Below are positions 1-64,000 of a DNA stretch of 64,000 nt, in pieces. The notes beneath the pieces are model-generated. The model was given only the letters and a program-made list of their open reading frames with translations. It searched no databases and had not been told where the DNA came from. The DNA is taken from NCBI GenBank assembly GCA_959608885.1, contig CAUHSG010000003.1, positions 66,470 through 130,469 of the forward strand. Reading direction: 5' to 3'. The position numbers were made by a program, and so were the translations under genes. Numbering within the stretch: the stretch's first letter is position 1; each line of letters opens with the position of its first letter. Source of the stretch: an uncultured Coriobacteriia bacterium (GTDB taxonomy: Bacteria > Actinomycetota > Coriobacteriia > Coriobacteriales > QAMH01).

Positions 1-136
1 GGGGATTACTGATGTTCTAATCGGATGACCTCGTCGCGATGAAACGCAGTCAAATGAGGTGCGTCTCCCGAAGAGGGACTGACTTGAGCTACCATGATGG
101 ACAAGAGGTACCGTTGCAGGAGGAATAGACTTCACC

Positions 137-1066
137 ATGCGCATCGACACGCTTTACGAGTTCATTTTGCTCGCGACCAACTTGAACTTCACCGATACCG
201 CCAAGAGCTTCTTCATAGCCCAGTCTGCACTGAGCAATCACATCTCCAAGTTGGAGCGTGAGCTGGGCGCGAAACTGTTCACCAGGGACAACAGGTCCGT
301 TGCTCTCACCAAGGTGGGAAAGACGTTTCTCGAAGACGCGAAGAAGATCGTCGCAGATTACGAGCGTGCCCTCGATAACGTGGCCATGTGCCGTCAGGGG
401 ACATCGTCGCTTCTGCGCATAGGGTTTCTCCTCGGATCCTTCGGCTCCTTTCTTCCCGCGACCTGCCTTCGTTACCGGGAAGAACATCCGGACGTCGAGT
501 TCTCGCTCAAGGTCCTCGACATCGGCGAGGTCCAGGCGGCATTGAACGATGATCAGATAGACATCGGATTCACGGTGTTCGCGCATGAATTGCAGGGCGG
601 TGGATTCGACTACCGTGTCATCTACGAGGACCGCTACAAGCTGGCCGTCCCAAAGACCCATCACCTGGCAAAGAAGGAGAGCCTTCAGCTCGCGGACCTG
701 AAGGGCGAGAAGCTAATGGCCCCTCGCTTCAATCCGCTCAAGGGCACTCTCGCTGAGATGAACGTCATGCTGCGCAATGCGGGAATCGAGGTGCTCAGCA
801 ACCAGCATGTCGTCGACGCCGCTTCGCTCATGACGACTTTGGTTGCCACAAATCAAGTGGCGTTGGCGCTGGATCATCTGAGTGTCTACGATGGCCGTGG
901 TGATTTGAAGTTCCTTCCCATCGAGGACGAGCGCATCAGAATTTGTGCTGGCCCCATGTGGCTGCGCTCCAACGACAAGGAGACCATAGTCCCCTTTGTG
1001 GAGTATCTATGCGATGCGTGTGTTGGCCTCACGAAAGAGGAGCTCTTCTCGGGCAGGCCGTTTTAA
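137..1066 (+). CDS. LysR-family transcriptional regulator
   Basis: 309-aa ORF. N-terminal LysR-type HTH (FTDTAKSFFIAQSALSNHISKLERELGAKLFTR) followed by a ~200-aa effector-binding-type domain. Confidence 0.9.
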   Translation: MRIDTLYEFILLATNLNFTDTAKSFFIAQSALSNHISKLERELGAKLFTRDNRSVALTKVGKTFLEDAKKIVADYERALDNVAMCRQGTSSLLRIGFLLGSFGSFLPATCLRYREEHPDVEFSLKVLDIGEVQAALNDDQIDIGFTVFAHELQGGGFDYRVIYEDRYKLAVPKTHHLAKKESLQLADLKGEKLMAPRFNPLKGTLAEMNVMLRNAGIEVLSNQHVVDAASLMTTLVATNQVALALDHLSVYDGRGDLKFLPIEDERIRICAGPMWLRSNDKETIVPFVEYLCDACVGLTKEELFSGRPF

Positions 1067-1278
1067 TCTAGCGCGATCGACCTTTGCTGTATGCAGTTTC
1101 CGTATCAGTGCGTTTCATGAAAGGCTTCCCGCCGTGCACAGTATGCACAGCTGGGACCTTCGATATCTGTATTTGGGGCTAAAGCCTCGGCCTTTCTATA
1201 ATCCGCGGCGAGAGGGGTGACGGCTGTCCTTTGGCCTGCTCCCTGAACGGATGAGTGCCATTCGGCAAGGAGAGCCCC

Positions 1279-2538
1279 ATGAAGAAACCGTTTTATGGAA
1301 ACCGCCTGATTGGCATATTGGGGTTCATGTACTTCTGCTCGTCAGGAGTGATTCTCCCTGCCGCCAACGTCATCAATCCCCTTATGCTCGAAGATGCCTC
1401 GATGGGGCTCACGGGCACCCTGTTGGGCATGGGCTTTTCCCTCTTCGTCCTCTTCCAGGGGCTGTCAGCGCCCGTTATCGGCGCCTTGATCGATCGCATC
1501 GGAGCAAGGCTCACCATGGCTATCGGTGCCGTCGCCCTGCTTGGGGCCTCGCTGGCCCTCGCCTTCCTGGTCTCGTCTCCCATCGCGTACTTCATCTGCT
1601 TCGGCATCATCGCGAGCGTGGGAGCGATGATGGCGGGCCAGCTCTCGACCCAAAGCACCATAGGTGCCTGGTTTGTCGCCCGAAGAGGCGTTGCCATGAC
1701 GGCGACGATGTTCATCGGGGCAAGTTCCGCTTTCTTGCTGCCCCCCGTCATCGAGGCGATTATCGGCTCCTGCGGCGGCTCCTGGCATAGCGGGTGGTAT
1801 CTGATCGCCGTCTTGAGTGTCGCCATGATTCCCGTGGCGCTCCTATTGGTCAAGAACAAGCCATCCGATCTTGGCCAGCTTCCAGATGGAGCCAGCGGTG
1901 CGGGTGATATGGCCGAGAAGCGCAAGGACTTCAAGGTTTTCAAGCGCGAGGAATCGTTTGCTTTCCCCCAGGTTCTCAGAACCCCCGCCTTTTGGCTCAT
2001 CGCCCTCGCGGCGACGGGAGGCTTTGCAGCCTACAGCTTTGCCACGTCCCAGGGCATGATTCACTTCACGACAATCGGCATCGAGCGCTCCGCCGTGGTC
2101 ATGGGCGTTTCCGTCATGGGAGGCGCGAGCCTGCTGGGAAAGCTCGTCATGGGATCGCTGTCCGACAGGGTCGAGCCGGTGCGCATCATCAGCATTGCCG
2201 CCCTGCTCATCGCCGCGGGAATACTGACGGCTGCCGTCGCCTTCAACGGTGCCATGATGCTCATCTACTACTTCTGCACGGGATTCGGCTTCGGTGCCAT
2301 TACGGCGACCTTTCCCACGGCAATCGCAAACTACTTCGGTGCCGGCGCGTTTTCCAAGAGCCTGGGCGTGGGCATATTCGTCACCACGATCATCGCCTCG
2401 GTTCTGCCTCTGGCAGGGGGTGTCATCTACGACGCCTGCGGCTCCTGTTCTCCGGCGTTCTTCCTTGCCGCGGTGGTTGTCGTCTGCTGTGCGGTGTGTG
2501 GTTTCTTCGTCAGGTTCCCCAAGAGGTCAGTTATCTAG
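1279..2538 (+). CDS. MFS transporter (oxalate/formate-antiporter-like by appearance)
   Basis: ORF 1255..2538. Start placed at ATG 1279 because AAGGAGAG sits at 1267-1274. Roughly 12 hydrophobic helices and an MFS loop motif (GALIDRIGARL). Confidence 0.85.
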   Translation: MKKPFYGNRLIGILGFMYFCSSGVILPAANVINPLMLEDASMGLTGTLLGMGFSLFVLFQGLSAPVIGALIDRIGARLTMAIGAVALLGASLALAFLVSSPIAYFICFGIIASVGAMMAGQLSTQSTIGAWFVARRGVAMTATMFIGASSAFLLPPVIEAIIGSCGGSWHSGWYLIAVLSVAMIPVALLLVKNKPSDLGQLPDGASGAGDMAEKRKDFKVFKREESFAFPQVLRTPAFWLIALAATGGFAAYSFATSQGMIHFTTIGIERSAVVMGVSVMGGASLLGKLVMGSLSDRVEPVRIISIAALLIAAGILTAAVAFNGAMMLIYYFCTGFGFGAITATFPTAIANYFGAGAFSKSLGVGIFVTTIIASVLPLAGGVIYDACGSCSPAFFLAAVVVVCCAVCGFFVRFPKRSVI

Positions 2539-2690
2539 TTTGCCAATCAGTAATCGGATTATCGAATCACGACTTCCTCAAGCCCGTACATACAATCAAG
2601 CTAGAACTGGGAGGTTGGAGAGGAGGAGGGTTATAGAGGACATGAAGAAGTGAGAAATACCGATTTTCTAGTATCAAAGGAGGAAAAGGA

Positions 2691-4106
2691 GTGGAAAGTA
2701 CAAACGTATCAATGCCAAAACGCCTGATTGGCATTGCCATTGCTGCAATCTGCATCATCGTATCTTGCTTCATTCCGGGCAGCGAGGCGCTATCCGCCGA
2801 GGGCGCTAGGGCCTTGGGCCTGCTGTTGGCCCTCGTTGCCTTGTGGATCACCTCTGCGCTGCCTCTGGGCGTCACCGCACTGCTCATCGTCGTGCTGTGC
2901 CCCGTGCTCGGAGTCGTGCCCAATCTCGGAGGCGCCATCGGTGGCTTCGCGAGCCCCCCGCTGTTCTTCATCATCGCGGTGTTCTCGCTGCCGGTCATCA
3001 TGATGAAAACCAACTGGGGCGTTCGTCTCATGAACGCGCTTCTCAAGTGGACGGGTAACAATACGCGCAAGCTCGTGCTCGGCTTCATGATCGCGACGAC
3101 CATCGTGTCCATGATCATGTCCGACGTGCCCTGCACCGTCTTGTTCATGGGCTTCGCGCTCACGATCCTCAAGGCGGCGGATGCAAAGCCCCTCAAGTCC
3201 AACCTCGGACGCTGCCTCATGATCGGCATTCCCGTTGCGGCCGTTACCGGCGGCATGGCTACTCCCGCCGGTAGCTCCTTCAACGTGGTCGCGATGGGCA
3301 TCATGCAGAAGGTGACCGGAGGCGCGGGCGTGTCCTTCCTGGACTGGGTTATCGTCGCCCTGCCGGTCGTCATCCTCATGACTCCGATCACCTGGTTCTT
3401 CATCACCCAGATCTTCAAGCCCGAGCCCATTTCCGATTCTTGCCTGCAGGGCATTCGCGACCAGGCTGCTGCAGCTACCAAGGTCGAGCCTCACGAGGTC
3501 AAGGCCATCATCATCATTGTCGGCCTGTTGGTGCTCTGGATTGTCGGCAACTGGGTTCCCCTGCTCAACGCGACCGTGGTGGCCCTCATCGGCCTGGCGG
3601 TCATGTTCCTTCCGGGCATCGAGCTTCTCTCGTGGAAGGAATTCCAGGAGTCCGTGCCCTGGGGTATCGTGATCATGTGCGGCACCATCATGTCCTTGGG
3701 CAGCGTCGTCGAGAACACCGGCGCCGCCACGTTCCTTGCCGGACTCATCACCGACAGCGGCATCATGAGCCTGAACTTCGTCCTTGCCCTGGGCATCATG
3801 CTCGCCCTGCTGTACCTGCTCCACACGTTCTGCCCCATCGGCGTTGCCATCCTCGGCATCTTCCTGCCTGTTCTCATCACCATGTGCGCAGGCTTCGGGG
3901 TGTCCCCCGCGGTTCCCACCATCGCGCTGGCCGTCGTGGTCGCAGGCAACTACATCGCCCCTGTGAATCCCACCGTCATGCTGACGTTTGGCGAAGGTTA
4001 CTTCACCTTTGGCGATATGGTGAAGACGGGCATCGTTCCCGCCATCGCGCTCATCGTCATCATGTCCCTGTGGATGCCCTTCATCTGCGGCGCCCTTGGA
4101 ATATAG
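2691..4106 (+). CDS. DASS/SLC13-family anion (di/tricarboxylate-type) symporter
   Basis: 471-aa polytopic ORF starting at GTG 2691 behind AAGGAGGAAAAGGAG. Hairpin-loop-like motif GGMATPAGSSFNVV and overall helix pattern match DASS permeases as I remember them. Confidence 0.85.
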   Translation: MESTNVSMPKRLIGIAIAAICIIVSCFIPGSEALSAEGARALGLLLALVALWITSALPLGVTALLIVVLCPVLGVVPNLGGAIGGFASPPLFFIIAVFSLPVIMMKTNWGVRLMNALLKWTGNNTRKLVLGFMIATTIVSMIMSDVPCTVLFMGFALTILKAADAKPLKSNLGRCLMIGIPVAAVTGGMATPAGSSFNVVAMGIMQKVTGGAGVSFLDWVIVALPVVILMTPITWFFITQIFKPEPISDSCLQGIRDQAAAATKVEPHEVKAIIIIVGLLVLWIVGNWVPLLNATVVALIGLAVMFLPGIELLSWKEFQESVPWGIVIMCGTIMSLGSVVENTGAATFLAGLITDSGIMSLNFVLALGIMLALLYLLHTFCPIGVAILGIFLPVLITMCAGFGVSPAVPTIALAVVVAGNYIAPVNPTVMLTFGEGYFTFGDMVKTGIVPAIALIVIMSLWMPFICGALGI

Positions 4107-4184
4107 CCCTGAGGGTTCGAGTCGGGAAGCTTGCCAGCTCATCGAGCTTCCCGACCATCCATCAAATGAGCTGCCCGCATAGGA

Positions 4185-4224
4185 AAGGGCCCCGGGAATT
4201 CGCTGAGGAATTCCCGGGGCCCTT
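4185..4224. terminator. Perfect 17-bp-stem palindrome between convergent transporter and fixX genes (probable bidirectional terminator)
   Basis: AAGGGCCCCGGGAATTC-gctgag-GAATTCCCGGGGCCCTT read directly. A second hairpin GTCGGGAAGCT-n13-AGCTTCCCGAC lies at 4121-4155. Confidence 0.6.
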
Positions 4225-4252
4225 CGCGTGCATCCCAAAGGTGATTCCCGCC

Positions 4253-4549
4253 CTAGCCGAATCGATACTCCACGCCCATCGTCGCCTCGGGAAACTTCCA
4301 CTTGCTCACGACGGTGCCCTCGCACAGGACGCGACAGGTGCCGCATTCCAGGCAGCCGGCGTAATCGAAGGACCTGGCTCCGTCTTCGTCTCGCTTGTAG
4401 AGGGCGGCCGGGCAGACCTTCACCAGCTTGTCGAATTCGGCGTCGTCAAGATCGTCTGCTAGGGTGATGTGGGGGTTGCCCTCGTCCACCTCGTACTTGT
4501 TGACCGCCAGGTATTCATCCATGTTGACGGTAATGGCATTCTCGCTCAT
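4253..4549 (-). CDS. fixX: FixX-type ferredoxin-like protein
   Basis: 98-aa C-terminal part of ORF 4253..4921, from MSENAITV. Cys pattern CPAALY...CLECGTCRVLC is typical of FixX. Its ATG overlaps the fixC stop as ATGA at 4546-4549. Confidence 0.9.
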   Translation of the reverse strand: MSENAITVNMDEYLAVNKYEVDEGNPHITLADDLDDAEFDKLVKVCPAALYKRDEDGARSFDYAGCLECGTCRVLCEGTVVSKWKFPEATMGVEYRFG

Positions 4550-5838
4550 AGCGCTTTCAGGGCTCCTCTCACATCTTTGAGGGCACTCATGACGCCCACT
4601 TTCTTGATAATGGGCTTCAACTTGGATTTGAGGGGTTCGACGGGTGTTCCGTCGATTAGGAACAGGGCGTCCATTACGTTCGCCGCGGCCTGTGGGTATA
4701 AGCCGAACATGCGGTCGAAGTTTTCGAGAAAGGCGGGTACGTCCTTGTATCGGCGCAAATCCTCCATGACGAAGGTGGATTCGAGGGCATCGACATAGCC
4801 CTGAAGGCCCGCCTTGGAGGTATCGCCCGAATCGATGGCCCTGGCGGCCTGCTGCCCCGCCAATTGTCCGGCGGCAATGGCGTAGTCCATGCCGCGCACC
4901 ATATAGCCGAGGTTGATGCACATCATGGCGCTGTCGCCCGCGAGCATGACTCCATCGCCCGTCAGCGGCGGCATGATGTTGACGCCGCCCTCCGGCACCA
5001 TGTGTCCGGAATGCTCCACCACCTTGGCGTCATGAATCAGGGGCGCCACGGAAGGGTGGTTCTTCAAGTCCTCGAGCATCTGGTAAACGGGTTTGTCCTT
5101 GCCGGAGGCGCAGGCTTCGATGCCAGCCACCACTCCCAGGGAGATGCTCTCCCTGTTGGTGTACATGAAGCCGCCCCCGAAGACGCCATGGGTGGCATCG
5201 CCGACGAAGAGCCAGGCGGCACCCTCTCCGTCTGCGCATAGCAGTCGGTCGCTCACGGTCTTCTTGTCGAGCATGAAGACTTCCTTGACGCCGATGGCAA
5301 CCTGGGATGCGGGGGGCTTGTCGTAGCCGACGGCATCCTTTGCGAGCAGGGAGTTCACGCCGTCGCAGAGGATGACCACCTCTGCGGTGATCTCGTCTTC
5401 GCCGGCGCGAATGCCGCAGACCTTACCGGACGCGTCCTTGACGAGCGACTCGACGGGAATGCCGTAGATGGTCTCGGCACCGGCCGCCTCGGCCTTGCCG
5501 GCGAGCCACTGGTCGAAGGGGGCCCGGAGCACGGAATAGGAGACGTTATCCTCTGCGCGCATGGCCTCGGACGTGAAGTCCATGGTTAGGTTGGCCTCCT
5601 GCGTCATCAGGGAGATGCGCTCGCGGGTGATCTTGCGTTCCAGCGGGGCCTCGCTCTCGAAATCGGGAAAGACCTTGCGTAGGGAGTGAGCATAAATGCG
5701 TCCGCCGGTCATGTTCTTTGCGCCGGCGAAGTTGCCCCTCTCTATGAGCAGCACCTCCTTGCCGGCTTTCGCCAACTCGTAGGCGGCGACCGAGCCCGCA
5801 CAGCCCGCGCCCACTACGATAGCGTCGAAATCAGCCAT
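4546..5838 (-). CDS. fixC: FixC-type FAD-dependent oxidoreductase (ETF-quinone oxidoreductase family)
   Basis: 430 aa. N-terminal dinucleotide fold DAIVVGAGCAGSVAAYELAKAG. AAGGAGGAAAG RBS upstream. Sits immediately 5' of fixX. Confidence 0.9.
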   Translation of the reverse strand: MADFDAIVVGAGCAGSVAAYELAKAGKEVLLIERGNFAGAKNMTGGRIYAHSLRKVFPDFESEAPLERKITRERISLMTQEANLTMDFTSEAMRAEDNVSYSVLRAPFDQWLAGKAEAAGAETIYGIPVESLVKDASGKVCGIRAGEDEITAEVVILCDGVNSLLAKDAVGYDKPPASQVAIGVKEVFMLDKKTVSDRLLCADGEGAAWLFVGDATHGVFGGGFMYTNRESISLGVVAGIEACASGKDKPVYQMLEDLKNHPSVAPLIHDAKVVEHSGHMVPEGGVNIMPPLTGDGVMLAGDSAMMCINLGYMVRGMDYAIAAGQLAGQQAARAIDSGDTSKAGLQGYVDALESTFVMEDLRRYKDVPAFLENFDRMFGLYPQAAANVMDALFLIDGTPVEPLKSKLKPIIKKVGVMSALKDVRGALKAL

Positions 5839-5847
5839 CTTTCCTCC

Positions 5848-7398
5848 TTAGTCCGGGCTGTCTTCCTTCAACAACGCGATGAGTTCGTCAAGGCGCTCCC
5901 TGGGCACCTTGCCCGAGACGAGGCGCTTCAGATCGTCGACGAAGATGACCCGGCGCGGCTTCTTGAACCCACCGAGTTGCAACGTGCAGTAGTCCTGGAC
6001 GTCCTGTTCGGTCACGGAGGCGCCGGGTTCGAGCACCACGAATGTTGCCAGGGATTCACCCCAGCGCTCGTCCGGCACTCCCGTCACCGCGACGTCGGCG
6101 ATGAAGGACCCCATCGACTCGATGCAAGAGGCCACTTCTGAGGGATAGACGTTTTCTCCGCCGCTCACCACCAGGTCGTTTTTCCTGCCCGAGAGTGTCA
6201 GGTATCCGTCCGAATCCACATAGCCCATGTCCTGCGTCGAGCACCACCCATCTTGCATGACCTCTCGCGATGCGGCGGCGTTCTTCCAGTATCCGCTCAT
6301 GGCGCAAGGGCTCTTCACTTGTATTTCTCCCACCACTCCTTCCCGGCAGGGCAGCCCCTCGTCATTGACGATGCGAACCTGGGTCCTGGGTACCGGTCGT
6401 CCGACCGTGGAAAGCAGCTCCCGCTTCTCGTGATCTTCGGGAGTAAGGATGGTTACCGTCGAGGCCATCTCCGTCATTCCGTATCCCTGTAGGAGCTTGC
6501 ATCCGAGAAGATCGCGGCAGCGCTCGATGAGGTCGGGGCTTGCGGGCTCGGCGCCGTAGATGATGAGTTCGAGGGTGTCTGCGGTAAGGCCGTGCTCCTC
6601 CACATACGAGCAAAGTGAGCGCATATGATAGGGGACGAGTCCGATTCTGGTGATTCCGTAGCGGGTCACGGTTTCCATGATGCTGCAGGGATCGGAGGAA
6701 TTCCCGATGACCGCGGCTCCGCCTGCCGAGAGGACGGCGAATACGGACATGCAGGTGGTGTGGAAGAAGGGCAGCACGAACAACATGGAGTCTCTGGAAG
6801 AGAACCCCATCGACTCCATGTCTATGGCAATGCGGTTCGCAATCGCCCTGTGAGAGAACAAGACTCCCTTGGGAGTTCCCGTCGTGCCACTCGTGAACAT
6901 CATGAGCACGGGATCCTCGTCATCCGCCGGCTTTTGGTCAGGCGGCGCGGGGGCTCTTTCGAGAAACTCCTCGTACGGGATTGTGTCGTCTAAAAGGCCC
7001 TCCTCGTGCCCGAACACGACCGTGGTCTCGATTGAGCCAGAAGAGGGCAAATGCGGGCCCAGGCGCTCCCATGCGTCGGCAGAGAGAACGGCGAGAGAGG
7101 CACCGGAACGCGCTATCAGTTCGAGAAGCGTCTGGTCCGAGAGCCGTATGTTGTGGATCTCGCAGACCGCCCCTATGCGAGAGCACGCCAGCGTCAGCTC
7201 GGCGAAGACCGCCGAGTTTGCGCTGACGTAGACCACGTGGTCTCCGCTGCTCACCCCGCGGGATGCCAATGCGCCTGCCAGCCTCTCCACGCGGGCGTGG
7301 AGCTGCGAGTACGTGCAGGCGCGGTGTCCCTCGATGATGGCGGGGGAGTCCGGAAAGCGGGTGAACGAGTCGCTGAACGCCTGGTCCAAGCGCATCAT
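5848..7398 (-). CDS. AMP-dependent acyl-CoA synthetase/ligase (CaiC-like position)
   Basis: 516 aa. AMP-binding signature FTSGTTGTPKGV and C-terminal SGKVPR motif. Its start overlaps the upstream CoA-transferase stop as ATGA (7395-7398). Confidence 0.9.
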   Translation of the reverse strand: MMRLDQAFSDSFTRFPDSPAIIEGHRACTYSQLHARVERLAGALASRGVSSGDHVVYVSANSAVFAELTLACSRIGAVCEIHNIRLSDQTLLELIARSGASLAVLSADAWERLGPHLPSSGSIETTVVFGHEEGLLDDTIPYEEFLERAPAPPDQKPADDEDPVLMMFTSGTTGTPKGVLFSHRAIANRIAIDMESMGFSSRDSMLFVLPFFHTTCMSVFAVLSAGGAAVIGNSSDPCSIMETVTRYGITRIGLVPYHMRSLCSYVEEHGLTADTLELIIYGAEPASPDLIERCRDLLGCKLLQGYGMTEMASTVTILTPEDHEKRELLSTVGRPVPRTQVRIVNDEGLPCREGVVGEIQVKSPCAMSGYWKNAAASREVMQDGWCSTQDMGYVDSDGYLTLSGRKNDLVVSGGENVYPSEVASCIESMGSFIADVAVTGVPDERWGESLATFVVLEPGASVTEQDVQDYCTLQLGGFKKPRRVIFVDDLKRLVSGKVPRERLDELIALLKEDSPD

Positions 7399-8636
7399 AG
7401 CCCTCCGACGTAGTCAGACTTTCTCAGTAGCCCATCTTCGTACATCTTCTCGATTTCCTGGGCGGTGAAGCCGATTTCCTCGAGAATGTCATCGTTGTCC
7501 ATTCCCTGCGAAGGGCAGCCTCTCCAAATCTGGGAGGGATTGTTCGCGAAGCGGGGAACGGACGTCACGCCCTTTACGGTTTTGCCGTCTACGGTGTCCC
7601 ACTCGACCCAGGTGTTGCGTGCGAGGTAATGGGGATGGTTTTCCATCATCTCGTAGTTCATGACCACGGAACAGGGAATGCCGACCCTGGACATGTCTTC
7701 GGCAAACTGCGTAGCCGTATGTTCGGCCGCATACGCCTCTATCGCCGAATCAAATACGGGAGCTCCGGGGCTGTGCAGCGCCACCGAGGGAATGCCTTCG
7801 GGGAAGAGCTCGCTTCCGTATTCCAGCCCGAAGAACTCCACCGCCTTCTTGGTGGTGCTTTGACCGGCCGTGAACAGGTAGACGCCCTCTCCATCCGCGC
7901 ATTCGTAGTAGCCCGCGCCGGCGGATATGTTGTCTCTGGGGGCTCCTGCCCCACGCTCTTCCTGGATTCCCTTCTCGAACCACTTTCCGAACAGGCCCGC
8001 CTGGCAGCGGACCGCCGCCTCGTACTGGGCTAGGTCGAAACTATCGCCCTTGCCCGTCTTGCAGGCGTTGACGTAGGCGGCCAGAGCGGAGCCATAGGCG
8101 AACAAGCCGGCGTAGTAGTCGGTCACGAACTTCTGGATCATGTAAGGAGGCCCGTCCTTGTACCCGTTGAGGTACATGAGACCGCTAAAGGCCCCCACCG
8201 TGAAGTCATATCCCGGCAAGCTCACGTAGTTGGGGTCTCCCGTGAGACCATATCCGGAAAGGTGTCCGATCACCAGGCGGGGGTTGTGCTCCCAGAGGAG
8301 CTGGTCGCTGTAACCCCATCTTTCCCATTGGTTTCCACGCGAGGCTTCGATGAAGATGTCCGCCGTCTCTATGAGCTTGAGGAAGACCTCGTGACCGGCG
8401 GGGGAGACCACGTCGAGCATGAGATTTCGCATGTTGCGCCGCTCGTTTTGCACGCCCCAGCCATCCTGGGTCCATCGATACGGGTCGATGCCCTTGGGAG
8501 ACTCCAGCCAGATCACGTCGGCGCCGTTTTCCGCGAAGAGCTCGCCTGCGAAGGGGCCGGCTGTGGACACGGCCGAGACGACCACCTTCATGCCTTTCAG
8601 GTTGCCGAATTGCGGCACGTCCTCGTATTTCGTCAT
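7395..8636 (-). CDS. Family III CoA-transferase, CaiB-like
   Basis: 413 aa. From memory it aligns along its length with E. coli CaiB, e.g. VPQFGNLKGMKVVV..AGPFAGELFAENGADVIW and RFANNPSQIWRGCPSQGMDNDDIL versus [30 protein letters not shown] RBS. Confidence 0.9.
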   Translation of the reverse strand: MTKYEDVPQFGNLKGMKVVVSAVSTAGPFAGELFAENGADVIWLESPKGIDPYRWTQDGWGVQNERRNMRNLMLDVVSPAGHEVFLKLIETADIFIEASRGNQWERWGYSDQLLWEHNPRLVIGHLSGYGLTGDPNYVSLPGYDFTVGAFSGLMYLNGYKDGPPYMIQKFVTDYYAGLFAYGSALAAYVNACKTGKGDSFDLAQYEAAVRCQAGLFGKWFEKGIQEERGAGAPRDNISAGAGYYECADGEGVYLFTAGQSTTKKAVEFFGLEYGSELFPEGIPSVALHSPGAPVFDSAIEAYAAEHTATQFAEDMSRVGIPCSVVMNYEMMENHPHYLARNTWVEWDTVDGKTVKGVTSVPRFANNPSQIWRGCPSQGMDNDDILEEIGFTAQEIEKMYEDGLLRKSDYVGGL

Positions 8637-8644
8637 GGCTCCTC

Positions 8645-10015
8645 CTAACGCTCGTAGTGCTCGTCGAAGAACTCGATGGCGCTGTTCACCGCCAGCTCGG
8701 TGCCGACGCCGGAGCCTCCCGCCTCCGCGCCGACGATGTAGAGTCCCTTCACGGGCGTGCAGATGGAGGGCCTGTCAACGCCCGCCTGGCCGGCTTGCTG
8801 GGCGATTCCGATTCCGGCCCCGTCTTCGCCCATGATACGGGCGGCGTCTTCGGGGAAGACCTTCTCGACGAAAACCGCATGTTCCTGCATGCCGGGGAAG
8901 TGCTCTTCGGCCACCTGGATGAGCTTGTCCAGAATGGCGGGGCAATACTTGTAATCGAGATCGCCGGGAACCGCCGTGGTCATCATGATCAGCTGCTTGC
9001 CCTCGGGGGCAATCGATGGGTCGAAGCTGGAGGGAACGACGATGAAGGAGTTGATGTCATCGGGGATCTCCCCGCGGTATAGCATCTCGCTGTATTCGCG
9101 CGGTGGCATCGTGGAGAAGTTCGACAGCATCTTGATTTCGGGACTGATCACGGTGTCCAAGGCAAAGCGCGCGATGATGGAGACGAAGGAAATCTCCAGG
9201 TTGTTCACGTACTCTGCGTATGCGGCATCGAAGTTCTCCTCGCCCGTAAGATCGAACACGGTTTCCTTGATGCCCGCGTTGGAGATTATGCAATCGGCTC
9301 GGTACTCCTCGTCGCCGGCAACGATGCCGACGGCGGTGCCATCTTCGATGATTATCCGCTCGACGGGTACGCCAAAGACCATGTCGACGCCATAGTCCTG
9401 GAGTCCCTTCATGTAGGCGTCGAGAATCGAGATGCACCCGCCATCGGGATAGCCGGACGAGCGCGCCTCCGCCTCCCACTTGAGGCAACGCGCGAATTCA
9501 CCCGCCGAAAGCCGGAATTCGGGGATGCAGCAGTAGATGAAGCCAACCTGGCTCACGCACGCATGGACGAAGGGATTTGTCGAGTACTCGTTCAGGAACT
9601 CCTCGAGCGTCTGCTTGTCGTAGGCATGGGTCTCCTCGTCGGTCATTTCCTTCACGTCGGAGACCATGCGCACGACCGCCTCGAAATCCTCGTCGGGAAC
9701 GCGCCCCTTGAGGTCGTGCGGGAAACGGAAGCTCTCGCCGCCGGCGCTCTGTATGGGGCGAACCTTCGTGAACTGGATGCCGTGGTCGACCTCGCAACGC
9801 TCGAGCAGCTTGATCAGGGGGCCGTTTTGCCCTCTTGATATCAGATGCACGCCGAAGTCGACGGTGAAGTCGTCACGTTTGGTCGATCCGATGCGTCCGC
9901 CAGGGGTGAAGCGCTTCTCGAAAAGCGCGACCTTCTTGCCGGAGTGGGCTAGCAGTAGTGCGGACGCCAAGCCGCCAACGCCAGCGCCGATCACAATTGC
10001 GTCATAGTGCTTCAT
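8645..10015 (-). CDS. FAD/NAD(P)-binding oxidoreductase, phytoene-desaturase (CrtI)-like family
   Basis: 456 aa. N-terminal YDAIVIGAGVGGLASALLLAHSGKKVALFEKRFTPGGR is a classic amine-oxidase/CrtI dinucleotide fold. RBS AAAGGAAAG. Confidence 0.85.
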   Translation of the reverse strand: MKHYDAIVIGAGVGGLASALLLAHSGKKVALFEKRFTPGGRIGSTKRDDFTVDFGVHLISRGQNGPLIKLLERCEVDHGIQFTKVRPIQSAGGESFRFPHDLKGRVPDEDFEAVVRMVSDVKEMTDEETHAYDKQTLEEFLNEYSTNPFVHACVSQVGFIYCCIPEFRLSAGEFARCLKWEAEARSSGYPDGGCISILDAYMKGLQDYGVDMVFGVPVERIIIEDGTAVGIVAGDEEYRADCIISNAGIKETVFDLTGEENFDAAYAEYVNNLEISFVSIIARFALDTVISPEIKMLSNFSTMPPREYSEMLYRGEIPDDINSFIVVPSSFDPSIAPEGKQLIMMTTAVPGDLDYKYCPAILDKLIQVAEEHFPGMQEHAVFVEKVFPEDAARIMGEDGAGIGIAQQAGQAGVDRPSICTPVKGLYIVGAEAGGSGVGTELAVNSAIEFFDEHYER

Positions 10016-10061
10016 CGTCTTTCCTTTCGGTTCGCCTGCCGGTGCGCGTATGCCAGCTCTT

Positions 10062-10520
10062 CTAGTGTTGTGCGGGCAGGGCGTAGTAGTTGAAGTTCAT
10101 CTGGGCAACGAGGAGCCCGTCGACATCGTAAACGGGGATGTCCAGGAAGTAGTCGCCGCGACCGCGCTCGCGGACGGGCGCGATCTTCTCCTCCGCCTCC
10201 TCTGCCGTGAGAGCAATGTCGACCTGCAGGTCCTTCGTCCCCGGCTTCACGAACTTGATGTCAACGCCTTTGAGGATGGGCACGAACTCGTCTGTGCCGT
10301 ATGTCGCCATGAAGAGGGTTCCACCGGCAATTTCCGCCAGGATAAACTCGCTTCCCGCATAGGCAATCCCAACGTGGTTCATGTGGAGGCCCTCAACAGG
10401 GAGGCGCAGCTTGACATGCCGCTCTTCCACGACCTCTGCCTGCATGTTTGCCATGTTGATGAAGGGCGTGGGGCCGTTGTTGACGTTATCGGCCAGGCCC
10501 TCGAAGAATTCCCTGTTCAT
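10062..10520 (-). CDS. Hotdog-fold protein (PaaI/DUF4442-type thioesterase-like)
   Basis: 152 aa. Size and pattern (HMNHVGIAYAGSEFILAEIAGG...VDIKFVKPG) resemble PaaI/YiiD_C hotdog proteins. Family assignment by eye only. Confidence 0.7.
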   Translation of the reverse strand: MNREFFEGLADNVNNGPTPFINMANMQAEVVEERHVKLRLPVEGLHMNHVGIAYAGSEFILAEIAGGTLFMATYGTDEFVPILKGVDIKFVKPGTKDLQVDIALTAEEAEEKIAPVRERGRGDYFLDIPVYDVDGLLVAQMNFNYYALPAQH

Positions 10521-10542
10521 GTGATTGCCTCTCTCTCGGGGT

Positions 10543-11472
10543 CTACTTGAGCAGCTCTACAAGTTGGGGAACGACCTCGTACAGGTCGCCCACGATGCCG
10601 TAGTCGGCGTATCTGAAGACGGGTGCGTTCTTGTCCTTGTTGATTGCGATTATGGTTCTTGCGCCCGTGACGCCAACCATATGCTGGACTTGACCGGAGA
10701 CGCCCAACGCGATGAACAGCTCCGGCTTGAGCATGGCGCCGGAAACGCCGATGTAGCGCTCCCTGGACATCCAGCCTTCGCCTTCGGCGATTGGACGGGT
10801 GCAGCCAAGTTCGGCATTGACGGCAACGGCAAGTTCGCGCGCCAATTGGAGGTCCTCCTCGCGCGCAAGGCCTCGGCCCACGCTGACCACGTTGCGGGCA
10901 GCGCTGAGGTTCACCTGCTCGACCTCTCGATGGCTCCTGTCGACGAGCGCAATGCCAGGCGCCCGAGATGGGGCCAGCTCGACGATGGGCGCGTTTTCGC
11001 CCGGCTCCCGGACATCTTGCGTGGCGAGCAGGCCGGTGCTCACCAGGATGATCGCGCAGCCGTCCGCCACCTGCTCGGTGCGGTACGCGTTGCCGCCATA
11101 CACCATGTGCTCCGCGCAGGGGGAGCCGCCTTCGTCGATTGTCACGCTTGTTGCGTCATTCACGACGCGCGTGCCGGCAGCGGCGGCCAGCTGGGCAGCC
11201 AGCAGGCGGGTGCGCTTGCTCGTTGCCGCGAGCACCGCATCGGGGGCGCTCTCCTTAAAGGCTGCCAGGATGGCAGCGCTGCCGTCCTCGTACAGGGTGC
11301 CTTCCGGAGTGTCGGCCCAGAGCACCTGTTCGACGTTACTGGCGGACACCGCATCGGCTCCCTCGCGGTTTCCAATCCACACGGCTTGAGCACTTGCGCT
11401 CAAGCCGTTGGCAAGAGCCGCAAGGGCCGGGTAGTCGCTCGAGTTCTCCGAAACGATCCAGATCTTATCCAT
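10543..11472 (-). CDS. etfA: Electron transfer flavoprotein alpha subunit (EtfA/FixB)
   Basis: 309 aa. C-terminal FAD-binding signature ...YIGVSGAMLKPELFIALGVSGQVQHMVG...IIAINKDKNAPVF. Confidence 0.9.
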   Translation of the reverse strand: MDKIWIVSENSSDYPALAALANGLSASAQAVWIGNREGADAVSASNVEQVLWADTPEGTLYEDGSAAILAAFKESAPDAVLAATSKRTRLLAAQLAAAAGTRVVNDATSVTIDEGGSPCAEHMVYGGNAYRTEQVADGCAIILVSTGLLATQDVREPGENAPIVELAPSRAPGIALVDRSHREVEQVNLSAARNVVSVGRGLAREEDLQLARELAVAVNAELGCTRPIAEGEGWMSRERYIGVSGAMLKPELFIALGVSGQVQHMVGVTGARTIIAINKDKNAPVFRYADYGIVGDLYEVVPQLVELLK

Positions 11473-11489
11473 GTTCTCTACCCTTCGTC

Positions 11490-12251
11490 CTATTGCGCGG
11501 CACGTATGGCCGCGACGAGCTCTTGGATGCTTTCCGGGCTGGCGTCTGGGAATATGACGTTCTTGCGTTCCGTATCCTGTGGGGCCAGGGTCTTCTGGGG
11601 TTTCACGGATGCCGCCGGTAAACCGCCGACGCCGGCCAGATCCCTCTTCTCCACGGGCTTCTTTCCGGCACTCAGGATATCCTTCATCTTGGGAACCCTC
11701 GGAAGGTTGATGTCCGTCGTCACGGAAATCACGGCCGGCGTGGTCAGTTCGAGAGTCTCGACGTCCTGTTCCAGGGTGCGCTTGACGGTGACGCTGCTTT
11801 CGCCGGGCGTCACCTCGCTCACCGCGTTCATGGTGGGCAAGCCAAGCAGGGCTCCGACGAGGGAACCCGTCTGCTGCGCGTATAGGTCAGAGGAGCCTTC
11901 TCCGAAGACGACCAGGTCGAACTCGAGATCCCTCAACACGCTTGCGATGACGGAGGCGGTCTGGAACGGGTCGGCATCCGAGAGCCCGTCATCGACGACG
12001 CATACGAGGTCTTCCGCGCCTCGCGACAACGCGCCCTTCACGAGCTTCGAATCCTCGAGCTTGGAGTCGCCGACGCTCAGCAACGTGCAGGCGCCCCCCG
12101 TTTGCTCCGCGAGCCGGACAGCCTCCTCGATGGCGACGAGGTCGTACTCACCTAGTACGTTCTGGGCTCGGTCGAAGCTTATGCTGCGATCCGGCAAGAC
12201 GCTGATGTCCTGGTTGTCTGGACTGACCTTGTAGCAGGCGATAGTCTTCAT
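11490..12251 (-). CDS. etfB: Electron transfer flavoprotein beta subunit (EtfB/FixA)
   Basis: 253 aa. MKTIACYKVSPD... with the typical EtfB layout. AGGAGGG RBS. Starts 9 nt after the upstream dehydrogenase stop. Confidence 0.9.
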   Translation of the reverse strand: MKTIACYKVSPDNQDISVLPDRSISFDRAQNVLGEYDLVAIEEAVRLAEQTGGACTLLSVGDSKLEDSKLVKGALSRGAEDLVCVVDDGLSDADPFQTASVIASVLRDLEFDLVVFGEGSSDLYAQQTGSLVGALLGLPTMNAVSEVTPGESSVTVKRTLEQDVETLELTTPAVISVTTDINLPRVPKMKDILSAGKKPVEKRDLAGVGGLPAASVKPQKTLAPQDTERKNVIFPDASPESIQELVAAIRAAQ

Positions 12252-12260
12252 CGTGCCCTC

Positions 12261-13421
12261 CTAACGGCTGAGCTGCTGCTGTGCCTCTTTGATGAGCGCG
12301 CGGCCAGCCGTGTGGACCATGATTTCCTCCGTGCCGGCCATGATGCGATAGACGCGTTGGTCTCGCCATAGGCGCGCGATACGACAGTCGTTCGTGTAGC
12401 CTATGCCGCCCATGACCTGCATTGCATCGTCAATGACCTCGAAAGCGGCGTGCCCCGTGTAGCGCTTGAGGAGGGAGGAGTCGATGGAGATCGATTCCCC
12501 GTTATCCTTTTTCCAGGCGGCCTTGTAGAGCATGTTCTGCATGTTCTCGATCTTGATCTTCATGTCGACCAGCTTCTCCTGGATGAGCTGGAACGACCCG
12601 ATTGGCCGCCCGAACTGCTCCCTTTGGCCGGCGTAGCGCAGGGCCTCCTCGTAGGCGCAGCGGGCCATGCCCACGTTTGCCGCGCAGATGGTGAGTCGTT
12701 CGACCTCGAAGTTCTTCATGAGCTGGTAGAAGCCCTTGCACTCCTCGCCCACAAGGTCGCTCTCGTCGCATTCGACGTCTTGCAGATACACCTCGTACGT
12801 GCCGCACATGTTGTTGCCGATCTTGCTTAGCTTCGAGGTCGTGATGCCGGGCCTGTCCATGGGAAACAGATACATGCTGAAGTCCTTGTAGGGACTTTCG
12901 TTAATGCCGCTACGGGCGACGCAGAGCATGTACGGTGCCTTGTCGGCGCTCGTGTTGAACGTCTTGGTGCCGTTGATGTACACCTTGCCATCGCGCTTGG
13001 TGGCGGTCGTTGCCATGGCGGCGCTGTCGGAGCCAGCCTGGGGTTCGGTAAATCCCAGCGTAAACGGCTTCTTGCCCTGCACGGCGTACTCGAGGACCGC
13101 TTTCTGCTGCTCGGGGTTGCCAAACGTCAGAATGTCATCGACCTCGGTGGAGAAGTTGATCCAGCAAAGCGAGGGATAACCGAGCGCATGGGCCTCCTCC
13201 GCCACCATGACCTGGGTGAGAATGTCGACGGGCGTTCCGTCATACTCCTCGGGAATGCCAAGGGAAGCGAAGCCGGCCTCGACCAAAGCATCAGCGGCCT
13301 TCTGGGGGAATACGTGTTTCTCATCGCATTCCTTGAAGTAGTCCTCGAAGTCCCCGCGCTCCATGACCGTACGAAGGCTTTCCAGCAAGAGCTCCTGTTC
13401 CTCTGTCCGCTTGAAGTCCAT
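12261..13421 (-). CDS. Acyl-CoA dehydrogenase family protein, CaiA-like (candidate enoyl-CoA reductase)
   Basis: 386 aa. From memory it aligns with E. coli CaiA end to end (MDFKRTEEQELL.., FQLIQEKLVDMKIKIENMQNMLYKAAWKKDNG versus [32 protein letters not shown]). First gene of the operon. Confidence 0.9.
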   Translation of the reverse strand: MDFKRTEEQELLLESLRTVMERGDFEDYFKECDEKHVFPQKAADALVEAGFASLGIPEEYDGTPVDILTQVMVAEEAHALGYPSLCWINFSTEVDDILTFGNPEQQKAVLEYAVQGKKPFTLGFTEPQAGSDSAAMATTATKRDGKVYINGTKTFNTSADKAPYMLCVARSGINESPYKDFSMYLFPMDRPGITTSKLSKIGNNMCGTYEVYLQDVECDESDLVGEECKGFYQLMKNFEVERLTICAANVGMARCAYEEALRYAGQREQFGRPIGSFQLIQEKLVDMKIKIENMQNMLYKAAWKKDNGESISIDSSLLKRYTGHAAFEVIDDAMQVMGGIGYTNDCRIARLWRDQRVYRIMAGTEEIMVHTAGRALIKEAQQQLSR

Positions 13422-13667
13422 GAGTTAGCACCCTTCCTCTGTAGGCTCTCCCAAAATAAAATTGAGGCGGCAGTCTGGCGGCAGAATTGCTATCCTCCTA
13501 TTGGAGGCAAGAGTCCGCTGCCTCTGCAGCGCATTATATGGACGGGCGGTTTCATTGCCCAAATACGTATATGTGCTGGGCAGTTGTCTGATTTGTTTTC
13601 GAGCCTATACGCCGAGCGGCTGATGGCTTTCACAATCTGCATACTTGTCGCGAAGGGGATTGGGAAG
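13422..13667. promoter_or_regulatory. Divergent promoter/operator region between the cai/fix-like operon and its LysR neighbour
   Basis: 246-nt, comparatively A+T-rich gap between divergent starts. Contains the small palindrome ATACGTAT (13563-13570). No promoter elements confidently assigned. Confidence 0.4.
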
Positions 13668-14630
13668 ATGGACATCGACATATACCGGGAGTTCATCGTG
13701 CTGACGACTCACAAGAGCTTCGTCGCCGCCGCAAATGAGCTGAACATGTCCCAGCCCTCGTTAAGCCGGCACATGAGCTCCTTGCAAAATGAGCTCGGCT
13801 GCAGGCTCTTCTATGACACCCGGCCCTTGAGTCTGACGGCTGCGGGAGAGGTGGTCCTCAAGTACGCGGGCAAGATCGTCGGTGACCAGGCAAACATGAT
13901 GAACGACCTGCAAGAGCTGTCCGCCTCTGACAGCAGCCGAATCACCATCACGGACATGCTGCATACGAATAACCTGTATTACGGAATCAACGAGGCCATA
14001 GCGCAGGCAAAGGGCAAGTTCGGCGGCCTTCGCGTGGACTACATAGACATGAACAGCAGCGGAATGAATCCGTTTCAGATGGTGGAGAAGGGGAAGGTCG
14101 ACATCTCCTTCGAGACAACGATCACGATGGACACCGCACCGGAGCTCGAGGTTCCAGACGGCTTGCGCTCCGTGCTGATTCCGGAATTCCACGGGGAGCT
14201 CGTGATTGGCGTTGACAAGACATCGCCCCTCTCGGGCAGGCAGGACCTGTGCCTGACGGATTTGAAGCGGGCGCGTTTCGTCATGCAGGCAAACCGATAC
14301 AACGAGCGTTTCAGGGAGGACTTCATCGAGCTCTGCCGTCTTGAGGGCTTTTATCCGAACATCACCCTGGTGCCGGCAGACAATCCGCTGAGCTTCTATG
14401 CCAGCAGCGTGGGGGACGGCATTCACCTGCTTACCCGCGTCAGCATGAAGCAATACAAGCCCTTCATGGCGGATCTCATCAAGCAGATGCTGAACATCGT
14501 GCCCTTTGCGGACAAGAAGCGGTATGTGAATGCCTACGCTGTCATGCAGGACGACATAAGCCGGCCCGAGATGGAATTCGTTGCGGCATGCCTCGAGGAG
14601 CACGCCGCGGCTCACATAACCGAGCTCTAG
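13668..14630 (+). CDS. LysR-family transcriptional regulator
   Basis: ORF 13188..14630 trimmed to ATG 13668 (MDIDIYREFIVLTTHKSFVAAANELNMSQPSLSRHMSSLQNELG), so the HTH sits at the N-terminus as in LysR proteins. Confidence 0.85.
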   Translation: MDIDIYREFIVLTTHKSFVAAANELNMSQPSLSRHMSSLQNELGCRLFYDTRPLSLTAAGEVVLKYAGKIVGDQANMMNDLQELSASDSSRITITDMLHTNNLYYGINEAIAQAKGKFGGLRVDYIDMNSSGMNPFQMVEKGKVDISFETTITMDTAPELEVPDGLRSVLIPEFHGELVIGVDKTSPLSGRQDLCLTDLKRARFVMQANRYNERFREDFIELCRLEGFYPNITLVPADNPLSFYASSVGDGIHLLTRVSMKQYKPFMADLIKQMLNIVPFADKKRYVNAYAVMQDDISRPEMEFVAACLEEHAAAHITEL

Positions 14631-14792
14631 AACGAATTTCTCTATTCCCTTTCGCGAATAAAGCGCTATACTCGGCTCACGCCATGATCTGCCCGAAGGT
14701 CGTCGTGCAGCGGCCCAGGGAACACCCATTGGTTGCACCGGATGCATCGAGGTGGCGCACGATGCATCGCCTCTCACAAAGGAGTGTGCAAC

Positions 14793-15224
14793 ATGGGCAC
14801 CGTCAAAGCCGTTTGCACTAGTGCCGTCAAGGGCATCCAGAAATCCGAACAACAGCATGTCGACCTCATTCCCGACTGGGGGATTGAGGATGATGCCCAT
14901 GCTGGTCCATGGCATCGCCAGGTGAGCCTTCTCGGCTACGAGCGTATCGAAGCTTTCAAGAGGCTCGGCGCCGATGTGGAGAACGGTTCGTTTGGCGAGA
15001 ACATCATCGTCGAGGGTTTCGACCTCAAGACGCTTCCCATTGGTACGCGCTTTGTCGTGGGCGATGCGGTGCTGGAGCTCACGCAGGTCGGCAAGCAGTG
15101 TCACAAGCACTGCGCGATTTATCACAAGATGGGGGATTGCATCATGCCCCGCGAGGGCGTGTTCTGCAAGGTGATCAAAGGCGGCCGCGTCTGTGCGGGC
15201 GACATTTTCGATATCATCGGCTGA
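14793..15224 (+). CDS. MOSC domain-containing protein
   Basis: ORF trimmed to ATG 14793 behind AAAGGAG (14778-14784). 143 aa with a MOSC-like core (GENIIVEGFDL...GTRFVVGDAVLELTQVGKQCHKHC). Confidence 0.8.
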   Translation: MGTVKAVCTSAVKGIQKSEQQHVDLIPDWGIEDDAHAGPWHRQVSLLGYERIEAFKRLGADVENGSFGENIIVEGFDLKTLPIGTRFVVGDAVLELTQVGKQCHKHCAIYHKMGDCIMPREGVFCKVIKGGRVCAGDIFDIIG

Positions 15225-15257
15225 GAAGAGAGAAAGGCAACATCTTTTGAGCGTTTT

Positions 15258-15311
15258 TTGCGATTGTGTGAAGATTACCGGCAAACCACCTTCACATAAT
15301 CGCAATTTTTT
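15258..15311 (+). terminator. Hairpin + T-run downstream of the MOSC gene
   Basis: TTGCGATTGTGTGAAG (15258-15273) pairs with CTTCACATAATCGCAA (15290-15305, one mismatch), followed by TTTTTT (15306-15311). Confidence 0.55.
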
Positions 15312-15462
15312 GACATAAGCCGCCAATCAATCTCACACAATCGAAAAAATGTTGCAAGCGAACGGTTCTCGGGGCGAGTTTTGGGTGTGGTCTGCAGGAT
15401 CGCGTTTGGTACTAGAATGCACGTATAGATAACGGCAATCATGAATAGGGGAGGAACATCCC

Positions 15463-16398
15463 ATGCACATACACAAGAACGTTTTCGAGCTCATCGGCAA
15501 CACGCCGCTTGTCGAGCTGACGAATTACGAGAACAATCACGGCCTGGGCGCCAGGCTCATCGGCAAGGTCGAGTACTTCGAGCCGGCCGGATCGATCAAG
15601 GATCGCATCGCGAAAGCCATGATCGACGAGGCCGAGGCAAACGGTCTGCTCGATGCCGATACAGTCATCATCGAGCCAACGAGTGGCAATACCGGCATCG
15701 GCCTTGCTGCCATCGCCGCCGCACGAGGCAATCGCATCATCATCGTGATGCCCGACACCATGTCCGTCGAGCGCCGCAAGCTCATGCGCGTCTATGGTGC
15801 CGAGCTCGTGCTTACGCCTGGCGCAGATGGCATGAAGGGCGCAATCGCAAAGGCGGAGGAGCTTGCGAACGAATATCCCAATTCGCTCATCCCGTCTCAG
15901 TTCACCAACCCGGCCAACCCGGCGATTCACTATCGCACGACGGGGCCCGAGATCTGGCGAGGCACTGATGGAGAGGTCGACATCCTGGTTGCTGGCGTCG
16001 GTACCGGTGGCACGATCAGCGGCGCGGGCGCATACTTGAAGGAGCAGAACCCGAGCGTGCGGGTCGTTGCCGTGGAGCCGGCGGACTCGCCCGTGCTTTC
16101 CGAGGGCAGAAGCGGAGCGCACGGCATCCAGGGCATCGGCGCCGGCTTCGTACCCGAGACGCTCGATACAGACGTCTACGATGAGGTCATCACCATCACG
16201 AACGAAGAGGCCTTCGAGACAGGTCGCGAACTTGCCGCGCATGACGGTCTGCTCGTCGGCATTTCGTCCGGTGCGGCTGCTGCCGCTGCCGCAAAGCTCG
16301 CGCAGCGCCCCGAGAACGCCGGCAAGAACATCGTGGTGATCCTGCCCGACACCGGCGAGCGTTATCTCAGCTCCGCCATGCTCGACTTCGCGGAATAA
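15463..16398 (+). CDS. cysK: Cysteine synthase A (O-acetylserine sulfhydrylase)
   Basis: 311 aa. PLP-lysine region [32 protein letters not shown] motifs. GGGGAGG RBS. Confidence 0.92.
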
Positions 16399-16478
16399 AT
16401 ATCGTCAGCAGTGGGACAAATGACCTGTCCATTTGTCTCATGCGATAGCGTCTATAATGGCGTCCGAAAATCTCTGAG

Positions 16479-17696
16479 ATGGAGGGCGTCGTGCGCTTGC
16501 GATACCGATTGATGCAGCTGTTGCGCAGGCACTGGATGCTTGGCGCTGCGGCGTTTGTTGCTCTCGTCTCCATGCTCTTCGTGCCGCCTGACGGGGCGTA
16601 TCTCGGCTATTTTGACTGGAAGACCATCGGTTGTCTGTTCTGCGTGCTGGCAGTCGCGAGTGCAATGCGAAGCGCGGGCGTCTTCGACTGGGTTGCCCGC
16701 GCCGCCATCGCGCGCTTCGGAAGTCCGCGCAAATTGACAATGACGCTCGTACTCGTCACGGCTGTGTTTTCGATGGCGTTTACCAATGACGTTGCGCTTG
16801 TCATCATGCTGCCGCTCTCGGTGGCTGCTCTTGTCGAGTCTGGCCAACCTCGGCTCGTGCCCGCCGTCTTCGCGCTGCAGGCGCTTGCGGCGAACCTCTG
16901 CGGCATGGTGACGCCGTTTGGAAATCCCCAAAACATCTACCTCTACTCCTACTTTCACATCGAGCTGGGCGAATTTCTCACAACGATGGCCCTGCCGTTT
17001 GTCCTGTCCGTTGTGGGTATCGTCTTCGCGACTTGGTTCATGACGAAGCGTGGCACCGTCGAAAGCGACAGCGTCTCGATGCAGCCGCAACAGGGCGCGC
17101 CAGACGAGGATGTCATGGCCCCTGCGATCTCGGCCGCGATGCTCGACCGTCGACGCCTCGTAGTCTACGTGCCGCTTTTTGCCATCGCGCTCCTCTCGGT
17201 CTTTCGCGTGGTTCCCTTCGGCATCGTCGTCATCATCGTTATCGTGGCGCTTCTCATCCTCGATCGCGATGCGCTGCTCAAGGTCGACTATCCGTTGCTC
17301 GCCACGTTCCTCTGCTTTTTCGTCTTCGCGGGGAACATGGCGCGCATTCCGGTGCTGGAGGAGGCGCTCCAGCCGCTCATGGGACAGTGGGGCTTGCTCA
17401 CTTCCGCTTTGACCAGCCAGGTCATAAGCAACGTGCCCGCCGCAGTGCTGCTCTCGCACTTTACCGACGCGTGGCAACCGTTGCTCATCGGCGTGAACAT
17501 CGGGGGAGCGGGTACCTTCGTGGGATCGCTCGCGAGTCTCATCGCGATTCGCCACTTCGCCATCGCGCGTACGATGATCCCGCGCCTGCGTGAGTCGGAT
17601 GCGCCGGATACGGCGTCCTTCCTCCGCCTCTTCGGCACTGTGAACGGCGCGTTCTTCATCACGCTGCTCATCATCTGCCAGCTGACGCTGGGTTGA
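16479..17696 (+). CDS. Anion permease of the ArsB/NhaD (SLC13/CitMHS-like) superfamily
   Basis: 405-aa polytopic ORF. FGNPQNIYLY and NIGGAGTFVGSLASL motifs resemble ArsB/NhaD-type permeases. Subfamily not resolved. Confidence 0.75.
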   Translation: MEGVVRLRYRLMQLLRRHWMLGAAAFVALVSMLFVPPDGAYLGYFDWKTIGCLFCVLAVASAMRSAGVFDWVARAAIARFGSPRKLTMTLVLVTAVFSMAFTNDVALVIMLPLSVAALVESGQPRLVPAVFALQALAANLCGMVTPFGNPQNIYLYSYFHIELGEFLTTMALPFVLSVVGIVFATWFMTKRGTVESDSVSMQPQQGAPDEDVMAPAISAAMLDRRRLVVYVPLFAIALLSVFRVVPFGIVVIIVIVALLILDRDALLKVDYPLLATFLCFFVFAGNMARIPVLEEALQPLMGQWGLLTSALTSQVISNVPAAVLLSHFTDAWQPLLIGVNIGGAGTFVGSLASLIAIRHFAIARTMIPRLRESDAPDTASFLRLFGTVNGAFFITLLIICQLTLG

Positions 17697-17810
17697 CGAA
17701 GGGGATTTATCTGTTTCGCTTGAGTTGACGTTTTGATGCTCTTTCGCACAAAGCGGCAAAAGACCAATACAATAGGGCGCATCAATACACCGCGCGAAAG
17801 GAATCATGGG

Positions 17811-19154
17811 ATGATCGAGCGCTACACGCTGCCCGAGATGGGCCACATCTGGTCTCTCGAGAACAAGTTCGACGTTTGGAAGGAGATCGAGGTCCTCGCC
17901 TGCGAAGCGCAGGCCGAGCTGGGGCAGTGCGGCATCACCGCTGAGGAGGCCGCGTGGATTCGCGCGCATGCCGATTTCACCGTGGATGAGATCGACGAGA
18001 TCGAGAAGGTCACCAACCATGACGTTATCGCCTTCACGACCGTCATGGCGAACTACATCGATGCTGACGTTCCCGAGGGCGAGTCCAAGCCAAGCCGCTG
18101 GGTGCATTACGGAATGACAAGCTCCGACCTCGGGGATACCGCACTGAGCTACCAGGTCACGCAAGCCCTCGATATCATCATCGCCGATGTGAAGCGCTTG
18201 GGCGAGACCTGTAAGCGTCGTGCGTTCGAGTTCGAGGATGCCATCTGCGTGGGCCGCACGCACGGCATCCACGCCGAGCCCATGACCTTCGGCATGAAGT
18301 TCGGCAGCTGGGCCTGGGCCCTCAAGCGCGCCGAGACGCGCCTACAGCAGGCGCGCGAGGTCGCCGCCACCGGAGCCATCAGCGGCGCGGTTGGCACCTA
18401 CTCCAACATTGATCCCTTCGTCGAGCAGTACGTCTGCAAGAAGCTCGGTCTCACGCCCGATCCGCTTTCCACGCAGGTCATCGCACGTGACCGGCATGCG
18501 CAGGTCATGTCGGCGCTCGCGGTGACCGCCTCCACAATCGAGTCCATCGCCATGCAGGTGCGCCTGCTCCAGCAGTCCGACGTCATCGAGGCCGAGGAGC
18601 CCTTCACCAAGGGTCAGAAGGGCTCGAGCGCGATGCCCCACAAGCGCAATCCCATCACCGCCGAGCGCATGTGCGGTCTTGCACGCGTCGTCAAGGCAAA
18701 TGCCCAGGTCGCATTTGACGACGTGGCGCTTTGGTACGAGCGTGACATCTCGCACTCCGGAGCCGAGCGCGTCGTCTTGGCCGATAGCTTCATCGCACTC
18801 GACTACATGTTCTCGAAGATGCAGTGGATGCTCGACGGCCTTAACGTCTACGTGAACAAGAGCCTGCACAACCTGTGGCGCACGCGCGGTCTCATTTTCA
18901 GCTCGAAGGTCATCCTCGCGCTCGTCGACACGGGCATGACGCGCGAAGATGCCTATGTCGTCGTCCAGCGCAACGCCATGAAGGTGTGGGATGACATCCA
19001 GCAGGCCATCGACGGTCCGAGCTTCCGCGAGAATCTCGAGGCCGATCCCGATTGTCCGCTCACGGAAGCGCAGCTCGATGCGATTTTCGACCCGACGAGC
19101 TTCCTGGGCCATAAGGACGTCATCTTCGACAAGCTCAAGGATTTGGAGTTTTAG
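17811..19154 (+). CDS. purB: Adenylosuccinate lyase
   Basis: ORF trimmed to ATG 17811 (MIERYTLPEMGHIWS...). Fumarate-lyase signature GSSAMPHKRNP. Confidence 0.92.
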   Translation: MIERYTLPEMGHIWSLENKFDVWKEIEVLACEAQAELGQCGITAEEAAWIRAHADFTVDEIDEIEKVTNHDVIAFTTVMANYIDADVPEGESKPSRWVHYGMTSSDLGDTALSYQVTQALDIIIADVKRLGETCKRRAFEFEDAICVGRTHGIHAEPMTFGMKFGSWAWALKRAETRLQQAREVAATGAISGAVGTYSNIDPFVEQYVCKKLGLTPDPLSTQVIARDRHAQVMSALAVTASTIESIAMQVRLLQQSDVIEAEEPFTKGQKGSSAMPHKRNPITAERMCGLARVVKANAQVAFDDVALWYERDISHSGAERVVLADSFIALDYMFSKMQWMLDGLNVYVNKSLHNLWRTRGLIFSSKVILALVDTGMTREDAYVVVQRNAMKVWDDIQQAIDGPSFRENLEADPDCPLTEAQLDAIFDPTSFLGHKDVIFDKLKDLEF

Positions 19155-19162
19155 GAACAGGC

Positions 19163-19462
19163 ATGGAAAACCAGACAAACGCTCTCATCGAAACGCAGGA
19201 ACCGGAGTTCCTGTACCGCACCCATGGCACGTGCTCGCGCGTCATCAAGTTCGACATCGACGACGAGAGCAAGGTGCACAACACCGAATTCATCGGCGGA
19301 TGTAACGGCAACGCCAAGGGCATTGCCTCGCTCATCGAGGGTCAGCCAGCGGATTGGGTCATCGAGCGCTGCGCGGGTACCCGTTGCGGCGGCAAGCCCA
19401 CGTCATGTCCCGACCAGCTATCACGTGCCCTCACCTGGGCGCTCGAGCAACGGCAGGCGTAG
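19163..19462 (+). CDS. TSCPD-domain small protein (TIGR03905-like)
   Basis: 99 aa. Contains GTCSRVIKFDI...FIGGCNGNAKGI...KPTSCPDQL, matching my memory of the 4-Cys TSCPD family. Confidence 0.75.
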   Translation: MENQTNALIETQEPEFLYRTHGTCSRVIKFDIDDESKVHNTEFIGGCNGNAKGIASLIEGQPADWVIERCAGTRCGGKPTSCPDQLSRALTWALEQRQA

Positions 19463-20776
19463 ATGACGGGCGGAAGTTCCTCATCCGCGCATGGTGGGCC
19501 AGAGCTTTCCCGACGCGATTTCCTGCGTTTGGGTGGCGGCGCGCTCGCCTGCGCGACGGCACTCGGTGCACCTGCGGTGCTCGCGGGTTGCTCCGGCAAT
19601 TCGGGCAGCGATAGACCCGCTACTCTCGAGGTGTCAACGAATGCCGTCGTCACGCTCGACGCCTTTGCCGAAATAGAGGACACGACCGGCTACTTCGAGG
19701 TCAAGGATCTCGCGCAATATCCCAAGGGAACCATGCTCTTCGCGTCCGAGGACGTGACGGCTGCCGCATTGCTGACGGGTGAGACGGCTTCGCCGCTGTC
19801 GACATGCTCGCTCGTCAACCTCGAGATCGGTGTCATGACGCCGGCGCTCGATCGCGCGGTCAACCATGATATGGGCTACAGCATATTCGCCGTGCGCGCA
19901 TCCAAAGAGCTGCTTGTCTGGGTCGAGAACAACTACCTGACCTCGGACTGGATGGTGTATTGCGCATCGATTTCGAATGGCGCTTTGAGCGGTCAGCCCG
20001 TCAAACTCGACGAGGGAAACGGCGAATACGACACTCCCGAGATTGCGGTCATCGGCACCGCCGCATATTGGATCGTGCAGCCCGCCGAGAACGGCCCGCG
20101 CACGACGGAGAACTCGTACCTGCGCGTTGCCGCGGGCGGGTCACGCTCGTCGGACCTGATCACGTCGGAGGGTCGTTTCAACGGGGGGCTTTCCGTGAGC
20201 GGGCAGATTCTCACCGCGATGCCGAGAGCCAAGGCCTCGAGCGGTGTGTACTACGAGCTTGCGGCAGTTTCCGCAGGGTCGGGTTCGATTGTCGCCACCC
20301 AGGTGATGCCGCACTCCTTCCGTCCCTCCAACGCCATCTACATGAATAATGCCTTTGCCTTCACGATTCCCGCATCCTATGACTATGGCGGTGGTATCGC
20401 GAACGTCGGCACCTATTACCCGATAGCAGGCGATTCATGGCTGCGGCTCGCGCGCCAATCACTCACGCCACCGGGCATCTGCAATGGTTGGTTGTTCGCG
20501 AAATCGAGCTCGCGCACGGTCTTTATCGATACACGCAACCAGCAGTATTTCGTCGTCGACGCCCCTGACGGCTGCACGGATTATGGCGACTATTCGGTAT
20601 GCACGGGAGAGGTTGCGCGCGTTTGCAACTACGCCACCGTCAACAAGTACGTGGGCGCCGAGAGGACGACGCAGGTCGTGCTGCGTTCGATTACTCCCAT
20701 CGCCGCGGGAACGACACCCGCGCCGCCGGCGACCGAGCCTGCGGCTGACCCGACGGGCGAGCCGGCCGAAAGCTAA
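19463..20776 (+). CDS. Secreted lipoprotein of unknown function (Tat signal + lipobox)
   Basis: 437 aa. SRRDFLRLGGGALA twin-arginine motif followed by the LAGC lipobox. Pro/Thr/Ala-rich C-terminal tail. ATG abuts the preceding stop. Confidence 0.7.
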   Translation: MTGGSSSSAHGGPELSRRDFLRLGGGALACATALGAPAVLAGCSGNSGSDRPATLEVSTNAVVTLDAFAEIEDTTGYFEVKDLAQYPKGTMLFASEDVTAAALLTGETASPLSTCSLVNLEIGVMTPALDRAVNHDMGYSIFAVRASKELLVWVENNYLTSDWMVYCASISNGALSGQPVKLDEGNGEYDTPEIAVIGTAAYWIVQPAENGPRTTENSYLRVAAGGSRSSDLITSEGRFNGGLSVSGQILTAMPRAKASSGVYYELAAVSAGSGSIVATQVMPHSFRPSNAIYMNNAFAFTIPASYDYGGGIANVGTYYPIAGDSWLRLARQSLTPPGICNGWLFAKSSSRTVFIDTRNQQYFVVDAPDGCTDYGDYSVCTGEVARVCNYATVNKYVGAERTTQVVLRSITPIAAGTTPAPPATEPAADPTGEPAES

Positions 20777-20879
20777 CTGGTGATAGACGCGACCTGTGCT
20801 CTTCGTGTTGGCAAACCTGACGCGAACGGCGTGCAATGGTACACTGCCAAGATGGAAGAAAACCGAAAGGAGTCTCATC

Positions 20880-21611
20880 GTGGACACCGGTTCCGAAGCT
20901 CGTCGCATTCTACTTGTCGAAGACGAAAAGAATATCCGTGATGCGGTGGCAGCGTACCTCGAGCGCGCTGGTTACTGGGTCACGCCTGCTGCAGATGGCC
21001 AGGAGGCTGTCGACGCGTTCTCCCTACATCAGTTCGATCTCGTCATCCTGGATCTCATGCTTCCGCGTCTTCCGGGTGAGAAGGTCTGCCGTATCATCCG
21101 TGACACCTCCGACGTCCCCATCATCATGCTTACTGCCAAGGGCGAGGTCGAGGATCGTATCGTTGGCCTCGAGCTTGGTGCCGACGACTACCTCATCAAG
21201 CCCTTCTCTCCGCGCGAGCTGGTTGCGCGCGTCCGTGCCCTGCTGCGCCGTGCTCACATCGACTCCGAGCCGCAGCGCGAGGTGCTCGACTTCGGTGGCC
21301 TCACCATCGACCTCAACGGCCACAAGGTTCTCGTCAACGACGAGGAGGTTGACCTCACGGCCAGCGAGTTTAAGCTGCTCACGACCCTGGCGCGCTATCC
21401 GGGTCGCGTCTATTCGCGCATGGAGCTCGTCGAGAAGGTTCTCGGCTACGACTTCGAGGGCTACGAGCGCACGATCGACAGTCACGTGAAGAACCTACGC
21501 GCCAAGATCGGCGACGACCCGCGCAATCCCCGTTGGATTTACACCGTGCATGGCGTGGGCTATCGCTTCGAGGTGCCCCGAGACGGCGAAGCAGCCGATC
21601 AAGAGGCGTAA
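20880..21611 (+). CDS. OmpR/PhoB-family response regulator
   Basis: ORF trimmed to GTG 20880 behind GAAAGGAG. Receiver (ILLVEDE...DLVILDLMLP...TAKG) plus winged-helix output (TVHGVGYRF). Confidence 0.9.
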   Translation: MDTGSEARRILLVEDEKNIRDAVAAYLERAGYWVTPAADGQEAVDAFSLHQFDLVILDLMLPRLPGEKVCRIIRDTSDVPIIMLTAKGEVEDRIVGLELGADDYLIKPFSPRELVARVRALLRRAHIDSEPQREVLDFGGLTIDLNGHKVLVNDEEVDLTASEFKLLTTLARYPGRVYSRMELVEKVLGYDFEGYERTIDSHVKNLRAKIGDDPRNPRWIYTVHGVGYRFEVPRDGEAADQEA

Positions 21612-21617
21612 GGATTC

Positions 21618-22937
21618 ATGAAGGACAAGCGTAAGACCCGCGAGAAGAAACCTCTCTCGTTTGCCATCTACGTCATGGGGGCATTTTTGCTCACGGCCGC
21701 CATGACCGTGCTCATCACTGCCGCGGCCATCGCGATTGTCTGGAATGTGGGCTACGCCGGCGAGCCGAGTGACGAGGATCTCTTCTTCGCGGTTTTTGCC
21801 GCCGGAGCCATCGCGCTCGTTCTCTCCATCATTCTCGGCATCTATTTCGCTGTCGGCATCGCGCGTCCCATCCAGCGCATTTCGGATACCGCCTCGGCAA
21901 TCAAGGAAGGTAACCTTTCGGCGCGCACCGGGCTTTCAGGTGATGATCAGCTCGGACAGCTTGGCCAGCGCTTCGACGAGATGGCCGACGCCATCGAGCG
22001 TGATCGCGACCTCGAACGTCAGCTCATCGGCGACGTGGCCCATGAGCTGCGCACGCCGCTCATGGCCATCCAGGCAACGGTCGAGGCCATCCAAGACGGC
22101 GTCTTCGCGGCCGATGAGGAGCATCTCAACACCATCTCGTTCGAGACGCGACGGCTAGGGCGTCTGGTCGAGGCGTTGCTGCATCTCAATCGCCTCGAGA
22201 ATGGTACAACCGAGGTCAAGCGTGATCTCGTTAATCTCAGTAGCGTGGTCAGCGGTCTGTCGACAACGCACGAAGCCCTGCTCGAGACCTCTGGCATCAT
22301 GTTCTTCACCGATGTCGCGCCCGACGTGATGATCATTGGCGACCAGGATCTCATCTCGCAGGCCGTCGCCAACCTCCTCTCCAATGCCGTGCGCTATACG
22401 CCCGAAAACGGCATGGTCACCGTCGAACTTGCCCGCGAAAACGGGTATGCGAGGATTTCGGTGCGCGATACGGGCGTCGGCATTGCCGAAGAGGACATGA
22501 AGAAGGTCTTTTCGCGCTTCTGGCGCGCCGATGTCGCTCGTCAGAGCGTCGATGGCGGTCTGGGCATCGGCCTGGCACTCGTCAAGGAGGTCGTTGACCA
22601 GCACTTTGGCGATGTTTCGGTGTCGTCCACACTCGGCGAGGGTAGCACCTTCGTCATGCGCATTCCGCTTGCTCCCGAAGATCATGTCAAGCCCATGACT
22701 CCCCATGCGCGCAAGAGCAGCTCGCGTCGCCGTCAGGAACGCGCCGCACGCAAGGAGCAGGAGAAGGCTCGCAAGATTGAGGAACGCCAGATGAAGGCTC
22801 GCCGCAAGGCACGCGAGGCGGGTGCCGGTATAAGCGCGACTCAGGAACTCAAGCTTTTCGGGCTGCACGTCTCGCTGCCCGCAACAAGACAACAAGAACA
22901 GCAAACGAGGGACAAGGAAGATGGTACTCATGAGTGA
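21618..22937 (+). CDS. Sensor histidine kinase (2 TM, HAMP, HisKA, HATPase) with Lys/Arg-rich C-terminal tail
   Basis: 439 aa. H-box HELRTPL, N-box LLSNAVRYTP, G-boxes DTGVGI and GGLGIGLALV. The last ~70 aa are a basic low-complexity tail. Confidence 0.9.
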   Translation: MKDKRKTREKKPLSFAIYVMGAFLLTAAMTVLITAAAIAIVWNVGYAGEPSDEDLFFAVFAAGAIALVLSIILGIYFAVGIARPIQRISDTASAIKEGNLSARTGLSGDDQLGQLGQRFDEMADAIERDRDLERQLIGDVAHELRTPLMAIQATVEAIQDGVFAADEEHLNTISFETRRLGRLVEALLHLNRLENGTTEVKRDLVNLSSVVSGLSTTHEALLETSGIMFFTDVAPDVMIIGDQDLISQAVANLLSNAVRYTPENGMVTVELARENGYARISVRDTGVGIAEEDMKKVFSRFWRADVARQSVDGGLGIGLALVKEVVDQHFGDVSVSSTLGEGSTFVMRIPLAPEDHVKPMTPHARKSSSRRRQERAARKEQEKARKIEERQMKARRKAREAGAGISATQELKLFGLHVSLPATRQQEQQTRDKEDGTHE

Positions 22938-23811
22938 AATGGCAATGCGTCCTGATTCGCAAGGCAAGGTCCGCGATTTGTACGACCTGGGAGACCAGCT
23001 TCTCATCGTCGCGACCGACCGCATCTCGGCTTTCGACTACATCCTCAAGGACGAGATTCCCTACAAGGGCGAGGTGCTGACGCGTCTGTCGCTCTTCTGG
23101 TTCGACCTGCTTGCGGACATCATTCCCAACCACCTGATTTCCGCGGACGTCACCGACCTTCCCGAGAAGTTCAAGCCGTATGCCGAGTGGCTCAACGGGC
23201 GCTTCATGCTCGTGCGCAAGGCCGAGATGTTTCCCGTCGAGTGCATCGTGCGTGGCTACCTTGCCGGCAGCGGTCTCAAGGAGTATCGCAAGCAAGGTAC
23301 CGTTTGCGGCATTGAGCTGCCGGCTGGTCTCGTCGAGGCAAGCAAGCTGCCCGCGCCCATCTATACGCCTTCCACCAAGGCCGAGATCGGTGACCACGAC
23401 GAGAACGTGAGCTATGAGCGCACGGTCGAGATGCTTGGCGAGAAGGATGCGAGCGCCCTGCGCGATGCGTCGCTTTCCGTCTACAAGAAGGCTGCCGATT
23501 ACGCTGCCCAGCATGGCATCATCATTGCCGACACCAAGTTCGAGTTCGGCATGATCGATGGTACGCTCACGCTGGCTGACGAGGTGCTCACGCCGGATTC
23601 GTCGCGTTTCTGGCCGGAAGATGCCTACGAACCCGGCAAGAGTCAGGCGAGTTTCGACAAGCAATTCGTGCGCGACTGGCTCGATGCCAACTGGGATCGT
23701 ACGGGCGAGCCGCCACAGCTGCCAGCCGACATCATCGAGGCAACGTCGAACAAGTACATCCAGGCCTACGAACTCATCACGGGCCAGCGTTTCGTTCCCG
23801 CGAATCTGTAG
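22921..23811 (+). CDS. purC: Phosphoribosylaminoimidazole-succinocarboxamide (SAICAR) synthase
   Basis: GKVRDLYDLGD..LLIVATDRISAFD signature. Start uncertain: in-frame ATGs at 22921, 22930, 22939 and 22945. The first two overlap the kinase gene end. Confidence 0.9.
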   Translation: MVLMSEMAMRPDSQGKVRDLYDLGDQLLIVATDRISAFDYILKDEIPYKGEVLTRLSLFWFDLLADIIPNHLISADVTDLPEKFKPYAEWLNGRFMLVRKAEMFPVECIVRGYLAGSGLKEYRKQGTVCGIELPAGLVEASKLPAPIYTPSTKAEIGDHDENVSYERTVEMLGEKDASALRDASLSVYKKAADYAAQHGIIIADTKFEFGMIDGTLTLADEVLTPDSSRFWPEDAYEPGKSQASFDKQFVRDWLDANWDRTGEPPQLPADIIEATSNKYIQAYELITGQRFVPANL

Positions 23812-23889
23812 ATACGGCGGCCGCGCGTGCGGCCATACGTTGTATCATAGGCATTTACACATCACAGGCATTCGAAAGGCGATTGACGA

Positions 23890-24546
23890 ATGACGCAGCG
23901 CAATTTCCAGAACGCACGCAACCAGGGCGACGGCCCCAAGGGCAAGTCGAAGAAGTCGGCAAGCTCCGCGAAGCTCAAGAGCAAAGCCGGCGCATCGGTA
24001 TACGCTCCCTCCAAGGAGGCCAAGGCCAAGCGTGCAAAGCAGGAAGCCAAGGCGAAGAGGAACCAGCCCGTCGAGGCAAAGGCGAACGATCCGATCGAGC
24101 AGCAGCGCCGTCGCGAGCGCGCGATGGTCTCGATGATGCGTGATTTGCCAGAGTACAAGTTCTGGCGTCGCATCTGGTGGATTGCCATGGGTATTGCGTT
24201 TGTCGTCATCATCCTCACCTGGCTCCCCAGCATGCTCATCAGCTCTGGCGTGCTGAGCGAGGACTTCAAGGAGACGGCAAGTTGGATTTCCACCGTTGGC
24301 TTCATCTTCGCAATTGTCGCCTTGATACTCGCCTTCTACATTGACCTCCGCAAGATTCGCAAGATTCAAAAGGCGCAAGAGGCCAAGGCTCGCAATCTCA
24401 CTAAGTCCGAGCGCCAGGAGCTCGACAAGGCCATCGCCGCGTCCATCGAGCGTGACCAGCAAAGGCGCGCGGAGCGCAAGGGCAAAATGCCCTGGGGCAA
24501 GAAGAAGACACAGGCGACTGTCGAGGACACGCCAAGCGAAGAGTAA
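23890..24546 (+). CDS. Hypothetical membrane protein with Lys/Ala-rich termini
   Basis: 218 aa. Two central hydrophobic helices flanked by basic low-complexity segments (KGKSKKSASSAKLKSK..., KAQEAKARNLTK...). No family recognised. Confidence 0.6.
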   Translation: MTQRNFQNARNQGDGPKGKSKKSASSAKLKSKAGASVYAPSKEAKAKRAKQEAKAKRNQPVEAKANDPIEQQRRRERAMVSMMRDLPEYKFWRRIWWIAMGIAFVVIILTWLPSMLISSGVLSEDFKETASWISTVGFIFAIVALILAFYIDLRKIRKIQKAQEAKARNLTKSERQELDKAIAASIERDQQRRAERKGKMPWGKKKTQATVEDTPSEE

Positions 24547-24558
24547 ATAGGAGACGCG

Positions 24559-26001
24559 ATGCTGCTCACCGCGAAATACGTCATTCCCATTACGTCGCCC
24601 TACATCGAGGACGGCGCCGTTCTCGTGCGCGATGACAAGGTTCTCGATTTGGGCACTGCGTCCCAGCTCAAGGACAAGTATCCGATGGAAGAAGTACGCG
24701 ATTTCGGCCTGTCCGTGCTCATGCCCGGATTCATCGACGTGCACACGCACCTTGGATACACGGCGCTGCGCGGCATGTTCGGCGATCTGCCCTATGCCGA
24801 GTGGAAACGCCGCGTCTTGCACACGGAGCCCTTCTTCACCGAGGAAGACTGGATTGACTCGGCGCGCGTTGGTGCACTCGAGGCTGTGGCCAGTGGCATT
24901 ACGACGATTGCGGATATTTCCGCATCGGGCGTCTCGCTTGTCCCCGCCAAGGAGATGGGCCTGCGCGCGCGTGTGTACTACGAAGTCTTGACCACGCAGA
25001 AGGAGCATGCCGAAGATGTCGTGCGCGAAGGCGTGGAGAAGATCGAGCGCTGGAAGGACGAATACGGAAGCGATTTGCTCGACTTCGGCCTTGCTCCCGG
25101 CCCTGTCTATGGTTGTCATCCGAGCGTCTTTCAGGCTATCGCCGATGTGGCGATCGAGAAGGACATTCCCGTAGCCATGCATCTGGCAGGAAGCCAGGAA
25201 GAGGCCGACTTCATCCGCTACGGTTCCTCTCCGTTTAGCGTTCACGTGAGCGAGCACGAGCAGGGCAAGCTTGCCGCTGCCTATCCGCCCTGGTTGCCCG
25301 CAGGCACCTCGCCTGTGAGCTACGTGAGCAACTGGGGCATACTCGACGTGCCTGGCATCCTTGCAATTCACTGTGTGCATGTTGATGATCGGGACATCGG
25401 CATCCTCAGGGACAAGCAGGTGCGCATCGGCTATTGTCCGCGCATCAACGCCAAGCTCGGCATGGGCTCAATGCCACTCGAAAAGTTCTGGGCGGCAGGT
25501 CTTACCATCGGCTTGGGCACTGACTCGCCGGCGGCTGTCGATACGACTGACATGATTGACGAGATGCGCATCGGCCTCATGATCACCCGCGCGACGAGTT
25601 CTGAGCGCTTCGTGCAAGCATCAGCGAAGAACGCCCTGCGCATGGCGACGATTGGATCTGCGCGCGCACTGGGTATCGAGGATAAGGTCGGGTCGCTCGA
25701 GCCGGGCAAGCAGGCAGACATCATCGCCATCGATTTGCATAATTCGCACCAGAACCCCACGACCGATCCGGAGAGTGCCGTTATCTACACGGCCAACCAG
25801 GACAACGTCAAGATGACTATGGTTGCCGGACGCATCCTCTACGACAACTTCGTCCACGTGTCGGGGTGTGATCGCGACGCGATTATCGACCGAGCGCGCG
25901 CCCTGCGTGTACGCATACGCGAGGAAGTCAGCGACGATGCGCTGCACAGGTCGCTCATAGAGCATGCAACGCAAGACGAACGAGACCGCTACAACAGATA
26001 G
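24559..26001 (+). CDS. Amidohydrolase-superfamily deaminase/chlorohydrolase-like protein (MtaD/SsnA-like)
   Basis: 480 aa. Metal-binding GFIDVHTHL near the N-terminus, later HLAGS and GLGTDS motifs typical of the cytosine/MTA deaminase branch. Confidence 0.85.
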   Translation: MLLTAKYVIPITSPYIEDGAVLVRDDKVLDLGTASQLKDKYPMEEVRDFGLSVLMPGFIDVHTHLGYTALRGMFGDLPYAEWKRRVLHTEPFFTEEDWIDSARVGALEAVASGITTIADISASGVSLVPAKEMGLRARVYYEVLTTQKEHAEDVVREGVEKIERWKDEYGSDLLDFGLAPGPVYGCHPSVFQAIADVAIEKDIPVAMHLAGSQEEADFIRYGSSPFSVHVSEHEQGKLAAAYPPWLPAGTSPVSYVSNWGILDVPGILAIHCVHVDDRDIGILRDKQVRIGYCPRINAKLGMGSMPLEKFWAAGLTIGLGTDSPAAVDTTDMIDEMRIGLMITRATSSERFVQASAKNALRMATIGSARALGIEDKVGSLEPGKQADIIAIDLHNSHQNPTTDPESAVIYTANQDNVKMTMVAGRILYDNFVHVSGCDRDAIIDRARALRVRIREEVSDDALHRSLIEHATQDERDRYNR

Positions 26002-26008
26002 GGTCATC

Positions 26009-26194
26009 ATGTCAAACAAGAACAAGTCTTTTCAGAAGAACAAGCAGCAAAAGCTCGAGCAGGAGCTGGCGGCTCAGTATCGTCGCGAGCAGCGTGACCG
26101 TCGTACGAAGCTCCTCAAGACCATCGGCATCACCATTCTTTCGGTGCTCCTGATTATCTCGTTCTGCTTCCCGGCATTCACGATGCTCTGGTAA
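26009..26194 (+). CDS. Small basic single-TM protein (hypothetical)
   Basis: ORF 25964..26194 trimmed to MSNKNK. Basic N-terminus followed by one hydrophobic helix (ITILSVLLIISFCFPAF). Weak evidence. Confidence 0.4.
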   Translation: MSNKNKSFQKNKQQKLEQELAAQYRREQRDRRTKLLKTIGITILSVLLIISFCFPAFTMLW

Positions 26195-26201
26195 GAGGCG
26201 C

Positions 26202-26350
26202 CCCCCGCACTCCGCAGGCGGCACTCGTATCGAGACAGCAAAGACCCAAAGCTGCTGCGCAACTCGCACGCCCTATGGGCGTGCTCAGACAGTGCTCGCA
26301 AATCGCTTTGGGTCTTTGCTGTCTCACTCGCGAGCCTGCGTCGTGCGGGG
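26202..26350. repeat. Nested palindromic element (cruciform-capable)
   Basis: Perfect 21-nt inverted repeat GAGACAGCAAAGACCCAAAGC (26232-26252) / GCTTTGGGTCTTTGCTGTCTC (26305-26325). Inner hairpin GCACGCCC-tat-GGGCGTGC (26266-26284). Imperfect outer arms CCCCCGCAC..CGCAGGC (26202-26219 / 26333-26350). Confidence 0.6.
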
Positions 26351-26483
26351 GCTGGCCAGTAGGGGACGGAGGGCGACCAGGAGGTCTCCCCTACAGGCGC
26401 TTGACGTGTGCGCTCCGTCGTCCTGAGCGGGGCGCCGCAAGGCGCGAAGTCGAAGGACCTCACGACGGGCTGCAGCTCGATCT

Positions 26484-27275
26484 CTACGAGGGCATGAGCG
26501 AAGCGCTATTTCCTCCCAGGTCGGCAGCGGTCTCCTCCTGCATGGACTTCCATGCCTCCTGTCGCTTCGCCAGCACTGCGCGAACCTCGGGGTCGTCGCT
26601 GAGTGCCGGTGGCGTCCAGGGCATCTCCCCAAGCGCGCGGACCACATCGCCAATCTTGCCATAGGGGATCGAGATAATCTGGAGCCCCGCCGGGTAGGTC
26701 TGCCGTCGTGACATGCCATGCCCCATGCCGCTGGTAATCGTGTTGACCTTGTCCTTGACGTAGGGATACGAGTACATCCATGCGCATGAGAGCACGGGTG
26801 AGGTCTTCGATTCCCACAGGTCTCCCGAGTAGTACGAGGTTGCGCGCATGAGGATGGTCGCCTGTTGCGTGTTTGCTACGCAGATGACGAGATCGGGGTC
26901 GAATTCGCAGGTCGCGACTGGGGAGAAGCTCACGTAGTTCACCGATCCGCGCGGCAGCGTCTCAATCTGCGTGTAGAGGCGCGCGTTGGGCGCCTGGGTC
27001 TTGAAGATCTCGAAGTCCTTGCCCGCCTGGCCGCTCGCTGCGAAGCTGGGCTTGTCGATCATTCCCAGAATCATGGTGCCGAAGCAGGTGTCGTCCTCTG
27101 CGGTTGTGTAGAAGCTCTCCCCGGTTGTCTGTGCTCGCTTGACGAACTGGCAGAAGGCGTCTCGCTCCTTTACGCGCTCGAGGCCCTCGGGCTTTGCATA
27201 GCTGAACTTGATGGCGACGGGCGGGAACTCCATATCGAGCTTCGCGAGCGTGTCCTTTGCTTCCTGGCTGAGCAT
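26484..27275 (-). CDS. DUF169 domain-containing protein
   Basis: ORF trimmed to ATG 27275 (MLSQEAKD...) behind GGAAAGGA. PVAIKF...FCQFV...DLVICVANTQQATILMRA... pattern matches DUF169 as I remember it. Confidence 0.8.
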   Translation of the reverse strand: MLSQEAKDTLAKLDMEFPPVAIKFSYAKPEGLERVKERDAFCQFVKRAQTTGESFYTTAEDDTCFGTMILGMIDKPSFAASGQAGKDFEIFKTQAPNARLYTQIETLPRGSVNYVSFSPVATCEFDPDLVICVANTQQATILMRATSYYSGDLWESKTSPVLSCAWMYSYPYVKDKVNTITSGMGHGMSRRQTYPAGLQIISIPYGKIGDVVRALGEMPWTPPALSDDPEVRAVLAKRQEAWKSMQEETAADLGGNSASLMPS

Positions 27276-27379
27276 GTGGTGTCCTTTCCGAATATCGGTC
27301 GGTACGCGGCAGAATATAGCATGCACATGCACTTCGCGTTAGTGGAAGATGCCTGGATAAAAGGTGCTAATTGAATGTG

Positions 27380-28153
27380 TCACTTGCCGTCGAACAGGTT
27401 CTTCAGCTGAACGCGATTGTTGACGTTGAGCTTGCGATACGCGTTGTAGACATGCTTCTTCACGGTCGAAAGTGATATGTAGAGCTTCTCAACGATTTGC
27501 TGTTCGGAGTCCCCGTCAAGCACATGCTCGATGACCTCACGCTCGCGAAGAGTGAGACCGGCTTGCTCGATGATGCTCTGCGCGCAGGGAGTGCTCGTGC
27601 GCCAGCGTTCTTCCTCGAGCAAACTTGCAAGCTTGAGGGCGATATGTGGTGCCATCAGGTTTGCAATGCGCACATCTCGGTTGGTGAATTCGCTCTCTGC
27701 CTTGGTGTTGAACAACGCGATTTCTCCGATGACGGCATTATCGTGCGAGAGTAGCGCGCGCAATGCATAGGTAAGGCCCTCTGGCTTGTAGATTTCGTTC
27801 CAGACGGGGGAGCTCTCGCGCACGTCCTCTGGAATCATGTCCCTGTCGCGGAAGGCATAGCTTGCTGTCTTGAGGTACAAGCCGTCATAGTACGGGTCTT
27901 CATCGTAGTTGTCGGTGAATTTCTCGATGAGATGTGCTGGAGCGCCAACGATTACGGGACGACTTGAGCGAGCGATGCCATGCTCCATCTTGATCATGGA
28001 AAACGTGCCCTGGTAACTTGGCGTCAGGGAGCGCAGGCAAGAGAGCGTTTCGTACTGTAGCTTCTCGACGCTGGAGGTGGTGTTGATGCGATAGATACTG
28101 TCGAGCATGAACTGCCAGTCGCGTTCATGAAGTTGTGCGTCATCGTTGGTCAT
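27380..28153 (-). CDS. LuxR-family transcriptional regulator with N-terminal sensory (GAF-like) region
   Basis: 257 aa. C-terminal LuxR/FixJ HTH LTLREREVIEHVLDGDSEQQIVEKLYISLSTVKKHVYNAYRKLNVNNRVQL. No receiver domain. Confidence 0.85.
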   Translation of the reverse strand: MTNDDAQLHERDWQFMLDSIYRINTTSSVEKLQYETLSCLRSLTPSYQGTFSMIKMEHGIARSSRPVIVGAPAHLIEKFTDNYDEDPYYDGLYLKTASYAFRDRDMIPEDVRESSPVWNEIYKPEGLTYALRALLSHDNAVIGEIALFNTKAESEFTNRDVRIANLMAPHIALKLASLLEEERWRTSTPCAQSIIEQAGLTLREREVIEHVLDGDSEQQIVEKLYISLSTVKKHVYNAYRKLNVNNRVQLKNLFDGK

Positions 28154-28431
28154 TTGAGATCGTAGTCTCCCTTCGCGAGCTAATTATAGGTTACGAACTA
28201 CGAAGTCTCTTTGTGCAATGTGCATCATTTCGACTAAGTTCTACTCATTTGTATAACCATTCTTCCGAATTTGCGCAAGGCTTTCCAAAATCGAATGCAA
28301 TCTGCTTTCAAATCAACTTATTTCAATCTTCGAATCCATTTAAGAAATGTGGAGAACCCATGAAAATCAGGCCTCGTTGTTCCAAAGCGACGAGCGCCAT
28401 TACGAAAGTGCGCTCAGGAAAAGGAGGGAAC
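28154..28431. promoter_or_regulatory. A+T-rich divergent promoter region between the LuxR gene and the C45 hydrolase gene
   Basis: 278 nt, clearly more A+T-rich than the flanks. Contains related half-sites AATCGAATGCAATC and CAATCTTCGAATCC. No operator proven. Confidence 0.35.
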
Positions 28432-29517
28432 ATGAGAGACGATTCGAAGCTGATACCCCAGGTCTTCATGAAGGGCAGCTTCCGCGAGATGGGTTCCCAA
28501 TATGGCGAAGCCATGGCGAGCGAGATTGCCTTCCAGAAGGACTGGTGGACCAAGGTTCTCGCCGCTCACTGGCCTAACATGGACATGGAGCGCGCGCTCA
28601 ATGCCGCCAAGACGATGTACGCGCCCGCTGTGGAGCTGTATGCACCGCGCTGGGCCGACTTCATTGAGGGCATGGCCGAAGGAGCCGGCCTTCCCTATGA
28701 TGACGTGCTCTGGATTAACGTTGCCTCCAACTTGCTCGAGGGCCCGGCAATGGCCATGAGGATGGTTGCGGGTGGCTGCACCGACATTGGCGTCCAGCCC
28801 GACAAGACCGATATCGGCAAGCTCATCATCGGCCAGAATCTTGATTGGCATCCCGAGCTCAAGCCCGTGTGCCTGCACTTCGATCCGGCAGATGCCCCCA
28901 AGGCGCTGGCGTTCACCATTTCCGGTGCGCTTCCGCAGTTCGGCATCAGCGAGAATGGCTATGGCTCGTTTGGCAATGCGCTGGGCACCGAGGAGAACAA
29001 GACGGGCGTCACCATGAACGCCCTTACCGCCGAGCTGTTGTTCCAGGATTGCATTGGCTCTGCCTGCGAGCGCATTACCATGGCGGATCGTTCCATGTGC
29101 TTCAACCACATGCTTGGTGCTGCCGATGGCACGCTCATCGACTTCGAGACCACGCCATCGAGCTTTGGCGTCTTGCTTCCCGAGGAAAAGGGCTGGATTG
29201 CGCATACCAATCACTACATCACCAGCTGGATGCAGAAGGATGACACCTTCAAGACCTTCCCCGACACGTTCGTGCGCCTGTCCTGGGCAGAGAAGTTCCT
29301 CCGCGATGCCGATGTCATCACGGTCGACACACTCAAGAAGATTTTCAGCGACCACCATGGCGACAAGACGCGCTCGCTGTGCACGCATCTTGTCCCCGGA
29401 GCCTCGTTTACCGAGTGCTGGCAGACGGTCTACTCGATGATCTCCATTCCCGAGGACGGAGTCATCTACGCGACTACGCAGCCGTGCGAGCACGAATACG
29501 AGGAGTATCGCCTGTAA
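28432..29517 (+). CDS. C45-family Ntn-hydrolase (acyl-CoA:6-APA acyltransferase / peptidase C45-like)
   Basis: ORF 28135..29517 trimmed to ATG 28432 behind AAGGAGGG. Candidate self-processing site/nucleophile VAGG-CTDIG. FREMGSQYGEA opening typical of the family. Confidence 0.8.
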   Translation: MRDDSKLIPQVFMKGSFREMGSQYGEAMASEIAFQKDWWTKVLAAHWPNMDMERALNAAKTMYAPAVELYAPRWADFIEGMAEGAGLPYDDVLWINVASNLLEGPAMAMRMVAGGCTDIGVQPDKTDIGKLIIGQNLDWHPELKPVCLHFDPADAPKALAFTISGALPQFGISENGYGSFGNALGTEENKTGVTMNALTAELLFQDCIGSACERITMADRSMCFNHMLGAADGTLIDFETTPSSFGVLLPEEKGWIAHTNHYITSWMQKDDTFKTFPDTFVRLSWAEKFLRDADVITVDTLKKIFSDHHGDKTRSLCTHLVPGASFTECWQTVYSMISIPEDGVIYATTQPCEHEYEEYRL

Positions 29518-29581
29518 CTCAGGGAATCGGGGGCATGAGGCAATGCGCTTCGTGCCCCCTGGTACACAAGGAGGAAAAGAA

Positions 29582-30805
29582 ATGTCAGCTATGAAGCAAA
29601 TTCCCAAGTGGCGTATGGTCATTGGCATAGCCGCACTGTTCATCTCGAGCATGTGCACGCTGGGCGACATGGTCATCACCCCGATTGCTGCAAATCTCTA
29701 TGAGGTGTTTGCGGATGCGCCCGAGGCGCTTCTCAACTTCGGTATCACGGGCCCGGCACTCGTGGGCCTGCCCTTTGGTCTGCTGGCGGGCTGGCTGTGC
29801 GACCGCTTCGACAAGAAGTGGGTCATGGTCGTGGGCTTCGCCATCTTCACGTTCTCTGCGATCTTTGGCGCGGCCATCGAGAACATCTGGTACTTCGTCA
29901 TCACGCGCTGCCTGGCGACTGGCGTGGGCTGGGGCATCACCAACACCGCTGCGTTCTCCATCCTGGCGGACCTCTTCTCCGATGAGAAGAAGCATAGCCG
30001 CATGGTCGGCTTCTACAACGCGACCATGTCCATCATGGGCGCCATCCTCTCCATGGCAGCTGGCATGCTTGCTGCCTCGGGCGTATGGCAGGATGCCTTC
30101 GCCATCTACTGGATTGCTGCACCTGTGCTCATTCTCATGATCATCTTCCTGCCGTCGCTTAAGCCGACGCCCATGGAGAATGCGGAAGGCAAGGTCGAGA
30201 CGGCTGCCGAGGTCGAGGAAGAGGACAAGGGATGGATTGGCAAGATTATCCCGCTGACCATTCAGGTGTTCTTCTTCGCATTGTTCTTCTTCGTCATGCT
30301 CTACATGGTCGCCCTCTACATTGCAGATGCTGGCGTGGGTGACGAGGCCTTTGCGGGTACGGTTGCCTCGTGCATGACGCTGGCCACCATGGTCGGCTCT
30401 ATCCTGTTCGAGCCGGTCTTCTCCAAGATGAAGAACACCGTTTACATGCCCTTCATGCTCGCTATTGGCGTGATGTTCATCCTCATGGGCTTTGTCGTGA
30501 CGCCGGTCATGACCATTGCCGGCGCCATTGTCATGGGCTTCTCGTGGGCATACTACTTCTGCTACTTCTATGTTCGCGTTACCCAGCTCGTTCCCGAGAA
30601 TCGCGCGGGTTCGGCAACGGGCGTCGTGGCCTTCTCTGATGGCCTTGCGGCAACTCTGTGCTCCTACCTCGTCACGGGCCTCATGGGCGCAACCGGCATG
30701 AACTGCGTCCAGCTCTGGCCGATTTTCGGTGTCGGCACTCTGATTACGCTGGCTATCTCGGTTGTCTACTGGATGCTCACGCGCAAGAAGAGCGTTCAGC
30801 AGTAG
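29582..30805 (+). CDS. MFS transporter (paralogue 1)
   Basis: ORF trimmed to ATG 29582 behind AAGGAGG. 407 aa, ~12 helices, MFS loop WLCDRFDKKW. Confidence 0.85.
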   Translation: MSAMKQIPKWRMVIGIAALFISSMCTLGDMVITPIAANLYEVFADAPEALLNFGITGPALVGLPFGLLAGWLCDRFDKKWVMVVGFAIFTFSAIFGAAIENIWYFVITRCLATGVGWGITNTAAFSILADLFSDEKKHSRMVGFYNATMSIMGAILSMAAGMLAASGVWQDAFAIYWIAAPVLILMIIFLPSLKPTPMENAEGKVETAAEVEEEDKGWIGKIIPLTIQVFFFALFFFVMLYMVALYIADAGVGDEAFAGTVASCMTLATMVGSILFEPVFSKMKNTVYMPFMLAIGVMFILMGFVVTPVMTIAGAIVMGFSWAYYFCYFYVRVTQLVPENRAGSATGVVAFSDGLAATLCSYLVTGLMGATGMNCVQLWPIFGVGTLITLAISVVYWMLTRKKSVQQ

Positions 30806-30943
30806 GCAAGGAAAAGTTCGAGGACGCTTTACGAAAAAGGGGAGACTCCGTCTGCATGGGGTCTCCCCTTTTCACGCGTGCTGCCTGGGCGGGATGTGGC
30901 CTTGAGTGGTGGCGCGATCCGATTGGAGTAGAGGAGGCTTCGT

Positions 30944-32164
30944 ATGGCACGTGATGCTCGCATGTCATCATGGCGCATGCTTATCGCGATGGCGGCTCTG
31001 TTCGTCTCGAGCATGTGCACGATGGGTGACTTGGTGATTACGCCCAGCGCCGCTGATCTATACGTTGCGTTTGCGGATGCGCCCGAGGCGCTCATCAACT
31101 TCGGCATCACGGGCCCGGCTTTAGTGGGATTGCCATTTAGCCTGCTGGCGGGCTGGCTGTGCGACCGCTTCGACAAGAAGTGGATCATGGTCGCGGGCTT
31201 CGCCATCTTCACGTTTTCCGCGATTTTCGGTGCGGCCATCGAGAACATCTGGTACTTCGTCATCACGCGCTGCCTGGCAACCGGCATGGGCTGGGGCATC
31301 ACCAACACCGCGGCGTTCTCCATCCTGGCGGACCTCTTCTCCGACGAGAAGCAGCACGGTCGCATGGTCGGCTTCTACAACGCGGCCATGTCCATCATGG
31401 GTGCCGTGTTGTCATCCGTTGCCGGGGTGCTCGCGTCCTATGGCATCTGGCAGAACGCATTTTCGATCTACTGGATTGCCGCTCCCACGCTCGTGTTGCT
31501 CATCGTCTTCCTGCCCTCCATGAAGCCCAAGCTCATGCGTGGAGCCGATGGGCACGTCGAGACCACAGAGGAGATCAAAGCCGAGGACAAGGGCTGGTGG
31601 AAGAGCATCCTGCCGCTTAATGCCCAGGTGCTCCTGGTTGCCGTATGCTATTTCGTGCAGCTTTACATGATCTCGCTGTTCGTCGCTGATACGGGCTTGG
31701 GAGACGAGAGCTTCAGCGGCTTGCTTGCCTCATGCATGACTATGGCGTCCTGTCTGGGCTCGCTTGCATTTGGTCCCTTGTTCGCAAAGATGAGGAATGC
31801 GGTCTACTTCCCGTTCCTCATCATCATCGGACTGTGCTTCATCGTTATGGGCTGCTTCGTGGGACAGACGACGGCAGTCTTCTGCTCCCTGCTCTTCGGC
31901 TTCTCTTGGGCGTTCTACTTCTGTTACTTCTACGTGCGCGCCGCAGAGCTTGTTCCCGAGAACCGCAAGGGTGCCTCGACAGGGGTAATTGCGTTTTCTG
32001 TTGGCCTCGCCGCCTTTCTCTGCTCGTACCTCATCACGGGTCTCATGAATGTAACGCATCTGGGCTGCGCCGCGCTTTGGCCCTGCTTTGGCGCGGTGGT
32101 CATCATCGTGTGCGCCGTCTCGATGCTTTATTTCTTCACGAAGCGAAGCAGAAGGTCTTGCTAG
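30944..32164 (+). CDS. MFS transporter (paralogue 2, tandem duplicate)
   Basis: 406 aa. GAGGAGG RBS at 30931-30937. N-terminal half nearly identical to paralogue 1, C-terminal half diverged. Confidence 0.85.
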   Translation: MARDARMSSWRMLIAMAALFVSSMCTMGDLVITPSAADLYVAFADAPEALINFGITGPALVGLPFSLLAGWLCDRFDKKWIMVAGFAIFTFSAIFGAAIENIWYFVITRCLATGMGWGITNTAAFSILADLFSDEKQHGRMVGFYNAAMSIMGAVLSSVAGVLASYGIWQNAFSIYWIAAPTLVLLIVFLPSMKPKLMRGADGHVETTEEIKAEDKGWWKSILPLNAQVLLVAVCYFVQLYMISLFVADTGLGDESFSGLLASCMTMASCLGSLAFGPLFAKMRNAVYFPFLIIIGLCFIVMGCFVGQTTAVFCSLLFGFSWAFYFCYFYVRAAELVPENRKGASTGVIAFSVGLAAFLCSYLITGLMNVTHLGCAALWPCFGAVVIIVCAVSMLYFFTKRSRRSC

Positions 32165-32191
32165 CCCATAGATGCTGTCCCCTCCTTAAGG

Positions 32192-32228
32192 GTAGCCCCA
32201 CGATGCAGACATCGCGGGGCTACTTTGA
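32192..32228 (+). terminator. Hairpin terminator after the second MFS gene
   Basis: GTAGCCCCACGATG-caga-CATCGCGGGGCTAC (one mismatch) followed by TTTGA. Confidence 0.5.
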
Positions 32229-32244
32229 CCTGGAGATAGCGTTG

Positions 32245-32577
32245 CTAGGCGCTCAGGGGATGGGGGAGCATGCCAGCTGATTTAAGGTCTTCGTCAACAA
32301 GGCCACGTAGGTAGTCAGAACGTGATACGCCAAGGTCCTCGGCGCGCTTGTCCATGAGCTCAACTATGGTGACTGGCTCCTTGAAACCGACGAGCTGCAG
32401 GTCGTCGGCGAACTTGGGAGGTCGTCCTGGTTTTTTGACAGAAATTGGGCTATCGGGAATATCGCCCTGAGCGTATATTTCCTCACGTTCGGCAAGCTGC
32501 TCGCGTGTTAGGTCAAAGCGCTCCTCCATCTCCTCATCCGAGACAGGTTCAAGGTTAATTATTTGGATTAAGCTCAT
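32245..32577 (-). CDS. Ribbon-helix-helix antitoxin, BrnA-like
   Basis: 110 aa. GRPPK motif followed by a C-terminal RHH-like segment VTIVELMDKRAEDLGVSRSDYLRGLV. Lies 24 nt downstream of a small toxin-like ORF. Confidence 0.6.
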   Translation of the reverse strand: MSLIQIINLEPVSDEEMEERFDLTREQLAEREEIYAQGDIPDSPISVKKPGRPPKFADDLQLVGFKEPVTIVELMDKRAEDLGVSRSDYLRGLVDEDLKSAGMLPHPLSA

Positions 32578-32601
32578 CTAGCACCCTTCTAGTGGGAGGT
32601 C

Positions 32602-32811
32602 TCATCGCATGAAAATAACAATGCCTTCCCAGTCTTCAGCAGCGACCATTTGCATGGGGCGCCCCTTCATGTCAGGGCCAATTGCCACAATCTCACCTTC
32701 GTGCAGTGCTGTCCGCCGGCGCATTGCCATGGGATTGGTCCAGGCATGAACAATATCCTCCTTGGCTATTCCATGCTTCAGGGCATGGTCATGAATCTTG
32801 AGGCTAATCAT
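32602..32811 (-). CDS. BrnT-like small toxin (possibly C-terminally short)
   Basis: 69 aa. KHGIAKEDIVHAW and IGPDMKGRPMQMVA..GIVIF resemble the BrnT pattern (KHGVsFEEA ... iG...gR.l.vv....irIIsAR), but the ORF stops where BrnT usually continues. Confidence 0.45.
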   Translation of the reverse strand: MISLKIHDHALKHGIAKEDIVHAWTNPMAMRRRTALHEGEIVAIGPDMKGRPMQMVAAEDWEGIVIFMR

Positions 32812-32850
32812 GAAGCCCCTTATTACGTTTAACGAAATTATACATTGCTG

Positions 32851-33171
32851 TTACCTGAAGCTCAATGGCATATGCATGCCTGCTGTGGTCCACGGGGTAT
32901 CTGCGCTTGGTCTCTCAAGGGCTGCGTACGCATGTCTGCACACGAGTAGGCGTCCTGGCACCACGTCCCGTTCGGCGCGCATGACCGCCCCGTGCTTGTC
33001 GACGAAGGCGACGTCTATTGGGTAGCACATGCCAAACGTGTGCACGCTCTTGCACGGGGCTATCACGAGGATGGCTTCTCCGTCGCCCCAGTTGTGCGAG
33101 GATCCCAAAAGCCCACGGGCTCTGGCGCCAAAGCCCAGGGCGAAGACGAAGCGCATGCTCTCGCCGTTCAT
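32851..33171 (-). CDS. DUF192 domain protein, last gene of the Tad operon
   Basis: ORF trimmed to ATG 33171, which overlaps the upstream stop as ATGA (33168-33171). Core ...LVIAPCKSVHTFGMCYPIDVAFVDKHGAV... is DUF192-like. Confidence 0.7.
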   Translation of the reverse strand: MNGESMRFVFALGFGARARGLLGSSHNWGDGEAILVIAPCKSVHTFGMCYPIDVAFVDKHGAVMRAERDVVPGRLLVCRHAYAALERPSADTPWTTAGMHMPLSFR

Positions 33172-33599
33172 AGGAGTTCTCCCGGCGTATAGGGGTCTAT
33201 GGACAACGTGCATTCGTGGGTAATCATGCTCGGTGCGCTAGCAAGCGAAAGGGGCCACGGGACAAAGCCAAGGATGCAGCGATAGGTAACCATGCTCGCA
33301 AGCAGTGCCCCGGTGTCCTCGCAGGTGACGGCCACTTCCGATCCGCGCCTCGCAAACTCGATTTCGAGGGCCCCCTCGATGGCGTACAAGCGCGATTCAT
33401 GGTCGTGTTCTCCGGTTGGGGGCGATGCGCCTTCGGCGATGACGACCTGGGCTGCAATGTGGTCGAAGCGCGCACACTCCCCTGCGAAGACGAGCATGTC
33501 GATGGCGATGACGAGGACGAGCAGGATGACGGGCGTCACCACCGCGAGCTCGACGGCCATCTGCCCGCGCTCGAAGCGCGTGGGAGCTTCCTGCCACAT
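33168..33599 (-). CDS. TadE-like pseudopilin/pilus assembly protein
   Basis: ORF trimmed to ATG 33599 (MWQEAPTRFERGQMAVELAVVTPVILLVLVIAID). ERGQ-x-AVE plus a hydrophobic helix is the TadE/TadF N-terminal signature. Confidence 0.7.
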   Translation of the reverse strand: MWQEAPTRFERGQMAVELAVVTPVILLVLVIAIDMLVFAGECARFDHIAAQVVIAEGASPPTGEHDHESRLYAIEGALEIEFARRGSEVAVTCEDTGALLASMVTYRCILGFVPWPLSLASAPSMITHECTLSIDPYTPGELL

Positions 33600-33603
33600 G
33601 ACG

Positions 33604-35700
33604 TCAGCCTCCCAGACTTGCGCCAAAGCGTCCGAGCACGTCTTCGAGCCTGGCGTCGATGTCGTCGGGAACCGGCAGGTACAGCGACCCATCACCGGTG
33701 CCGAGCCCAATGTCGGCAAGGGGGATCCGGGCAATCTCCAGACCATGCTCGTCCAGGAACTCGCCAATCTCGGGTACGCTCTCGATGTCGGCCACGAGGG
33801 CATCCAAGTCCCTCATACTGATGGCCCCGTACATTTGCGCACCGAGCTTGAGCCTGCCAATCACGTCTGCAGCCGCGCCCCCGCCACGTTCGAGCACGTA
33901 TGACGTGTTGACGAGCACGGGCTTGTAGCTATCGAGGTCGGCGGGCTCTATCCCCGCGGTGGCAAGCGCCGTCTCGAACGTGGACACCGCGGCATCCGAA
34001 AGCGTGGTACCCACGACCGGTATGGCGCCAAGGGTCTTGCGAAAGCCCGACTTCAGCCCCTCGCTGCCATCGACGTACGCCTTGAGCACGCTGCCCCAGG
34101 CGCCAAAGACGGTCTTGACGGGGCCCGACAGCAGGCTCTCTGATGGAACGAGCCCTTGCGCGACATCGGCGATGACATTGCCGGCATCGTCCGCGGCATC
34201 CGGGGCCAGCGTCGCCGCCGACATGGCGATGCGTGCGGGAACAGCCGCCTCGTCATGGAGAAAGGGGACGCCTTGCACGGAGCTGCCGGGGGCCACGACG
34301 ACGCAGATGCACCCATAGCGCCCCGGCGGCTGCGGGTCGTATCGCTTGCCGGCCAGCGATCGCGCCGCATCGGAAAGCAGCGATCCGATCTCCTCGCGTT
34401 CGGCGTCAAGCTCCTGTCTGGCGGCCTGCCCGTCTTCAATGGCCTGAGCATAGTCGCGTGATGCCTCCACGAGCGCAAGGTAGTGATACTCGAACCCGTT
34501 GCTGATGGAGGTCGATGCGCTGGGTACGCGGCCAAGCGTCGTCGCGGAAAACCTGCACGTGGGGCAGCTCTGGCATGCACCCGAATCGATGTCGCAGACC
34601 GCCGCACTGCCAGAAGGCGAGCCGGCGGCGTATTCCGGGCAGCCGGTCCAGGCGTGCAGCGTACGGGTCTCGCCATTGATGGACGTGGGGTATATGCAGT
34701 CCGTGTACAACGAGGTTTCCCTGATCTGCGCAGTGTTGCGAGCGAGCTGGACGAGGTGGGGGACTTCAGATCCCGAGGCGCTTGTCTCGATGCGACCGCT
34801 CGAGACCTGGTTGAGCGCGTATGCGTAGAACTGCTTGCGGGCGATTGACTCGCCCACGCGCTCGGGCGATCCCGATGCGTATGCGCCCGGCTCGCTTGCA
34901 TACCGTGCCTGGTAGTAGGCGACTGCCCGGTTGAGGGCGACGGAGAAGCTCCAGTTGTCCGGTGACGAGAAGTATGGGTTCTTCGCGCCGGAGATGCTCG
35001 AGAGCTTTGCCGCGCGCTCGAACATGCTCATGCCCTCGTTGCCGCAATCCGCCTGCCAGGCTCGTTTTCGCGCCGCGTCCTCGCGCTGCTGCGCTTCCTG
35101 CTGGGCAACGCTTGCCTGCTGCACGCTCTCCTCTTTCGACTCGATTTCATGTGCCGCCTGCCGTGCCTGCGAGTCGTCGGGAATGGATATGTCGATTCCC
35201 TCGATGGGCACGGTGATGGCAGCGCCTGCATAGGGGATGCCGCTTGCATCGGCATTTGCCTGGATGACCTGGCCGCTGCGAAGCGCGCAGAGGGCGGGTA
35301 GTGCCTTCTGGGCGGCGTCGAGCCCACGTATGGCGGAGTCGACAAACCGGTCGCGTGTTTCGAAGACCTTCGATCCCACGTGCGCGATTTCGGCGGCGGC
35401 TCCCTGGGCTCCGGGAATGAACGCCGTGACGGCAGAGACGGCATAGACCGTGAGTCCCAGCAGCGACAGGGACAATGCGCTTGCGTCAACTACCTGACCG
35501 GCCGTCACGAATTCGGCGATAACGCCATCGGCTGCGAGGGCCCCGGCGTCGGCGACGTACTGGATCTGTCCCGATCGCGAGCCGATTGCGATGCCTCGCG
35601 TGCACGCGAGCACAAGCGCCAAGGCCACGAGGACGGCCAATGCGGCTGCAGGGGTGGTAAACCCACCCTCATGGCGCATGAAGGCTCTGCCCCACTTCAT
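33604..35700 (-). CDS. Large TadG-like Tad-associated membrane protein (~698 aa)
   Basis: ORF 33604..35871 trimmed to ATG 35700, an ATGA overlap with the upstream stop (ATG 35706 also possible). N-terminal HEGGFTTPAAALAVLVALALVLA resembles the TadE/G-like pilus-assembly N-terminus. The rest has no recognisable domain. Confidence 0.7.
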   Translation of the reverse strand: MKWGRAFMRHEGGFTTPAAALAVLVALALVLACTRGIAIGSRSGQIQYVADAGALAADGVIAEFVTAGQVVDASALSLSLLGLTVYAVSAVTAFIPGAQGAAAEIAHVGSKVFETRDRFVDSAIRGLDAAQKALPALCALRSGQVIQANADASGIPYAGAAITVPIEGIDISIPDDSQARQAAHEIESKEESVQQASVAQQEAQQREDAARKRAWQADCGNEGMSMFERAAKLSSISGAKNPYFSSPDNWSFSVALNRAVAYYQARYASEPGAYASGSPERVGESIARKQFYAYALNQVSSGRIETSASGSEVPHLVQLARNTAQIRETSLYTDCIYPTSINGETRTLHAWTGCPEYAAGSPSGSAAVCDIDSGACQSCPTCRFSATTLGRVPSASTSISNGFEYHYLALVEASRDYAQAIEDGQAARQELDAEREEIGSLLSDAARSLAGKRYDPQPPGRYGCICVVVAPGSSVQGVPFLHDEAAVPARIAMSAATLAPDAADDAGNVIADVAQGLVPSESLLSGPVKTVFGAWGSVLKAYVDGSEGLKSGFRKTLGAIPVVGTTLSDAAVSTFETALATAGIEPADLDSYKPVLVNTSYVLERGGGAAADVIGRLKLGAQMYGAISMRDLDALVADIESVPEIGEFLDEHGLEIARIPLADIGLGTGDGSLYLPVPDDIDARLEDVLGRFGASLGG

Positions 35701-36167
35701 TTCCATGCTCCAATCCACGATGCGGGCGCATAGTCGCTGCGGGCCCACTCGGGCACTGATGCGCAGCTCGCCTCGACGCGCTGCTCGATGGCTCCGTTTT
35801 CGTCGATGTCGTTCGCGAGGCCCGCGACGATGCCAAAGAGGGGCAGCGGTTCGACATGGTTGACGATGCACATGCTCGCAGCCCCGCCCTGTTCGCTCGA
35901 CCAGGTGATGTTCCAGTCTTCGTCCATGTGGAAGACTGCCACCTTGGGTATGGCGTCAAGCCTGCGTTCCACAAACGCCCGCACCGACGTCTCGTCACTC
36001 GTGTTCGTCGCCAGCAGGCGGCAGCCCTCCGCGGCCGCCGCATTCATGATGCAGCGGTCGTAGAGGAGCAGCGCCGGTTGCAGGAGCAGGCCAAAGAGGG
36101 CAAACAGCACCGGGAGCAGCACGGCCGCCTCGATGGTCGACTGACCCGATTCAGAAGAGAAGCGCAT
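35697..36167 (-). CDS. TadE-like pseudopilin/pilus assembly protein
   Basis: ORF trimmed to ATG 36167 behind GGAGGGGTGG. MRFSSESGQSTIEAAVLLPVLFALFGLLLQP is a TadE-type N-terminus. Confidence 0.75.
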   Translation of the reverse strand: MRFSSESGQSTIEAAVLLPVLFALFGLLLQPALLLYDRCIMNAAAAEGCRLLATNTSDETSVRAFVERRLDAIPKVAVFHMDEDWNITWSSEQGGAASMCIVNHVEPLPLFGIVAGLANDIDENGAIEQRVEASCASVPEWARSDYAPASWIGAWK

Positions 36168-36351
36168 CGACCACCCCTCCCGCCGTTGTGAGTGCGTGCG
36201 AGGCGCCCGCCTGTACCAGGTCGGTGACGTCGCCATTTGCGACAAAGTGCCACAAGGCCGCGAACGCGCCCATGAGTGCAATGAGCACGAGCCCCACGAG
36301 CAGGTACTCGACCGACGCCTGTCCGGCTTCCCACCTTCTCGTATACCTCAC
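36151..36351 (-). CDS. Second Flp-type prepilin-like small protein
   Basis: 66 aa. EAG-QASVEY-LLVGLVLIALMGAF fits the Flp G/XXXXEY processing motif plus a hydrophobic helix. GTG start overlaps the flp stop (GTGA, 36348-36351). Confidence 0.55.
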   Translation of the reverse strand: MRYTRRWEAGQASVEYLLVGLVLIALMGAFAALWHFVANGDVTDLVQAGASHALTTAGGVVDALLF

Positions 36352-36554
36352 AGCCCGTTTACTCCGCTCGAAATGGCCTCCCAGAGCTCGCTGATCTTGC
36401 CCCTGAACGCTGCGATGGCGATCATCGCGATGACGGCCAGCACGCCGACGAGGATGGCGTATTCGGTCGTCCCCTGACCTTCCTCGCGCAGGCAGTGCAG
36501 CCTCGTCGTGGCCCTGACGTATGCACCGATCATCTTGTCCTTGAGTTTTTGCAT
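36348..36554 (-). CDS. flp: Flp-family type IVb pilin
   Basis: 68 aa. Leader followed by G-QGTTEY-AILVGVLAVIAMIAIAAF (G/XXXXEY motif). AAGGAG RBS. Confidence 0.8.
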   Translation of the reverse strand: MQKLKDKMIGAYVRATTRLHCLREEGQGTTEYAILVGVLAVIAMIAIAAFRGKISELWEAISSGVNGL

Positions 36555-36573
36555 GTCGTCTCCTTACCGTTGG

Positions 36574-37317
36574 TCAAAAGCCTGTCTGGACAAATTGGAG
36601 AAGCACCGGCCCCATGACCAGGATGAGCATGGCGGGCAGGATGCATGTTCCCGTGGGTACGAGCAGCTTGACGGGCGCCTTGGCTATCCGACGTTCGATG
36701 GCGCCGCGCCGCTGCCTGCGAACATCGCATGAGAAGCGAGCGAGCATGTCGGCAAGAGGCGATCCGTAGTGAATGGCCTGAATCGACGTATCGGCGAAGC
36801 GCTTCAGCGCCCTTGATTTCGTGCGCGCGAAGAGCGACTCAAGTGCTTGCTGGCGCGAGGCAAGACCACTGCTCCACTCCAGGCGCGCGCCTGCAAGCTG
36901 GTGCGCCAGCACGTTGTCGAACTTGTCGCAATAGAGGTCCAGCGCGGCGTCGAAGGATAGCCCCGAGCGGATGCCCATGGCGACGATGTCTGCCATCACG
37001 TCGACCTGCTCATCGCAGGCGCTACGCAGCTCGCGGGCTGCCCGGGCGTCGAGCATGGCGGGGGCCTTGCGGGTAAGCAGGTAGGCGGTGGGCATGCCTG
37101 CGACGAGCATCCAGGGGGTCGTTGCAAACGAGATGACGAGCGCCGCAGCGCAGAACACGAGAAAGCAGAGCGACTTGTCGCGCAGGATGTCCTCGACGTC
37201 GAGTTGCCCGTGCCTTGGTGCCGCGAATGCGAGACGCGTCGTCATCAGGCAAGCGCACCGCCATGCGCACGCGCAGGCAAGGATGCAGGCGAGCAGGCGC
37301 AATGCAGCTGGAATCAT
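36574..37317 (-). CDS. tadC: TadC-like type II secretion system F-family membrane protein
   Basis: ORF trimmed to ATG 37317, one nt after the tadB stop. T2SSF-like cytoplasmic domain (GIRSGLSFDAALDL...) flanked by TM helices. Confidence 0.8.
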   Translation of the reverse strand: MIPAALRLLACILACACAWRCACLMTTRLAFAAPRHGQLDVEDILRDKSLCFLVFCAAALVISFATTPWMLVAGMPTAYLLTRKAPAMLDARAARELRSACDEQVDVMADIVAMGIRSGLSFDAALDLYCDKFDNVLAHQLAGARLEWSSGLASRQQALESLFARTKSRALKRFADTSIQAIHYGSPLADMLARFSCDVRRQRRGAIERRIAKAPVKLLVPTGTCILPAMLILVMGPVLLQFVQTGF

Positions 37318-37318
37318 G

Positions 37319-38095
37319 TCAGACCGCCTCCTCGAGGTCGACCGAGAAGTCGACGGCAAGGGCCCTGCGCACGAGCACGATGCCCGCCGCCTCAAACAGG
37401 AGCGCGAGGACGAAGAGGCACACGCCGAGCGGGGAGCTCAGAAACCCCGTGAGGTATCCGGGCGAGAAGACGGACAGTATCGCCAACAGCGCAAACGGCA
37501 TGATGGTCACGATGCGGCTCGAAAGGCGTCCCTGTGCCGTCTTGGTGCGCAAGTCATCCTTGAGCTCGGCAGTCTGCTGGAGCAGGCCCGCCACGCTTTC
37601 GAGTATGTCGGTCAGGCTGCCGCCTGACTGGTGCTGGATCTCCATCGCGACGGCGAGGTAGGCGAACTCGGATCCTCCCGTACGCTGCCGCAGCTTTTCC
37701 AGTGCCTCGTCGAAGCCCTGGCCGGCCTCGAGATCCCACACCGTGCGCTTGAGCTCGCCAGCGAGCGGCTCGCTGCAGTTGTCTGCGGCATAGCGCAATG
37801 CCATGACAAGTGACGATCCACTCTCCAGCGCCGTGCATAGCAGGCGCAGCACCTCGGGCATCCCCTGTTCCAGGGCCTCGACGCGCTTTCTATGCCGGTA
37901 TCCGCCAAGCATCCTCGAGATGGGCGTGCTTGCCAGCATCCTGCCGTAAACGCGCTCGAGGGCGCGCCTTCCCGACGAGCGCAGGATCGATCGGCTGAGG
38001 TGGACGTGATCCAAAACCAGAAGACAAGATCGGTACATTCCATAGGCCGTTGTCACGAGTGCCCCAAGCAGGAGGGCTGCACTGATTGCACCCAT
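37319..38095 (-). CDS. tadB: TadB-like type II secretion system F-family membrane protein
   Basis: ORF trimmed to ATG 38095 behind GGAGGAGGTG. T2SSF-like core (LESGSSLVMALRYAA...GQGFDEALEKL...). Confidence 0.8.
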   Translation of the reverse strand: MGAISAALLLGALVTTAYGMYRSCLLVLDHVHLSRSILRSSGRRALERVYGRMLASTPISRMLGGYRHRKRVEALEQGMPEVLRLLCTALESGSSLVMALRYAADNCSEPLAGELKRTVWDLEAGQGFDEALEKLRQRTGGSEFAYLAVAMEIQHQSGGSLTDILESVAGLLQQTAELKDDLRTKTAQGRLSSRIVTIMPFALLAILSVFSPGYLTGFLSSPLGVCLFVLALLFEAAGIVLVRRALAVDFSVDLEEAV

Positions 38096-39417
38096 TGCTC
38101 CACCTCCTCCTGCGTGGCGATGCCCATGTAGGGAAGGTCGTAAACCCAGGCGGGAACGAGACCCCATTCGTAGTGGCGGTTGCGCCTGTTCCAGCTGACG
38201 GTGGGAACAAAGCCCCCTTGGGATGCGCCGCCTTCTTCGGCATCGAGTTCGCGTCTGCCCTCGTTGCGCATGGCGATCTGCGTGATGCGTCGCATGCCGC
38301 CGGCCAGGCGGTCCTGTTGCACGATGAGGTCGAGTGCCGATGCGATCTGCTCTCTAATGATCTGAGTGGGCAGGTCCATGCCGTAGCGCACCATCATGAC
38401 AAGACGGGGTATGGCCTCGGCGGGCGAGTTGGCATGCAGCGTCGTCATCGAGCCATCGTGGCCGGTGTTCATGGCCTGGAGCATGTCGAGGGCCTCCGCG
38501 CCGCGGCATTCGCCCACGATGATGCGGTCGGGACGCATGCGCAGGGCATTCGTGACGAGGTCGCGTATGGTTACGGCGCCACGCCCCTCGGCATTTGCCA
38601 GGCGCGCCTCCAGGCGTATGACATGCGGGTGCTGGTCGAACCTGAGCTCGGCGCTGTCCTCGATCGTTATGATGCGCTCGGCGTGGGGGATGAGTCGCGA
38701 AAGCGCATTGAGAAGGGTTGTCTTGCCCCCACCTGTGCCCCCAGACACGGCGATGTTCTTGCGTGCGCGTACGGCCCAGGCAAGCAGGCGCTCCATTTCG
38801 GGGGAGAGCGCATCCATGTCCACCAGCTCGTCGAGCGTGAAGGATTGGGTTCGAAACTTCCTGATGGTGACTGACGTCCCGTCGATCGAAAGGGGCGGGA
38901 TGACGACGTTGACGCGATGTCCCTCTGGCAGACGCGCGTTTACCAGTGGGCTCTGCTCGTCGACGCGACGTCCCAATGGGGACACGATGCGATCGACGAC
39001 GAGCCGTAGCTGCTCCTCGGAATCGTAGCGCTCCGCGCTACGATAGACGCTGCCCCTGCGTTCGAAGAAGATCGCATCGGGGCCGTTGACCATTATCTCG
39101 GTGATCTCGTCGTCCTTGAGCATCTTTTCGATGGGACCCAGGCCCAGGACCATGTCAAGGGTGTGCTCGACGAGCGCGTCGCGCTCTTGCCCGGTCATGT
39201 GTCCAAAGCCATGCACGCTCAGGAGCTGGTCGATCGTGGCGGCCAGCTCGCGTCGCGCGACCTCGCGCCCCCTGGCGAGCAGCTGGGCGATGCGCTCGCT
39301 CGGGATTTCCCCGTAGAGCAGATCCCGCAGGCGCGCATGCTCCCTTTCGTATCCTGCACCCATTGCATCGGTGGAGTCGGCAACCTGGGTCTTCGTTATG
39401 TAGTCACCGAGCTTCAT
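38053..39417 (-). CDS. tadA: CpaF/TadA-family pilus assembly ATPase
   Basis: 454 aa. EIMVNGPD, Walker A SGGTGGGKTTLLNAL, Asp/His boxes (IIVGECRG, GHDGSMTTLHAN). Confidence 0.92.
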   Translation of the reverse strand: MKLGDYITKTQVADSTDAMGAGYEREHARLRDLLYGEIPSERIAQLLARGREVARRELAATIDQLLSVHGFGHMTGQERDALVEHTLDMVLGLGPIEKMLKDDEITEIMVNGPDAIFFERRGSVYRSAERYDSEEQLRLVVDRIVSPLGRRVDEQSPLVNARLPEGHRVNVVIPPLSIDGTSVTIRKFRTQSFTLDELVDMDALSPEMERLLAWAVRARKNIAVSGGTGGGKTTLLNALSRLIPHAERIITIEDSAELRFDQHPHVIRLEARLANAEGRGAVTIRDLVTNALRMRPDRIIVGECRGAEALDMLQAMNTGHDGSMTTLHANSPAEAIPRLVMMVRYGMDLPTQIIREQIASALDLIVQQDRLAGGMRRITQIAMRNEGRRELDAEEGGASQGGFVPTVSWNRRNRHYEWGLVPAWVYDLPYMGIATQEEVEQWVQSVQPSCLGHS

Positions 39418-40202
39418 GAGAAGAGCCTCCGTCTTTTTTGCGGCGTGGGGGCAAACTCGATGCCGATGCGCGGGAGCAGGCAGCTCAGCATCCTCTGGAT
39501 ATCCGGTATGGGGGCGGCCTCGCCCTCGACGAGCTCCTCGATGCGGCCGGCTTCCACCAGTGCCCCGACGCCGCCCTTGCCATCGGCAAGGGCGAAGAGC
39601 TCGTCTGCGTCAAGGGAGACGCGTGCATGCTCGAACTCGCTTCTGGGCAAGTTCGAGGACCGGTTGAGCACGTAGGCGATGCGCGCTGTGGGAATGCCGA
39701 TCCTCTGGCAGAGCTCGCCTGCCTTGATCGCCCCGTAGACCGACGAGCGCCGATGGTCCATCAGGATGATCACGAGGTCGGATGACACGAGGAGTGCCCC
39801 GGTGAGACCCGACCAGTACTGGCCGGTATCCGCAATGACGAGGTCGTAGCGATTGCGCACGTGATCCATGAGTTCGACCACGGCATCGGCGACCTCCTCT
39901 GCCACCTCGGGCAACACGGGTGCCTTGAAAAGGTCGAGTTTGGCCGAGATGGGGACGGGGTTGCATGCGGTGCCTTGCGCCAGGTTGGAAAGCGCGACGT
40001 CGAGCCCCAGCCAATAGCCCATGTCCCCAAACTGCAGGTCGCCTTCGAGAATCGCCGTCCTGATCGACTGGCGTGCCACGAGATGCCCTGCGAGAAGCGC
40101 CAGCGTGCTCTTGCCCGTGCCCCCGCTTGCCGACACCAGGGTGACGAGTGGCGCCTGGTTGCACGTGGCCGAATACGCCCGCTTGTCCACGGTGCCCATC
40201 AT
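39414..40202 (-). CDS. TadZ/CpaE-like ParA/MinD-family ATPase
   Basis: 262 aa. Deviant Walker A SASGGTGKSTLA. ATGA overlap with tadA (39414-39417). Confidence 0.8.
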   Translation of the reverse strand: MMGTVDKRAYSATCNQAPLVTLVSASGGTGKSTLALLAGHLVARQSIRTAILEGDLQFGDMGYWLGLDVALSNLAQGTACNPVPISAKLDLFKAPVLPEVAEEVADAVVELMDHVRNRYDLVIADTGQYWSGLTGALLVSSDLVIILMDHRRSSVYGAIKAGELCQRIGIPTARIAYVLNRSSNLPRSEFEHARVSLDADELFALADGKGGVGALVEAGRIEELVEGEAAPIPDIQRMLSCLLPRIGIEFAPTPQKRRRLFS

Positions 40203-40862
40203 CTAGCTCACCTGATTTGCGGCGCTGTTGCCGGGCAAGACGAAGTGGATGGTCCCACGCGCCGAGGCGGATATGAGCTCGCTCACGCTCGAGGGCGTCA
40301 CGGCGAGCGTCACCCACGAGATCTGCTTGTCTCCCGCATCGTCGGGCGTGCTCGTCTCGAGCACGAGTATGCGCTCGCCGATCATCGTGATTTCGCCCGA
40401 TGCAGCTTCGACGTAGACGTCGACGACCGAGCCCGCCCGTATGGCGCCTCCCACGGCAAGCACGTCATCGGAGGCAACGCTTGCGGCGGCAAGCCCGTCG
40501 GGTACCGTGATCCTGGATGATCCGTCACCCACGCGCTCGAGCAAGATGGGCTCGTTCACGCGAATCTCGCTCTGGGCGACGAGCCCTTCGAGTTGCTCGT
40601 GGCTCTGGGCGGCCTGGCCCTGCGGCAGGAAGTCGACGAGCCATTCCTGCACGGTTGCGTTCGACTCGTCGACGGTGCCCCCGATGGGGATTGTCTTGGT
40701 CGCGACGAGCACGGGGACACGTTCGCCCCCGTATTGCTGGATGGCGGCCGCGCGTGCCATGGATGCCTCGGATTTGATGGTCGCCGTATAGGCAAAAACG
40801 CACAATGCCGCCAGCACTCCGCAGCAGATCGCGATTGCCGTTTGCTTTCGTTGTCTCGTCAT
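40203..40862 (-). CDS. cpaB: CpaB/RcpC-like Flp pilus assembly protein (SAF domain)
   Basis: 219 aa. N-terminal TM anchor, then a SAF-like segment (VPVLVATKTIPIGGTV) and RcpC-like C-terminus. First gene of the operon. Confidence 0.85.
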   Translation of the reverse strand: MTRQRKQTAIAICCGVLAALCVFAYTATIKSEASMARAAAIQQYGGERVPVLVATKTIPIGGTVDESNATVQEWLVDFLPQGQAAQSHEQLEGLVAQSEIRVNEPILLERVGDGSSRITVPDGLAAASVASDDVLAVGGAIRAGSVVDVYVEAASGEITMIGERILVLETSTPDDAGDKQISWVTLAVTPSSVSELISASARGTIHFVLPGNSAANQVS

Positions 40863-41081
40863 GACACCTCCACGACACGTCCGTTGGAGCCGTGACTATG
40901 CAACAGGGGCGTCCGAGCCATCTACCCCCAGAACCTGTACGATTTCGGAGTTGAATCGGATCGACTTCGGATTGATTTCAGACGCGATTCCGAAAGCCCC
41001 CGTTCAGCGCAGGGGAGTGCGTTGCGTCAAGAGCACGTCCAATGCATGCGCAATTGGGGGATTCTCAAAAAATTTTTCGCA

Positions 41082-41146
41082 GGGGCCGCGTTTCCACGCG
41101 GACAACATGTCGCTGGCGGCGTTTTGCGGGGGCCGCGTTTCACGCG
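41082..41146. repeat. Two direct copies of a GC hairpin motif (probable trkA terminator region / Tad upstream region)
   Basis: GGGGCCGCGTTTCCACGCGG (41082-41101) and GGGGCCGCGTTTCACGCGG (41128-41146). On the minus strand the first is followed by AAAAATTTTTT. Confidence 0.4.
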
Positions 41147-41216
41147 GCCCGGGTTGCCGCGAAGCGGGCTGTCGGGGAGCGACCATCGAGGCGGCATCTC
41201 CCATATGCCGCGTTTC

Positions 41217-41882
41217 CTAGAGATGCCTGATGATGCTGCGGAACTCCTCCTCGGCATCGCTCTTGGTGGCGGCGATGATGGTCTCGCCGGGGTAGAGCAC
41301 CGTGTCGCCCGTGATCATCACGAACTCGTCATCGCGGATGACGGCGATGAGTTGCGTGTCATGTGAGAACGGGATATCTGCCACGCGCACGCCGTCCTTG
41401 TGACGCATCTTGGCGGGCAACTTCGTCTCGACCATCACGATGTCGCCCTCGCGTAGCGAGAACACCATGCGCATGTCACCTACGATGGCTTCCTCCTCGA
41501 CCATACGCGCGATGAGCTCGGTCGACGAGACAGGTTCGATGCCCACCTCGTGGAAGATACGGCCGTTCTTGGGGTTGTTGACGTTGGCGATGCAACGCGG
41601 GACGTTGAACGTGGTCATGGCGATCTCGCAGGCCACGAGATTCGTCTCGTCATGGCCCATGAGCGCGACGAAGAGGTCGGCGTCATCGACGCCGGCATCA
41701 AGCTGCACGGCCGAATCCGTGCCGTCGCCCTCGATGATGAGCACTTCGGGAGGCAGCGTATCGGCGAGGTGATCGATGGTCTCGCTGTCCTCCTCGATAA
41801 GCGTGATGCGATGGTTCTGTTCGAGCATCATCGAGATAAGGTATTCCGCCGTGGTCGATCCGCCGCTAATGACAATGAACAT
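41217..41882 (-). CDS. TrkA-family K+ transport regulatory protein (RCK; CeoC-like), degenerate NAD motif
   Basis: ORF trimmed to ATG 41882 (MFIVISGGSTTAEY...). RCK_N/RCK_C layout, but the GxGxxG position reads SGGSTT. Confidence 0.85.
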   Translation of the reverse strand: MFIVISGGSTTAEYLISMMLEQNHRITLIEEDSETIDHLADTLPPEVLIIEGDGTDSAVQLDAGVDDADLFVALMGHDETNLVACEIAMTTFNVPRCIANVNNPKNGRIFHEVGIEPVSSTELIARMVEEEAIVGDMRMVFSLREGDIVMVETKLPAKMRHKDGVRVADIPFSHDTQLIAVIRDDEFVMITGDTVLYPGETIIAATKSDAEEEFRSIIRHL

Positions 41883-41886
41883 GTGA

Positions 41887-42531
41887 TCAGCTCCTGATAA
41901 AGCGCGAAAGGCGACCGAAGTCATCGCGAGCCACGCAGACGATGGCGACATCGCCATCATGCAAGATGGTGTCCTGCGTGGGAAGGATGGTCTCGTCGTC
42001 ATGCTCGACGGCGACCACGCGCGCATCGTAATCCTTCTCGAGCTCGCTGCATGACATGGTCACGTCATCTTCAAAGTTGAAGGCGAAGCGCACGAGTTCA
42101 TAGCTGCCGAAGGTGTCGATGTGATGGCCGTGTCCCGATTGGATCTTCGAGAAGATTTCCTCGGCGACGAGAGTCGTTCCGCAGGCGAAGTCGAGGCCGA
42201 GCTGTGCGTAGGTCTTCTCGCGACGCGCCTCGTAGAGTCGCGCGATTACATGCGGGACCTCGTAAATGCGACGTGCGACTTCCGCAATCATGAGGTTGGC
42301 GTTATCGTTGCTCGTGACCGCTGCGATGACATCGGCTTCCTCGATGCCGGCATCCAGGAGCACGCTTTCATCAAAGCCGATTCCGCGCACGATGCGACCG
42401 TTGAAATCACGCCCGAGGTTCTTGAACGCATCGGTGGCGCGGTCGATGACCGAGACGTTGTGGCCGTCTTCGGAAAGCAGGGTCGCCAGGTGGCTTCCCA
42501 CGCGACCGCATCCCACGACGATGATGTTCAT
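41887..42531 (-). CDS. trkA: TrkA-family K+ transport regulatory protein (RCK; CeoB-like)
   Basis: 214 aa. MNIIVVGCGRVGSHLA Rossmann motif and an RCK_C-type C-terminus. Confidence 0.9.
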   Translation of the reverse strand: MNIIVVGCGRVGSHLATLLSEDGHNVSVIDRATDAFKNLGRDFNGRIVRGIGFDESVLLDAGIEEADVIAAVTSNDNANLMIAEVARRIYEVPHVIARLYEARREKTYAQLGLDFACGTTLVAEEIFSKIQSGHGHHIDTFGSYELVRFAFNFEDDVTMSCSELEKDYDARVVAVEHDDETILPTQDTILHDGDVAIVCVARDDFGRLSRFIRS

Positions 42532-42547
42532 GGCGCGCCCCTCTCGC

Positions 42548-43819
42548 CTACTGCGCGGTGATCACATCGCAACCCATGTACGGGCGCAGCACCTCCGGAA
42601 CCGTGATGGATCCGTCGGCGTTCTGGTAATTCTCGATGACGGCTGCCATAGTGCGCCCGACGGCCAGGCCGCTGCCATTGAGCGTGTGCGCGAAGTGCTT
42701 CTTGCCGTTTTCATCGGTGTACTTGATGTTGGCGCGTCGTGCCTGGAAATCGCCACAGTTGCTGCAGCTCGAAATCTCCTTGTACGCGCCATAGCTCGGC
42801 AGCCACACCTCGAGGTCGTAGGTCTGACGGGCAGAAAACCCGAGGTCACCCGTGCACAGGCTGATGACGCGATAGGGAAGCCCCAGCTCCTGCAAGATCT
42901 TCTCGGCGCAGGCGGTCATGTCCTCGAGCTCATCGTCGGATTTCTCGGGGTTGGCGAAACGCACCATCTCGACCTTGTCGAACTGGTGCACGCGAATGAT
43001 GCCACGCGTGTCGCGACCGGCGCTGCCCGCCTCCTCGCGGAAGCACGGCGTGTAGGCACAGTAGCGAATGGGCAGTTCGGCGCTGTCGAGCACCTCGTTG
43101 GCATGCAGGTTGGTGAGCATGACCTCGGCCGTGGGGATGAGATAGAGCCCCTCTGTCGTCTTGAAGAGATCTTCCTCGAACTTGGGCAGCTGGCCCGTTC
43201 CGGTGAGGGTTTCCTTGTTCGCGAGTGCAGGAACCCACCATTCGGTGGACCCCCATTTGACGTGCTCGTTGAGCATGAAGTTGATAAGCGAGCGCTCCAG
43301 ACGGGCACCGGCGCCGTGCAATGCGTAGAAGCGCGCGTGCGCGAGCTTCACGCCACGCTCGAAGTCGATGATGCCGAGCTCGGGGCCAAGGTCCCAGTGC
43401 GCTTTAGCCTCGAAGTCGAATTCGCGCGGCGTGCCCCAGCGGCGCACCTCGGGATTATCGTTCTCGTCATCGCCGATGGGCGTGTTGGGGCCGGGGATGT
43501 TGGGAATGGAGTAGGTGAGGCCGTTGAGCTCCTCCTCGATAGCCACGAGGGCGCCATCGAGGTTGTCTATCTCGTCGCCCACATTGCGCATGCGAACCTT
43601 GGCAGCCTCGGCCTCTTCGGCGTTGCCCTCCTTGAGCAGCTGGCCGATTTGCTTCGAGACGGTGTTGCGCTCGGCCTTGAGGGACTCGACCTTCTGGATG
43701 ACCTCGCGGCGTTCTTCATCGAGGCGACGAAACTCATCGTAATCCCACTTCGCGTGGCGATTCTTCAGAGCCTCTTCGATGGCTTCCGGGTTTTCGCGAA
43801 TGAAGCGAATGTCGAGCAT
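42548..43819 (-). CDS. serS: Seryl-tRNA synthetase
   Basis: ORF trimmed to ATG 43819 behind [22 protein letters not shown] opening, class II motifs ([32 protein letters not shown]). Confidence 0.93.
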
Positions 43820-43934
43820 TGTTCCTCCTGTGCGTATGCGCGTCATGCCGTTCGAAATGTGTTGCGAGCAAGTATACCTCTCACGGCGCGTTTTGCGGTA
43901 CCATGCGACCCGTGACTTTTAGCTGGGAGAGAGT

Positions 43935-44132
43935 ATGTTCGACGAATATTTCGCATACTTTGGTCTGACGGGGGGCGTTCTCCTCATCATCGGCATTGGC
44001 TTGCTCCTCTTTCTGTTGATCGCCATCATTCTCGAGCGGCGCACCAAGCTGCTCTTTCCCGAGCGGCACAAGCCCAAGTCGAACGCAGATGACGATTTTC
44101 TGTCCTTTGACGATGACGAGGATGAAGACTGA
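43935..44132 (+). CDS. Small membrane protein with acidic tail (hypothetical)
   Basis: 65 aa. One long hydrophobic helix followed by DDDFLSFDDDEDED. GGGAGAG upstream. Confidence 0.45.
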   Translation: MFDEYFAYFGLTGGVLLIIGIGLLLFLLIAIILERRTKLLFPERHKPKSNADDDFLSFDDDEDED

Positions 44133-44189
44133 GTCTCCGGGTACACTTAACCCGACCCGTGCATGACGAGCCAAGCAAAGGAGCACGAC

Positions 44190-44585
44190 ATGATTAGAAA
44201 GCGCCTCATCGTATGCCTCATCGCAGCGGTCATGTCCTGCACGTGTCTGCTCACGTTCGCGGCATGCGGTTCGGCGGATGCCAACAACCTCGTGGGCGAG
44301 TGGAAGATCAAGGACACGGACGTTACGGTCGTCTTCTCGGGAGACAAGTTCAAGCTTGTTGGCAATACCTTCGACTACTCGGTCGATTCTGGTGCTAAGA
44401 CCATCACCTACAAATCGGGTGATGCGACGGGCAGCGCGAAGTACAGCTTCAGCGACAACGGCCAGCAGCTCACGCTCGAGGAGAGCGATGGCGTTGGCGG
44501 GACGAAGACCACCGTGTTCGACAAGGTTTCAAACGATGGCAATGCCGAACCGTCGGCAAATGGCGTCGTAGCCGAAGGTGAGTAG
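44190..44585 (+). CDS. Small lipoprotein (hypothetical)
   Basis: ORF trimmed to ATG 44190 behind AAAGGAG. Signal peptide with lipobox LTFAAC. Confidence 0.65.
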   Translation: MIRKRLIVCLIAAVMSCTCLLTFAACGSADANNLVGEWKIKDTDVTVVFSGDKFKLVGNTFDYSVDSGAKTITYKSGDATGSAKYSFSDNGQQLTLEESDGVGGTKTTVFDKVSNDGNAEPSANGVVAEGE

Positions 44586-44649
44586 GTTTCGCGTGCGGTG
44601 TTTCGGCATCGCACGACGAGAGCGGTACAATACATGCATGCGAGCGAGT

Positions 44650-44750
44650 GCGTCGCATGGGCTTGGGCGGCATCATGTCCCGAACCTGGTCAGGTCCGGG
44701 AGGAAGCAGCCATAAGGGGCCTCTGGTGGGCGCCCAAGTCCATACGGCGC
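44650..44750 (+). ncRNA. ffs: Small bacterial SRP RNA (4.5S-type)
   Basis: Conserved domain IV core CCTGGTCAGGTCCGGGAGGAAGCAGCC (44685-44711). Closing helix GGGCTTGGGCG (44659-44669) pairs with CGCCCAAGTCC (44731-44741). Typical location upstream of dnaX-ybaB-recR. Ends approximate. Confidence 0.75.
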
Positions 44751-44757
44751 ACTTCTC

Positions 44758-45429
44758 ATGCAAGATAGGCTGGTAATGGAAGTAATACAGTTTTTCATCG
44801 ACTTGCTGCGCGACCCGCGCGGGTTCATCGCGCAATGGATCATCGAGCTGGGTCCCGTCTGGGTCTACACGCCGTTGTTTCTCATCATCTTCGTCGAGAC
44901 GGGTTTGGTCGTCACGCCGTTTTTGCCGGGTGACTCGCTGCTGTTCTGCGCGGGTATCTTCGCGGCCGACGGCGGTGGCCTCAACATTTTCGTGCTCATC
45001 ATCCTCATGACGATCGCCGCGATTCTGGGTAACACCTCGAACTATTGGATTGGTCGCAAGGTGGGCCAGGCCATCGTGGCAAGCGGTCGCGTCAAGGCGC
45101 TCACACCCGAGCGCATCGCGAAGACGCAGGCCATGCTCGACAAGTACGGCTCGATTGCCGTGTTCCTCACGCGCTTCTTCCCGATCATCCGCACCTTCGC
45201 GCCGTTTCTGGCGGGCATGGGAGAGATGCACTTCGGGCGCTTCACGCTGTTCAACGTTCTGGGCGGTGTCACCTGGGTGTGCGTGTTCACACTGCTGGGC
45301 TACTTCTTCGGCGGCGTGCCCTTCGTCCAAGATCACTTCGAGCTCGTCATCATCGGCATCGTGGTCATATCGTTCATCCCCACCGTGGCCGGTCTCATCA
45401 AGGCCAAGATGAGCACGAAAGGAAAGTAG
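44758..45429 (+). CDS. DedA-family membrane protein
   Basis: 223 aa. FLIIFVETGLVVTPFLPGDSLLF is the DedA/SNARE-associated signature. Alternative start at ATG 44776. Confidence 0.85.
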   Translation: MQDRLVMEVIQFFIDLLRDPRGFIAQWIIELGPVWVYTPLFLIIFVETGLVVTPFLPGDSLLFCAGIFAADGGGLNIFVLIILMTIAAILGNTSNYWIGRKVGQAIVASGRVKALTPERIAKTQAMLDKYGSIAVFLTRFFPIIRTFAPFLAGMGEMHFGRFTLFNVLGGVTWVCVFTLLGYFFGGVPFVQDHFELVIIGIVVISFIPTVAGLIKAKMSTKGK

Positions 45430-45435
45430 GGATTC

Positions 45436-47271
45436 ATGGCTCTTTCGCTGTATCGCAAGTATCGTCCCGAGGTGTTCGCCGACGTCGTTGGCCAGGAGCA
45501 TGTCGAGAAGACGCTCGTCAACGCCATCTCGGAGGGCGCGGTCGCCCATGCGTACCTGTTCTGCGGGCCACGCGGAACGGGCAAGACCACGTCGGCGCGC
45601 CTGCTCGCCAAGGCGCTTCTGTGCGAGTCGGCTCAAAACGGCCAACCCGACGGCACCTGTCCGCAGTGTCTCGAAATCGCGCAGGGCACGCATCCCGACG
45701 TCTTCGAGCTCGACGCCGCGAGTCGCACGGGTGTCGATAACGTGCGCGAAGAGATTATCGGGCGCGTCGGGTTCGCTCCGACGCGCGGTCGCTTCAAGGT
45801 CTACATCATCGACGAGGTGCACATGCTGTCGACGGCGGCGTTCAATGCGCTGCTCAAGACGCTCGAGGAGCCGCCCGAGCATGTCGTCTTCGTGCTGTGC
45901 ACGACCGACCCGCACAAGGTTCCCGAAACCATTCAGTCCCGTTGCCAGCGTTTCGACTTCCGTCGCTTCTCCATCGAGGAGATCGTGGGTTATCTCGAGC
46001 GTATCAGCAAGGGCGAGGGCTTCGAATACGAGCCCGAGGCACTCGAGTTCATCGCCGCCAAGTCCGCCGGCGGCATGCGTGATGCCACGACGGCACTCGA
46101 GCAGGTTGGCGTCTACACCGAGGGCAAGATCACGCTCGACGAGGCCACGCGCATGTTCGGCCAGATCGACATCGCGGCACTCTTCGAGATAGCGGGATAC
46201 ATCGCGCGGCGCGATACGCCGTCGTGCTTCGTCTGGATTAACGACCTCGTGGGTCGCGGTGTCGACCTTTCGCAGTTCTCGCGCGACCTTGCGGCGCATC
46301 TGCGCAATCTCTACGTGACCGCCATCACGGGAGGCGATAACGGCATCGTTGCCTGTACGGCTGCACAACTCGAGCGCTACCGACAGCAGGCAGCCGAGTT
46401 CGGCGGCGTCGACCGCCTTGCCCGCGCGCTTGACATATGCGGGTCGCTCGTCGCGGAACTGCGCAACTCGTCGGATGCTCGTTTGAGCGTCGAGGTTGCG
46501 ATGACGCGCCTCACCAGGCCCGATAGCGAGCTCACGCTCGAGGCCCTTGCCGAGCGCATCGAGGCGCTCGAGCTCAGGCCGTCGATGGCGGCAGCGTCGC
46601 AACCCGCTTTCGAGACGGCCCCCACCTCTACCGTGGCAAACGCGGTCGAATCAGAGACTGTTGTTAGTCGCGCTGCGGAGGAGCCTCCCGCTTCGACGCC
46701 CATTGACGACACACCGCCGTGGGAGGACGCAGCCCCCGCGGCCGAGCCGATGCCCATCCCCGAGCCCGAGCCAGCGCCTGCTGCCGAGCCCGTCGTCACT
46801 GTCGCGGCAGCCGACATGTCGCCCGAGCGTCTGCTCGCCGCCCTGCTTTCTGTGGTCAAGCGCGAGGATGCGGCTACGGGCGCGTTGCTCTCGGGCGTTT
46901 CGCTGTCCACGGAGGACGGGCAGTACCAGCTGCTCTTTCCCACGGGCTCCGACTTCCAGATGCGCATCGTTAACGGCCCCGATGCCAAGGCCATCATCAA
47001 CAAGGCCTTTGCCGAGGTGCTTGGTCACGAGGTGCATTTCAGCTGCCAGATCGGGTCGTTCTCGGGGCTCTCCGCCCAGTCGGCGCCACTGACGAGCGAG
47101 CCTCCCATGAGCATCGCCGATGACATCCCGCCGGTAGACGATGGCTATTTCGAGAGCCTGGTTGCCGAGCAATCTGCCGTTCCCGCCGACGAGATGCCCG
47201 CCGACTTTGCCGACGCCCTCTCCGCCTTCGGAGCAGGTGTTAAAGTACACGAGATAAACGACGAGGAATAA
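45436..47271 (+). CDS. dnaX: DNA polymerase III subunits gamma/tau
   Basis: 611 aa. LYRKYRP..F.DVVGQEHV, Walker A GPRGTGKTT, Zn module CESAQNGQPDGTCPQC, box IIDEVHMLS. Confidence 0.93.
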   Translation: MALSLYRKYRPEVFADVVGQEHVEKTLVNAISEGAVAHAYLFCGPRGTGKTTSARLLAKALLCESAQNGQPDGTCPQCLEIAQGTHPDVFELDAASRTGVDNVREEIIGRVGFAPTRGRFKVYIIDEVHMLSTAAFNALLKTLEEPPEHVVFVLCTTDPHKVPETIQSRCQRFDFRRFSIEEIVGYLERISKGEGFEYEPEALEFIAAKSAGGMRDATTALEQVGVYTEGKITLDEATRMFGQIDIAALFEIAGYIARRDTPSCFVWINDLVGRGVDLSQFSRDLAAHLRNLYVTAITGGDNGIVACTAAQLERYRQQAAEFGGVDRLARALDICGSLVAELRNSSDARLSVEVAMTRLTRPDSELTLEALAERIEALELRPSMAAASQPAFETAPTSTVANAVESETVVSRAAEEPPASTPIDDTPPWEDAAPAAEPMPIPEPEPAPAAEPVVTVAAADMSPERLLAALLSVVKREDAATGALLSGVSLSTEDGQYQLLFPTGSDFQMRIVNGPDAKAIINKAFAEVLGHEVHFSCQIGSFSGLSAQSAPLTSEPPMSIADDIPPVDDGYFESLVAEQSAVPADEMPADFADALSAFGAGVKVHEINDEE

Positions 47272-47280
47272 GGAGCCACG

Positions 47281-47601
47281 ATGGCCAAAGGAATGAACCC
47301 GCAGGCAATGCTCAAGCAGGCCCAGAAGATGCAGGCCAAGATCCAGGCCGTGCAGGAGGAGGCCGCACGCGAGACCGTCGAGGCGACGGCCGGCGGCGGC
47401 ATGGTGACCGCGACCGTCTACGGTGACCTGCGCGTGAAGAGCATCGAAATCGATCCCGAGGCACTCGATCCCGAGGATGTCGAGATGCTGCAGGACATGA
47501 TCGTCGCTGCCGTCAACGAGGGTATCGCTGAGGCCCAGGCGATGGTCGACCAGCGCATGGCCTCCGTGACGGGTGGCATGAACATTCCGGGGCTCTTCTA
47601 G
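47281..47601 (+). CDS. YbaB/EbfC-family nucleoid-associated protein
   Basis: 106 aa. MLKQAQKMQAK...GGGMVTATV.G...IEIDPE pattern, located between dnaX and recR. Confidence 0.9.
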   Translation: MAKGMNPQAMLKQAQKMQAKIQAVQEEAARETVEATAGGGMVTATVYGDLRVKSIEIDPEALDPEDVEMLQDMIVAAVNEGIAEAQAMVDQRMASVTGGMNIPGLF

Positions 47602-47607
47602 CTTTCC

Positions 47608-48204
47608 ATGAAGAAGGAAGCGTCCATTCAACATGCGCTCGAGGAGATCGAGCGCATGCCGGGCATTGGCCCCAAGTCCGCGCAGCGCATACTCAACTGG
47701 CTCTTGACCAGCGATGATGAGATTGCACTCGGTATTGCCGAGGCCATCGTCGACGTCAAGAAGGCAATCCACCTGTGCCCGCGTTGCCACAACTTCGCCG
47801 AAGGCGAGATGTGCGCGATTTGCCTGGATTCACAACGCGAGGCTACGGCCATCTGCGTCGTCGCCGAGCCGCGTGATGTCGAGGCAATCGAACGTACGGG
47901 CATGTACGAGGGGCTCTACCACGTTCTCGGCGGCGTTATCAACCCGATGGAGGGCTCGATGCCCGATGACCTGCACATCTCGGACCTCATGGCGCGCTTG
48001 GGCAGCGAGCCTATCGAGGAAGTCCTCGTTGCCACGAATCCCGATGTCGAGGGCGAGACGACGGCGAGTTACCTAGCTCGCCTCATCAAGCCGCTCGACA
48101 TTCGCGTGACGCGTCTGGCCAGCGGTCTTCCCGTGGGCGGCGAGCTCGAATACGCCGACGAGGTCACCCTCGGCCGCGCCATCGAATCGCGCCGCGAGCT
48201 GTAG
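47608..48204 (+). CDS. recR: Recombination protein RecR
   Basis: 198 aa. PGIGPKSAQR HhH, C4 zinc finger CPRCHNF..CAIC, Toprim region ICVVAEPRDV. Confidence 0.93.
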   Translation: MKKEASIQHALEEIERMPGIGPKSAQRILNWLLTSDDEIALGIAEAIVDVKKAIHLCPRCHNFAEGEMCAICLDSQREATAICVVAEPRDVEAIERTGMYEGLYHVLGGVINPMEGSMPDDLHISDLMARLGSEPIEEVLVATNPDVEGETTASYLARLIKPLDIRVTRLASGLPVGGELEYADEVTLGRAIESRREL

Positions 48205-48271
48205 ATTCGCCCACCTGTCACGTTCCCGTTACCGGGCACTGCATCATGCTGGAGTATAATAGTCGCTTACA

Positions 48272-49738
48272 TTGCAAATCCCTGCGCAGCACGCATGCGC
48301 ATGCCAAGCGAAAGAGCAGCACGTGTCAGATCCAAAGGAATCCGAGGTCTTTCAGCACTTCGGCGCATATAGCGGTTATGACCAAAGCTATTACAGTCAC
48401 TTCAACGTCAAGCGCGGGCTGCGCAATGCCGACGGCACGGGTGTCGTCGCCGGCATCACCTCGATATCAAACGTGCATGGCTATCTCACGGACGAGGGTG
48501 TGCGCGTGCCCGACGATGGCCGCCTGACCCTGCGTGGCTACGATATCGAAGACCTCGTCGATGCGGCTGCCGCCGAGGGGCGTCCTGGCTACGAAGAGCT
48601 CGCCTACCTTCTGATTGCGGGCGATCTTCCCAAGCGTGCCGAGCTCGAGCGCTTCAATGCCGCCATCGATGGTTATCGCAATCTGCCGGATGGCTTCGTC
48701 AACAACCTCATCATGAACTATCCGTCCGAAAACGTCATGAACATGATGGCACGCAGCGTGCTCATGCTCTACGCCGCCGATGGAGCAGACGAGATCGACG
48801 CCATAAACAAGCGCCATGAGGTCGAGGTTGCCGTTCAGCTCCTGAGCCGCCTGCCCCGCATCGCCGCGTTGTCTTATCTGGCAAGTCGCCAGCGCACCGT
48901 CGCCGGCAGTCCCATGTACATCAACCCACCAAAACCAGGTCTTTCCACGGCCGAGACCTTCCTCTACATGCTGCGTCACGACATGCAGTACACGGCCGAG
49001 GAAGCCCGCATGCTCGACATCATGCTCATGCTGCATGCCGAGCACGGCGGCGGCAACAACTCGACCTTCACCACGCGCGTGCTCACCTCGAGTGGTACCG
49101 ATGCGTATTCGGCATACGCCGGCGGCATATGCTCGCTCAAGGGTCCGCGTCATGGCGGGGCCAACATCAAGGTGGTCGAGCAACGTCACGACCTCATGGA
49201 GCAGGTGAGCGACCCAGGCGACGAGGGGCAGGTTGCCGATTACCTGCGCCGCGTCCTCAAAAAGGAAGCCTTCGACAATAGCGGTCTCATCTACGGCATG
49301 GGTCATGCCGTCTATACGCTCAGCGACCCGCGCGCGGTCATCTGCAAGAAGTATGCGCGCGAGCTTGCCAATGGCACGGAATACGAGCAGGAGTTCGAGC
49401 TGGTCGAGACCATCGAGCGCCTCACGCCCGAGCTCTTTCAGGAAGCTCGCGGTTCGCGCAAGGCGATTTGCGCCAACATCGACATGTACTCGGGCCTCGT
49501 GTACACGATGCTCGGTATTCCCGAGGAGCTCTATACGCCACTGTTCGCCACGGCGCGCATGGCGGGCTGGGCAGCACACCGCTTCGAGGAAATCGTCGAG
49601 GGCAAGCGCATCATTCGTCCGGCATACAAGGCGATTAACAGTTTGCGTTCGTACATTCCGATGGACCAACGCGAACAGGCGGTGCAAGAGGAAGTCGTCG
49701 AAGAGATTGATCACGCGCAGACGTTCTACAACGACTAG
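48272..49738 (+). CDS. Citrate synthase family protein
   Basis: Catalytic-region motifs LMLHAEHGGGNNSTF and GMGHAVY..DPR. True start may be the in-frame GTG at 48323. Confidence 0.88.
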   Translation: MQIPAQHACACQAKEQHVSDPKESEVFQHFGAYSGYDQSYYSHFNVKRGLRNADGTGVVAGITSISNVHGYLTDEGVRVPDDGRLTLRGYDIEDLVDAAAAEGRPGYEELAYLLIAGDLPKRAELERFNAAIDGYRNLPDGFVNNLIMNYPSENVMNMMARSVLMLYAADGADEIDAINKRHEVEVAVQLLSRLPRIAALSYLASRQRTVAGSPMYINPPKPGLSTAETFLYMLRHDMQYTAEEARMLDIMLMLHAEHGGGNNSTFTTRVLTSSGTDAYSAYAGGICSLKGPRHGGANIKVVEQRHDLMEQVSDPGDEGQVADYLRRVLKKEAFDNSGLIYGMGHAVYTLSDPRAVICKKYARELANGTEYEQEFELVETIERLTPELFQEARGSRKAICANIDMYSGLVYTMLGIPEELYTPLFATARMAGWAAHRFEEIVEGKRIIRPAYKAINSLRSYIPMDQREQAVQEEVVEEIDHAQTFYND

Positions 49739-49774
49739 GCAGACAGGTAACGAGAAGCAAAGGGGCGTGCTCGT

Positions 49775-50413
49775 ATGGCAAAGGAACTGAAGATCGGCAC
49801 GGCAGAAGAGCGTGAGGCGCTGGCTGAGCAAGCCCTCACCGACGAAGATATCGTCGATGCGCTTGCGCAGGAAATCGCCGGATCGAGTAGGATTCGTCGC
49901 CAGAAGGCCGCCGCGACCGTCGCGCTCATCGCCGACAAGGACGCGAGCGTGTTGCTTCCCTTCTCCGATGATATTGCGAGTGGCCTGACCAAACCCGAAG
50001 CCCAGACGCGCTGGGAAGTTCTGCACGCGCTCGACAAGATGGGCAAGGCCGGTCAGCGATATGATGAGGATGTGCTCGTCGCTGCCGAAGACTCGCTCTA
50101 TGACGAGACGAACGGTTTCGTCCGCGAGGCCGCGTTCCATTTCTTCTGCGGTTACGGCAGCGCCTCGGTCGACAATTCCGAGGAAGTCTGGACGCAGATT
50201 GACGAGGCCATCCAGTGCTATCACGGCAACCCCGAGTTCACCGACATGCTCATGCAGCTCGTCGCATTTGCCGAGGGAAACATCTCGCTCACCACCAGTT
50301 CCGCGCTCGCGCAGCGCATGAAGTTCGATTCCGAAAACGCATCGGGCACGCTGCGCATGCGTTCGGAGCAGATCGTCGCCGCTCACAAGAAGCGCCTCGA
50401 ACGAGAGAAATAG
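49775..50413 (+). CDS. Hypothetical protein (helical-repeat-like)
   Basis: 212-aa ORF with an in-context start. Amphipathic helical-repeat appearance. No family recognised. Confidence 0.6.
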   Translation: MAKELKIGTAEEREALAEQALTDEDIVDALAQEIAGSSRIRRQKAAATVALIADKDASVLLPFSDDIASGLTKPEAQTRWEVLHALDKMGKAGQRYDEDVLVAAEDSLYDETNGFVREAAFHFFCGYGSASVDNSEEVWTQIDEAIQCYHGNPEFTDMLMQLVAFAEGNISLTTSSALAQRMKFDSENASGTLRMRSEQIVAAHKKRLEREK

Positions 50414-50434
50414 TCGCTTGTCGTAAGGCGGCGC

Positions 50435-50911
50435 TTAGCGCTGCCGTTTATATACGGGGTGCAGGCTCAGCACCTCCGCAAGCCTGTTGGCGTAGTAGCG
50501 GATTCCGCTTGCCGTGCCGCACTCCTCGCCAACGTTGAGAAGCAGAAGCTCTATGACGTCGCTCCGGCTCTTGAAGAGCATGGGGTATTTGCGAACGAGC
50601 AAATCGAGAAAACCGACCGCACTCACGTCGAGCGTGACGTGAATGTAGCGTGATGCCATGAGATCCGGATCTTTGATTTGGGCAACGATTCTGTTCGCTC
50701 GCAACTTCGCCAGCCCGACGACGAAACTGTCATCGGGCTCTGCAATGTAGACGTGCTCGGATAGGAAGATAATGGTCTCGACGAGCTGGCTCACACTTGC
50801 AAAGGTCATCGTGTCATTCTTGAGAAGCGGCAAGACCGAGGCGAACACATCTTCACTGACGGCAGCTCGAATCGTTTCCTTGGGTTCCTCGCGCTGTGGT
50901 CTTCCGCTCAT
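50435..50911 (-). CDS. Hypothetical protein
   Basis: 158-aa ORF, convergent with the previous gene, in a locally A+T-richer stretch. No family recognised. Confidence 0.55.
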   Translation of the reverse strand: MSGRPQREEPKETIRAAVSEDVFASVLPLLKNDTMTFASVSQLVETIIFLSEHVYIAEPDDSFVVGLAKLRANRIVAQIKDPDLMASRYIHVTLDVSAVGFLDLLVRKYPMLFKSRSDVIELLLLNVGEECGTASGIRYYANRLAEVLSLHPVYKRQR

Positions 50912-51014
50912 GCGTTGTCCTGCCTGCTGGTGCGTGTCATATAGCCGAAGCTAGATGGATTATAGGGCAAGGAGGTGTGTGCACGAAGTGAGGAGAAAGT
51001 CGTCATAGGGGGGA

Positions 51015-51653
51015 TTGAGGCACATGAACATCACATCTGATTCGAGCGGCGCGGTTGTCCTGACCACGCACGAAAGAAAAGGCTATTTCACGTCGATCCT
51101 GGGGGAGGATATAGACCTGCGTTTCAATCCACGTCATGAGGGAACGTTGGAGAACGTGCTTCATAACACGATTGCAGCGGGCGGGAGTCTCGTAATCATC
51201 GACGAGGCGTTCTTCATAGACGTCGACGATATGGCCACGGGGCTCGAGAACTTCTTTCGGCGGGAAAGCCACCCCGAGCGTCTCAAGCTCATCATCGTAT
51301 GCACTCATCGCAAGGTAGGCGATTTTCTCCTCGCCTTTCTCGTCATGTATTGCGGAATCTACAACATCATCTACGGAAAGTCGGGCGTTGATGTGAGCAT
51401 TGGCCTGGACAGGCTCATGAAACGCGACAACACGCGCGCCGATGTTCTGCATCTGGCCGAGGCGGGCTGCTGGCGAGCGGCGAAAATGGCCGAAGCACGT
51501 ACGAACGCCGACGATGCGGCATGTAACGCCCTGATCACGGACGCTCCAGACAAGGAGTGGGGCTTCAAGAAGATAAGTCGAGATGCGTTCATCGACGTCA
51601 AAGGCGTTCGACTCCTGAAGATCCACATTGAAATCAGCTCCGTGACAAGCTAG
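51015..51653 (+). CDS. Hypothetical protein (possible pseudo-receiver/P-loop-less ATPase-like fold)
   Basis: 212-aa ORF. LVIIDEAFF...LKLIIVCTH strand-like pattern hints at a Rossmann-like/receiver-like fold. Speculative. Confidence 0.5.
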   Translation: MRHMNITSDSSGAVVLTTHERKGYFTSILGEDIDLRFNPRHEGTLENVLHNTIAAGGSLVIIDEAFFIDVDDMATGLENFFRRESHPERLKLIIVCTHRKVGDFLLAFLVMYCGIYNIIYGKSGVDVSIGLDRLMKRDNTRADVLHLAEAGCWRAAKMAEARTNADDAACNALITDAPDKEWGFKKISRDAFIDVKGVRLLKIHIEISSVTS

Positions 51654-51851
51654 AAAACCAGGAGCGTCATATTTCACGGTGCGTGAATTTGGCCGGGGAA
51701 GGGGGGGTGAGATACTTGGACTGGGACTTTTGCATTGCCATTCGAAATCATGGTTTGCAAAAAACCATATCTTGCCGAGATGATTTTCTCCAAATGAGAT
51801 AAATGCTGCGAGTACCCTGCTTCCTCGCAAGAGCAATATCGAGGAGTCAAG

Positions 51852-52109
51852 ATGAGCATTGTGATTCCCCCTGCGCCCTCGCACGAGAATGCTTCGGCGG
51901 TGATGGCGCGTCTCGATCGCCTTTCGCGTGACGAGTCTCCGGAAGAGAAAAGCGTTCATGCAGTGCGCCAATCCCGCGCGCTGCTCATCACGTCTTGCGT
52001 TTTGTCCGCAGGCGGCATCTTCTTGCTCATCTGTGCAATCGCGGTTATTTGTACGCCCGACGCGGTGTTTTCCCAAGCTGTCTTCCTCGCATGCAAAAGT
52101 CTGTTCTGA
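51852..52109 (+). CDS. Small membrane protein (hypothetical)
   Basis: 85 aa. GAGGAG upstream. One clear TM helix (LLITSCVLSAGGIFLLICAIAVIC). Ends 15 nt before the large regulator gene. Confidence 0.4.
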   Translation: MSIVIPPAPSHENASAVMARLDRLSRDESPEEKSVHAVRQSRALLITSCVLSAGGIFLLICAIAVICTPDAVFSQAVFLACKSLF

Positions 52110-52124
52110 GGGAGGCGCACGATC

Positions 52125-54875
52125 ATGAACGACAAGATGGAGCTCGATTTCGAGTCGCTTGCGAGCGAGACCGATATTGCGGAGCTTGCGATCGACGCGA
52201 GTCCGCGCCTGGAGTCGCTTGCGGCCAGCCATGTCAAGCGTGACGAACTCATCTCGATGATGCTGCAAGATCGCAATTCCCTGCGCGTCATTGTCGCGCC
52301 GCATGGCTTTGGCAAAACCGAGCTCGCGCGTGAGTATGCGCAACGCCTCTTTCCAGCCGATGCTGTCAGCTTGGTTAACGCCTCGAGTCCCGACTTCCTG
52401 CTCGCGCTTGATAGCGACGATCGCGCGATTCTGCGACGCAATGCCACATCACCGGGGCTCATCATCCTCGATGATCTCCCCTGGCTACACGAGCAACGTG
52501 CCCAGACGCTCTCGCGGTGCATCGACGCCGCTCTCTATGTCGGCATCGAAATCATCGTGACCACAACGCCCTCATGCGACACACTCAGCGTCTTACAGCC
52601 CGACCGCCTCTGCGTACATGCGACGGACTTGCTCGTCACCGAGCAAGAATGCGCACCGCGTCAGGTGACCGAGCAGGACGGAGGAAGTCGTGCATTCGCG
52701 CGGAAGCGATGGAGCGATGCCGGCAAGCTGTTGTTCGGACGCGCGCCATCGGTTATATGGGGAACGAATACGTTTGCGCAGCGCGAATGTCTCAAGGGCC
52801 TGTTTTCCGAGAAGCTTCCCACCAATATCCTGCGCGGCATGTTTGCCATGTTCTTGTTCGAGATGGGCACCATGCGCGACCTCGAGAGCGCGGGGATTGC
52901 GCTCAGGAACGAGGACATTTCCCTGCTCGCGCGCGACTATCCGATCTTTGGTATTGACACGATTTCGGGCGAATTCAAGGTCATGCATTTCGAGCTTGCC
53001 GATTTGAAGCACGCGGTTTTCGCGAACAAGCTCGAGCCGGTCGTGCTCGAGGGCAGCCATGCGTTATCCGAACGCGTTCTCGGCTCGTTGTTCAGGCGTA
53101 ATGACTTGCGACGTGGCTCGGCGGTCATCGATGCGTTCTGCAATGACGAACGGTGTGCGAGCTGGCTCGTCGAGCGTGGTTGGGATTTCCTCGATGCGGG
53201 TGAGACGCACCTCGTCTCGACGCTCCTCGATCGTTGTCCCGAAGCAGCGTATGCTTCGAGCGGCGTGTTGCAGACGATCCATGCTTGGGTTGCCGGCCTT
53301 TCGGGAGATACGCGCGAAGCGTGCCATATCGCACGGCATGTCCTTGCTGCGCGAGAGGAAGCGGGGAAACCCGATGCCGCCAGCGTTGCGTCGCGTGTCG
53401 CGCTTGCAGTCTTTGACGAGAATGCGATGGTCGAGACCAGGCAACGTGAGCTCTCGTCAGAATATGGGCCGTCGTGCGCGATCGATTCTCTCGCAAATGT
53501 GCTCGACATATGCTCGAATGCCGAAATCGCGCGCGCATTTCGTCCCGACGCTTTCGATGGTGACATTAGGTACGAAAAGGCGCGTAGAGCCCCCGGCAAG
53601 CAGCGAGTGCGGCAGCTCATGACGCTGTTTACCGCGCATGCTGGCGCATTCGGGGATTCCCGGGCATTCAGGCTCTCCCTTCACGTGCTTGCCCATGTTG
53701 ATAATTCCGACTTGCGGCATCTTGTTCAGGATCTTGGCTGCGATGCGGTGCTCCGAATGCGCAGATGCGGCGTGACGACGTTTTCCGAGGCAGTGCTCGT
53801 ACGCGACCTGTGGGATACGGGATACTTCGGGTTGGTCGGGCCGGTCATAGACCGGCGTGATGCGAAGGTCCTCGATGGTGCCACGCACATGCTCGAGATG
53901 CTTGCGAGCTACTGTGGGCTCGAGTCCATCCCGATTCCCTGGGAGCTGCGTGGGCTTTCCTCGAACAAAACGGCGGGCATGCCCAAGCCTAACGTCGTCA
54001 GTTCCGGTGTGGACGAGATGTACGTTCGACTGTTTGGCGGGTTCGAGGTGACAGTCGGCGATACGTTCCTGAGCGAGGGGAAGCTGCGCAAGAAGGCCCG
54101 CGCGCTCTTTGCCATGCTCGTGCTCAATCATGGCCGCGACGTTCCCCGCGATGACCTTTTCAAGCAGATATGGCCAGGTCTCTCCCGTACACATGCGCTC
54201 GATAACTTTTACACGATTTGGGGCAATTGCGTTTCGGTTGTGGGCGAGGATCCCTATCTCGAGCGCAACGGCGAGTACTGCCGCATCGATCCACGTTTCG
54301 TGCGTTCGGACGTCGGCGAGTTCGAGCAGCTCACGCGTCACCTGCTCGTCTCCGAGCATGATGCGAATTACCTGCTCGACACCTACGCCAAGATCGAGGT
54401 TCTCTATCGGGGAAGTCTCTTGCCCAGCGAGAAAAACGTGCGGGCTATCAACGCGCAGCGCGATCGATACCGAGCCCTCTATGTCGATGCGATGGTCGCC
54501 GCGACGGATTGCGCACTGCGCGTGCATGATACGCGCATCGCCCTATGGTTTGCGCGCAAGGCCATGGAGGAGGATCAGGCGCGCGAGGATGTGTACCGTG
54601 TGCTCATGAAGGCGCAGATTGCATCAGGACAGCGTTGCCCGGCCATCAAGACCTATCTCGCGTGTCGCGATTATCTGCAGGGCACGCTCGGCCTTGACCC
54701 ATCTATCGAGACGCGTGAGCTGTACAACGCCCTCGTCACGACCGACCCCGAGCTCCTGCGGCTCGAGGCGGCAATCACGCAGAAGACAGTCTGGCATATG
54801 GGAGGCCCTATGCGCGATATGTGGCTTCTATGGGCATGCGCTTGTTCCCCACTCGTTAGGGAGGGCTTGCGTTGA
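52125..54875 (+). CDS. Large regulator: N-terminal P-loop (MalT/STAND-like) NTPase + C-terminal SARP-type winged-helix and BTAD domains
   Basis: 916 aa. Walker A VAPHGFGKTELA and Walker B LIILDDLPW near the N-terminus. The C-terminal ~270 aa read like OmpR/SARP wHTH (VRLFGGFEV...LRKKARALFAMLVLN...R..L...WP) followed by BTAD (YRGSLLP...E.VYRVLMKAQIASGQRCPAIKTYLACRDYL..LGLDPS.ETRELY). Confidence 0.8.
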   Translation: MNDKMELDFESLASETDIAELAIDASPRLESLAASHVKRDELISMMLQDRNSLRVIVAPHGFGKTELAREYAQRLFPADAVSLVNASSPDFLLALDSDDRAILRRNATSPGLIILDDLPWLHEQRAQTLSRCIDAALYVGIEIIVTTTPSCDTLSVLQPDRLCVHATDLLVTEQECAPRQVTEQDGGSRAFARKRWSDAGKLLFGRAPSVIWGTNTFAQRECLKGLFSEKLPTNILRGMFAMFLFEMGTMRDLESAGIALRNEDISLLARDYPIFGIDTISGEFKVMHFELADLKHAVFANKLEPVVLEGSHALSERVLGSLFRRNDLRRGSAVIDAFCNDERCASWLVERGWDFLDAGETHLVSTLLDRCPEAAYASSGVLQTIHAWVAGLSGDTREACHIARHVLAAREEAGKPDAASVASRVALAVFDENAMVETRQRELSSEYGPSCAIDSLANVLDICSNAEIARAFRPDAFDGDIRYEKARRAPGKQRVRQLMTLFTAHAGAFGDSRAFRLSLHVLAHVDNSDLRHLVQDLGCDAVLRMRRCGVTTFSEAVLVRDLWDTGYFGLVGPVIDRRDAKVLDGATHMLEMLASYCGLESIPIPWELRGLSSNKTAGMPKPNVVSSGVDEMYVRLFGGFEVTVGDTFLSEGKLRKKARALFAMLVLNHGRDVPRDDLFKQIWPGLSRTHALDNFYTIWGNCVSVVGEDPYLERNGEYCRIDPRFVRSDVGEFEQLTRHLLVSEHDANYLLDTYAKIEVLYRGSLLPSEKNVRAINAQRDRYRALYVDAMVAATDCALRVHDTRIALWFARKAMEEDQAREDVYRVLMKAQIASGQRCPAIKTYLACRDYLQGTLGLDPSIETRELYNALVTTDPELLRLEAAITQKTVWHMGGPMRDMWLLWACACSPLVREGLR

Positions 54876-54930
54876 CCTGTGCTAAAGTAATATGACGCCA
54901 ATATCGTTCTCGAAAATAAAGGCATGAATC

Positions 54931-57687
<2,757 letters not shown>

Positions 57688-57698
57688 GATAGCGGGAG

Positions 57699-58802
57699 AT
57701 GGCAGACAATCACGCACAGGAACTTGCGGCTCTGCGCGAGCGCATCGAGAAGATGGGCTCGTATCTGCACATCGACGACAAGCGTGCGCAGCTTGCCGAT
57801 CTCGAAGCCCAGTCGACGCAGGCGGGATTCTGGGACGACCAGGAGCACGCGCAAGGCATCATGAGCAAGGCCGCTGCCCTGCGTGACGAAATCGCCGAGT
57901 ACGATAATGCCGTCTCGCTTCTCGAGGATGCCGAGACGGCCAACGAACTCGCGATAGAGGGCGATGACGAGCTCGAAATTGAGGTCATCGATTCGATACA
58001 TACGCTCACGACAAATGCCGACGCGCTCGAGCTTTCCTCGTGGTTCGATGACGAGCTTGATTCGGGCGATTGCATCGTGACGATCAACCCCGGCCAAGGC
58101 GGGCTCGAGGCCCAGGACTGGACCGAGATGCTCTTCCGCATGTACACGCGCTATGCAGAGCGCAAGAACTGGAAGGTCACCGTCAACGACGCTCCTGCCG
58201 GCGAGGCCATCGGTCTTGACCGCGCGACCTTCACGGTGAGCGGTCATAACGCCTACGGCATGCTCAAGAGCGAGCAGGGCGTGCACCGCCTCGTGCGCAT
58301 CAGTCCCACCGATGCCAAGAAACGCCGTCAGACCACCTTCGGTGGTGTCGAGGTCCTGCCCGTTTTGCCCGATGACATCGAGGTCGAAATCGACGAGGGC
58401 GACCTGCGCATCGACGTCTACCACTCTTCGGGTCACGGCGGCCAGGGCGTCAACACCACCGACTCTGCCGTGCGCATCACGCACCTGCCCACGGGCATTG
58501 TCGTCACCTGCCAAAACGAGCGGTCACAGCTCCAGAACAAGGCGACGGCCATGGGCATCCTGCGTTCCAAGCTCTACGAGCTCGAACAGGAGAAACGCGC
58601 CAACGAGCTCGACGAGCTGCGCGGTCCCAAGCACGAGATCTCCTTTGGCAATCAGATTCGCAACTACGTGCTCTATCCCTACCAGATGGTGAAGGACCTG
58701 CGCAGTGGTGTCGAGACGGGCAATGTCGACGCCGTATTCGATGGCGATATCGACGAGTTCGTCGTGGGCTACCATCAGTGGCGCGTCAGCGAAGCGGGCT
58801 AA
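57699..58802 (+). CDS. prfB: Peptide chain release factor 2 (uninterrupted ORF; SPT instead of SPF)
   Basis: 367 aa in one frame. GGQ motif SSGHGGQGVNTTDSAVR. Tripeptide position reads RISPTD (58302-58310). Overall similarity to actinobacterial RF2 from memory. Confidence 0.92.
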   Translation: MADNHAQELAALRERIEKMGSYLHIDDKRAQLADLEAQSTQAGFWDDQEHAQGIMSKAAALRDEIAEYDNAVSLLEDAETANELAIEGDDELEIEVIDSIHTLTTNADALELSSWFDDELDSGDCIVTINPGQGGLEAQDWTEMLFRMYTRYAERKNWKVTVNDAPAGEAIGLDRATFTVSGHNAYGMLKSEQGVHRLVRISPTDAKKRRQTTFGGVEVLPVLPDDIEVEIDEGDLRIDVYHSSGHGGQGVNTTDSAVRITHLPTGIVVTCQNERSQLQNKATAMGILRSKLYELEQEKRANELDELRGPKHEISFGNQIRNYVLYPYQMVKDLRSGVETGNVDAVFDGDIDEFVVGYHQWRVSEAG

Positions 58803-58904
58803 AACATATCGCCGGTTATCCCCGATTTCTCGTCGCGTTCGCAAGCGTAGCAGGTATCATGGGCTGTGCCCCAAAAATCGGCTGCGAGAAATCGAGGTCT
58901 TCGC

Positions 58905-59750
58905 GTGATTGAGGAATCCGTAGACAAGATCGAGGCGCGTGCGAACAACATGCGCAAAAACATTATCAAGATGCTTAAAGAGGCCGGTAGTGGTCATCCT
59001 GGCGGATCGCTTTCCGCCGCGGACATCGTCGCCTCGCTCTATTTTGGCGGCGTGATGAACTATTCCGAGGATGACCCGAAGCACCCCGAGCGCGACTACT
59101 TCATTCTCTCGAAGGGCCATGCTGCGCCGGTACTCTACGCCGCGCTCGCAGAGCTTGGCTACATTCCCGATGAGGAGCTGCTCACGCTGCGCAAATTGCA
59201 TAGCCGTTTGCAGGGTCACCCCGACTCCAAGAAGCTTCCCGGCGTCGAGGTCTCGACCGGTTCGCTTGGTCAGGGCCTCTCGATTGCCGCAGGCGTCGCG
59301 CTCGGCGCGCGCATCAACCAGCAGAAGGATGGCGGCTCCATACGCCGCGTCTTCACGCTGCTCGGCGATGGCGAAATCGAGGAGGGCCAGGTTTGGGAGG
59401 CGGCCATGTTCGCCGCCCACTACAATCTTGATAACCTCATTGCCATCGTCGATAACAACAACTTGCAGATTGACGGAGACGTGCGCGATGTCGCTGGTCT
59501 TGGTGGCATCAGCTCGAAGTTCAAGTCATTTGGCTGGCAGACGATCGAAGTCGACGGTCATGACATCAAGGCCATCATCACTGCCCTCAAGACGGCGACG
59601 ATTCTCGAGGGTTCGCCCGTTTGCATCATCGCCCATACCATTAAGGGCAAGGGCGTTTCGTTCATGGAAAACCAAGCAGGCTGGCATGGCAAGGCTCCAA
59701 ACGAGGAGCAGGCCCGCGATGCGCTTGCCGAGCTTGAGGGGAGGGAGTAG
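58905..59750 (+). CDS. Transketolase, N-terminal (TPP-binding) subunit
   Basis: GSGHPGGSLS, SKGHAAP, GDGEIEEGQVWEA motifs. Start set at GTG 58905 (GAGG 7 nt upstream). The ORF is open from GTG 58866. Confidence 0.88.
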   Translation: MIEESVDKIEARANNMRKNIIKMLKEAGSGHPGGSLSAADIVASLYFGGVMNYSEDDPKHPERDYFILSKGHAAPVLYAALAELGYIPDEELLTLRKLHSRLQGHPDSKKLPGVEVSTGSLGQGLSIAAGVALGARINQQKDGGSIRRVFTLLGDGEIEEGQVWEAAMFAAHYNLDNLIAIVDNNNLQIDGDVRDVAGLGGISSKFKSFGWQTIEVDGHDIKAIITALKTATILEGSPVCIIAHTIKGKGVSFMENQAGWHGKAPNEEQARDALAELEGRE

Positions 59751-59752
59751 CC

Positions 59753-60691
59753 ATGGCACAGACCATCGCGACCCGTGAGGGCTATGGCGAAACGCTCGTC
59801 GAGCTCGTCAAGGAGGGCTACGACATCATGGCCGTCGAGGCCGATCTGTCCGGATCCACCACCACCAAGAAGCTTCAGGACCTCGACCCGGATCGCTTCG
59901 TCAACGTCGGCATTGCCGAGCAGAACATGATCGGCGTTGCCGCAGGCCTCTCGCTTGCAGGTAAGACGGTCTTCACCGGTAGCTTCGCCGCCTTCGGTAC
60001 GGGGCGCTGCTATGACCAGATTCGCAACACCGTCTGCTATGCGGACCTCGACGTCAAAGTCGCGCCTACGCATGCGGGCATCACCGTCGGCCCTGATGGC
60101 GGTAGCCATCAGATGCTCGAGGACGTGAGCCTCATGCGCGGCTTGCCCGGCATGAACGTGCTCGTTCCGGCCGACTACTGGGCGGCAAAGCAGGCCGTGC
60201 GCATTGCGGCGATTACGCCCGGTCCCTTCTACATTCGCCTGGGGCGCGCCAAGGTGCCTACCGTGTACGAAGAGGGTACCGTGCTCGAGCTTGGCAAGTC
60301 GTACGTGCTGCGCGAGGGAACGGACGTCACGCTCGTTGCGGGTGGCATCGAGGTTGCGCAGGCCCTTCTCGCCGCCGACCAGCTTGCCGCCGACGGCATC
60401 TCGGCTGAGGTCATCGACGTGTTCAGCGTCAAGCCCTTCGACAAGCCCACGTTGCTTGCGAGCATCAAGAAGACTGGTTGCGTCGTCACCTGCGAAGAGC
60501 ATTCGACAGTCGGCGGTTTGGGCTCGGCAGTTGCTGACATCATCGGCGAGAACTACCCCGTTCCGCTCGAGCGTGTCGGCGTGCGCGACATGTTCGGCAC
60601 GAGCGGCGAGCCCGATGAGCTGCTCGCGGAGTATGGTCTGGACGCCGCCGGCATCGCGCTCAAGGCTCACGCCGCCATCGCCCGCAAGTAG
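59753..60691 (+). CDS. Transketolase, C-terminal (pyrimidine-binding) subunit
   Basis: 312 aa. Starts 2 nt after the N-subunit stop. GIAEQNMIGVAAGL and PTHAGITVGPDGGSHQ motifs. Confidence 0.9.
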   Translation: MAQTIATREGYGETLVELVKEGYDIMAVEADLSGSTTTKKLQDLDPDRFVNVGIAEQNMIGVAAGLSLAGKTVFTGSFAAFGTGRCYDQIRNTVCYADLDVKVAPTHAGITVGPDGGSHQMLEDVSLMRGLPGMNVLVPADYWAAKQAVRIAAITPGPFYIRLGRAKVPTVYEEGTVLELGKSYVLREGTDVTLVAGGIEVAQALLAADQLAADGISAEVIDVFSVKPFDKPTLLASIKKTGCVVTCEEHSTVGGLGSAVADIIGENYPVPLERVGVRDMFGTSGEPDELLAEYGLDAAGIALKAHAAIARK

Positions 60692-60694
60692 CGG

Positions 60695-60727
60695 ATGAGA
60701 CAGCTTGGTCTGACCAAACTGTCTCAT
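60695..60727 (+). terminator. Hairpin downstream of the transketolase genes
   Basis: ATGAGACAG-cttggtctgaccaaa-CTGTCTCAT. The loop itself can pair (TTGGTC/GACCAA). No clear T-run. Confidence 0.45.
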
Positions 60728-60873
60728 AATCGGCAGGCGCCTGCAGAAGACGTGCCAAAGAAGTTGGCCGCATGCGTGTACGCTTTGTGATGTTCGAAAT
60801 ATCTTGTTGGGTCTTTTAGGCCAGTGGGATAGAATACTAAGCCGATTAAGCTGAATGAGATCGGAGTTGAAAC

Positions 60874-61911
60874 GTGGCACTATTCGGCAAATCGTCGCGC
60901 GGCGCCCATGCAGCGGGTGGTCGCTCGTCAAAGTCACGTGGCCAGTCGGCAAACGTGCCTCAAGCAAATGAACAGCAAGCATCTGGTGATATGCGCAGGA
61001 CCAGGCAGATGGATGCGCGCCTTCCGCGCGTTGACGGCGAGAGCAACGTCGACGTACGTCGTAATGTCGGCGGTAGCGGTGGACGCCAGCGTCAGGCAAA
61101 CCAGACGGGCCAGATGAACCCGCTATCGACCTCCAACATGCCTGCGGCCACCGAGGCCATCGGTTCCTATGCCGACCTCGCGCTCGACGAGAACGCGAAG
61201 CAAAATCTCGGTCCCGTTGTCATCTCGATGCGAAACGTCACCAAGGTGTATCCGGCGCAGCCCAATAGGCCCGCGCTCGCCAACATCACACTCGACATTC
61301 GCTCGGGCGAGTTCCTCTTCCTCGTCGGTCATTCCGGCTCGGGCAAGTCGACCTTCATCCGCATGCTCAACCGCGAGATCGTCCCCACGAATGGCGAGCT
61401 CATCGTCGCGGGCGAGAACCTGCGCACCATAAAGAGCTGGCGCATTCCGTACCTGCGTCGCAGCGTCGGCTGCGTGTTCCAGGACTTCAAGCTCCTGCCC
61501 AACAAGACGGCGTTCGAGAACGTCGCCTTCGCGCTCGAGGTAATCGGCAAGTCGCGTCATGTCATTCGCACGCAGGTGCCCGAGGTCCTGCGCCTTGTCG
61601 GTCTCGAGGAGAAGATGGACAAGCTTCCCGACCAGCTTTCCGGTGGCGAGCAGCAGCGTGTGTCGATCGCGCGTTCCATCGTCAATCGTCCGCCGATTCT
61701 CATCTGCGACGAGCCAACGGGCAACCTCGATCCCCAGACCTCCCTGGGCATCATGCGCCTGCTCGAGCGCATTAATCGCACGGGTACGACGATTCTCGTC
61801 GCCACGCACGATCGCGAAATGGTCGATCAGATGCGTCGTCGCGTGCTCGCACTCGAGAACGGCACGCTCGTCCGCGACCAGAAGAAGGGAGTGTACGGCT
61901 ACGATGTCTAA
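60874..61911 (+). CDS. ftsE: Cell division ATP-binding protein FtsE with ~115-aa basic disordered N-terminal extension
   Basis: Canonical FtsE core from about 61216 ([11 protein letters not shown]...[10 protein letters not shown]...[14 protein letters not shown]...[12 protein letters not shown]). The ORF is open from GTG 60874 (CGGAG upstream), so the start is uncertain. Confidence 0.85.
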
Positions 61912-62827
61912 GATTCTCTACTTCCTCAAAGAGTCCGTCATCAGCTCGCGCCGCAATCTCGGCACGACCATCGGCGGTATCGTCACCATCTTTCTGTCGC
62001 TTCTCATGATCGGCGTGACCATCATTATCTCGATCATGATTGGCAACCTCGCCTCGTCGTTTGAAGACGAGGTCAACGTGCGCCTCTACATTGCAGACGA
62101 GGCAACTGACGAGCAAATAGCGAGTCTCGACAGCTACCTCAAGACGCTCGAGAACGACAAGGGCAACATCGCATCGGTCGATTTCCGCAATAAGGATCAG
62201 GTACTCGAGGATTTCCAGCGTCAGACCGCGAACAATCCCGACATCGTGAATCAGCTTGATGGCAACCCGCTGCCGCGCACCTATGTCATCACGCTGCGCG
62301 ATACGCATAAGGTCCAGGACACGGTGAGCGCGATTCTCGGAAACGAGGCATTCACCGCGATTGCCGACAATCCCGATGATCCATCCGATTCCATCAAGTA
62401 CGGTCAGGGCACGGTCGAGCGTCTCTTCGCCGTCACCAACGTCATTCGCTATGCGTGCATCGTGGCGGTCGTGCTGCTCGTGTTCATCTCCCTCGTCTTC
62501 CTCAACAACACGATTCGCCTCGCAATCCTTGCCCGTAGGCGTGAGATTTCCATCATGCGACTCGTGGGCGCCACCAACGGTTTCATTCGCGGGCCGTTCG
62601 TGACAGAAGGCGCGTTGCAGGCGCTTGTGGGCGCGGTGTTCGCGATCATCGTGCTCTCGCTCGTGCGCGTGACGGTGTTCCCGGCTCTTGAGAACATGGT
62701 GAGCTTCTTGCCGCTTTCCGTCGATGCGGGCGTGTACTCGGCGATTTACCTCGTGCTCATCATTGCCGGCGTGCTCATTGGCATGTTGGGTTCGGCCATC
62801 GCAATGCGTCGTTATCTTAAGGTCTAG
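61904..62827 (+). CDS. ftsX: Cell division permease-like protein FtsX
   Basis: ORF 61559..62827 trimmed to ATG 61904, which overlaps the ftsE end by 8 nt. [20 protein letters not shown] opening, extracellular domain, three C-terminal TM helices. Confidence 0.88.
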   Translation: MSKILYFLKESVISSRRNLGTTIGGIVTIFLSLLMIGVTIIISIMIGNLASSFEDEVNVRLYIADEATDEQIASLDSYLKTLENDKGNIASVDFRNKDQVLEDFQRQTANNPDIVNQLDGNPLPRTYVITLRDTHKVQDTVSAILGNEAFTAIADNPDDPSDSIKYGQGTVERLFAVTNVIRYACIVAVVLLVFISLVFLNNTIRLAILARRREISIMRLVGATNGFIRGPFVTEGALQALVGAVFAIIVLSLVRVTVFPALENMVSFLPLSVDAGVYSAIYLVLIIAGVLIGMLGSAIAMRRYLKV

Positions 62828-62878
62828 TGTCGAAACTTGAGCTCAGGGCCACATCGAACAGCATCAGATAGGGTCGAC

Positions 62879-63352
62879 ATGGGCGCGAAGACGGACAAGA
62901 AATCACGGGGCATCAAGAAACGTAAGCCCTCGCAGCGCACGGATGCTCCCAAGGCGCAAAAGCGCAAGCGTGAGCATTCGTGGCGCATACCCGCCATTAT
63001 CGGCTGCGTCATTCTCTTCGCCATCATCGTCTTGTATCCGGTTGGACGTGACTATTACAAGACGATGCGCACGGAGCAGCGCCTCCAGGCACAGCTCGAT
63101 GCCGTGAACGAGCGCAACGAGGCGGTTCAGGCCGAAAACGATGCCCTGCAAACCGAGGAAGGCGTCGAGAATCAGGCTCGCTCCGACCTAGGCTGGGTGA
63201 GGGAAGGGGAGAGCTCGGCCGTCGTCACGAACGAACAGGGGACGGTCGATAATGCCTCGCGTCTTCCCGACCATCTCGACGAGAAGAGCATCACCGCACC
63301 GCAGACCTGGTACTACACCATTCTCGATACGATATTCTTTGTTCACGAATGA
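62879..63352 (+). CDS. Septum formation initiator (FtsB/DivIC-like) protein
   Basis: Trimmed to ATG 62879. Basic N-terminus, one TM helix, then a coiled coil (EQRLQAQLDAVNERNEAVQAENDALQTEEGVENQARSDLGWVREGE). Confidence 0.7.
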   Translation: MGAKTDKKSRGIKKRKPSQRTDAPKAQKRKREHSWRIPAIIGCVILFAIIVLYPVGRDYYKTMRTEQRLQAQLDAVNERNEAVQAENDALQTEEGVENQARSDLGWVREGESSAVVTNEQGTVDNASRLPDHLDEKSITAPQTWYYTILDTIFFVHE

Positions 63353-63386
63353 GCCCATGCAGTGATAGCATTATGAGCCTGCTCGT

Positions 63387-63472
<86 letters not shown>

Positions 63473-63544
63473 AATCGCGCTCATATGCGCTGTGCAAAGA
63501 TATACAATGTCTAACCAAGAGGAATGCACGACCAAGGGGGAACA

Positions 63545-63928
63545 ATGGCACTATTCGGAAATTCTCCGACCGCCCACAGGCTGCCGGAATACCGCGTCGC
63601 GGCACTCGCATCGCTCGATCTCGAAGAGCACATGAAGGACAACCCGCTCGTTCTTGACCGTCCCGGTCATATCGAGTGGATGGTCACCGAGGACGAGGAC
63701 GGTTACCTTACCGCTCACGGTGCCATCAGGGTTCCCGTCAACATCGTCTTCGCTCCCGCTACCGAAGAGGGGGCCGATCCGGAAATCGAGCGTGTCATCG
63801 TCAATGGCAAGCGCAAGTTCGATCGTCGTGTCGAAGAAGAGGAGCTGCACGACAAGAACTACGGCCTCGACGTCAAGAAGGCGCAAAGCGAGAGCTTCAT
63901 GCGCTATCGCAAGAACATCAAGGGCTAG
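63545..63928 (+). CDS. Hypothetical protein
   Basis: ORF trimmed to ATG 63545 behind AAGGGGGA. 127 aa, acidic/basic mix, no family recognised. Confidence 0.55.
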   Translation: MALFGNSPTAHRLPEYRVAALASLDLEEHMKDNPLVLDRPGHIEWMVTEDEDGYLTAHGAIRVPVNIVFAPATEEGADPEIERVIVNGKRKFDRRVEEEELHDKNYGLDVKKAQSESFMRYRKNIKG

Positions 63929-64000
63929 CCAGGAGATACGGCGCAAGGCGTCTTCTCGTCGTAGCGGGGGTATGCGCAACATCATGGTCAATCATATCTT

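Follow-up and report, generated by a model that had tools for sequence, protein, structure and literature searches.

What does a gut bacterium do with a small set of genes in which a cysteine hydrolase and two transporters are read divergently from a LuxR-family regulator? The question is raised by positions 26484 to 32164 of the window, the whole 64,000-nucleotide stretch of DNA from an uncultured Coriobacteriia bacterium that was analysed here. The answer that we favour, with somewhat better than even confidence, is an inducible and self-contained cassette for the uptake and cytoplasmic deacylation of a small amide-linked compound.

Organization of the locus

All five genes reported by the first-pass annotation are present (DUF169, LuxR, C45 and two MFS genes), as is the A+T-rich divergent region that it had described, at 42% G+C compared with some 60% in the window as a whole:

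26484..27275, minus strand: DUF169 protein, 263 aa (PF02596, E=1.6e-33)
27380..28153, minus strand: LuxR-family transcription factor, 257 aa (GerE, PF00196, E=1.3e-14)
28154..28431, no strand: divergent intergenic region, 278 nt, 42% G+C
28432..29517, plus strand: C45-family Ntn cysteine hydrolase/acyltransferase proenzyme, 361 aa (NF040521, 186.1 bits)
29582..30805, plus strand: MFS transporter 1 (MFS1), 407 aa (PF07690, E=2.5e-35)
30944..32164, plus strand: MFS transporter 2 (MFS2), 406 aa (PF07690, E=2.6e-39)

The C45 gene starts at ATG 28432, with its MRDDSK start and GGAGG ribosome-binding site kept in orthologous loci, and the start of MFS1 was refined to 29582. The DUF169 gene follows the LuxR gene in the same orientation after a gap of 104 nt, and most likely starts at ATG 27275 and not at GTG 27332, since the 263-aa form is called on all related contigs.

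Both promoters and the binding site of the regulator presumably lie within 28154-28431. A search of these 278 nt found no sigma-70-like consensus, and no operator or promoter was recognisable in them, a point against the favoured reading. Across orthologous loci the intergenic DNA is poorly conserved except for the ribosome-binding site and start codon, and no motif shared by these regions rose above shuffled controls.

Conservation of the cassette across lineages

We compared the eight lineages whose C45 protein is 34-100% identical to that of the window. A cognate MFS gene adjoins the C45 gene in all eight, and a LuxR-family gene in seven, the exception being L128, which has a LysR gene nearby. 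Among 79 more distant C45 loci (at most 32% identity), a single MFS match and a single LuxR match were found within 3 kb. The arrangements are as follows:

Window and sister-species locus L112: DUF169, LuxR; C45, MFS
L106 (C45 81% identical): LuxR; C45, MFS
L101 (C45 75% identical): LuxR; C45, MFS; flanks entirely different
L108 (C45 52% identical, 49% G+C): MFS, LuxR; C45, MFS
Ruthenibacterium lactatiformans L001 (C45 46% identical): membrane LuxR; MFS, C45
L125 (C45 36-37% identical): MFS; C45, MFS, membrane LuxR
L128 (C45 34% identical): C45, MFS; LysR regulator nearby

Across these loci the regulator, C45 and MFS sequences diverge in step. The proposal that the three form one unit is therefore borne out by both linkage and co-divergence, which argue for a shared function, and judged from these comparisons the grouping is not a product of chance. 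A set of accidental neighbours with unrelated functions would fit the absence of a shared operator, as well as the strains in which the regulator is broken and the other cassette genes are intact. This explanation is nevertheless contradicted by the conserved synteny, the gene set recurring in eight lineages with differing flanks, gene orders and G+C contents (48-62%), and we consider it extremely improbable.

The DUF169 gene, which had been counted as part of the module, does not share this pattern. It is present in the syntenic locus of the sister species (92% identical) and absent from L101, L106, L108, L001, L125 and L128, and it lies nearby in one of 80 distant C45 loci. Its membership is thus unsupported, as the adjacency is limited to the window lineage and one sister species. 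The protein itself matches PF02596 well above the cut-off (116.8 bits against 27), a family with no function on record, and no solved structure related to it by sequence was found.

The label "accessory" given to the module is also doubtful, because the flanking amidohydrolase is accompanied by it in each of its 10 distinct strain contexts. Disabling alleles of the regulator (Q14* and W184* in natural strains) and of the C45 gene do occur in natural populations, indicating that the function is dispensable in some hosts, which also weighs against the favoured reading. The cassette C45 clade is confined to host-associated metagenomes and Ruthenibacterium. The window species is a common and very prevalent human-gut bacterium: the DUF169 protein next to its cassette occurs in 1459 indexed blocks of a public collection, and its commonest C45 allele is present on 676 contigs.

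The hydrolase is of the C45 type

The assignment of the hydrolase to the C45/AAT type, as opposed to CBAH, is solid. The protein matches the NCBIfam model NF040521 (C45_proenzyme) over residues 14-344 with 186.1 bits (cut-off 85) and Pfam PF03417 (AAT) with 23.2 bits, exactly at the gathering score. Its AF2 model (pLDDT 90.7) predicts an alpha-beta-beta-alpha Ntn fold like that of IAT, with 2x1c_A matched by Foldseek at E=9.8e-25 and TM 0.85; the sole low-confidence stretch of the model, residues 105-109, lies upstream of Cys116.

At the sequence level, IAT (PDB 2x1d) matches at E=1e-6, with G115-C116 aligned to IAT G102-C103. The predicted self-cleavage site lies between Gly115 and Cys116 (Cys codon 28777-28779). 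All 65 homologs compared keep C116, N136, D138, H258, T259 and N260 unchanged, and Cys116 is likewise invariant in a smaller set of 7, so that the nucleophile, whose loss from orthologs had been named as one of several grounds for refuting the proposal, is kept. D138, within NLDW, and N260, within HTNH, correspond in the alignment to IAT Asp121 and Asn246, which we take to be active-site residues. Neither a signal peptide nor a hydrophobic or transmembrane segment was found in the protein, which is predicted to be cytoplasmic.

A C59 choloylglycine hydrolase or penicillin V acylase was considered and rejected, as the CBAH profile (PF02275) gives no match at E<=0.01 and the nucleophile stands at residue 116 rather than 2; bile salt hydrolase structures reach the model with TM 0.39-0.48 only. 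Penicillin V acylase, cephalosporin acylases and bile salt hydrolases are nonetheless found among its Ntn relatives, which speaks for detoxification or resistance. In that scheme a harmful amide (a penicillin V-type beta-lactam, a conjugated bile acid or a drug) would be sensed by the regulator and inactivated by C45, and the MFS proteins would pump out the compound or its products. Against this stand the missing CBAH/PVA sequence match and the predicted cytoplasmic location, since a toxin would first have to enter the cell, together with the loss-of-function alleles tolerated in the gut.

The likeness to IAT suggests yet another scheme, biosynthesis and export, in which C45 would load an amine with an acyl group taken from acyl-CoA, the N-acyl product would leave the cell through the MFS proteins and LuxR would couple its production to a signal. 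The closest solved structure is indeed that of an acyltransferase. However, acyl-CoA ligases and other genes for biosynthesis are not among the conserved neighbours of the cassette in any of its eight versions.

The regulator model resembles ligand-binding LuxR proteins

The GerE helix-turn-helix of the regulator covers residues 200-250, and GerE-type domains in the PDB match it at E down to 2.6e-8. The Pfam search returned neither a receiver domain (PF00072, Response_reg) nor any other match on residues 1-190, and no transmembrane segment was found. A response regulator of the NarL/FixJ class was therefore rejected, PF00072 being absent and the matches to response regulators spanning the helix-turn-helix only. 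The AF2 model (pLDDT 84) shows a folded N-terminal part, predicted to be a GAF/PAS-like sensor domain of about residues 1-190, then a long helix and the C-terminal GerE domain, in line with the receiver-less LuxR protein with a sensory N-domain originally described.

In a Foldseek comparison with the PDB this model is matched best by the quorum-sensing receptors CviR, SdiA, RhlR and TraR at full length (E to 4.6e-9, TM 0.45-0.54, 15-20% identity) and next by phytochrome GAF domains; by sequence, the alignment to SdiA is weak (E=0.0076). The resemblance to autoinducer receptors would suit biosynthesis and export, and it also leads to the idea of signal quenching, with an N-acyl signalling amide (acyl-homoserine lactones, AHLs, or N-acyl amines) from the host or other organisms being detected and degraded. 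In favour of this idea, AHLs count among the N-acyl amides, and the AHL acylases known so far are Ntn hydrolases. These acylases, however, are members of another Ntn family and are either located in the periplasm or secreted, unlike the predicted cytoplasmic C45, while the regulator has no match to the Pfam autoinducer-binding domain (PF03472) and low identity to the receptors. We regard signal quenching as very unlikely.

The neighbours of related regulators give a hint of the type of bond. Full-length orthologs adjoin C45 in L112 (69% identity), L106 (64%), L101 (52%) and L108 (37%), and regulators 42-46% identical over their full length are divergent to CN_hydrolase (PF00795) genes in L111, with membrane or EamA proteins, and in L114, with a small membrane protein and a flavoprotein. 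This sensor family is thus repeatedly paired with C-N hydrolases of two unrelated folds, C45 and the nitrilase superfamily. The amide-type substrate suggested by the first-pass annotation gains indirect support from these same-sensor paralogs, and the pairing with nitrilase-superfamily genes speaks against biosynthesis and export.

The transporters

MFS1 is the ortholog of the transporter that accompanies C45 in other lineages (70% identity in L101, 61% in L108, 41% in Ruthenibacterium L001 and 38% in L125). MFS2 is a tandem paralog with 65% amino-acid identity to MFS1; at the DNA level the two are 70% identical overall and 85-95% over gene nt 121-420 (29702-30001 and 31064-31363). The MFS proteins carry motif A (GWLCDRFDKK in MFS1) and lack the strict drug-antiporter motif C. 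No MFS subfamily model reaches its cut-off: those of the aromatic-acid symporters, of CynX and of the Bcr/MdtL efflux families give matches far below it. The subfamily assignment is thus weak and ambiguous, so that export keeps some likelihood against the favoured uptake.

The weak matches to efflux families (Bcr/CflA and MdtL) could be taken as a sign of export, either of a synthesised product or of a toxin, and the duplication of the MFS gene in the window, L108 and L125 is of a kind common in efflux systems. The absence of motif C, on the other hand, counts against both. Overall, we give little credence to detoxification and likewise judge biosynthesis and export to be unlikely.

Proposed mechanism and significance

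Kept together in several unrelated gut bacteria, the cassette probably takes up and splits an amide-linked compound. Mechanistically, a soluble LuxR-family protein would bind a small molecule through its N-terminal, GAF-like domain and, by means of its GerE helix-turn-helix, would control the divergent C45-MFS-MFS operon from the 278-nt region. The MFS proteins would bring the substrate into the cell, where the C45 proenzyme would self-cleave between Gly115 and Cys116, and the new N-terminal Cys116 would hydrolyse an N-acyl (amide) bond to yield an acid and an amine. No characterised ortholog was found, and hence none with the mundane peptidase role that would have refuted the first-pass proposal.

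To our knowledge, almost none of the numerous bacterial C45 enzymes has a known substrate; an exhaustive search at E<=1e-3 gave 2282 cluster representatives. With a sensor and a transporter of its own, the cassette makes substrate discovery tractable by induction, ligand-binding and enzyme assays, and the natural knock-out alleles of the regulator are ready-made controls. Should the substrate turn out to be a drug or a conjugate from the host or the diet, gut microbial metabolism would gain a new deconjugation activity; a mundane nutrient amide would make the finding ordinary.

A bolder and rather improbable proposal is that gut bacteria use the cassette to sense, import and deconjugate N-acyl amines from the host or the diet, a route that would so far have gone unrecognised. 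The substrates of insect Tan suggest biogenic amines conjugated to beta-alanyl or other acyl groups as candidates, and the C89 structural neighbours of the C45 model, which act on N-acyl-ethanolamines, suggest substrates of that type. If true, free bioactive amines or lipids would be released in a very prevalent gut species.

Comparison with known systems

We know of three characterised C45 enzymes, fungal IAT, insect Tan and Streptomyces AzsT, all acting on N-acyl bonds. IAT of Penicillium chrysogenum (MEROPS C45; PDB 2x1c/2x1d/2x1e), the founding member, shares with the window enzyme its predicted fold, the active-site equivalents described above and a propeptide, predicted in the window enzyme, that measures about 100-115 residues and has Gly-Cys at its end; the two are only about 20% identical. 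IAT is an acyl-CoA-dependent acyltransferase and not a simple hydrolase, which counts against a simple-hydrolase reading of the cassette enzyme. It is fungal and peroxisomal, whereas the window protein is bacterial, predicted to be cytoplasmic, paired with MFS and LuxR genes and devoid of a beta-lactam biosynthetic context.

Tan, an N-beta-alanyl-dopamine/carcinine hydrolase, self-cleaves at Gly-Cys and hydrolyses an N-acyl biogenic amine (PMC10194958). It thus offers a precedent for simple deacylation, although it is eukaryotic and is likened to the window enzyme by family and description. AzsT, bacterial like the window enzyme, is a C45 peptidase of azaserine biosynthesis that removes an N-acyl (succinyl) group (PMC10445470); its substrate is bound to a carrier protein inside a biosynthetic cluster, and the window cassette has no such genes. 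That both are hydrolases is a further argument against biosynthesis and export.

CBAH and penicillin V acylase (C59) have in common with the window enzyme the fold of the Ntn cysteine-hydrolase superfamily and amide substrates, but are separated from it by sequence profile and structure. In addition, C59 enzymes expose Cys2 after loss of Met or a short peptide, not of a 115-residue propeptide.

As for the regulator, the annotation of the cassette's neighbours shows no LuxI-type synthase, and the cassette is carried by Gram-positive anaerobes of the gut (Ruthenibacterium) or by metagenomic organisms. Despite its low identity to CviR, SdiA, RhlR, TraR and QscR, the regulator is close to them in length and in its predicted combination of a GAF/PAS-like ligand domain with a GerE helix-turn-helix. 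If the substrates were N-acyl amines, the family would represent, among Gram-positive bacteria, the equivalent of the ligand-binding LuxR solos, with a specialisation for amide ligands that would account for its occurrence beside amidases of two unrelated folds.

Gene organization and the divergent intergenic region

The ORF map and profile searches bore out the five genes as the first-pass annotation had placed them, and their arrangement in the window is as follows:

26484–27275, minus strand: DUF169 gene (PF02596, E = 1.6e-33), 263 aa counted from the ATG common to all related contigs
27380–28153, minus strand: LuxR-family regulator, 257 aa, with a GerE helix-turn-helix at residues 200–250
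28154–28431: divergent intergenic spacer, 278 nt, 42% G+C compared with ~60% for the window
28432–29517, plus strand: C45 proenzyme, an Ntn cysteine hydrolase, 361 aa
29582–30805, plus strand: MFS1, MFS transporter
30944–32164, plus strand: MFS2, MFS transporter, tandem paralog of MFS1

The A+T-rich character of the divergent region, already pointed out from the sequence, is evident from these values. A sigma-70 consensus scan of this region for a promoter returned no sites against 2.4 expected, and when three orthologous intergenic regions were aligned, the ribosome-binding site, the start codon and one partial block were the only conserved parts. A search for a shared operator motif in seven intergenic regions, by palindrome listing and exhaustive k-mers (k = 9–16), brought up none that clearly exceeded 40 shuffles; a small k-mer excess at k = 14–16 corresponds to an A-rich stretch common to the window and L112, the locus of a sister species.

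We set the C45 start at 28432 because ATGAGAGACGATTC and a GGAGG ribosome-binding site are conserved in orthologous loci. An in-frame ATG at 28360, 72 nt upstream (28360–28431) and with a GGAGAA ribosome-binding site, was ruled out as the start, since the same ATG in L112 begins an ORF of only 10 codons, closed by TGA. This upstream ATG could belong to a leader peptide or simply be there by chance.

A cytoplasmic C45 hydrolase

Everything that could be tested for family membership places the hydrolase in C45, as had been proposed, and outside the choloylglycine hydrolase (CBAH) family: it scores 186 bits with the NCBIfam C45_proenzyme model (cut-off 85) and a borderline 23.2 bits, equal to the gathering score, with Pfam AAT, while profile searches gave no CBAH match. 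By sequence, its only solved relatives are the fungal isopenicillin-N acyltransferase (IAT; 2x1d, E = 1e-6) and CV2077. In the alignment, Gly115-Cys116 corresponds to Gly102-Cys103 of IAT, D138 to D121, and N260 (within HTNH) to N246. None of these positions varies in either of two alignments, one with 7 and one with 65 homologs. Loss of the nucleophilic cysteine in orthologs, which the first-pass annotation had named as refuting its reading, is thus not observed at Cys116.

The AlphaFold model, built with the 65-sequence alignment, has a mean pLDDT of 90.7 and falls below 50 only at residues 105–109, in the segment running up to Cys116. Foldseek matched this model to IAT (TM 0.82–0.86), followed by NAAA and acid ceramidase (TM 0.62–0.66) and, further down, by cephalosporin acylases and bile salt hydrolases (TM 0.4–0.6); this lower structural similarity, together with the absent CBAH profile match, rules out a bile salt hydrolase identity. 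The protein carries neither a signal peptide nor any hydrophobic segment, and therefore works in the cytoplasm.

Conserved linkage and spread of the cassette

The C45 clade of the window has few members. Seven matches came from a word-indexed search over 5.8 billion proteins, and one further close relative from a profile search. When 1.84 billion cluster representatives were searched exhaustively with HMMER (2282 matches at E ≤ 1e-3, 55 at E ≤ 1e-30), the 50% cluster of the protein itself came first, followed by neighbours at 37% and 34% identity and, beyond these, by a broad family at ~30% identity or less.

Loci of other contigs carrying close C45 relatives. Columns: locus; C45 identity to the window; gene order (a slash sets off the two gene groups); LuxR identity; MFS identity; remarks.
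L112; 90%; amidohydrolase, DUF169, LuxR, C45; 69%; –; the window's synteny, sister species
L106; 81%; LuxR / C45, MFS start; 64%; –; –
L101; 75%; LuxR / C45, MFS; 52%; 70%; unrelated flanks (eut, TetR, others)
L108/L107; 52%; MFS, LuxR / C45, MFS; 37% (L108); 61% (L108); 49% G+C
L001/L105; 46%; LuxR / MFS, C45; –; 41% (L001); Ruthenibacterium lactatiformans, LuxR of 467 aa with about ten hydrophobic segments
L125–L127; 36–37%; MFS / C45, MFS, LuxR; –; 38–42% (L125); LuxR is a large membrane protein
L128/L129; 34%; 313-aa protein, C45, MFS; –; 28% (L128); LysR regulator nearby

Judged from these identities, the proteins encoded beside C45 are orthologous between loci, and their divergence keeps pace with that of C45. 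Of 79 loci whose C45 genes are more distant, on the other hand, one has an MFS match within 3 kb and one a LuxR match. Since the close loci keep the pair and the distant ones do not, the core of the cassette consists of C45 and MFS, nearly always accompanied by a LuxR-family regulator. The recurrent neighbours of the distant genes are ECF sigma factors, anti-sigma factors and membrane proteins (in Anaerolineae and others, C45 lies downstream of ECF-sigma, anti-sigma and bactofilin-like membrane genes), a context that we discarded as a substrate clue, being uninformative for the clade of the window.

The cassette and its surroundings (26000–33000) have a G+C content of 0.54–0.58 compared with 0.59–0.66 in the flanks, and GC3 is ~0.70 in LuxR and C45 compared with ~0.78 in the neighbours. 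For the module taken as a whole, the flanking values lie at 0.59–0.63, so that it is slightly poorer in G+C. These values, and the presence of the cassette in hosts of 48–62% G+C, are compatible with an older horizontal acquisition.

Inclusion of DUF169 in the cassette did not hold, its adjacency being confined to the lineage of the window and L112. Among 80 distant loci, the sole DUF169 near C45 is found in L002 (7425–8840, deltaproteobacterial MAG CAVZNY010000009.1), ~1 kb upstream of a distant homolog, as a single 471-aa ORF in which DUF169 (E = 1.5e-51) is fused to the dephospho-CoA kinase CoaE (E = 1.1e-55). The fusion hints at a possible CoA-related role for DUF169, on whose function our literature search found no paper.

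The "accessory" label is likewise doubtful: the module is present in 10 of 10 distinct contexts of the flanking amidohydrolase and is therefore not obviously strain-variable. Individual genes do vary. Three independent disabling LuxR alleles occur on three different contigs of other strains (L094, L096 and L097), each with C45 and MFS intact: Q14* results from C>T at gene nt 40, a second allele is frameshifted by the loss of 1 bp, and the third is W184*. The LuxR frameshift product (P0233, 165 aa) is encoded on a 128-kb contig and counts 12 member sequences. For C45, a frameshift product diverging after residue 85 (P0249) and C-terminal fragment calls on long contigs (such as P0010, 95 aa, 8 contigs) suggest occasional inactivation. 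As all of these alleles come from metagenome assemblies, some could be errors, although nonsense substitutions are untypical of assembly artefacts. The C45 allele of the window has Leu320 beside the invariant His319, where the commonest allele (P0009, 676 contigs) has Pro320.

Other features surround the cassette in the window:

137–13421: LysR regulator, MFS and Na/sulfate-type symporter, then a minus-strand cluster of FixC-like FAD oxidoreductase, AMP-binding acyl-CoA ligase, family III CoA-transferase, amine-oxidase-like flavoprotein and acyl-CoA dehydrogenase, together resembling a CoA-dependent pathway that reduces or oxidises an organic acid
24559–26001: the flanking amidohydrolase; the cassette lies between this gene and the Tad locus
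32245–32577, minus strand: 110-aa ORF convergent with MFS2 and kept in all strain contexts, whose similarity to VapB/BrnA antitoxins is weak (E = 1.6e-4) and falls far short of the cut-off
33604–41000, minus strand: Tad/Flp-type pilus locus downstream of the cassette (TadE, two T2SSF, T2SSE, AAA_31 ATPase, a 698–755-aa protein)
44654–44749, plus strand: bacterial small SRP RNA (66.6 bits)
63387–63469, plus strand: one tRNA

The regulator, the transporters and a proposed mechanism

Profile searches of the regulator found no receiver domain, as had been claimed, no Pfam match on residues 1–190 and no sequence-level match to the autoinducer-binding family. In its AlphaFold model (pLDDT 84, pTM 0.66), two helices at the N-terminus precede a five-stranded sheet into which helices are inserted, and a long helix then connects this part to the helix-turn-helix. 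Among PDB structures, the model comes closest to the full-length quorum-sensing receptors CviR, SdiA, RhlR, TraR and QscR (E down to 4.6e-9, TM 0.45–0.54, identity 15–20%), followed by phytochrome GAF domains.

The homolog search also revealed a second group of full-length relatives, 42–46% identical and located away from C45:

L111, 3341–7798: relative divergent to a 422-aa, 10-segment membrane protein, a CN_hydrolase (PF00795) and an EamA transporter
L114, 722–4882: relative divergent to a CN_hydrolase, a 168-aa membrane protein and a Tat-signal FAD flavoprotein

Both CN_hydrolase genes belong to the nitrilase superfamily, and the 422-aa membrane protein is uncharacterised. Taken with the C45 loci, one sensor family is therefore coupled to C–N bond hydrolases of two unrelated folds and to membrane proteins, a pairing that provides the best, if indirect, support for an amide-type ligand and substrate. 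Of the earlier interpretation, the core cassette and the amide theme stand, without DUF169 and the accessory label.

Both MFS proteins present motif A and lack the strict antiporter motif C, which weakly favours a symporter. Their best subfamily matches (aromatic-acid symporter, MhpT, CynX and Bcr/MdtL) all lie far below cut-off. The two genes are 70% identical in DNA overall, and 85–95% over gene nt 121–420 (29702–30001 and 31064–31363), with a longest identical run of 47 nt, a pattern that suggests either gene conversion or constraint of unusual strength. This stretch is probably the reason why many metagenome contigs end shortly after the MFS1 start.

The most economical reading of the cassette is an inducible catabolic unit. 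Mechanistically, the GAF-like N-terminal domain of the regulator would bind a small-molecule ligand and the regulator would act on the 278-nt divergent region; the MFS proteins would import the compound, and in the cytoplasm the self-processed C45 enzyme would cut the amide bond of this compound. The data establish what the genes encode, the catalytic residues, the place of the enzyme in the cell and the conserved linkage; we infer that the regulator controls the operon, which way transport runs, and that the enzyme hydrolyses and does not transfer. The same parts could instead serve acyl-CoA-dependent synthesis and export, detoxification with efflux, or the quenching of an N-acyl signal. These three readings are less probable, given the lack of conserved biosynthetic genes, the cytoplasmic enzyme and the occurrence of the sensor family beside nitrilase-type hydrolases.

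Comparison with known systems

A literature search found no paper on this C45 clade or on C45 enzymes in gut bacteria. A regulator, a transporter and a hydrolase form a classical design of an inducible operon, and the cassette is built wholly from familiar parts, with no surprising property demonstrated. It is a clearly delimited orphan cassette, amenable to experiment, in a gut bacterium that is prevalent. To our knowledge, three C45 enzymes have been characterised: IAT from a fungus, Tan from insects and AzsT from Streptomyces. Tan, which cleaves itself at Gly-Cys, acts as a hydrolase on beta-alanyl-dopamine and carcinine (PMC10194958), and AzsT takes off a succinyl group (PMC10445470). IAT shares ~20% identity with the C45 of the window, and Tan and AzsT were compared with it by family and described activity.

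Follow-up and report, generated by a model that had tools for sequence, protein, structure and literature searches.

Gene content and organization of the locus

The minus strand at positions 32851-40862 of the stretch of DNA analyzed here (64 kb altogether; hereafter, the window) carries eleven closely packed genes that fill this interval exactly, as indicated by the open reading frame (ORF) listing combined with Pfam and NCBIfam scans. These are, in order, cpaB, a tadZ-like gene, tadA, tadB, tadC, flp1, flp2, tadE1, the gene for a 698-amino acid (aa) TadG-like protein, tadE2, and a DUF192 gene, which bears out the Tad/Flp gene order and identities proposed in an earlier note on this DNA. The source organism is an uncultured, abundant gut Coriobacteriia bacterium, for which complete contigs of ~2.0 Mb exist. 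All four 4-nt overlaps listed previously are present on direct reading of the sequence, namely, ATGA at 39417-39414, GTGA at 36351-36348, ATGA at 35700-35697, and ATGA at 33171-33168; the spacings at the remaining junctions are 0, -43, +1, +19, -17, and +4 nt. Such close packing and short overlaps would let ribosomes move from gene to gene, in an apparent case of translational coupling. Neither a secretin nor a TadD gene is present in the locus, as expected for a Gram-positive envelope.

In an alignment of the trkA-cpaB spacer from five sister species, the conserved block is confined to the last ~135 nt (40863-40997, minus strand), a putative promoter and 5' leader with a GGAGG ribosome-binding site at its end; no match to a canonical sigma-70 promoter was found in this spacer. 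A promoter within the conserved block 5' of cpaB would be expected to drive a single transcript. A consensus scan yielded, after trkA, a candidate terminator consisting of a hairpin and a T run (41078-41090, minus strand; a pattern match only) that would mark the upstream boundary of the operon.

The first gene, cpaB/rcpC-like (40203-40862), encodes a 219-aa protein with SAF and RcpC domains that matched TIGR03177 with 93.7 bits (cut-off 71), Pfam RcpC with an E-value of 1.5e-11, and SAF with 9.5e-9. The domains follow a single N-terminal membrane helix (hydrophobic segment at residues 9-27), and the identity of CpaB is 77-83% in the seven closest species and 36-64% in the remaining ones. The cpaB stop codon runs straight into the start codon of the tadZ-like gene (TAGATG; 39414-40202), the product of which is a 262-aa ParA/MinD-type ATPase with a Walker A-like motif, GGTGKS, at residue 27 and without a receiver-like N-terminal domain. 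This protein matched Pfam AAA_31 with 29.2 bits (cut-off 27), the CbiA, ParA, and MinD matches being weaker.

The tadA/cpaF gene (38053-39417), joined to tadZ by an ATGA overlap, encodes a 454-aa secretion ATPase that matched Pfam T2SSE (2.1e-63) and scored 320 bits against TIGR03819, below the cut-off of 373. TadA keeps the Walker A motif (GGTGGGKT), the Asp box (ITIEDSAE), the Walker B motif (RIIVGECR), and the His box (GHDGSMTTLH). Next come two T2SSF family platform proteins, TadB (37319-38095; 258 aa; 4.1e-21) and TadC (36574-37317; 247 aa; 2.5e-15), both above the 25.2-bit cut-off, the latter with three hydrophobic segments. The tadB start, taken as called in metagenome assemblies, lies 43 nt inside the end of tadA, downstream of a strong AGGAGG ribosome-binding site, and tadC starts 1 nt past the tadB stop.

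Two genes in the distal part of the operon encode proteins of other kinds. The membrane-anchored 698-aa protein (33604-35700; ATGA overlap with tadE1) has a TadG-type N-terminus, in which EGGFTTP is followed by a helix and then by SRSGQIQYVADAGALAA; past this region, there is a second hydrophobic segment (approximately, residues 70-96), followed by long helices and by domains of mixed alpha/beta type. The window protein itself matched neither Pfam nor NCBIfam models; PF13400 ("Tad") produced weak matches in 14 of 64 homologs (best E = 1.3e-4), and the hhalign alignment with a TadG-related protein was limited to residues 6-59 (E = 7.5e-4, probability 25%). For the other ~640 residues, nothing matched in sequence or structure searches; the AF2 model (pLDDT 86, pTM 0.73) found no fold match in the PDB (best E = 0.69), and there was no sequence match in the PDB either. 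The label "tadG-like" given in the earlier note is appropriate at most for the first ~60 residues and not for the rest of the protein. By these searches, the 698-aa protein appears to be a new item, a member of a small family (495 representatives among 1.84 billion) without a confident family or structural match, in which D218, C219, H349, C354, C379, and C382 are invariant.

The last gene (32851-33171; ATGA overlap with tadE2) encodes a 106-aa DUF192/UPF0127 protein that, scanned as a 120-aa ORF, matched PF02643 with 29.2 bits (cut-off 27); the same domain is present in 23 of its 26 homologs. Neither a signal peptide nor a hydrophobic 19-mer was detected in this protein. In a Foldseek search with the AF2 model (pLDDT 80), the top matches were the DUF192 crystal structures 3m7a and 3pjy (prob 1.00, TM 0.59-0.61, rmsd about 3 A). 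The placement of a gene for an apparently cytoplasmic DUF192 protein at the end of a Tad operon is among the modest new items of this locus.

Processing sites and the prepilin peptidase

The presumed major prepilin, Flp1 (36348-36554; 68 aa), consists of a 26-aa leader, the processing site EEG/QGTTEY, and a hydrophobic helix, and its gene is preceded by its own AAGGAG ribosome-binding site. Across 11 species, the leader is variable and the mature part is almost unchanged, with G(-1), Q(+1), E(+5), and Y(+6) conserved. The flp2 gene (36151-36351), starting with GTG within the GTGA overlap with flp1, encodes a further small pilin-like protein of 66 aa with the site EAG/QASVEY and a conserved C-terminal motif (...SHA...GG..DALLF). 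The G/XXXXEY site that had been noticed in both pilin candidates is thus confirmed and is kept in 11 species. The flp2 gene is retained in each of the 12 loci extending far enough to include it, six assemblies have it annotated as a gene, and its divergence at codon positions 1/2/3 (0.31/0.20/0.49) follows the pattern of a coding gene.

Neither Flp1 nor Flp2 of the window matched Flp_Fap (PF04964) at E <= 0.1. The Pfam matches of Flp1, to Class_IIIsignal and DUF4244, are all sub-threshold, and Flp2 weakly matched TadE (E = 0.007); among 22 Flp orthologs, Flp_Fap was weakly matched by 1, Class_IIIsignal by 15, and DUF4244 by 12, all below cut-off. The pseudopilin TadE1 (35697-36167; 156 aa; 17-nt overlap with flp2; site ESG/QSTIEA) matched Pfam TadE at 1.6e-9 (38.1 bits, cut-off 22.9) and contains invariant Q(+1), E(+5), A(+7), and P(+11). 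The second TadE-type pseudopilin, TadE2 (33168-33599; 143 aa; site ERG/QMAVEL), scored 18.4 bits, under the same cut-off of 22.9, and has in common with TadE1 the invariant Q/E/A/P N-terminal pattern in nine species. Altogether, Flp1, Flp2, TadE1, and TadE2 have a common G/Q-x-x-x-E site that is invariant except for Ala(-1) in Collinsella sp. L014, where A/Q takes the place of G/Q in all four substrates. This concerted replacement at -1 points to a single enzyme that reads and processes all four sites.

We searched for an A24 prepilin peptidase (PF01478) using the GxGDxK motif in six frames of the window, tblastn searches with a CpaA peptidase as the query, Pfam scans of ten ORFs from the window (every large multi-span one without precomputed Pfam matches among them), and the precomputed Pfam matches of the neighbors. 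No such gene was found in the locus, as the earlier note had stated, or anywhere in the 64 kb, and none of the six frames contains GxGD(x)K in a membrane context. Large multi-span ORFs were rejected as candidates because they belong to the MFS, CitMHS, and FtsX families, as was the DedA/VTT ORF at 44758-45429, which is DedA-like by precomputed Pfam; a 218-aa ORF at 23890-24546 matched no family and contains no GxGD motif. Likewise, no A24 peptidase was detected in about 17 kb past the window ends (~81 kb in total around the locus) or, in 14 related species, at distances of up to 10 kb from the locus.

A peptidase missing from the Tad locus is the normal arrangement in Actinobacteria. Actinobacterial tad loci typically lack tadV, and the Flp pili of Micrococcus luteus require a distant gene, Mlut_05160 (tadV) (Angelov et al. 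2015, PMC4322843). In Bifidobacterium, tadV is consistently located outside the tad cluster, and twelve species are reported to be without any tadV homolog (PMC13091076); furthermore, in the standard MacSyFinder model of Tad, tadV is a "loner", a gene allowed to lie away from the others (PMC6668835). By analogy, we infer that an A24 peptidase is probably encoded elsewhere on the chromosome. The earlier suggestion that the enzyme is "elsewhere or replaced" was reasonable as hedged; the weight placed on its absence was not, given that a separate tadV is the actinobacterial norm. With this absence being normal, a few lineage-specific accessory genes are the only new items of the locus.

The replacement alternative, under which the lineage is devoid of A24 and a different operon-encoded enzyme, the 698-aa protein or, less plausibly, the DUF192 protein, matures the four substrates, appears very improbable. 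It would fit the failure to find A24 in ~81 kb around the locus and within 10 kb in the 14 other species, as well as the twelve Bifidobacterium species reported to be without tadV (PMC13091076), but an off-locus tadV is the documented norm, and a distant tadV has been shown to be required (PMC4322843). The DUF192 protein is no replacement for TadV, given that Bulleidia extructa has both DUF192 and tadV in one operon. Members of the 698-aa family always accompany the locus, their fold matches no known one, and they include the six invariant residues, but the invariant C-x-x-C with additional Cys and His is more reminiscent of a metal site or of disulfides than of a protease triad, and no part of the protein resembles a known peptidase in sequence and structure searches. 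That the operon-carrying Coriobacteriia are without A24 and a new kind of enzyme, most plausibly the 698-aa protein, cuts the four sites is highly improbable. The preferred explanation is an A24 peptidase encoded away from the locus.

Conservation and divergence of the operon

We compared the locus with those of 13 other Coriobacteriia species (ten complete loci and three partial ones), a synteny comparison of the kind suggested as a check in the earlier note, and the arrangement recurs in all of them. In the ten metagenome-assembled species with contigs that span the locus, all eleven genes are present in identical order; the three partial loci (L011, L012, and L015) are cut by contig ends and are collinear as far as present. 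The NCBI assembly GCA_965326035.1 likewise contains these eleven genes with their order unchanged. Given this recurrence in 13 other species, the arrangement appears to exceed chance, and the order is kept even where TadA identity drops to 53%. In all eleven genes, divergence is greatest at the third codon position, followed by the first and then the second, as is typical of coding sequences. Compared with sister species, the operon is far more diverged than its flanks. Exposed structures that face the host or phages typically show such faster divergence.

Within the species, identical CpaB is present on 758 contigs, and operon identity is at least 99.94% in nine independent assemblies, with no indel and no frameshift. 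Three assemblies carry a nonsense allele of flp2 (TGG to TGA, window position 36250) that truncates the protein at Trp34, suggesting that flp2, at least, is dispensable in some strains. This truncation, along with the lack of a nearby peptidase gene, could be taken as a sign of a decaying remnant with pilus production lost. Such decay is extremely improbable: none of the eleven reading frames is disrupted in the window or in six other assemblies, every gene diverges across species in the coding pattern, the catalytic motifs of TadA are intact, and the gene order persists down to 53% TadA identity.

Predicted function and comparison with known systems

Taken together, these findings make it highly likely that this intact locus is a functional monoderm Tad/Flp (type IVc) pilus operon, of the ordinary type, of a gut Coriobacteriia bacterium. 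Among the core parts, CpaB, TadA (by T2SSE, 2e-63), TadB, TadC, and TadE1 exceed the curated cut-offs. The weak matches of the TadZ-like protein and TadE2, the small pilins below the Flp_Fap threshold, the flp2 nonsense allele, and the failure to find the peptidase in the ~81 kb around the locus count against this reading. The new material is modest and consists of the 698-aa family, the terminal DUF192 gene, and operon divergence far above that of the flanks.

Under this reading, Flp1, the major pilin, as well as Flp2, TadE1, and TadE2, would be inserted into the membrane via class III signal peptides and cut after Gly(-1) by a TadV-type aspartic A24 peptidase presumably encoded on the chromosome off the locus, producing the mature N-terminus Q-x-x-x-E. 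TadA, docked at the platform of TadB and TadC and with its position set by the TadZ-like ParA ATPase, would polymerize Flp1 into a thin fiber, the assembly of which would be primed by the TadE-type minor pilins; CpaB, the 698-aa membrane protein, and the cytoplasmic DUF192 protein would be conserved accessory parts.

The fiber most likely attaches to host or other surfaces, an adhesive role that is plausible by analogy. Alternatively, it could be a pilus for DNA uptake, as in M. luteus, where natural transformation needs the tad genes and the distant tadV (PMC4322843). The sequence alone offers nothing that separates adhesive from DNA-binding Tad pili; nevertheless, we consider competence unlikely, with no comEA/comEC-type genes found in the window or beside the locus in any relative, and with the locus diverging much faster than its flanks, as exposed host- or phage-facing structures do. 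Furthermore, the only functionally tested Tad pili of a gut actinobacterium, those of Bifidobacterium breve, reportedly serve colonization. We therefore favor adhesion.

One of the closest known systems, likewise from a gut actinobacterium, is a single-membrane Tad system without a secretin. Compared with it, the locus described here adds cpaB in front, flp2, a second TadE-type gene, the 698-aa TadG-like protein, for the family of which no relatives are known, and the terminal DUF192 gene, and all eleven genes form one unit. The tad-1/tad-2 genes of M. luteus are similar in the G/XXXXEY sites of Flp, the TadE/F-like minor pilins with G/XXXXE, and the location of tadV outside the tad loci, with Mlut_05160 shown to be required (PMC4322843); however, those genes are distributed over two islands, include no TadZ, and function in natural transformation, whereas the locus described here forms one operon that includes a TadZ-like gene and is not known to be linked to competence. 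The double-membrane prototypes, tad of Aggregatibacter actinomycetemcomitans and cpa of Caulobacter crescentus, share TadA/CpaF, TadB/TadC, TadZ/CpaE, RcpC/CpaB, Flp, and TadE/TadF pseudopilins processed at G/XXXXE, but include TadV/CpaA in the locus, the secretin RcpA/CpaC, TadD, and RcpB; conversely, the pilins described here fall below the Flp_Fap threshold of Pfam, and Gln is found at +1 in all substrates.

Plasmid pACHL01 of Pseudarthrobacter chlorophenolicus encodes flp, tadE, TadG-related, cpaB, tadZ-like, cpaF, and two T2SSF genes, with no annotated peptidase and with a TadA 54% identical to the one described here; unlike in our locus, the pilin genes are ahead of the assembly genes, and there is no DUF192. 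Between the TadG-related protein (327 aa) and the 698-aa protein, the alignment is limited to residues 6-59 of the latter, and a 695-aa neighbor was rejected as a homolog of the 698-aa protein, being unrelated. In Bulleidia extructa PP_925 (Erysipelotrichales), a 13-gene tad operon is another Gram-positive system with two small pilins, TadE/F/G-type proteins, and, near the 3' end, a DUF192 gene, the model of which resembles 3pjy and 3m7a, as here (PMC12786226). In contrast to our locus, that operon opens with tadV, closes with a coiled-coil protein, and belongs to Firmicutes; it was apparently gained by horizontal transfer, and the 698-aa family is not among its reported products (PMC12786226).

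Organization and boundaries of the locus

The eleven-gene Tad/Flp pilus operon proposed in the earlier note was borne out by ORF listing, scans against Pfam and NCBIfam models, and direct reading of the gene junctions: eleven consecutive genes on the minus strand fill exactly positions 32851-40862. The series starts with cpaB (40862-40203), encoding RcpC and SAF domains (TIGR03177, 93.7 bits against a cut-off of 71), followed by the gene for a TadZ-like ParA/MinD ATPase (40202-39414; AAA_31, 29.2 against a cut-off of 27) and by tadA/cpaF (39417-38053; T2SSE, E = 2e-63), the product of which has the Walker A motif, Asp box, Walker B motif, and His box, with none missing. Next come tadB (38095-37319) and tadC (37317-36574), both matching T2SSF; two small genes, flp1 (36554-36348, 68 aa) and flp2 (36351-36151, 66 aa); tadE1 (36167-35697; TadE, 38 bits against a cut-off of 22.9); a gene encoding a 698-aa protein (35700-33604); tadE2 (33599-33168); and a DUF192 gene (33171-32851). 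Direct reading also recovered all four of the ATGA/GTGA overlaps described previously, each of 4 nt (ATGA at 39417-39414, 35700-35697, and 33171-33168, and GTGA at 36351-36348); the other junctions measure 0, -43, +1, +19, -17, and +4 nt. From the sequence, we infer translational coupling between the operon genes. Packing this tight is usual in operons and thus shows organization, not anything out of the ordinary. Assignment of the locus as a single-membrane Tad/Flp pilus operon is supported by the family matches, the TadA motifs, and the processing sites of the pilins; neither a secretin nor TadD is present at the locus, as expected for a Gram-positive envelope.

On the upstream side, the operon is separated from trkA by a 354-nt spacer that contains a terminator-like hairpin (41090-41078). 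The final ~135 nt of this spacer, next to cpaB, are kept in the sister species, and the distal part is not. A convincing sigma-70 promoter was sought upstream of the operon and none was found, and an Rfam search returned neither a riboswitch nor any further RNA family upstream of or near the operon; elsewhere in the window, Rfam detected a bacterial small SRP RNA (44654-44749, 66.6 bits) and a tRNA gene (63387-63469). On the operon strand, a GAAACGCGGC-containing motif occurs four times in the distal spacer (41068-41216), which also includes a perfect hairpin of 9 bp (41130-41150); this part may represent a terminator or a repeat element. In one sister species (L007), a 6.5-kb insertion (positions 2077-8554 of that locus) lies between trkA and cpaB; judged from the translated ORFs alone, it encodes TetR-like regulators, a Cys-rich Fe-S-like protein, and an FAD-oxidoreductase-like protein, among others. 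We rejected this insertion as a source of pilus genes because its translated ORFs are oxidoreductase-like and TetR-like. The junction between trkA and cpaB seems to be a hot spot for insertions.

Downstream of the operon lie a weakly matching BrnT-like toxin gene (32811-32602) and its 110-aa partner (32577-32245), with a promoter-like site of their own (32865-32837); both genes are missing from the sister species and thus are outside the operon. The block of ~6.6 kb to which they belong (26200-32850) is an insertion relative to the sister species (absent in all five loci, L004-L008), where the homolog of window position 26199 follows the end of the DUF192 gene at distances from ~100 nt (L005 and L006) up to 1.8 kb (L004). 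This block also holds two tandem MFS transporter paralogs (30944-32164 and 29543-30805), a GerE/LuxR regulator, a DUF169 gene, and a 361-aa gene without a Pfam match.

Conservation and divergence of the operon

A scan for TadA, with one genome per species, identified 13 species of Coriobacteriia represented by metagenome-assembled genomes from human gut, rumen, and horse feces, one of them labeled Collinsella, with TadA identity of 53-77%; the species of the window itself is absent from this set (best TadA, 77%). When all eleven products were compared by tblastn, every locus that was long enough showed the same genes in unchanged order, flp2 and the DUF192 gene included, and a more distant relative, GCA_965326035.1 (L028), shares the arrangement, so that the synteny proposed as a check does hold in these Coriobacteriia. 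For every operon gene, divergence from the seven closest species is greatest at the third codon position, followed by the first and then the second (for example, 0.31, 0.20, and 0.49 at the first, second, and third positions of flp2), which indicates that all eleven encode proteins and are under purifying selection. Within the species, the 8.4-kb stretch of operon and spacer is at least 99.94% identical, with zero indels, in nine independent metagenome assemblies, and CpaB of identical sequence was found on 758 contigs, the longest of 2,009,043 bp. Decay of the locus through frameshifts had been raised as grounds for abandoning the pilus reading; given the lack of frameshifts in the nine assemblies and the coding-type divergence of all eleven genes, the operon is intact and widespread, and decay can for practical purposes be ruled out.

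In three assemblies from the species of the window (L001, L002, and L003), flp2 codon 34 (window position 36250) has a G-to-A change that converts the highly conserved Trp34 codon TGG to TGA. This nonsense allele truncates flp2 and explains why the gene is not called in these three contigs; flp2 is intact in the window and in six further assemblies. The accessory end of the operon differs from lineage to lineage. In L028 (positions 12181-13951), additional small genes (187 and 125 aa) surround the DUF192 gene, after a tadE2-like gene of 146 aa. TadZ also varies in length, with 597 aa including an N-terminal extension in L028 and 552 aa in the Collinsella sp. locus (L014).

The operon region (32851-40997) shows 69-76% DNA identity to the sister species, compared with 87-96% for both flanks (41218-49032 and 24001-26199). 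At third positions, the tad genes diverge roughly twice as much as serS and trkA do (0.45-0.56 versus 0.20-0.26), and the GC content is 0.63-0.65 in the operon and 0.56-0.60 in the neighborhood. This island of divergence, as seen in sequence comparison, suggests either allele exchange by recombination or long-standing diversifying selection on the pilus locus. Such divergence is common for exposed structures.

Predicted prepilin processing and the prepilin peptidase

Orthologue alignments of Flp1, Flp2, TadE1, and TadE2 show Gly at position -1, Gln at +1, and Glu at +5, followed by a hydrophobic helix. The 26-residue leader of Flp1 varies freely, in contrast to a nearly invariant mature part (QGTTEYAILVGVLAVIAM...), a pattern typical of prepilins that are cleaved. 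Flp1 and Flp2 are Flp proteins by size and motif, not by Pfam model: no Pfam model reaches the threshold for the small pilins, and of 22 small-pilin orthologues, 15 match the archaeal model Class_IIIsignal and 12 the actinobacterial model DUF4244, the two most frequent hits, with Flp_Fap matched once. Flp2 belongs to a conserved small pilin-like family of its own, marked by the C-terminal motif SHA...GG..DALLF. Gln follows the cleavage site in all four proteins, and the Pfam model that the small pilins match most often is PF04021, not Flp_Fap; Gln at +1, which is converted to pyroglutamate, is also found in the EppA-dependent pilins of archaea.

Gly(-1) is present in all four proteins of every other species, save for a doubtful TadE2 N-terminus in L005, the exception being L014, where all four prepilin-like proteins (12746-12958, 13455-13700, 13747-14223, and 16314-16802 in that locus) have Ala at -1 (SA/Q...). 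A concerted change is expected when a single enzyme reads four sites, and the pattern in L014 would imply coevolution with one shared peptidase.

The aspartic prepilin peptidase (A24 family, TadV/CpaA type) had been singled out as missing from the locus. Its absence stands for both the locus and the 64-kb window. No GxGDxK motif in a membrane context was detected in six frames of the window, and no A24 match was found in the precomputed Pfam annotation of the neighboring genes, or by exact-protein look-ups beyond the window ends (~10 kb on one side and ~7 kb on the other). A tblastn search of the window with CpaA of Sinorhizobium meliloti (plasmid pSymA) produced no match, a query that reaches only alphaproteobacterial relatives because A24 peptidases diverge too fast for it. 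Ten window ORFs, among them the large multi-span ones, were scanned against Pfam and gave no A24 domain; the large multi-span ORFs belong to other families, one of them to DedA by precomputed annotation, and a 218-aa membrane ORF (23890-24546) has no family match and no GxGD motif. Motif, tblastn, and annotation searches within 10 kb of the locus detected no A24 gene in any of the 13 related species, nor in GCA_965326035.1, with 17 loci covered by the motif search. An 8-residue GGGDAKLL-like match in L014 was rejected, being located inside an unrelated 443-aa soluble ORF with the P-loop GESGAGKST.

What does not stand is the emphasis placed on it. A missing tadV is typical of actinobacterial tad loci, and the distant M. 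luteus gene Mlut_05160 is needed for Flp pili there (Angelov et al., PMC4322843); the tadV gene of Bifidobacterium "was consistently placed outside" the cluster (PMC13091076), and the MacSyFinder Tad model treats tadV as a "loner" that may be encoded apart (PMC6668835). The lack of an A24 gene at the locus is the expected state in Actinobacteria and no anomaly.

Accessory proteins and the likely role of the pilus

The 698-aa protein has no match among Pfam and NCBIfam models. Over the first ~60 residues (EGGFTTP, a helix, then SRSGQIQYVADAGALAA) it is similar to a TadG-type N-terminus: PF13400 is weakly matched N-terminally in 14 of 64 homologs, and an hhalign comparison with a TadG-related protein covers residues 6-59 (E = 7.5e-4, probability 25%). 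The remainder of the protein is new. The confident AlphaFold model (pLDDT 86, pTM 0.73) consists of very long helices (16-93, 99-153, 177-220, and 403-450) and mixed domains, and has no fold match in the PDB (best E = 0.69); a PDB search with the sequence profile likewise found nothing beyond a marginal ESAT-6-like helical hairpin (E = 0.005). The family is small (495 cluster-50 representatives among 1.84 billion), and its invariant residues include D218, C219, H349, C354, C379, and C382. Beside the N-terminal helix there is a second hydrophobic segment (residues ~70-96), so that more than one membrane topology is possible. Kinship with the 695-aa protein of the pACHL01 tad locus was considered and rejected, the two being unrelated.

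The DUF192 protein matches its Pfam model just over the cut-off; its homologs carry PF02643, and the top matches of its AlphaFold model (pLDDT 80) are the DUF192 crystal structures 3m7a and 3pjy. A PDB sequence search gave no match. Having neither a signal peptide nor a hydrophobic segment, it is probably cytoplasmic. Literature searches on DUF192 with Flp, or on COG1430, found nothing. A DUF192 gene is located near the 3' end of the tad operon in Bulleidia extructa and Helcococcus ovis (PMC12786226), and in Bulleidia extructa tadV shares that operon, which argues against DUF192 as a replacement for TadV (PMC12786226). In one soil actinobacterium, DUF192 adjoins ychF and rsmI, not tad genes, and thus the family is not Tad-specific.

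In the mechanism we propose, a distant A24 peptidase would cut Flp1, which TadA, on TadB/TadC and positioned by the TadZ-like ATPase, would then polymerize; TadE-type minor pilins would prime the fiber, and CpaB, the 698-aa protein, and the DUF192 protein would act as conserved accessories. The locus offers several handles on Gram-positive Tad biology, namely, a membrane family of ~700 aa that always accompanies the system and has no confident Pfam, NCBIfam, or solved-structure match, a DUF192 gene recurring at the ends of Tad operons in two phyla, and, in one genus, a joint switch from Gly to Ala at the cleavage sites that could be used to study peptidase specificity.

In Bifidobacterium, Tad pili are proven colonization factors. 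The Coriobacteriia commonly reside in the gut, and their surface structures are, to our knowledge, almost unstudied; full-text literature searches retrieved no publication that deals with Tad pili of the class. Given the Bifidobacterium precedent and the unstudied gut class, the locus is a reasonable candidate determinant of adhesion or persistence, in an abundant organism as judged from the 758 contigs with identical CpaB, and by likeness to Bifidobacterium we infer an adhesive role for the pilus. A role in DNA uptake, as in M. luteus, where Flp pili have this function (PMC4322843), is a less likely alternative here. Set against these known systems, the adhesive pilus that we favor overturns nothing in current understanding; what is new is a few uncharacterized, lineage-specific accessory genes.

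What the first reader, a model, noticed from the sequence alone, without database searches (positions are those of the whole stretch)
33604..35700. ~700-aa TadG-like protein with no recognisable adhesin domain and a Cys-rich patch
Only the first ~40 aa (GGFTTPAAALAVLVALALVLA) look like a TadE/G pilus-assembly N-terminus. The rest contains three further features. There is a second hydrophobic segment. There is a Gln/Glu/Ala-rich probable coiled coil (QQASVAQQEAQQREDAARKRAWQ). There is also a cysteine cluster (CPEY...CDIDSGACQSCPTCRF) that could bind metal or form disulfides, followed by a long Ala/Gly/Asp-rich C-terminal region. I did not spot a vWA MIDAS motif, which many TadG proteins carry. 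It may be a lineage-specific pilus tip or anchor protein.
Basis: partly seen in the sequence, partly recalled or inferred. Interest (0 to 1): 0.55.

Follow-up and report, generated by a model that had tools for sequence, protein, structure and literature searches.

The report
Novel TadG-like pilus tip protein
This gene encodes a conserved, unannotated 698-residue protein found only in Coriobacteriia (gut Actinobacteria); it is most likely the large tip or priming subunit of their Tad adhesion pilus, and it carries a helical stalk and a cysteine/histidine-rich head where related proteins carry a vWA adhesin domain.

Summary
A single minus-strand gene (33604-35700, 698 aa) sits in a complete monoderm Tad operon: CpaB-TadZ-TadA-TadB-TadC-Flp-66aa pilin-TadE-TARGET-TadE2-DUF192. 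It matches no Pfam, NCBIfam or PDB sequence, and Foldseek finds no fold match, so there is no vWA, MIDAS or Ig domain.

It belongs to a compact family of about 490 clusters at 50% identity. All are about 700 aa, all are from Coriobacteriia, and every source that names one calls it hypothetical. The gene order is the same in all 80 loci examined.

- **Leader:** it shares Glu(-3)-x-Gly(-1) with the four small pilins of the operon, but position +5 is Gly/Ala instead of Glu. GspK/PilK/CpaL-type tip subunits are similar in this respect.
- **TadG link:** 12 of 44 family members weakly match the TadG N-terminal domain PF13400, one above Pfam's threshold. The target itself does not match.
- **Architecture (AF2 pLDDT 86, plus covariation):** a 79-residue alpha1 helix, a sheet assembled from distant segments, and an antiparallel coiled-coil stalk carrying a conserved head. 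The head has invariant C219, H349, C354, C379 and C382 and an Arg/Tyr/Trp cluster.
- **Second hydrophobic segment:** it is real, but it packs against a charged helix, so it is a buried core helix and not a transmembrane span.

Best reading: a TadG/CpaL-class modular minor pilin with a new payload. This is a new variant of a known kind, and its function has not been tested.

The parts
33604..35700 (-). Whole CDS of the 698-aa TadG-like protein, including the stop codon at 33604-33606
   Evidence: ORF listing and translation. ATGA start/stop overlap with the upstream gene and GGAG 7 nt upstream. Identical 698-aa public gene call. Full-length homologues.
35662..35700 (-). Leader peptide, residues 1-13 (MKWGRAFMRHEGG). 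It ends in Glu(-3)-x-Gly(-1), the putative prepilin-peptidase site G13|F14.
   Evidence: G13 is invariant and position 11 is E or D in all 44 sequences. The E-x-G motif is present in all four small pilins of this window and in three of the four in Gordonibacter, the Flp there being A-K-G. The invariant Gly(-1) and the +1 to +6 profiles were tabulated across the 80 loci.
35521..35664 (-). Residues 13-60: hydrophobic alpha1N followed by SGQIQYVADAGALAA. This is the region that corresponds to the TadG-type N-terminal domain PF13400.
   Evidence: PF13400 is matched by 12 of 44 family members. P0111 scores 22.6 bits (cut-off 22.3), P0122 scores 21.3 bits. The target itself gives no hit.
35413..35493 (-). 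Residues 70-96: the conserved second hydrophobic segment (D72...IP96), which is the distal part of the 79-residue alpha1 helix.
   Evidence: Hydropathy. AF2 predicts one continuous helix 15-93. An antiparallel covariation ladder links it to the charged helix 99-128, and it also covaries with positions 449-456 and 587.
35242..35406 (-). Residues 99-153: amphipathic return helix H2, which forms a hairpin with alpha1.
   Evidence: AF2 secondary structure. Covarying pairs 93-102, 86-109, 82-113, 75-120 and 74-128.
35041..35172 (-). Residues 177-220: stalk helix H3 (the Gln/Glu/Ala-rich 'coiled coil'), ending in the invariant D218-C219-G220.
   Evidence: AF2 helix 177-220. An antiparallel covariation ladder links it to H4: 217-409, 214-413, 210-413, 196-430, 193-435.
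34495..35040 (-). Residues 221-402: alpha/beta head domain. It contains invariant R229, W250, R258, Y262, Y263, R266, E270, R288, H349, C354, C379 and C382 (the Cys/His cluster).
   Evidence: Alignment invariants. pLDDT is about 82-96. It is the most conserved region of the protein. Foldseek finds no PDB or BFVD analogue.
34351..34494 (-). Residues 403-450: stalk helix H4 (begins with GFEY), which returns from the head.
   Evidence: AF2. Covariation with H3 and with alpha1 (68-456, 82-449).
34186..34350 (-). Residues 451-505: the conserved R-x4-PPGRYG motif and beta-strands 463-500, which form the base sheet.
   Evidence: Invariants R453, P458, G460 and G463. AF2 strands. Covarying pairs 53-466, 159-467 and 470-490.
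33901..33942 (-). Residues 587-600: the conserved YKPVLVNT strand, which joins the base sheet next to alpha1.
   Evidence: The strongest covariation in the protein: 495-602 (3.5), 495-599, 499-595, 501-594 and 465-603. Also alpha1 positions 43-69 with 587-592. AF2 predicts strand 592-597.
33607..33900 (-). Residues 601-698: the variable C-terminal alpha/beta domain.
   Evidence: Highest column entropy of any region, 2.72 bits. Predicted folded, block pLDDT 59-89.
35697..36167 (-). Upstream TadE-like minor pilin (G|QSTIE).
   Evidence: Pfam PF07811, E=1e-9. Public gene call. Syntenic in 77 of 80 loci.
33168..33599 (-). Downstream second TadE/TadF-like minor pilin, 143 aa (G|QMAVE).
   Evidence: Weak PF07811 match. 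GGAGG lies 8 nt before its ATG. Syntenic in 75 of 80 loci.
36151..36554 (-). Flp-type major pilin candidate (68 aa, G|QGTTEY) and a second 66-aa pilin (G|QASVEY).
   Evidence: Translations. Weak class III signal and TadE matches. Synteny.
36574..40862 (-). Tad machinery genes: TadC, TadB, TadA/CpaF ATPase, TadZ-like ParA and CpaB/RcpC.
   Evidence: Pfam T2SSF twice, T2SSE (E=2e-63), AAA_31/CbiA, and RcpC+SAF. Public gene calls.

Best explanation
The gene encodes the Coriobacteriia counterpart of TadG/CpaL. That class is the large, modular minor pilin that joins the two small TadE/TadF-type minor pilins flanking it to form the complex that primes assembly of the Tad (type IVc) pilus and then stays at its tip.

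**Proposed mechanism**
1. The protein inserts into the membrane through its N-terminal class-III-type signal, with the leader in the cytoplasm and the bulk of the protein outside. This step is inferred from the leader and from family-level homology to the TadG N-terminal domain.
2. The prepilin peptidase probably cuts after Gly13. This step is inferred from the leader motif shared with the other pilins.
3. The protein lacks the Glu5 present in all four small pilins of the operon, so it would be the first, top-most subunit, like GspK/PilK/CpaL. This step is inferred by analogy.
4. Its base is a pilin-like unit. The long alpha1 helix packs against a sheet built from strands 158-164, 463-500 and the late strand 592-597. 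AF2 secondary structure and covariation indicate this, but it was not checked in 3D.
5. An antiparallel coiled-coil stalk (177-220 paired with 403-450) rises from the base. It holds a conserved head of about 180 residues, probably stabilised by a Zn site or disulfides, away from the fibre tip. This head takes the place of the vWA domain of classical TadG. It would be the binding or sensing surface; its ligand is unknown.
For: **Genomic context**
- The gene lies in a complete Tad operon, between two TadE-like genes, with translational coupling.
- The order CpaB-TadZ-TadA-TadB-TadC-Flp-TadE-TARGET-TadE2-DUF192 is kept in essentially all 80 Coriobacteriia loci.

**N-terminus**
- The leader motif E(-3)-x-G(-1) is shared with the small pilins: all four in this window and three of four in Gordonibacter.
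- Position +5 is Gly/Ala in the target family but Glu in the small pilins.
- PF13400 (TadG N-terminus) is matched by 12 of 44 members, one of them above Pfam's gathering threshold.

**Structure**
- The AF2 model is confident (pLDDT 86, pTM 0.72) and shows a continuous helix 15-93, stalk helices and sheet strands.
- Covariation computed on 295 sequences, independently of the AF2 model, supports the alpha1/H2 hairpin, the H3/H4 antiparallel stalk, the pairing of strands 490-500 and 592-597, and packing of alpha1 43-69 against 587-592.

**Literature**
- TadG/CpaL is a large minor-pilin-like tip protein. It is a PilK/GspK analogue whose late beta-strand completes its own pilin module, and its middle payload is dispensable for assembly (PMC13533445; bioRxiv 10.1101/2025.02.12.637803).
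- TadG-type subunits form the backbone of tips with modular C-terminal domains, and in Myxococcus the large subunit gene (mxan_4659, KilN4) carries the locus tag between those of the two small ones (mxan_4658, mxan_4660) (PMC12075869).
Against: - The target sequence itself does not reach any PF13400 threshold.
- The fold after alpha1 is helical, not the canonical pilin beta-domain. Foldseek finds no pilin, GspK or vWA match.
- No model coordinates were available, so the pilin-like base rests only on secondary structure plus noisy covariation (effective sequence number 233).
- Some mid-ranked covarying pairs (27-480, 16-64, 43-78) do not fit a straight alpha1 helix.
- The strand that completes the sheet is internal (592-597), not at the extreme C-terminus as in CpaL.
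- The most conserved part is the head, which is unusual for an exposed adhesin.
- No prepilin peptidase gene lies within the 64-kb window.
- There are no experimental data for any family member.
Confidence: 0.6

Rival explanations
1. The protein is a membrane-anchored assembly or anchoring factor that never enters the fibre. It would be a bitopic protein held by an uncleaved N-terminal helix. Its extracellular stalk and head would guide or anchor the pilus through the thick monoderm wall, taking the role of the alignment or secretin-associated parts that monoderms lack.
For: - Operon membership is the same.
- Phe at +1 and the absence of Glu5 could equally mean that the protein is not a peptidase substrate or fibre subunit.
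- The head and base are strongly conserved while only the C-terminus varies. That pattern fits an internal machine part better than an exposed adhesin.
- TadG was long listed as a Tad-specific protein of unknown function and described as a cytoplasmic-membrane component (PMC6916266).
Against: - The invariant Gly13 and the E-x-G leader motif shared with the cleaved pilins argue for processing.
- Recent work places TadG/CpaL in the tip complex and reports TadG in fibre preparations (bioRxiv 10.1101/2025.02.12.637803; PMC13533445).
- The gene sits inside the minor-pilin block, not with tadB/tadC/tadZ.
Confidence: 0.2
2. The protein is a tip subunit that also carries a membrane-active device. The transmembrane-grade hydrophobic helix (residues 70-96; in distant members up to about 45 hydrophobic residues spanning both arms of the hairpin) would be kept buried inside amphipathic helices, as in colicin- or ClyA-type pore formers. 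On contact it would be released to insert into a target membrane.
For: - The segment's hydropathy reaches 2.9 and passes the cut-off in 43 of 44 members, with invariant D72 and near-invariant P96 bracketing 23 apolar residues.
- Covariation links it to many different segments, as expected for a sequestered core helix.
- The only Foldseek neighbours are long helical bundles, ClyA among them, but all are non-significant.
- Tad pili can mediate contact-dependent killing in Myxococcus (PMC12075869).
Against: - No hit to any pore-forming family is significant.
- A fully buried central helix in a multi-helix bundle explains the hydrophobicity without any membrane role.
- Coriobacteriia are not known predators.
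- Nothing in the locus suggests a toxin or immunity pair.
Confidence: 0.07
3. The protein is a polytopic membrane protein with two transmembrane helices (15-38 and 72-96) and a large cytoplasmic Zn-binding domain that regulates or scaffolds the Tad motor.
For: - Two segments pass the classical hydropathy cut-off.
- Four invariant Cys plus one His look like a cytoplasmic-type Zn site.
Against: - AF2 predicts one uninterrupted helix 15-93. It is about 118 Å long (1.5 Å per residue), so both segments cannot sit in one bilayer.
- Residues 70-96 covary in an antiparallel ladder with helix 99-128, which carries about nine charged or ionisable residues, and with positions 449-456 and 587 of the soluble part.
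- N-terminal homology to TadG-type proteins implies the bulk of the protein is outside.
Confidence: 0.04
4. The protein is an ordinary vWA-type TadG, or the ORF is an artefact that joins two genes.
For: None beyond position in the operon. The 900-936-aa 'long' homologues are fusions, but they fuse the target ORF to the downstream TadE2 ORF.
Against: - There is no vWA or MIDAS signal by Pfam, NCBIfam, PDB sequence search, Foldseek or motif search.
- More than 250 clusters align end to end at about 700 aa.
- AF2 is confident across the whole chain.
Confidence: 0.01

Closest known systems
TadG (Aggregatibacter actinomycetemcomitans) / CpaL (Caulobacter crescentus): the large minor-pilin-like tip protein of Tad (type IVc) pili
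   Same: [quoted passage not shown]
- Its N-terminal hydrophobic helix plus the LQxAADAAALAA-type region correspond to PF13400, at family level here.
- It has a prepilin-like leader with Gly at -1 and lacks the residue that registers the other pilins (Glu5/Tyr6).
- A strand from late in the chain appears to complete the base sheet.
- A payload is inserted between the parts of the base module.
   Different: - There is no vWA domain and no MIDAS motif. The payload is a helical hairpin, an antiparallel coiled-coil stalk and a conserved Cys/His/Arg-rich head with no detectable structural relative.
- The completing strand (592-597) is followed by a further 100-residue variable domain, rather than being the extreme C-terminus.
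- The alpha1 helix is 79 residues long and has a second, fully apolar stretch.
- The host is a monoderm.
- The target sequence itself is below all PF13400 thresholds.
KilN (Myxococcus xanthus Kil/Tad tips)
   Same: - The locus tag of the large subunit gene lies between those of the two small minor-pilin genes (kilL-kilN-kilM; here TadE-target-TadE2).
- It is described as the backbone of a tip complex with a modular C-terminal domain (PMC12075869).
   Different: - KilN is described as having a pilin-like beta-stranded globular domain, and it exists in several interchangeable paralogous sets.
- Only one copy of the target was seen per locus here, and it is mostly helical.
- No sequence similarity to KilN was detected.
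GspK / PilK (PilX) tip minor pilins of T2SS and type IVa pili
   Same: - It is the largest minor pilin and lacks Glu5.
- It is expected to cap the filament and to nucleate assembly with two smaller partners (GspI/GspJ-like).
- The target's G|F-T-T start resembles the classical GFTLIE prepilin motif without the Glu.
   Different: - There is no sequence or Foldseek similarity.
- It belongs to a different filament class (Tad).
- It is far larger and has a stalk-and-head payload.
Modular minor pilins PilB (vWA) and PilC (lectin) of Streptococcus sanguinis type IVa pili
   Same: The concept is the same: a monoderm pilin module with a grafted functional domain displayed at the pilus tip.
   Different: The pilus class differs (IVa versus Tad), the grafted folds differ, and those pilins keep Glu5 (from my own knowledge, not tested here).

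Membership tests
TadG/CpaL-class large Tad minor pilin | N-terminal TadE/G-like domain (Pfam PF13400) | tested here: inconclusive
   The target gives no hit even at E<=10. 12 of 44 family members match weakly. P0111 reaches 22.6 bits against a cut-off of 22.3 over profile positions 4-44 of 47; P0122 reaches 21.3 bits.
TadG/CpaL-class large Tad minor pilin | Encoded in a tad locus together with tadE/tadF-type minor pilins | tested here: met
   The gene lies directly between two TadE-like genes, downstream of flp and tadZABC. This order is conserved in 75-77 of 80 loci.
TadG/CpaL-class large Tad minor pilin | Prepilin-type leader with Gly at -1, without the Glu5/Tyr6 registering residue | tested here: met
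   G13 is invariant, E/D is at -3, and +5 is Gly or Ala (39 of 44) and never Glu. The four small pilins have G|Q...E at +5. Actual cleavage was not tested.
TadG/CpaL-class large Tad minor pilin | Pilin-like module (alpha1 packed on a beta-sheet) completed by a late beta-strand of the same chain | tested here: inconclusive
   AF2 secondary structure shows helix 15-93 and strands 158-164, 463-500 and 592-597. Covarying pairs are 495-602/599, 499-595, 53-466, 159-467 and alpha1 43-69 with 587-592. No coordinates were available and Foldseek found no pilin hit.
TadG/CpaL-class large Tad minor pilin | vWA domain with a MIDAS motif | tested here: not met
   There is no vWA match in Pfam or NCBIfam, none in PDB sequence or fold searches, and no D-x-[ST]-x-[ST] motif anywhere in the protein.
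TadG/CpaL-class large Tad minor pilin | Present in or at the tip of the fibre and needed for normal piliation | not testable with these tools
   This needs genetics, microscopy or proteomics in a cultivable Coriobacteriia strain.
Canonical type IV pilin / pseudopilin (class III signal, N-methylation motif GFTLIE) | Gly(-1), a hydrophobic +1 residue and Glu at +5 | tested here: not met
   The sequence is G|F-T-T-P-A. Position +5 is Ala in the target and Gly, Ala, Ser or Thr across the family. No N_methyl hit was reported.
WXG100 / ESAT-6-like helical hairpin | Significant profile match over a hairpin of about 100 residues with a central W-x-G | tested here: not met
   There are only sub-threshold matches: PDB 4i0x at E=0.05 over residues 513-577, and Pfam WXG100 at E>=0.14 in 3 of 44 members. 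W535 is nearly invariant, but this is treated as a local resemblance only.
Structural Zn site (zinc-ribbon-like H-x4-C ... C-x2-C) | Four ligands within bonding geometry; metal present | not testable with these tools
   C219, H349, C354, C379 and C382 are invariant. Pair 354-382 is among the top covarying pairs. No coordinates or metal analysis were available.

The most novel reading that the evidence does not exclude
The stalk-and-head payload would be a new class of pilus-tip effector module. There are two versions. In the first, the head is a Zn- or redox-dependent receptor-binding or enzymatic domain that recognises one conserved host, mucus or cell-wall ligand; that would explain why it is the most conserved part of the protein. 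In the second, the sequestered transmembrane-grade hydrophobic hairpin is a releasable membrane-insertion element. In that case the Tad pilus of gut Coriobacteriia would be a contact-dependent device acting on membranes and not only an adhesive fibre.
Probability: 0.1. Interest if true: 0.8.

Novelty: new variant of a known kind. Interest (0 to 1): 0.5.

Why it matters
- **Ecology:** Tad pili are host-colonisation factors in gut Actinobacteria; in Bifidobacterium breve they are required for colonisation (PMC6916266). Coriobacteriia such as Eggerthella, Gordonibacter, Slackia and Adlercreutzia are prevalent gut bacteria that metabolise drugs and polyphenols (from my own knowledge), and full-text searches found nothing on how they attach.
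- **What this adds:** the family seems to be a constant part of their Tad operon and has no annotation. It is the obvious candidate for the part of the pilus that touches the outside world.
- **For the type IV filament field:** it would extend the 'large tip pilin with exchangeable payload' idea (TadG/CpaL/KilN) to monoderm Tad systems with a non-vWA payload. It would also provide a natural case in which the strand that completes the sheet is internal rather than C-terminal.
- **For annotation:** it defines a clean family of about 490 clusters at 50% identity that merits its own profile.

Tried and rejected
- **Family and sequence searches.** Pfam, NCBIfam and PDB sequence searches with both the single sequence and the family profile gave nothing beyond weak PF13400 and WXG100-like signals.
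- **DUF6510.** Five of 44 members gave weak hits. I could not locate the hits in the 30 members scanned individually, so I dropped this lead.
- **Long homologues.** I hoped the 900-936-aa homologues would reveal an extracellular-type extra domain. They are read-through fusions with the downstream TadE2 ORF.
- **Papain/NlpC-P60-like Cys-His enzyme.** I considered this because of the DCG and LHA motifs. I rejected it because Foldseek finds none of these abundant folds and the Cys is not at a helix N-terminus.
- **Second transmembrane helix.** Rejected on AF2 geometry and covariation.
- **Full-length covariation.** It was redone in two overlapping blocks.
- **Prepilin peptidase.** A tblastn search of the window with the Gordonibacter TadV-like sequence found nothing.
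- **Literature.** Searches for Tad pili in Coriobacteriia or Eggerthella found nothing relevant.
Full report
**1. What is at the coordinates.**
The feature is a minus-strand ORF. The longest frame runs 33604-35871. Its ATG overlaps the TGA of the upstream gene (ATGA), and GGAG lies 7 nt upstream. An independent public gene call on an identical metagenomic contig gives the same 698-aa product. Five bases after the stop codon, a GGAGG-preceded ATG opens the next gene.

**2. Genomic setting.**
Pfam assigns the neighbouring minus-strand genes as follows:
- CpaB/RcpC (40203-40862)
- a TadZ-like ParA ATPase (39414-40202)
- TadA/CpaF (38053-39417; T2SSE, E=2e-63)
- TadB and TadC (two T2SSF proteins)
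- a 68-aa Flp-like pilin
- a 66-aa second pilin
- a TadE protein (E=1e-9)
- the target
- a second, weaker TadE-like protein
- a DUF192 protein

This is a complete monoderm Tad (type IVc) pilus operon, and the target lies inside its minor-pilin block.

**3. The family.**
- A word-indexed search found at least 360 homologues. The 120 best listed are mostly about 680-750 aa, and none carries a Pfam domain in the region shared with the target (the one exception, PF07083 in P0084, is a 611-aa partial match). The only names given are 'hypothetical protein'.
- An exhaustive profile search of 1.84 billion representatives found 492 clusters at E<=1e-3 and 256 at E<=1e-30. This is a compact family with no large tail of vWA-type TadG proteins.
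- A scan of one genome per species found 104 relatives. The 80 kept are essentially all Coriobacteriia: Eggerthellaceae, Slackia, Gordonibacter, Adlercreutzia, Paraeggerthella, Senegalimassilia, Cryptobacterium and Lancefieldella. A few come from bins with non-Coriobacteriia labels, probably mis-binned, and a few from bins with only broad labels such as 'Actinomycetes bacterium'.
- tblastn with the window's eleven operon proteins shows the same gene order in practically every locus. TadE lies upstream in 77 of 80 loci, TadE2 downstream in 75 of 80, and DUF192 in 70 of 80.
- The ORF is therefore one real, conserved gene and a constant part of this lineage's Tad operon.
- The 900-936-aa 'long' members are read-through fusions with the downstream TadE2 ORF, not extra domains.

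**4. What it does not match.**
- There is no Pfam or NCBIfam hit for the target, even at E<=10.
- There is no significant PDB sequence match with either the sequence or the profile. The best is an ESAT-6-like hairpin at E=0.05.
- There is no D-x-[ST]-x-[ST] motif.
- The AF2 model is confident (mean pLDDT 86, pTM 0.72). Foldseek finds nothing at E<0.35 in PDB or BFVD, only generic long helical bundles.

**5. The N-terminus.**
At family level the region from about residue 13 to 60 is related to Pfam PF13400, the TadE/G-like N-terminal domain. This region is the apolar helix plus SGQIQYVADAGALAA. 12 of 44 aligned members match. P0111 scores 22.6 bits against a curated cut-off of 22.3 and covers profile positions 4-44 of 47. 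P0122 scores 21.3 bits.

The leader is also informative. All four small pilins in the window have E(-3)-x-G(-1)|Q-x-x-x-E(+5); three of the four in Gordonibacter keep the Glu at -3. The Gly(-1), Gln(+1) and Glu(+5) positions hold across loci; for example, +5 is Glu in 72 of 76 TadE and 67 of 73 TadE2 orthologues.

The target family keeps E/D at -3 (44 of 44) and an invariant Gly at -1. It then continues F-T-T-x-G/A, and +5 is never Glu. Lack of the Glu5-type registering residue is the hallmark of the top-most subunit, as in GspK/PilK; that statement is from my own knowledge. The CpaL study makes the same argument for CpaL (bioRxiv 10.1101/2025.02.12.637803).

**6. Architecture.**
AF2 secondary structure gives:
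- one uninterrupted helix 15-93
- a return helix 99-153
- a strand 158-164
- a helix 177-220
- an alpha/beta region 221-402
- a helix 403-450
- strands 463-500
- helices 506-580
- a strand 592-597
- a C-terminal alpha/beta domain

I therefore computed mean-field direct-coupling scores on 295 family sequences (effective number 233). The strongest couplings form coherent ladders:
- 93-102, 86-109, 82-113, 75-120 and 74-128: an antiparallel alpha1/H2 hairpin. There are 11 strong pairs against 3 expected, and the best antidiagonal is i+j=196.
- 217-409, 214-413, 210-413, 196-430 and 193-435: helices 177-220 and 403-450 as an antiparallel coiled-coil stalk.
- 102-190 and 113-179: H2 with H3.
- 68-456 and 82-449: alpha1 with the foot of H4.
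- 495-602 (the top score, 3.5), 495-599, 499-595, 501-594 and 465-603: strand 592-597 pairs with strand 490-500.
- 53-466, 159-467, and alpha1 positions 43-69 with 587-592: the sheet lies on the middle of alpha1.

Taken together, this describes three parts:
- **Base:** it looks pilin-like, with alpha1 on a sheet assembled from three distant chain segments.
- **Stalk:** a coiled coil rises from the base.
- **Head:** the stalk carries residues 221-402.

This is an inference from secondary structure plus covariation, not a verified 3D comparison. Several mid-ranked pairs (27-480, 16-64, 43-78) do not fit it and remain unexplained.

**7. The second hydrophobic segment.**
It passes the transmembrane cut-off in 43 of 44 members, with hydropathy up to 2.9. 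Invariant D72 and near-invariant P96 bracket it. It is nevertheless unlikely to be a membrane span, for three reasons:
- It is the distal part of a continuous 79-residue helix, about 118 Å long at 1.5 Å per residue, so it cannot share a bilayer with residues 15-38.
- Its hairpin partner, helix 99-128, carries about nine charged or ionisable residues.
- It covaries with at least four other soluble segments.

A central, fully buried core helix explains these data.

**8. The Cys patch and the head.**
Only C354, C379 and C382 of the quoted patch are invariant. C219 (in the D-C-G motif that ends the stalk helix) and H349 are also invariant. C369 and C376 are not conserved.

The spacing H-x4-C ... 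C-x2-C, an additional distant Cys, and the strictly anaerobic hosts make a structural Zn site my preferred reading over disulfides. That preference is inference only.

Residues 218-300 are the most conserved stretch of the protein. Thirteen columns there are at least 95% conserved, including D218, R229, W250, R258, Y262, Y263, R266 and R288. The stalk helices and the last 98 residues are the most variable. This pattern suggests a conserved binding or catalytic surface on the head and a diversifying C-terminal domain.

**9. Comparison with what is known.**
Recent work describes TadG/CpaL as a minor-pilin-like protein of about 600 residues. It acts as the PilK/GspK analogue of Tad pili, is important for fibre assembly, and contributes a late beta-strand to its own pilin module. 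Its middle part, a vWA domain plus beta-rich domains, sits atop the tip and is largely dispensable for assembly (PMC13533445; bioRxiv 10.1101/2025.02.12.637803).

In Myxococcus and several pathogens, the large TadG/KilN subunit is the backbone of 'adaptable tips' with modular C-terminal domains. In Myxococcus its gene carries the locus tag between those of the two small minor pilins (PMC12075869).

The target shares with this class:
- its operon position
- the leader logic
- N-terminal homology, at family level
- probably the split-sheet principle

It fails the vWA/MIDAS criterion, and its payload has no detectable relative. I therefore file it as something that works like TadG/CpaL. It is a distant, lineage-specific variant and not a demonstrated family member. 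Monoderm Tad systems were thought to be minimal, with B. breve lacking TadG altogether (PMC6916266). A constant large subunit in Coriobacteriia is therefore a modest addition to that picture. I found no literature on Tad pili in this class.

**10. Rivals.**
- **Non-fibre membrane-anchored assembly factor (0.2).** This fits the strong conservation of the head and the unusual +1/+5 residues. It is weakened by the shared leader motif and the current view of TadG/CpaL.
- **Membrane-inserting tip device using the sequestered hydrophobic hairpin (0.07).** This is the most novel reading the data allow, but nothing supports it directly.
- **Two-transmembrane protein with a cytoplasmic Zn domain (0.04).** This is contradicted by AF2 geometry and covariation.
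- **Ordinary vWA TadG or two fused genes (0.01).** This is refuted.

**11. Verdict.**
The finding is a new variant of a known kind. It is of moderate interest (0.5) because the family is unannotated, restricted to one lineage, apparently universal in that lineage's Tad operon, and structurally unlike known tip modules. Its general role, however, is what current Tad biology would predict for a gene in this position.

Noticed in passing
window 32851-33171 (minus); loci L001-L080: A DUF192 (COG1430) gene follows the minor-pilin block in 70 of 80 Coriobacteriia Tad loci and overlaps the end of TadE2 in the window. Such a constant partner suggests an unrecognised accessory role in this Tad system.
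   Followed up: partly
L036 (Gordonibacter sp. 28C) about 10560-13530: Eggerthellaceae-type loci carry extra genes after TadE2: a membrane-anchored ORF of about 170 aa, DUF192, a small Zn-ribbon ORF (CPICR...CYGC), a TadV-like A24 prepilin peptidase (GRGDVRC motif) and another Flp-like gene. The window's clade lacks these, and tblastn finds no prepilin peptidase anywhere in the 64-kb window.
   Followed up: partly
proteins P0044, P0045, P0046, P0122 (homologues from other contigs): The 900-936-aa 'long' family members examined (P0044, P0046, P0122; P0045 has the same length class) are fusions of the target ORF with the downstream TadE2 ORF, joined by an Arg-rich linker that looks like translated intergenic sequence. 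They are probably read-through or frameshift gene calls.
   Followed up: yes
window 35662-35664 and the pilin genes at 33168-33599 and 35697-36554: The target's mature start, G|F-T-T, resembles the classical type IVa GFTLIE motif without Glu5. The four small pilins of the same operon use G|Q-x-x-x-E. One peptidase would therefore have to accept two leader styles.
   Followed up: partly
target residues 513-577 (window about 33970-34164): A helix-turn-helix with a nearly invariant W535-G536 gives sub-threshold matches to WXG100/ESAT-6-like proteins (PDB 4i0x, E=0.05). It is probably only a local resemblance.
   Followed up: partly
window 32245-32811 (minus): A small gene pair has weak BrnT-toxin and ribbon-helix-helix matches. 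It is a likely type II toxin-antitoxin module immediately downstream of the Tad operon.
   Followed up: no
window 29543-30805 and 30944-32164 (plus): Two tandem, clearly paralogous MFS-type transporter genes of about 400-420 aa have near-identical internal motifs.
   Followed up: no
loci L006, L007, L009, L018, L026, L057, L065: Typical Coriobacteriia Tad loci that include this gene sit in bins labelled Akkermansia, Agathobacter, Bacteroidaceae, Phocaeicola or Subdoligranulum ('cleanbin' assemblies). Mis-binned contigs are more likely than horizontal transfer.
   Followed up: no
target residues 15-81 (covariation matrix): Mid-ranked covarying pairs (27-480, 16-64, 43-78, 15-81, 23-87, and a cluster between residues 15-32 and 64-67) are incompatible with a straight alpha1 helix within one chain. 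They could be noise, subfamily signal, or contacts between subunits.
   Followed up: partly
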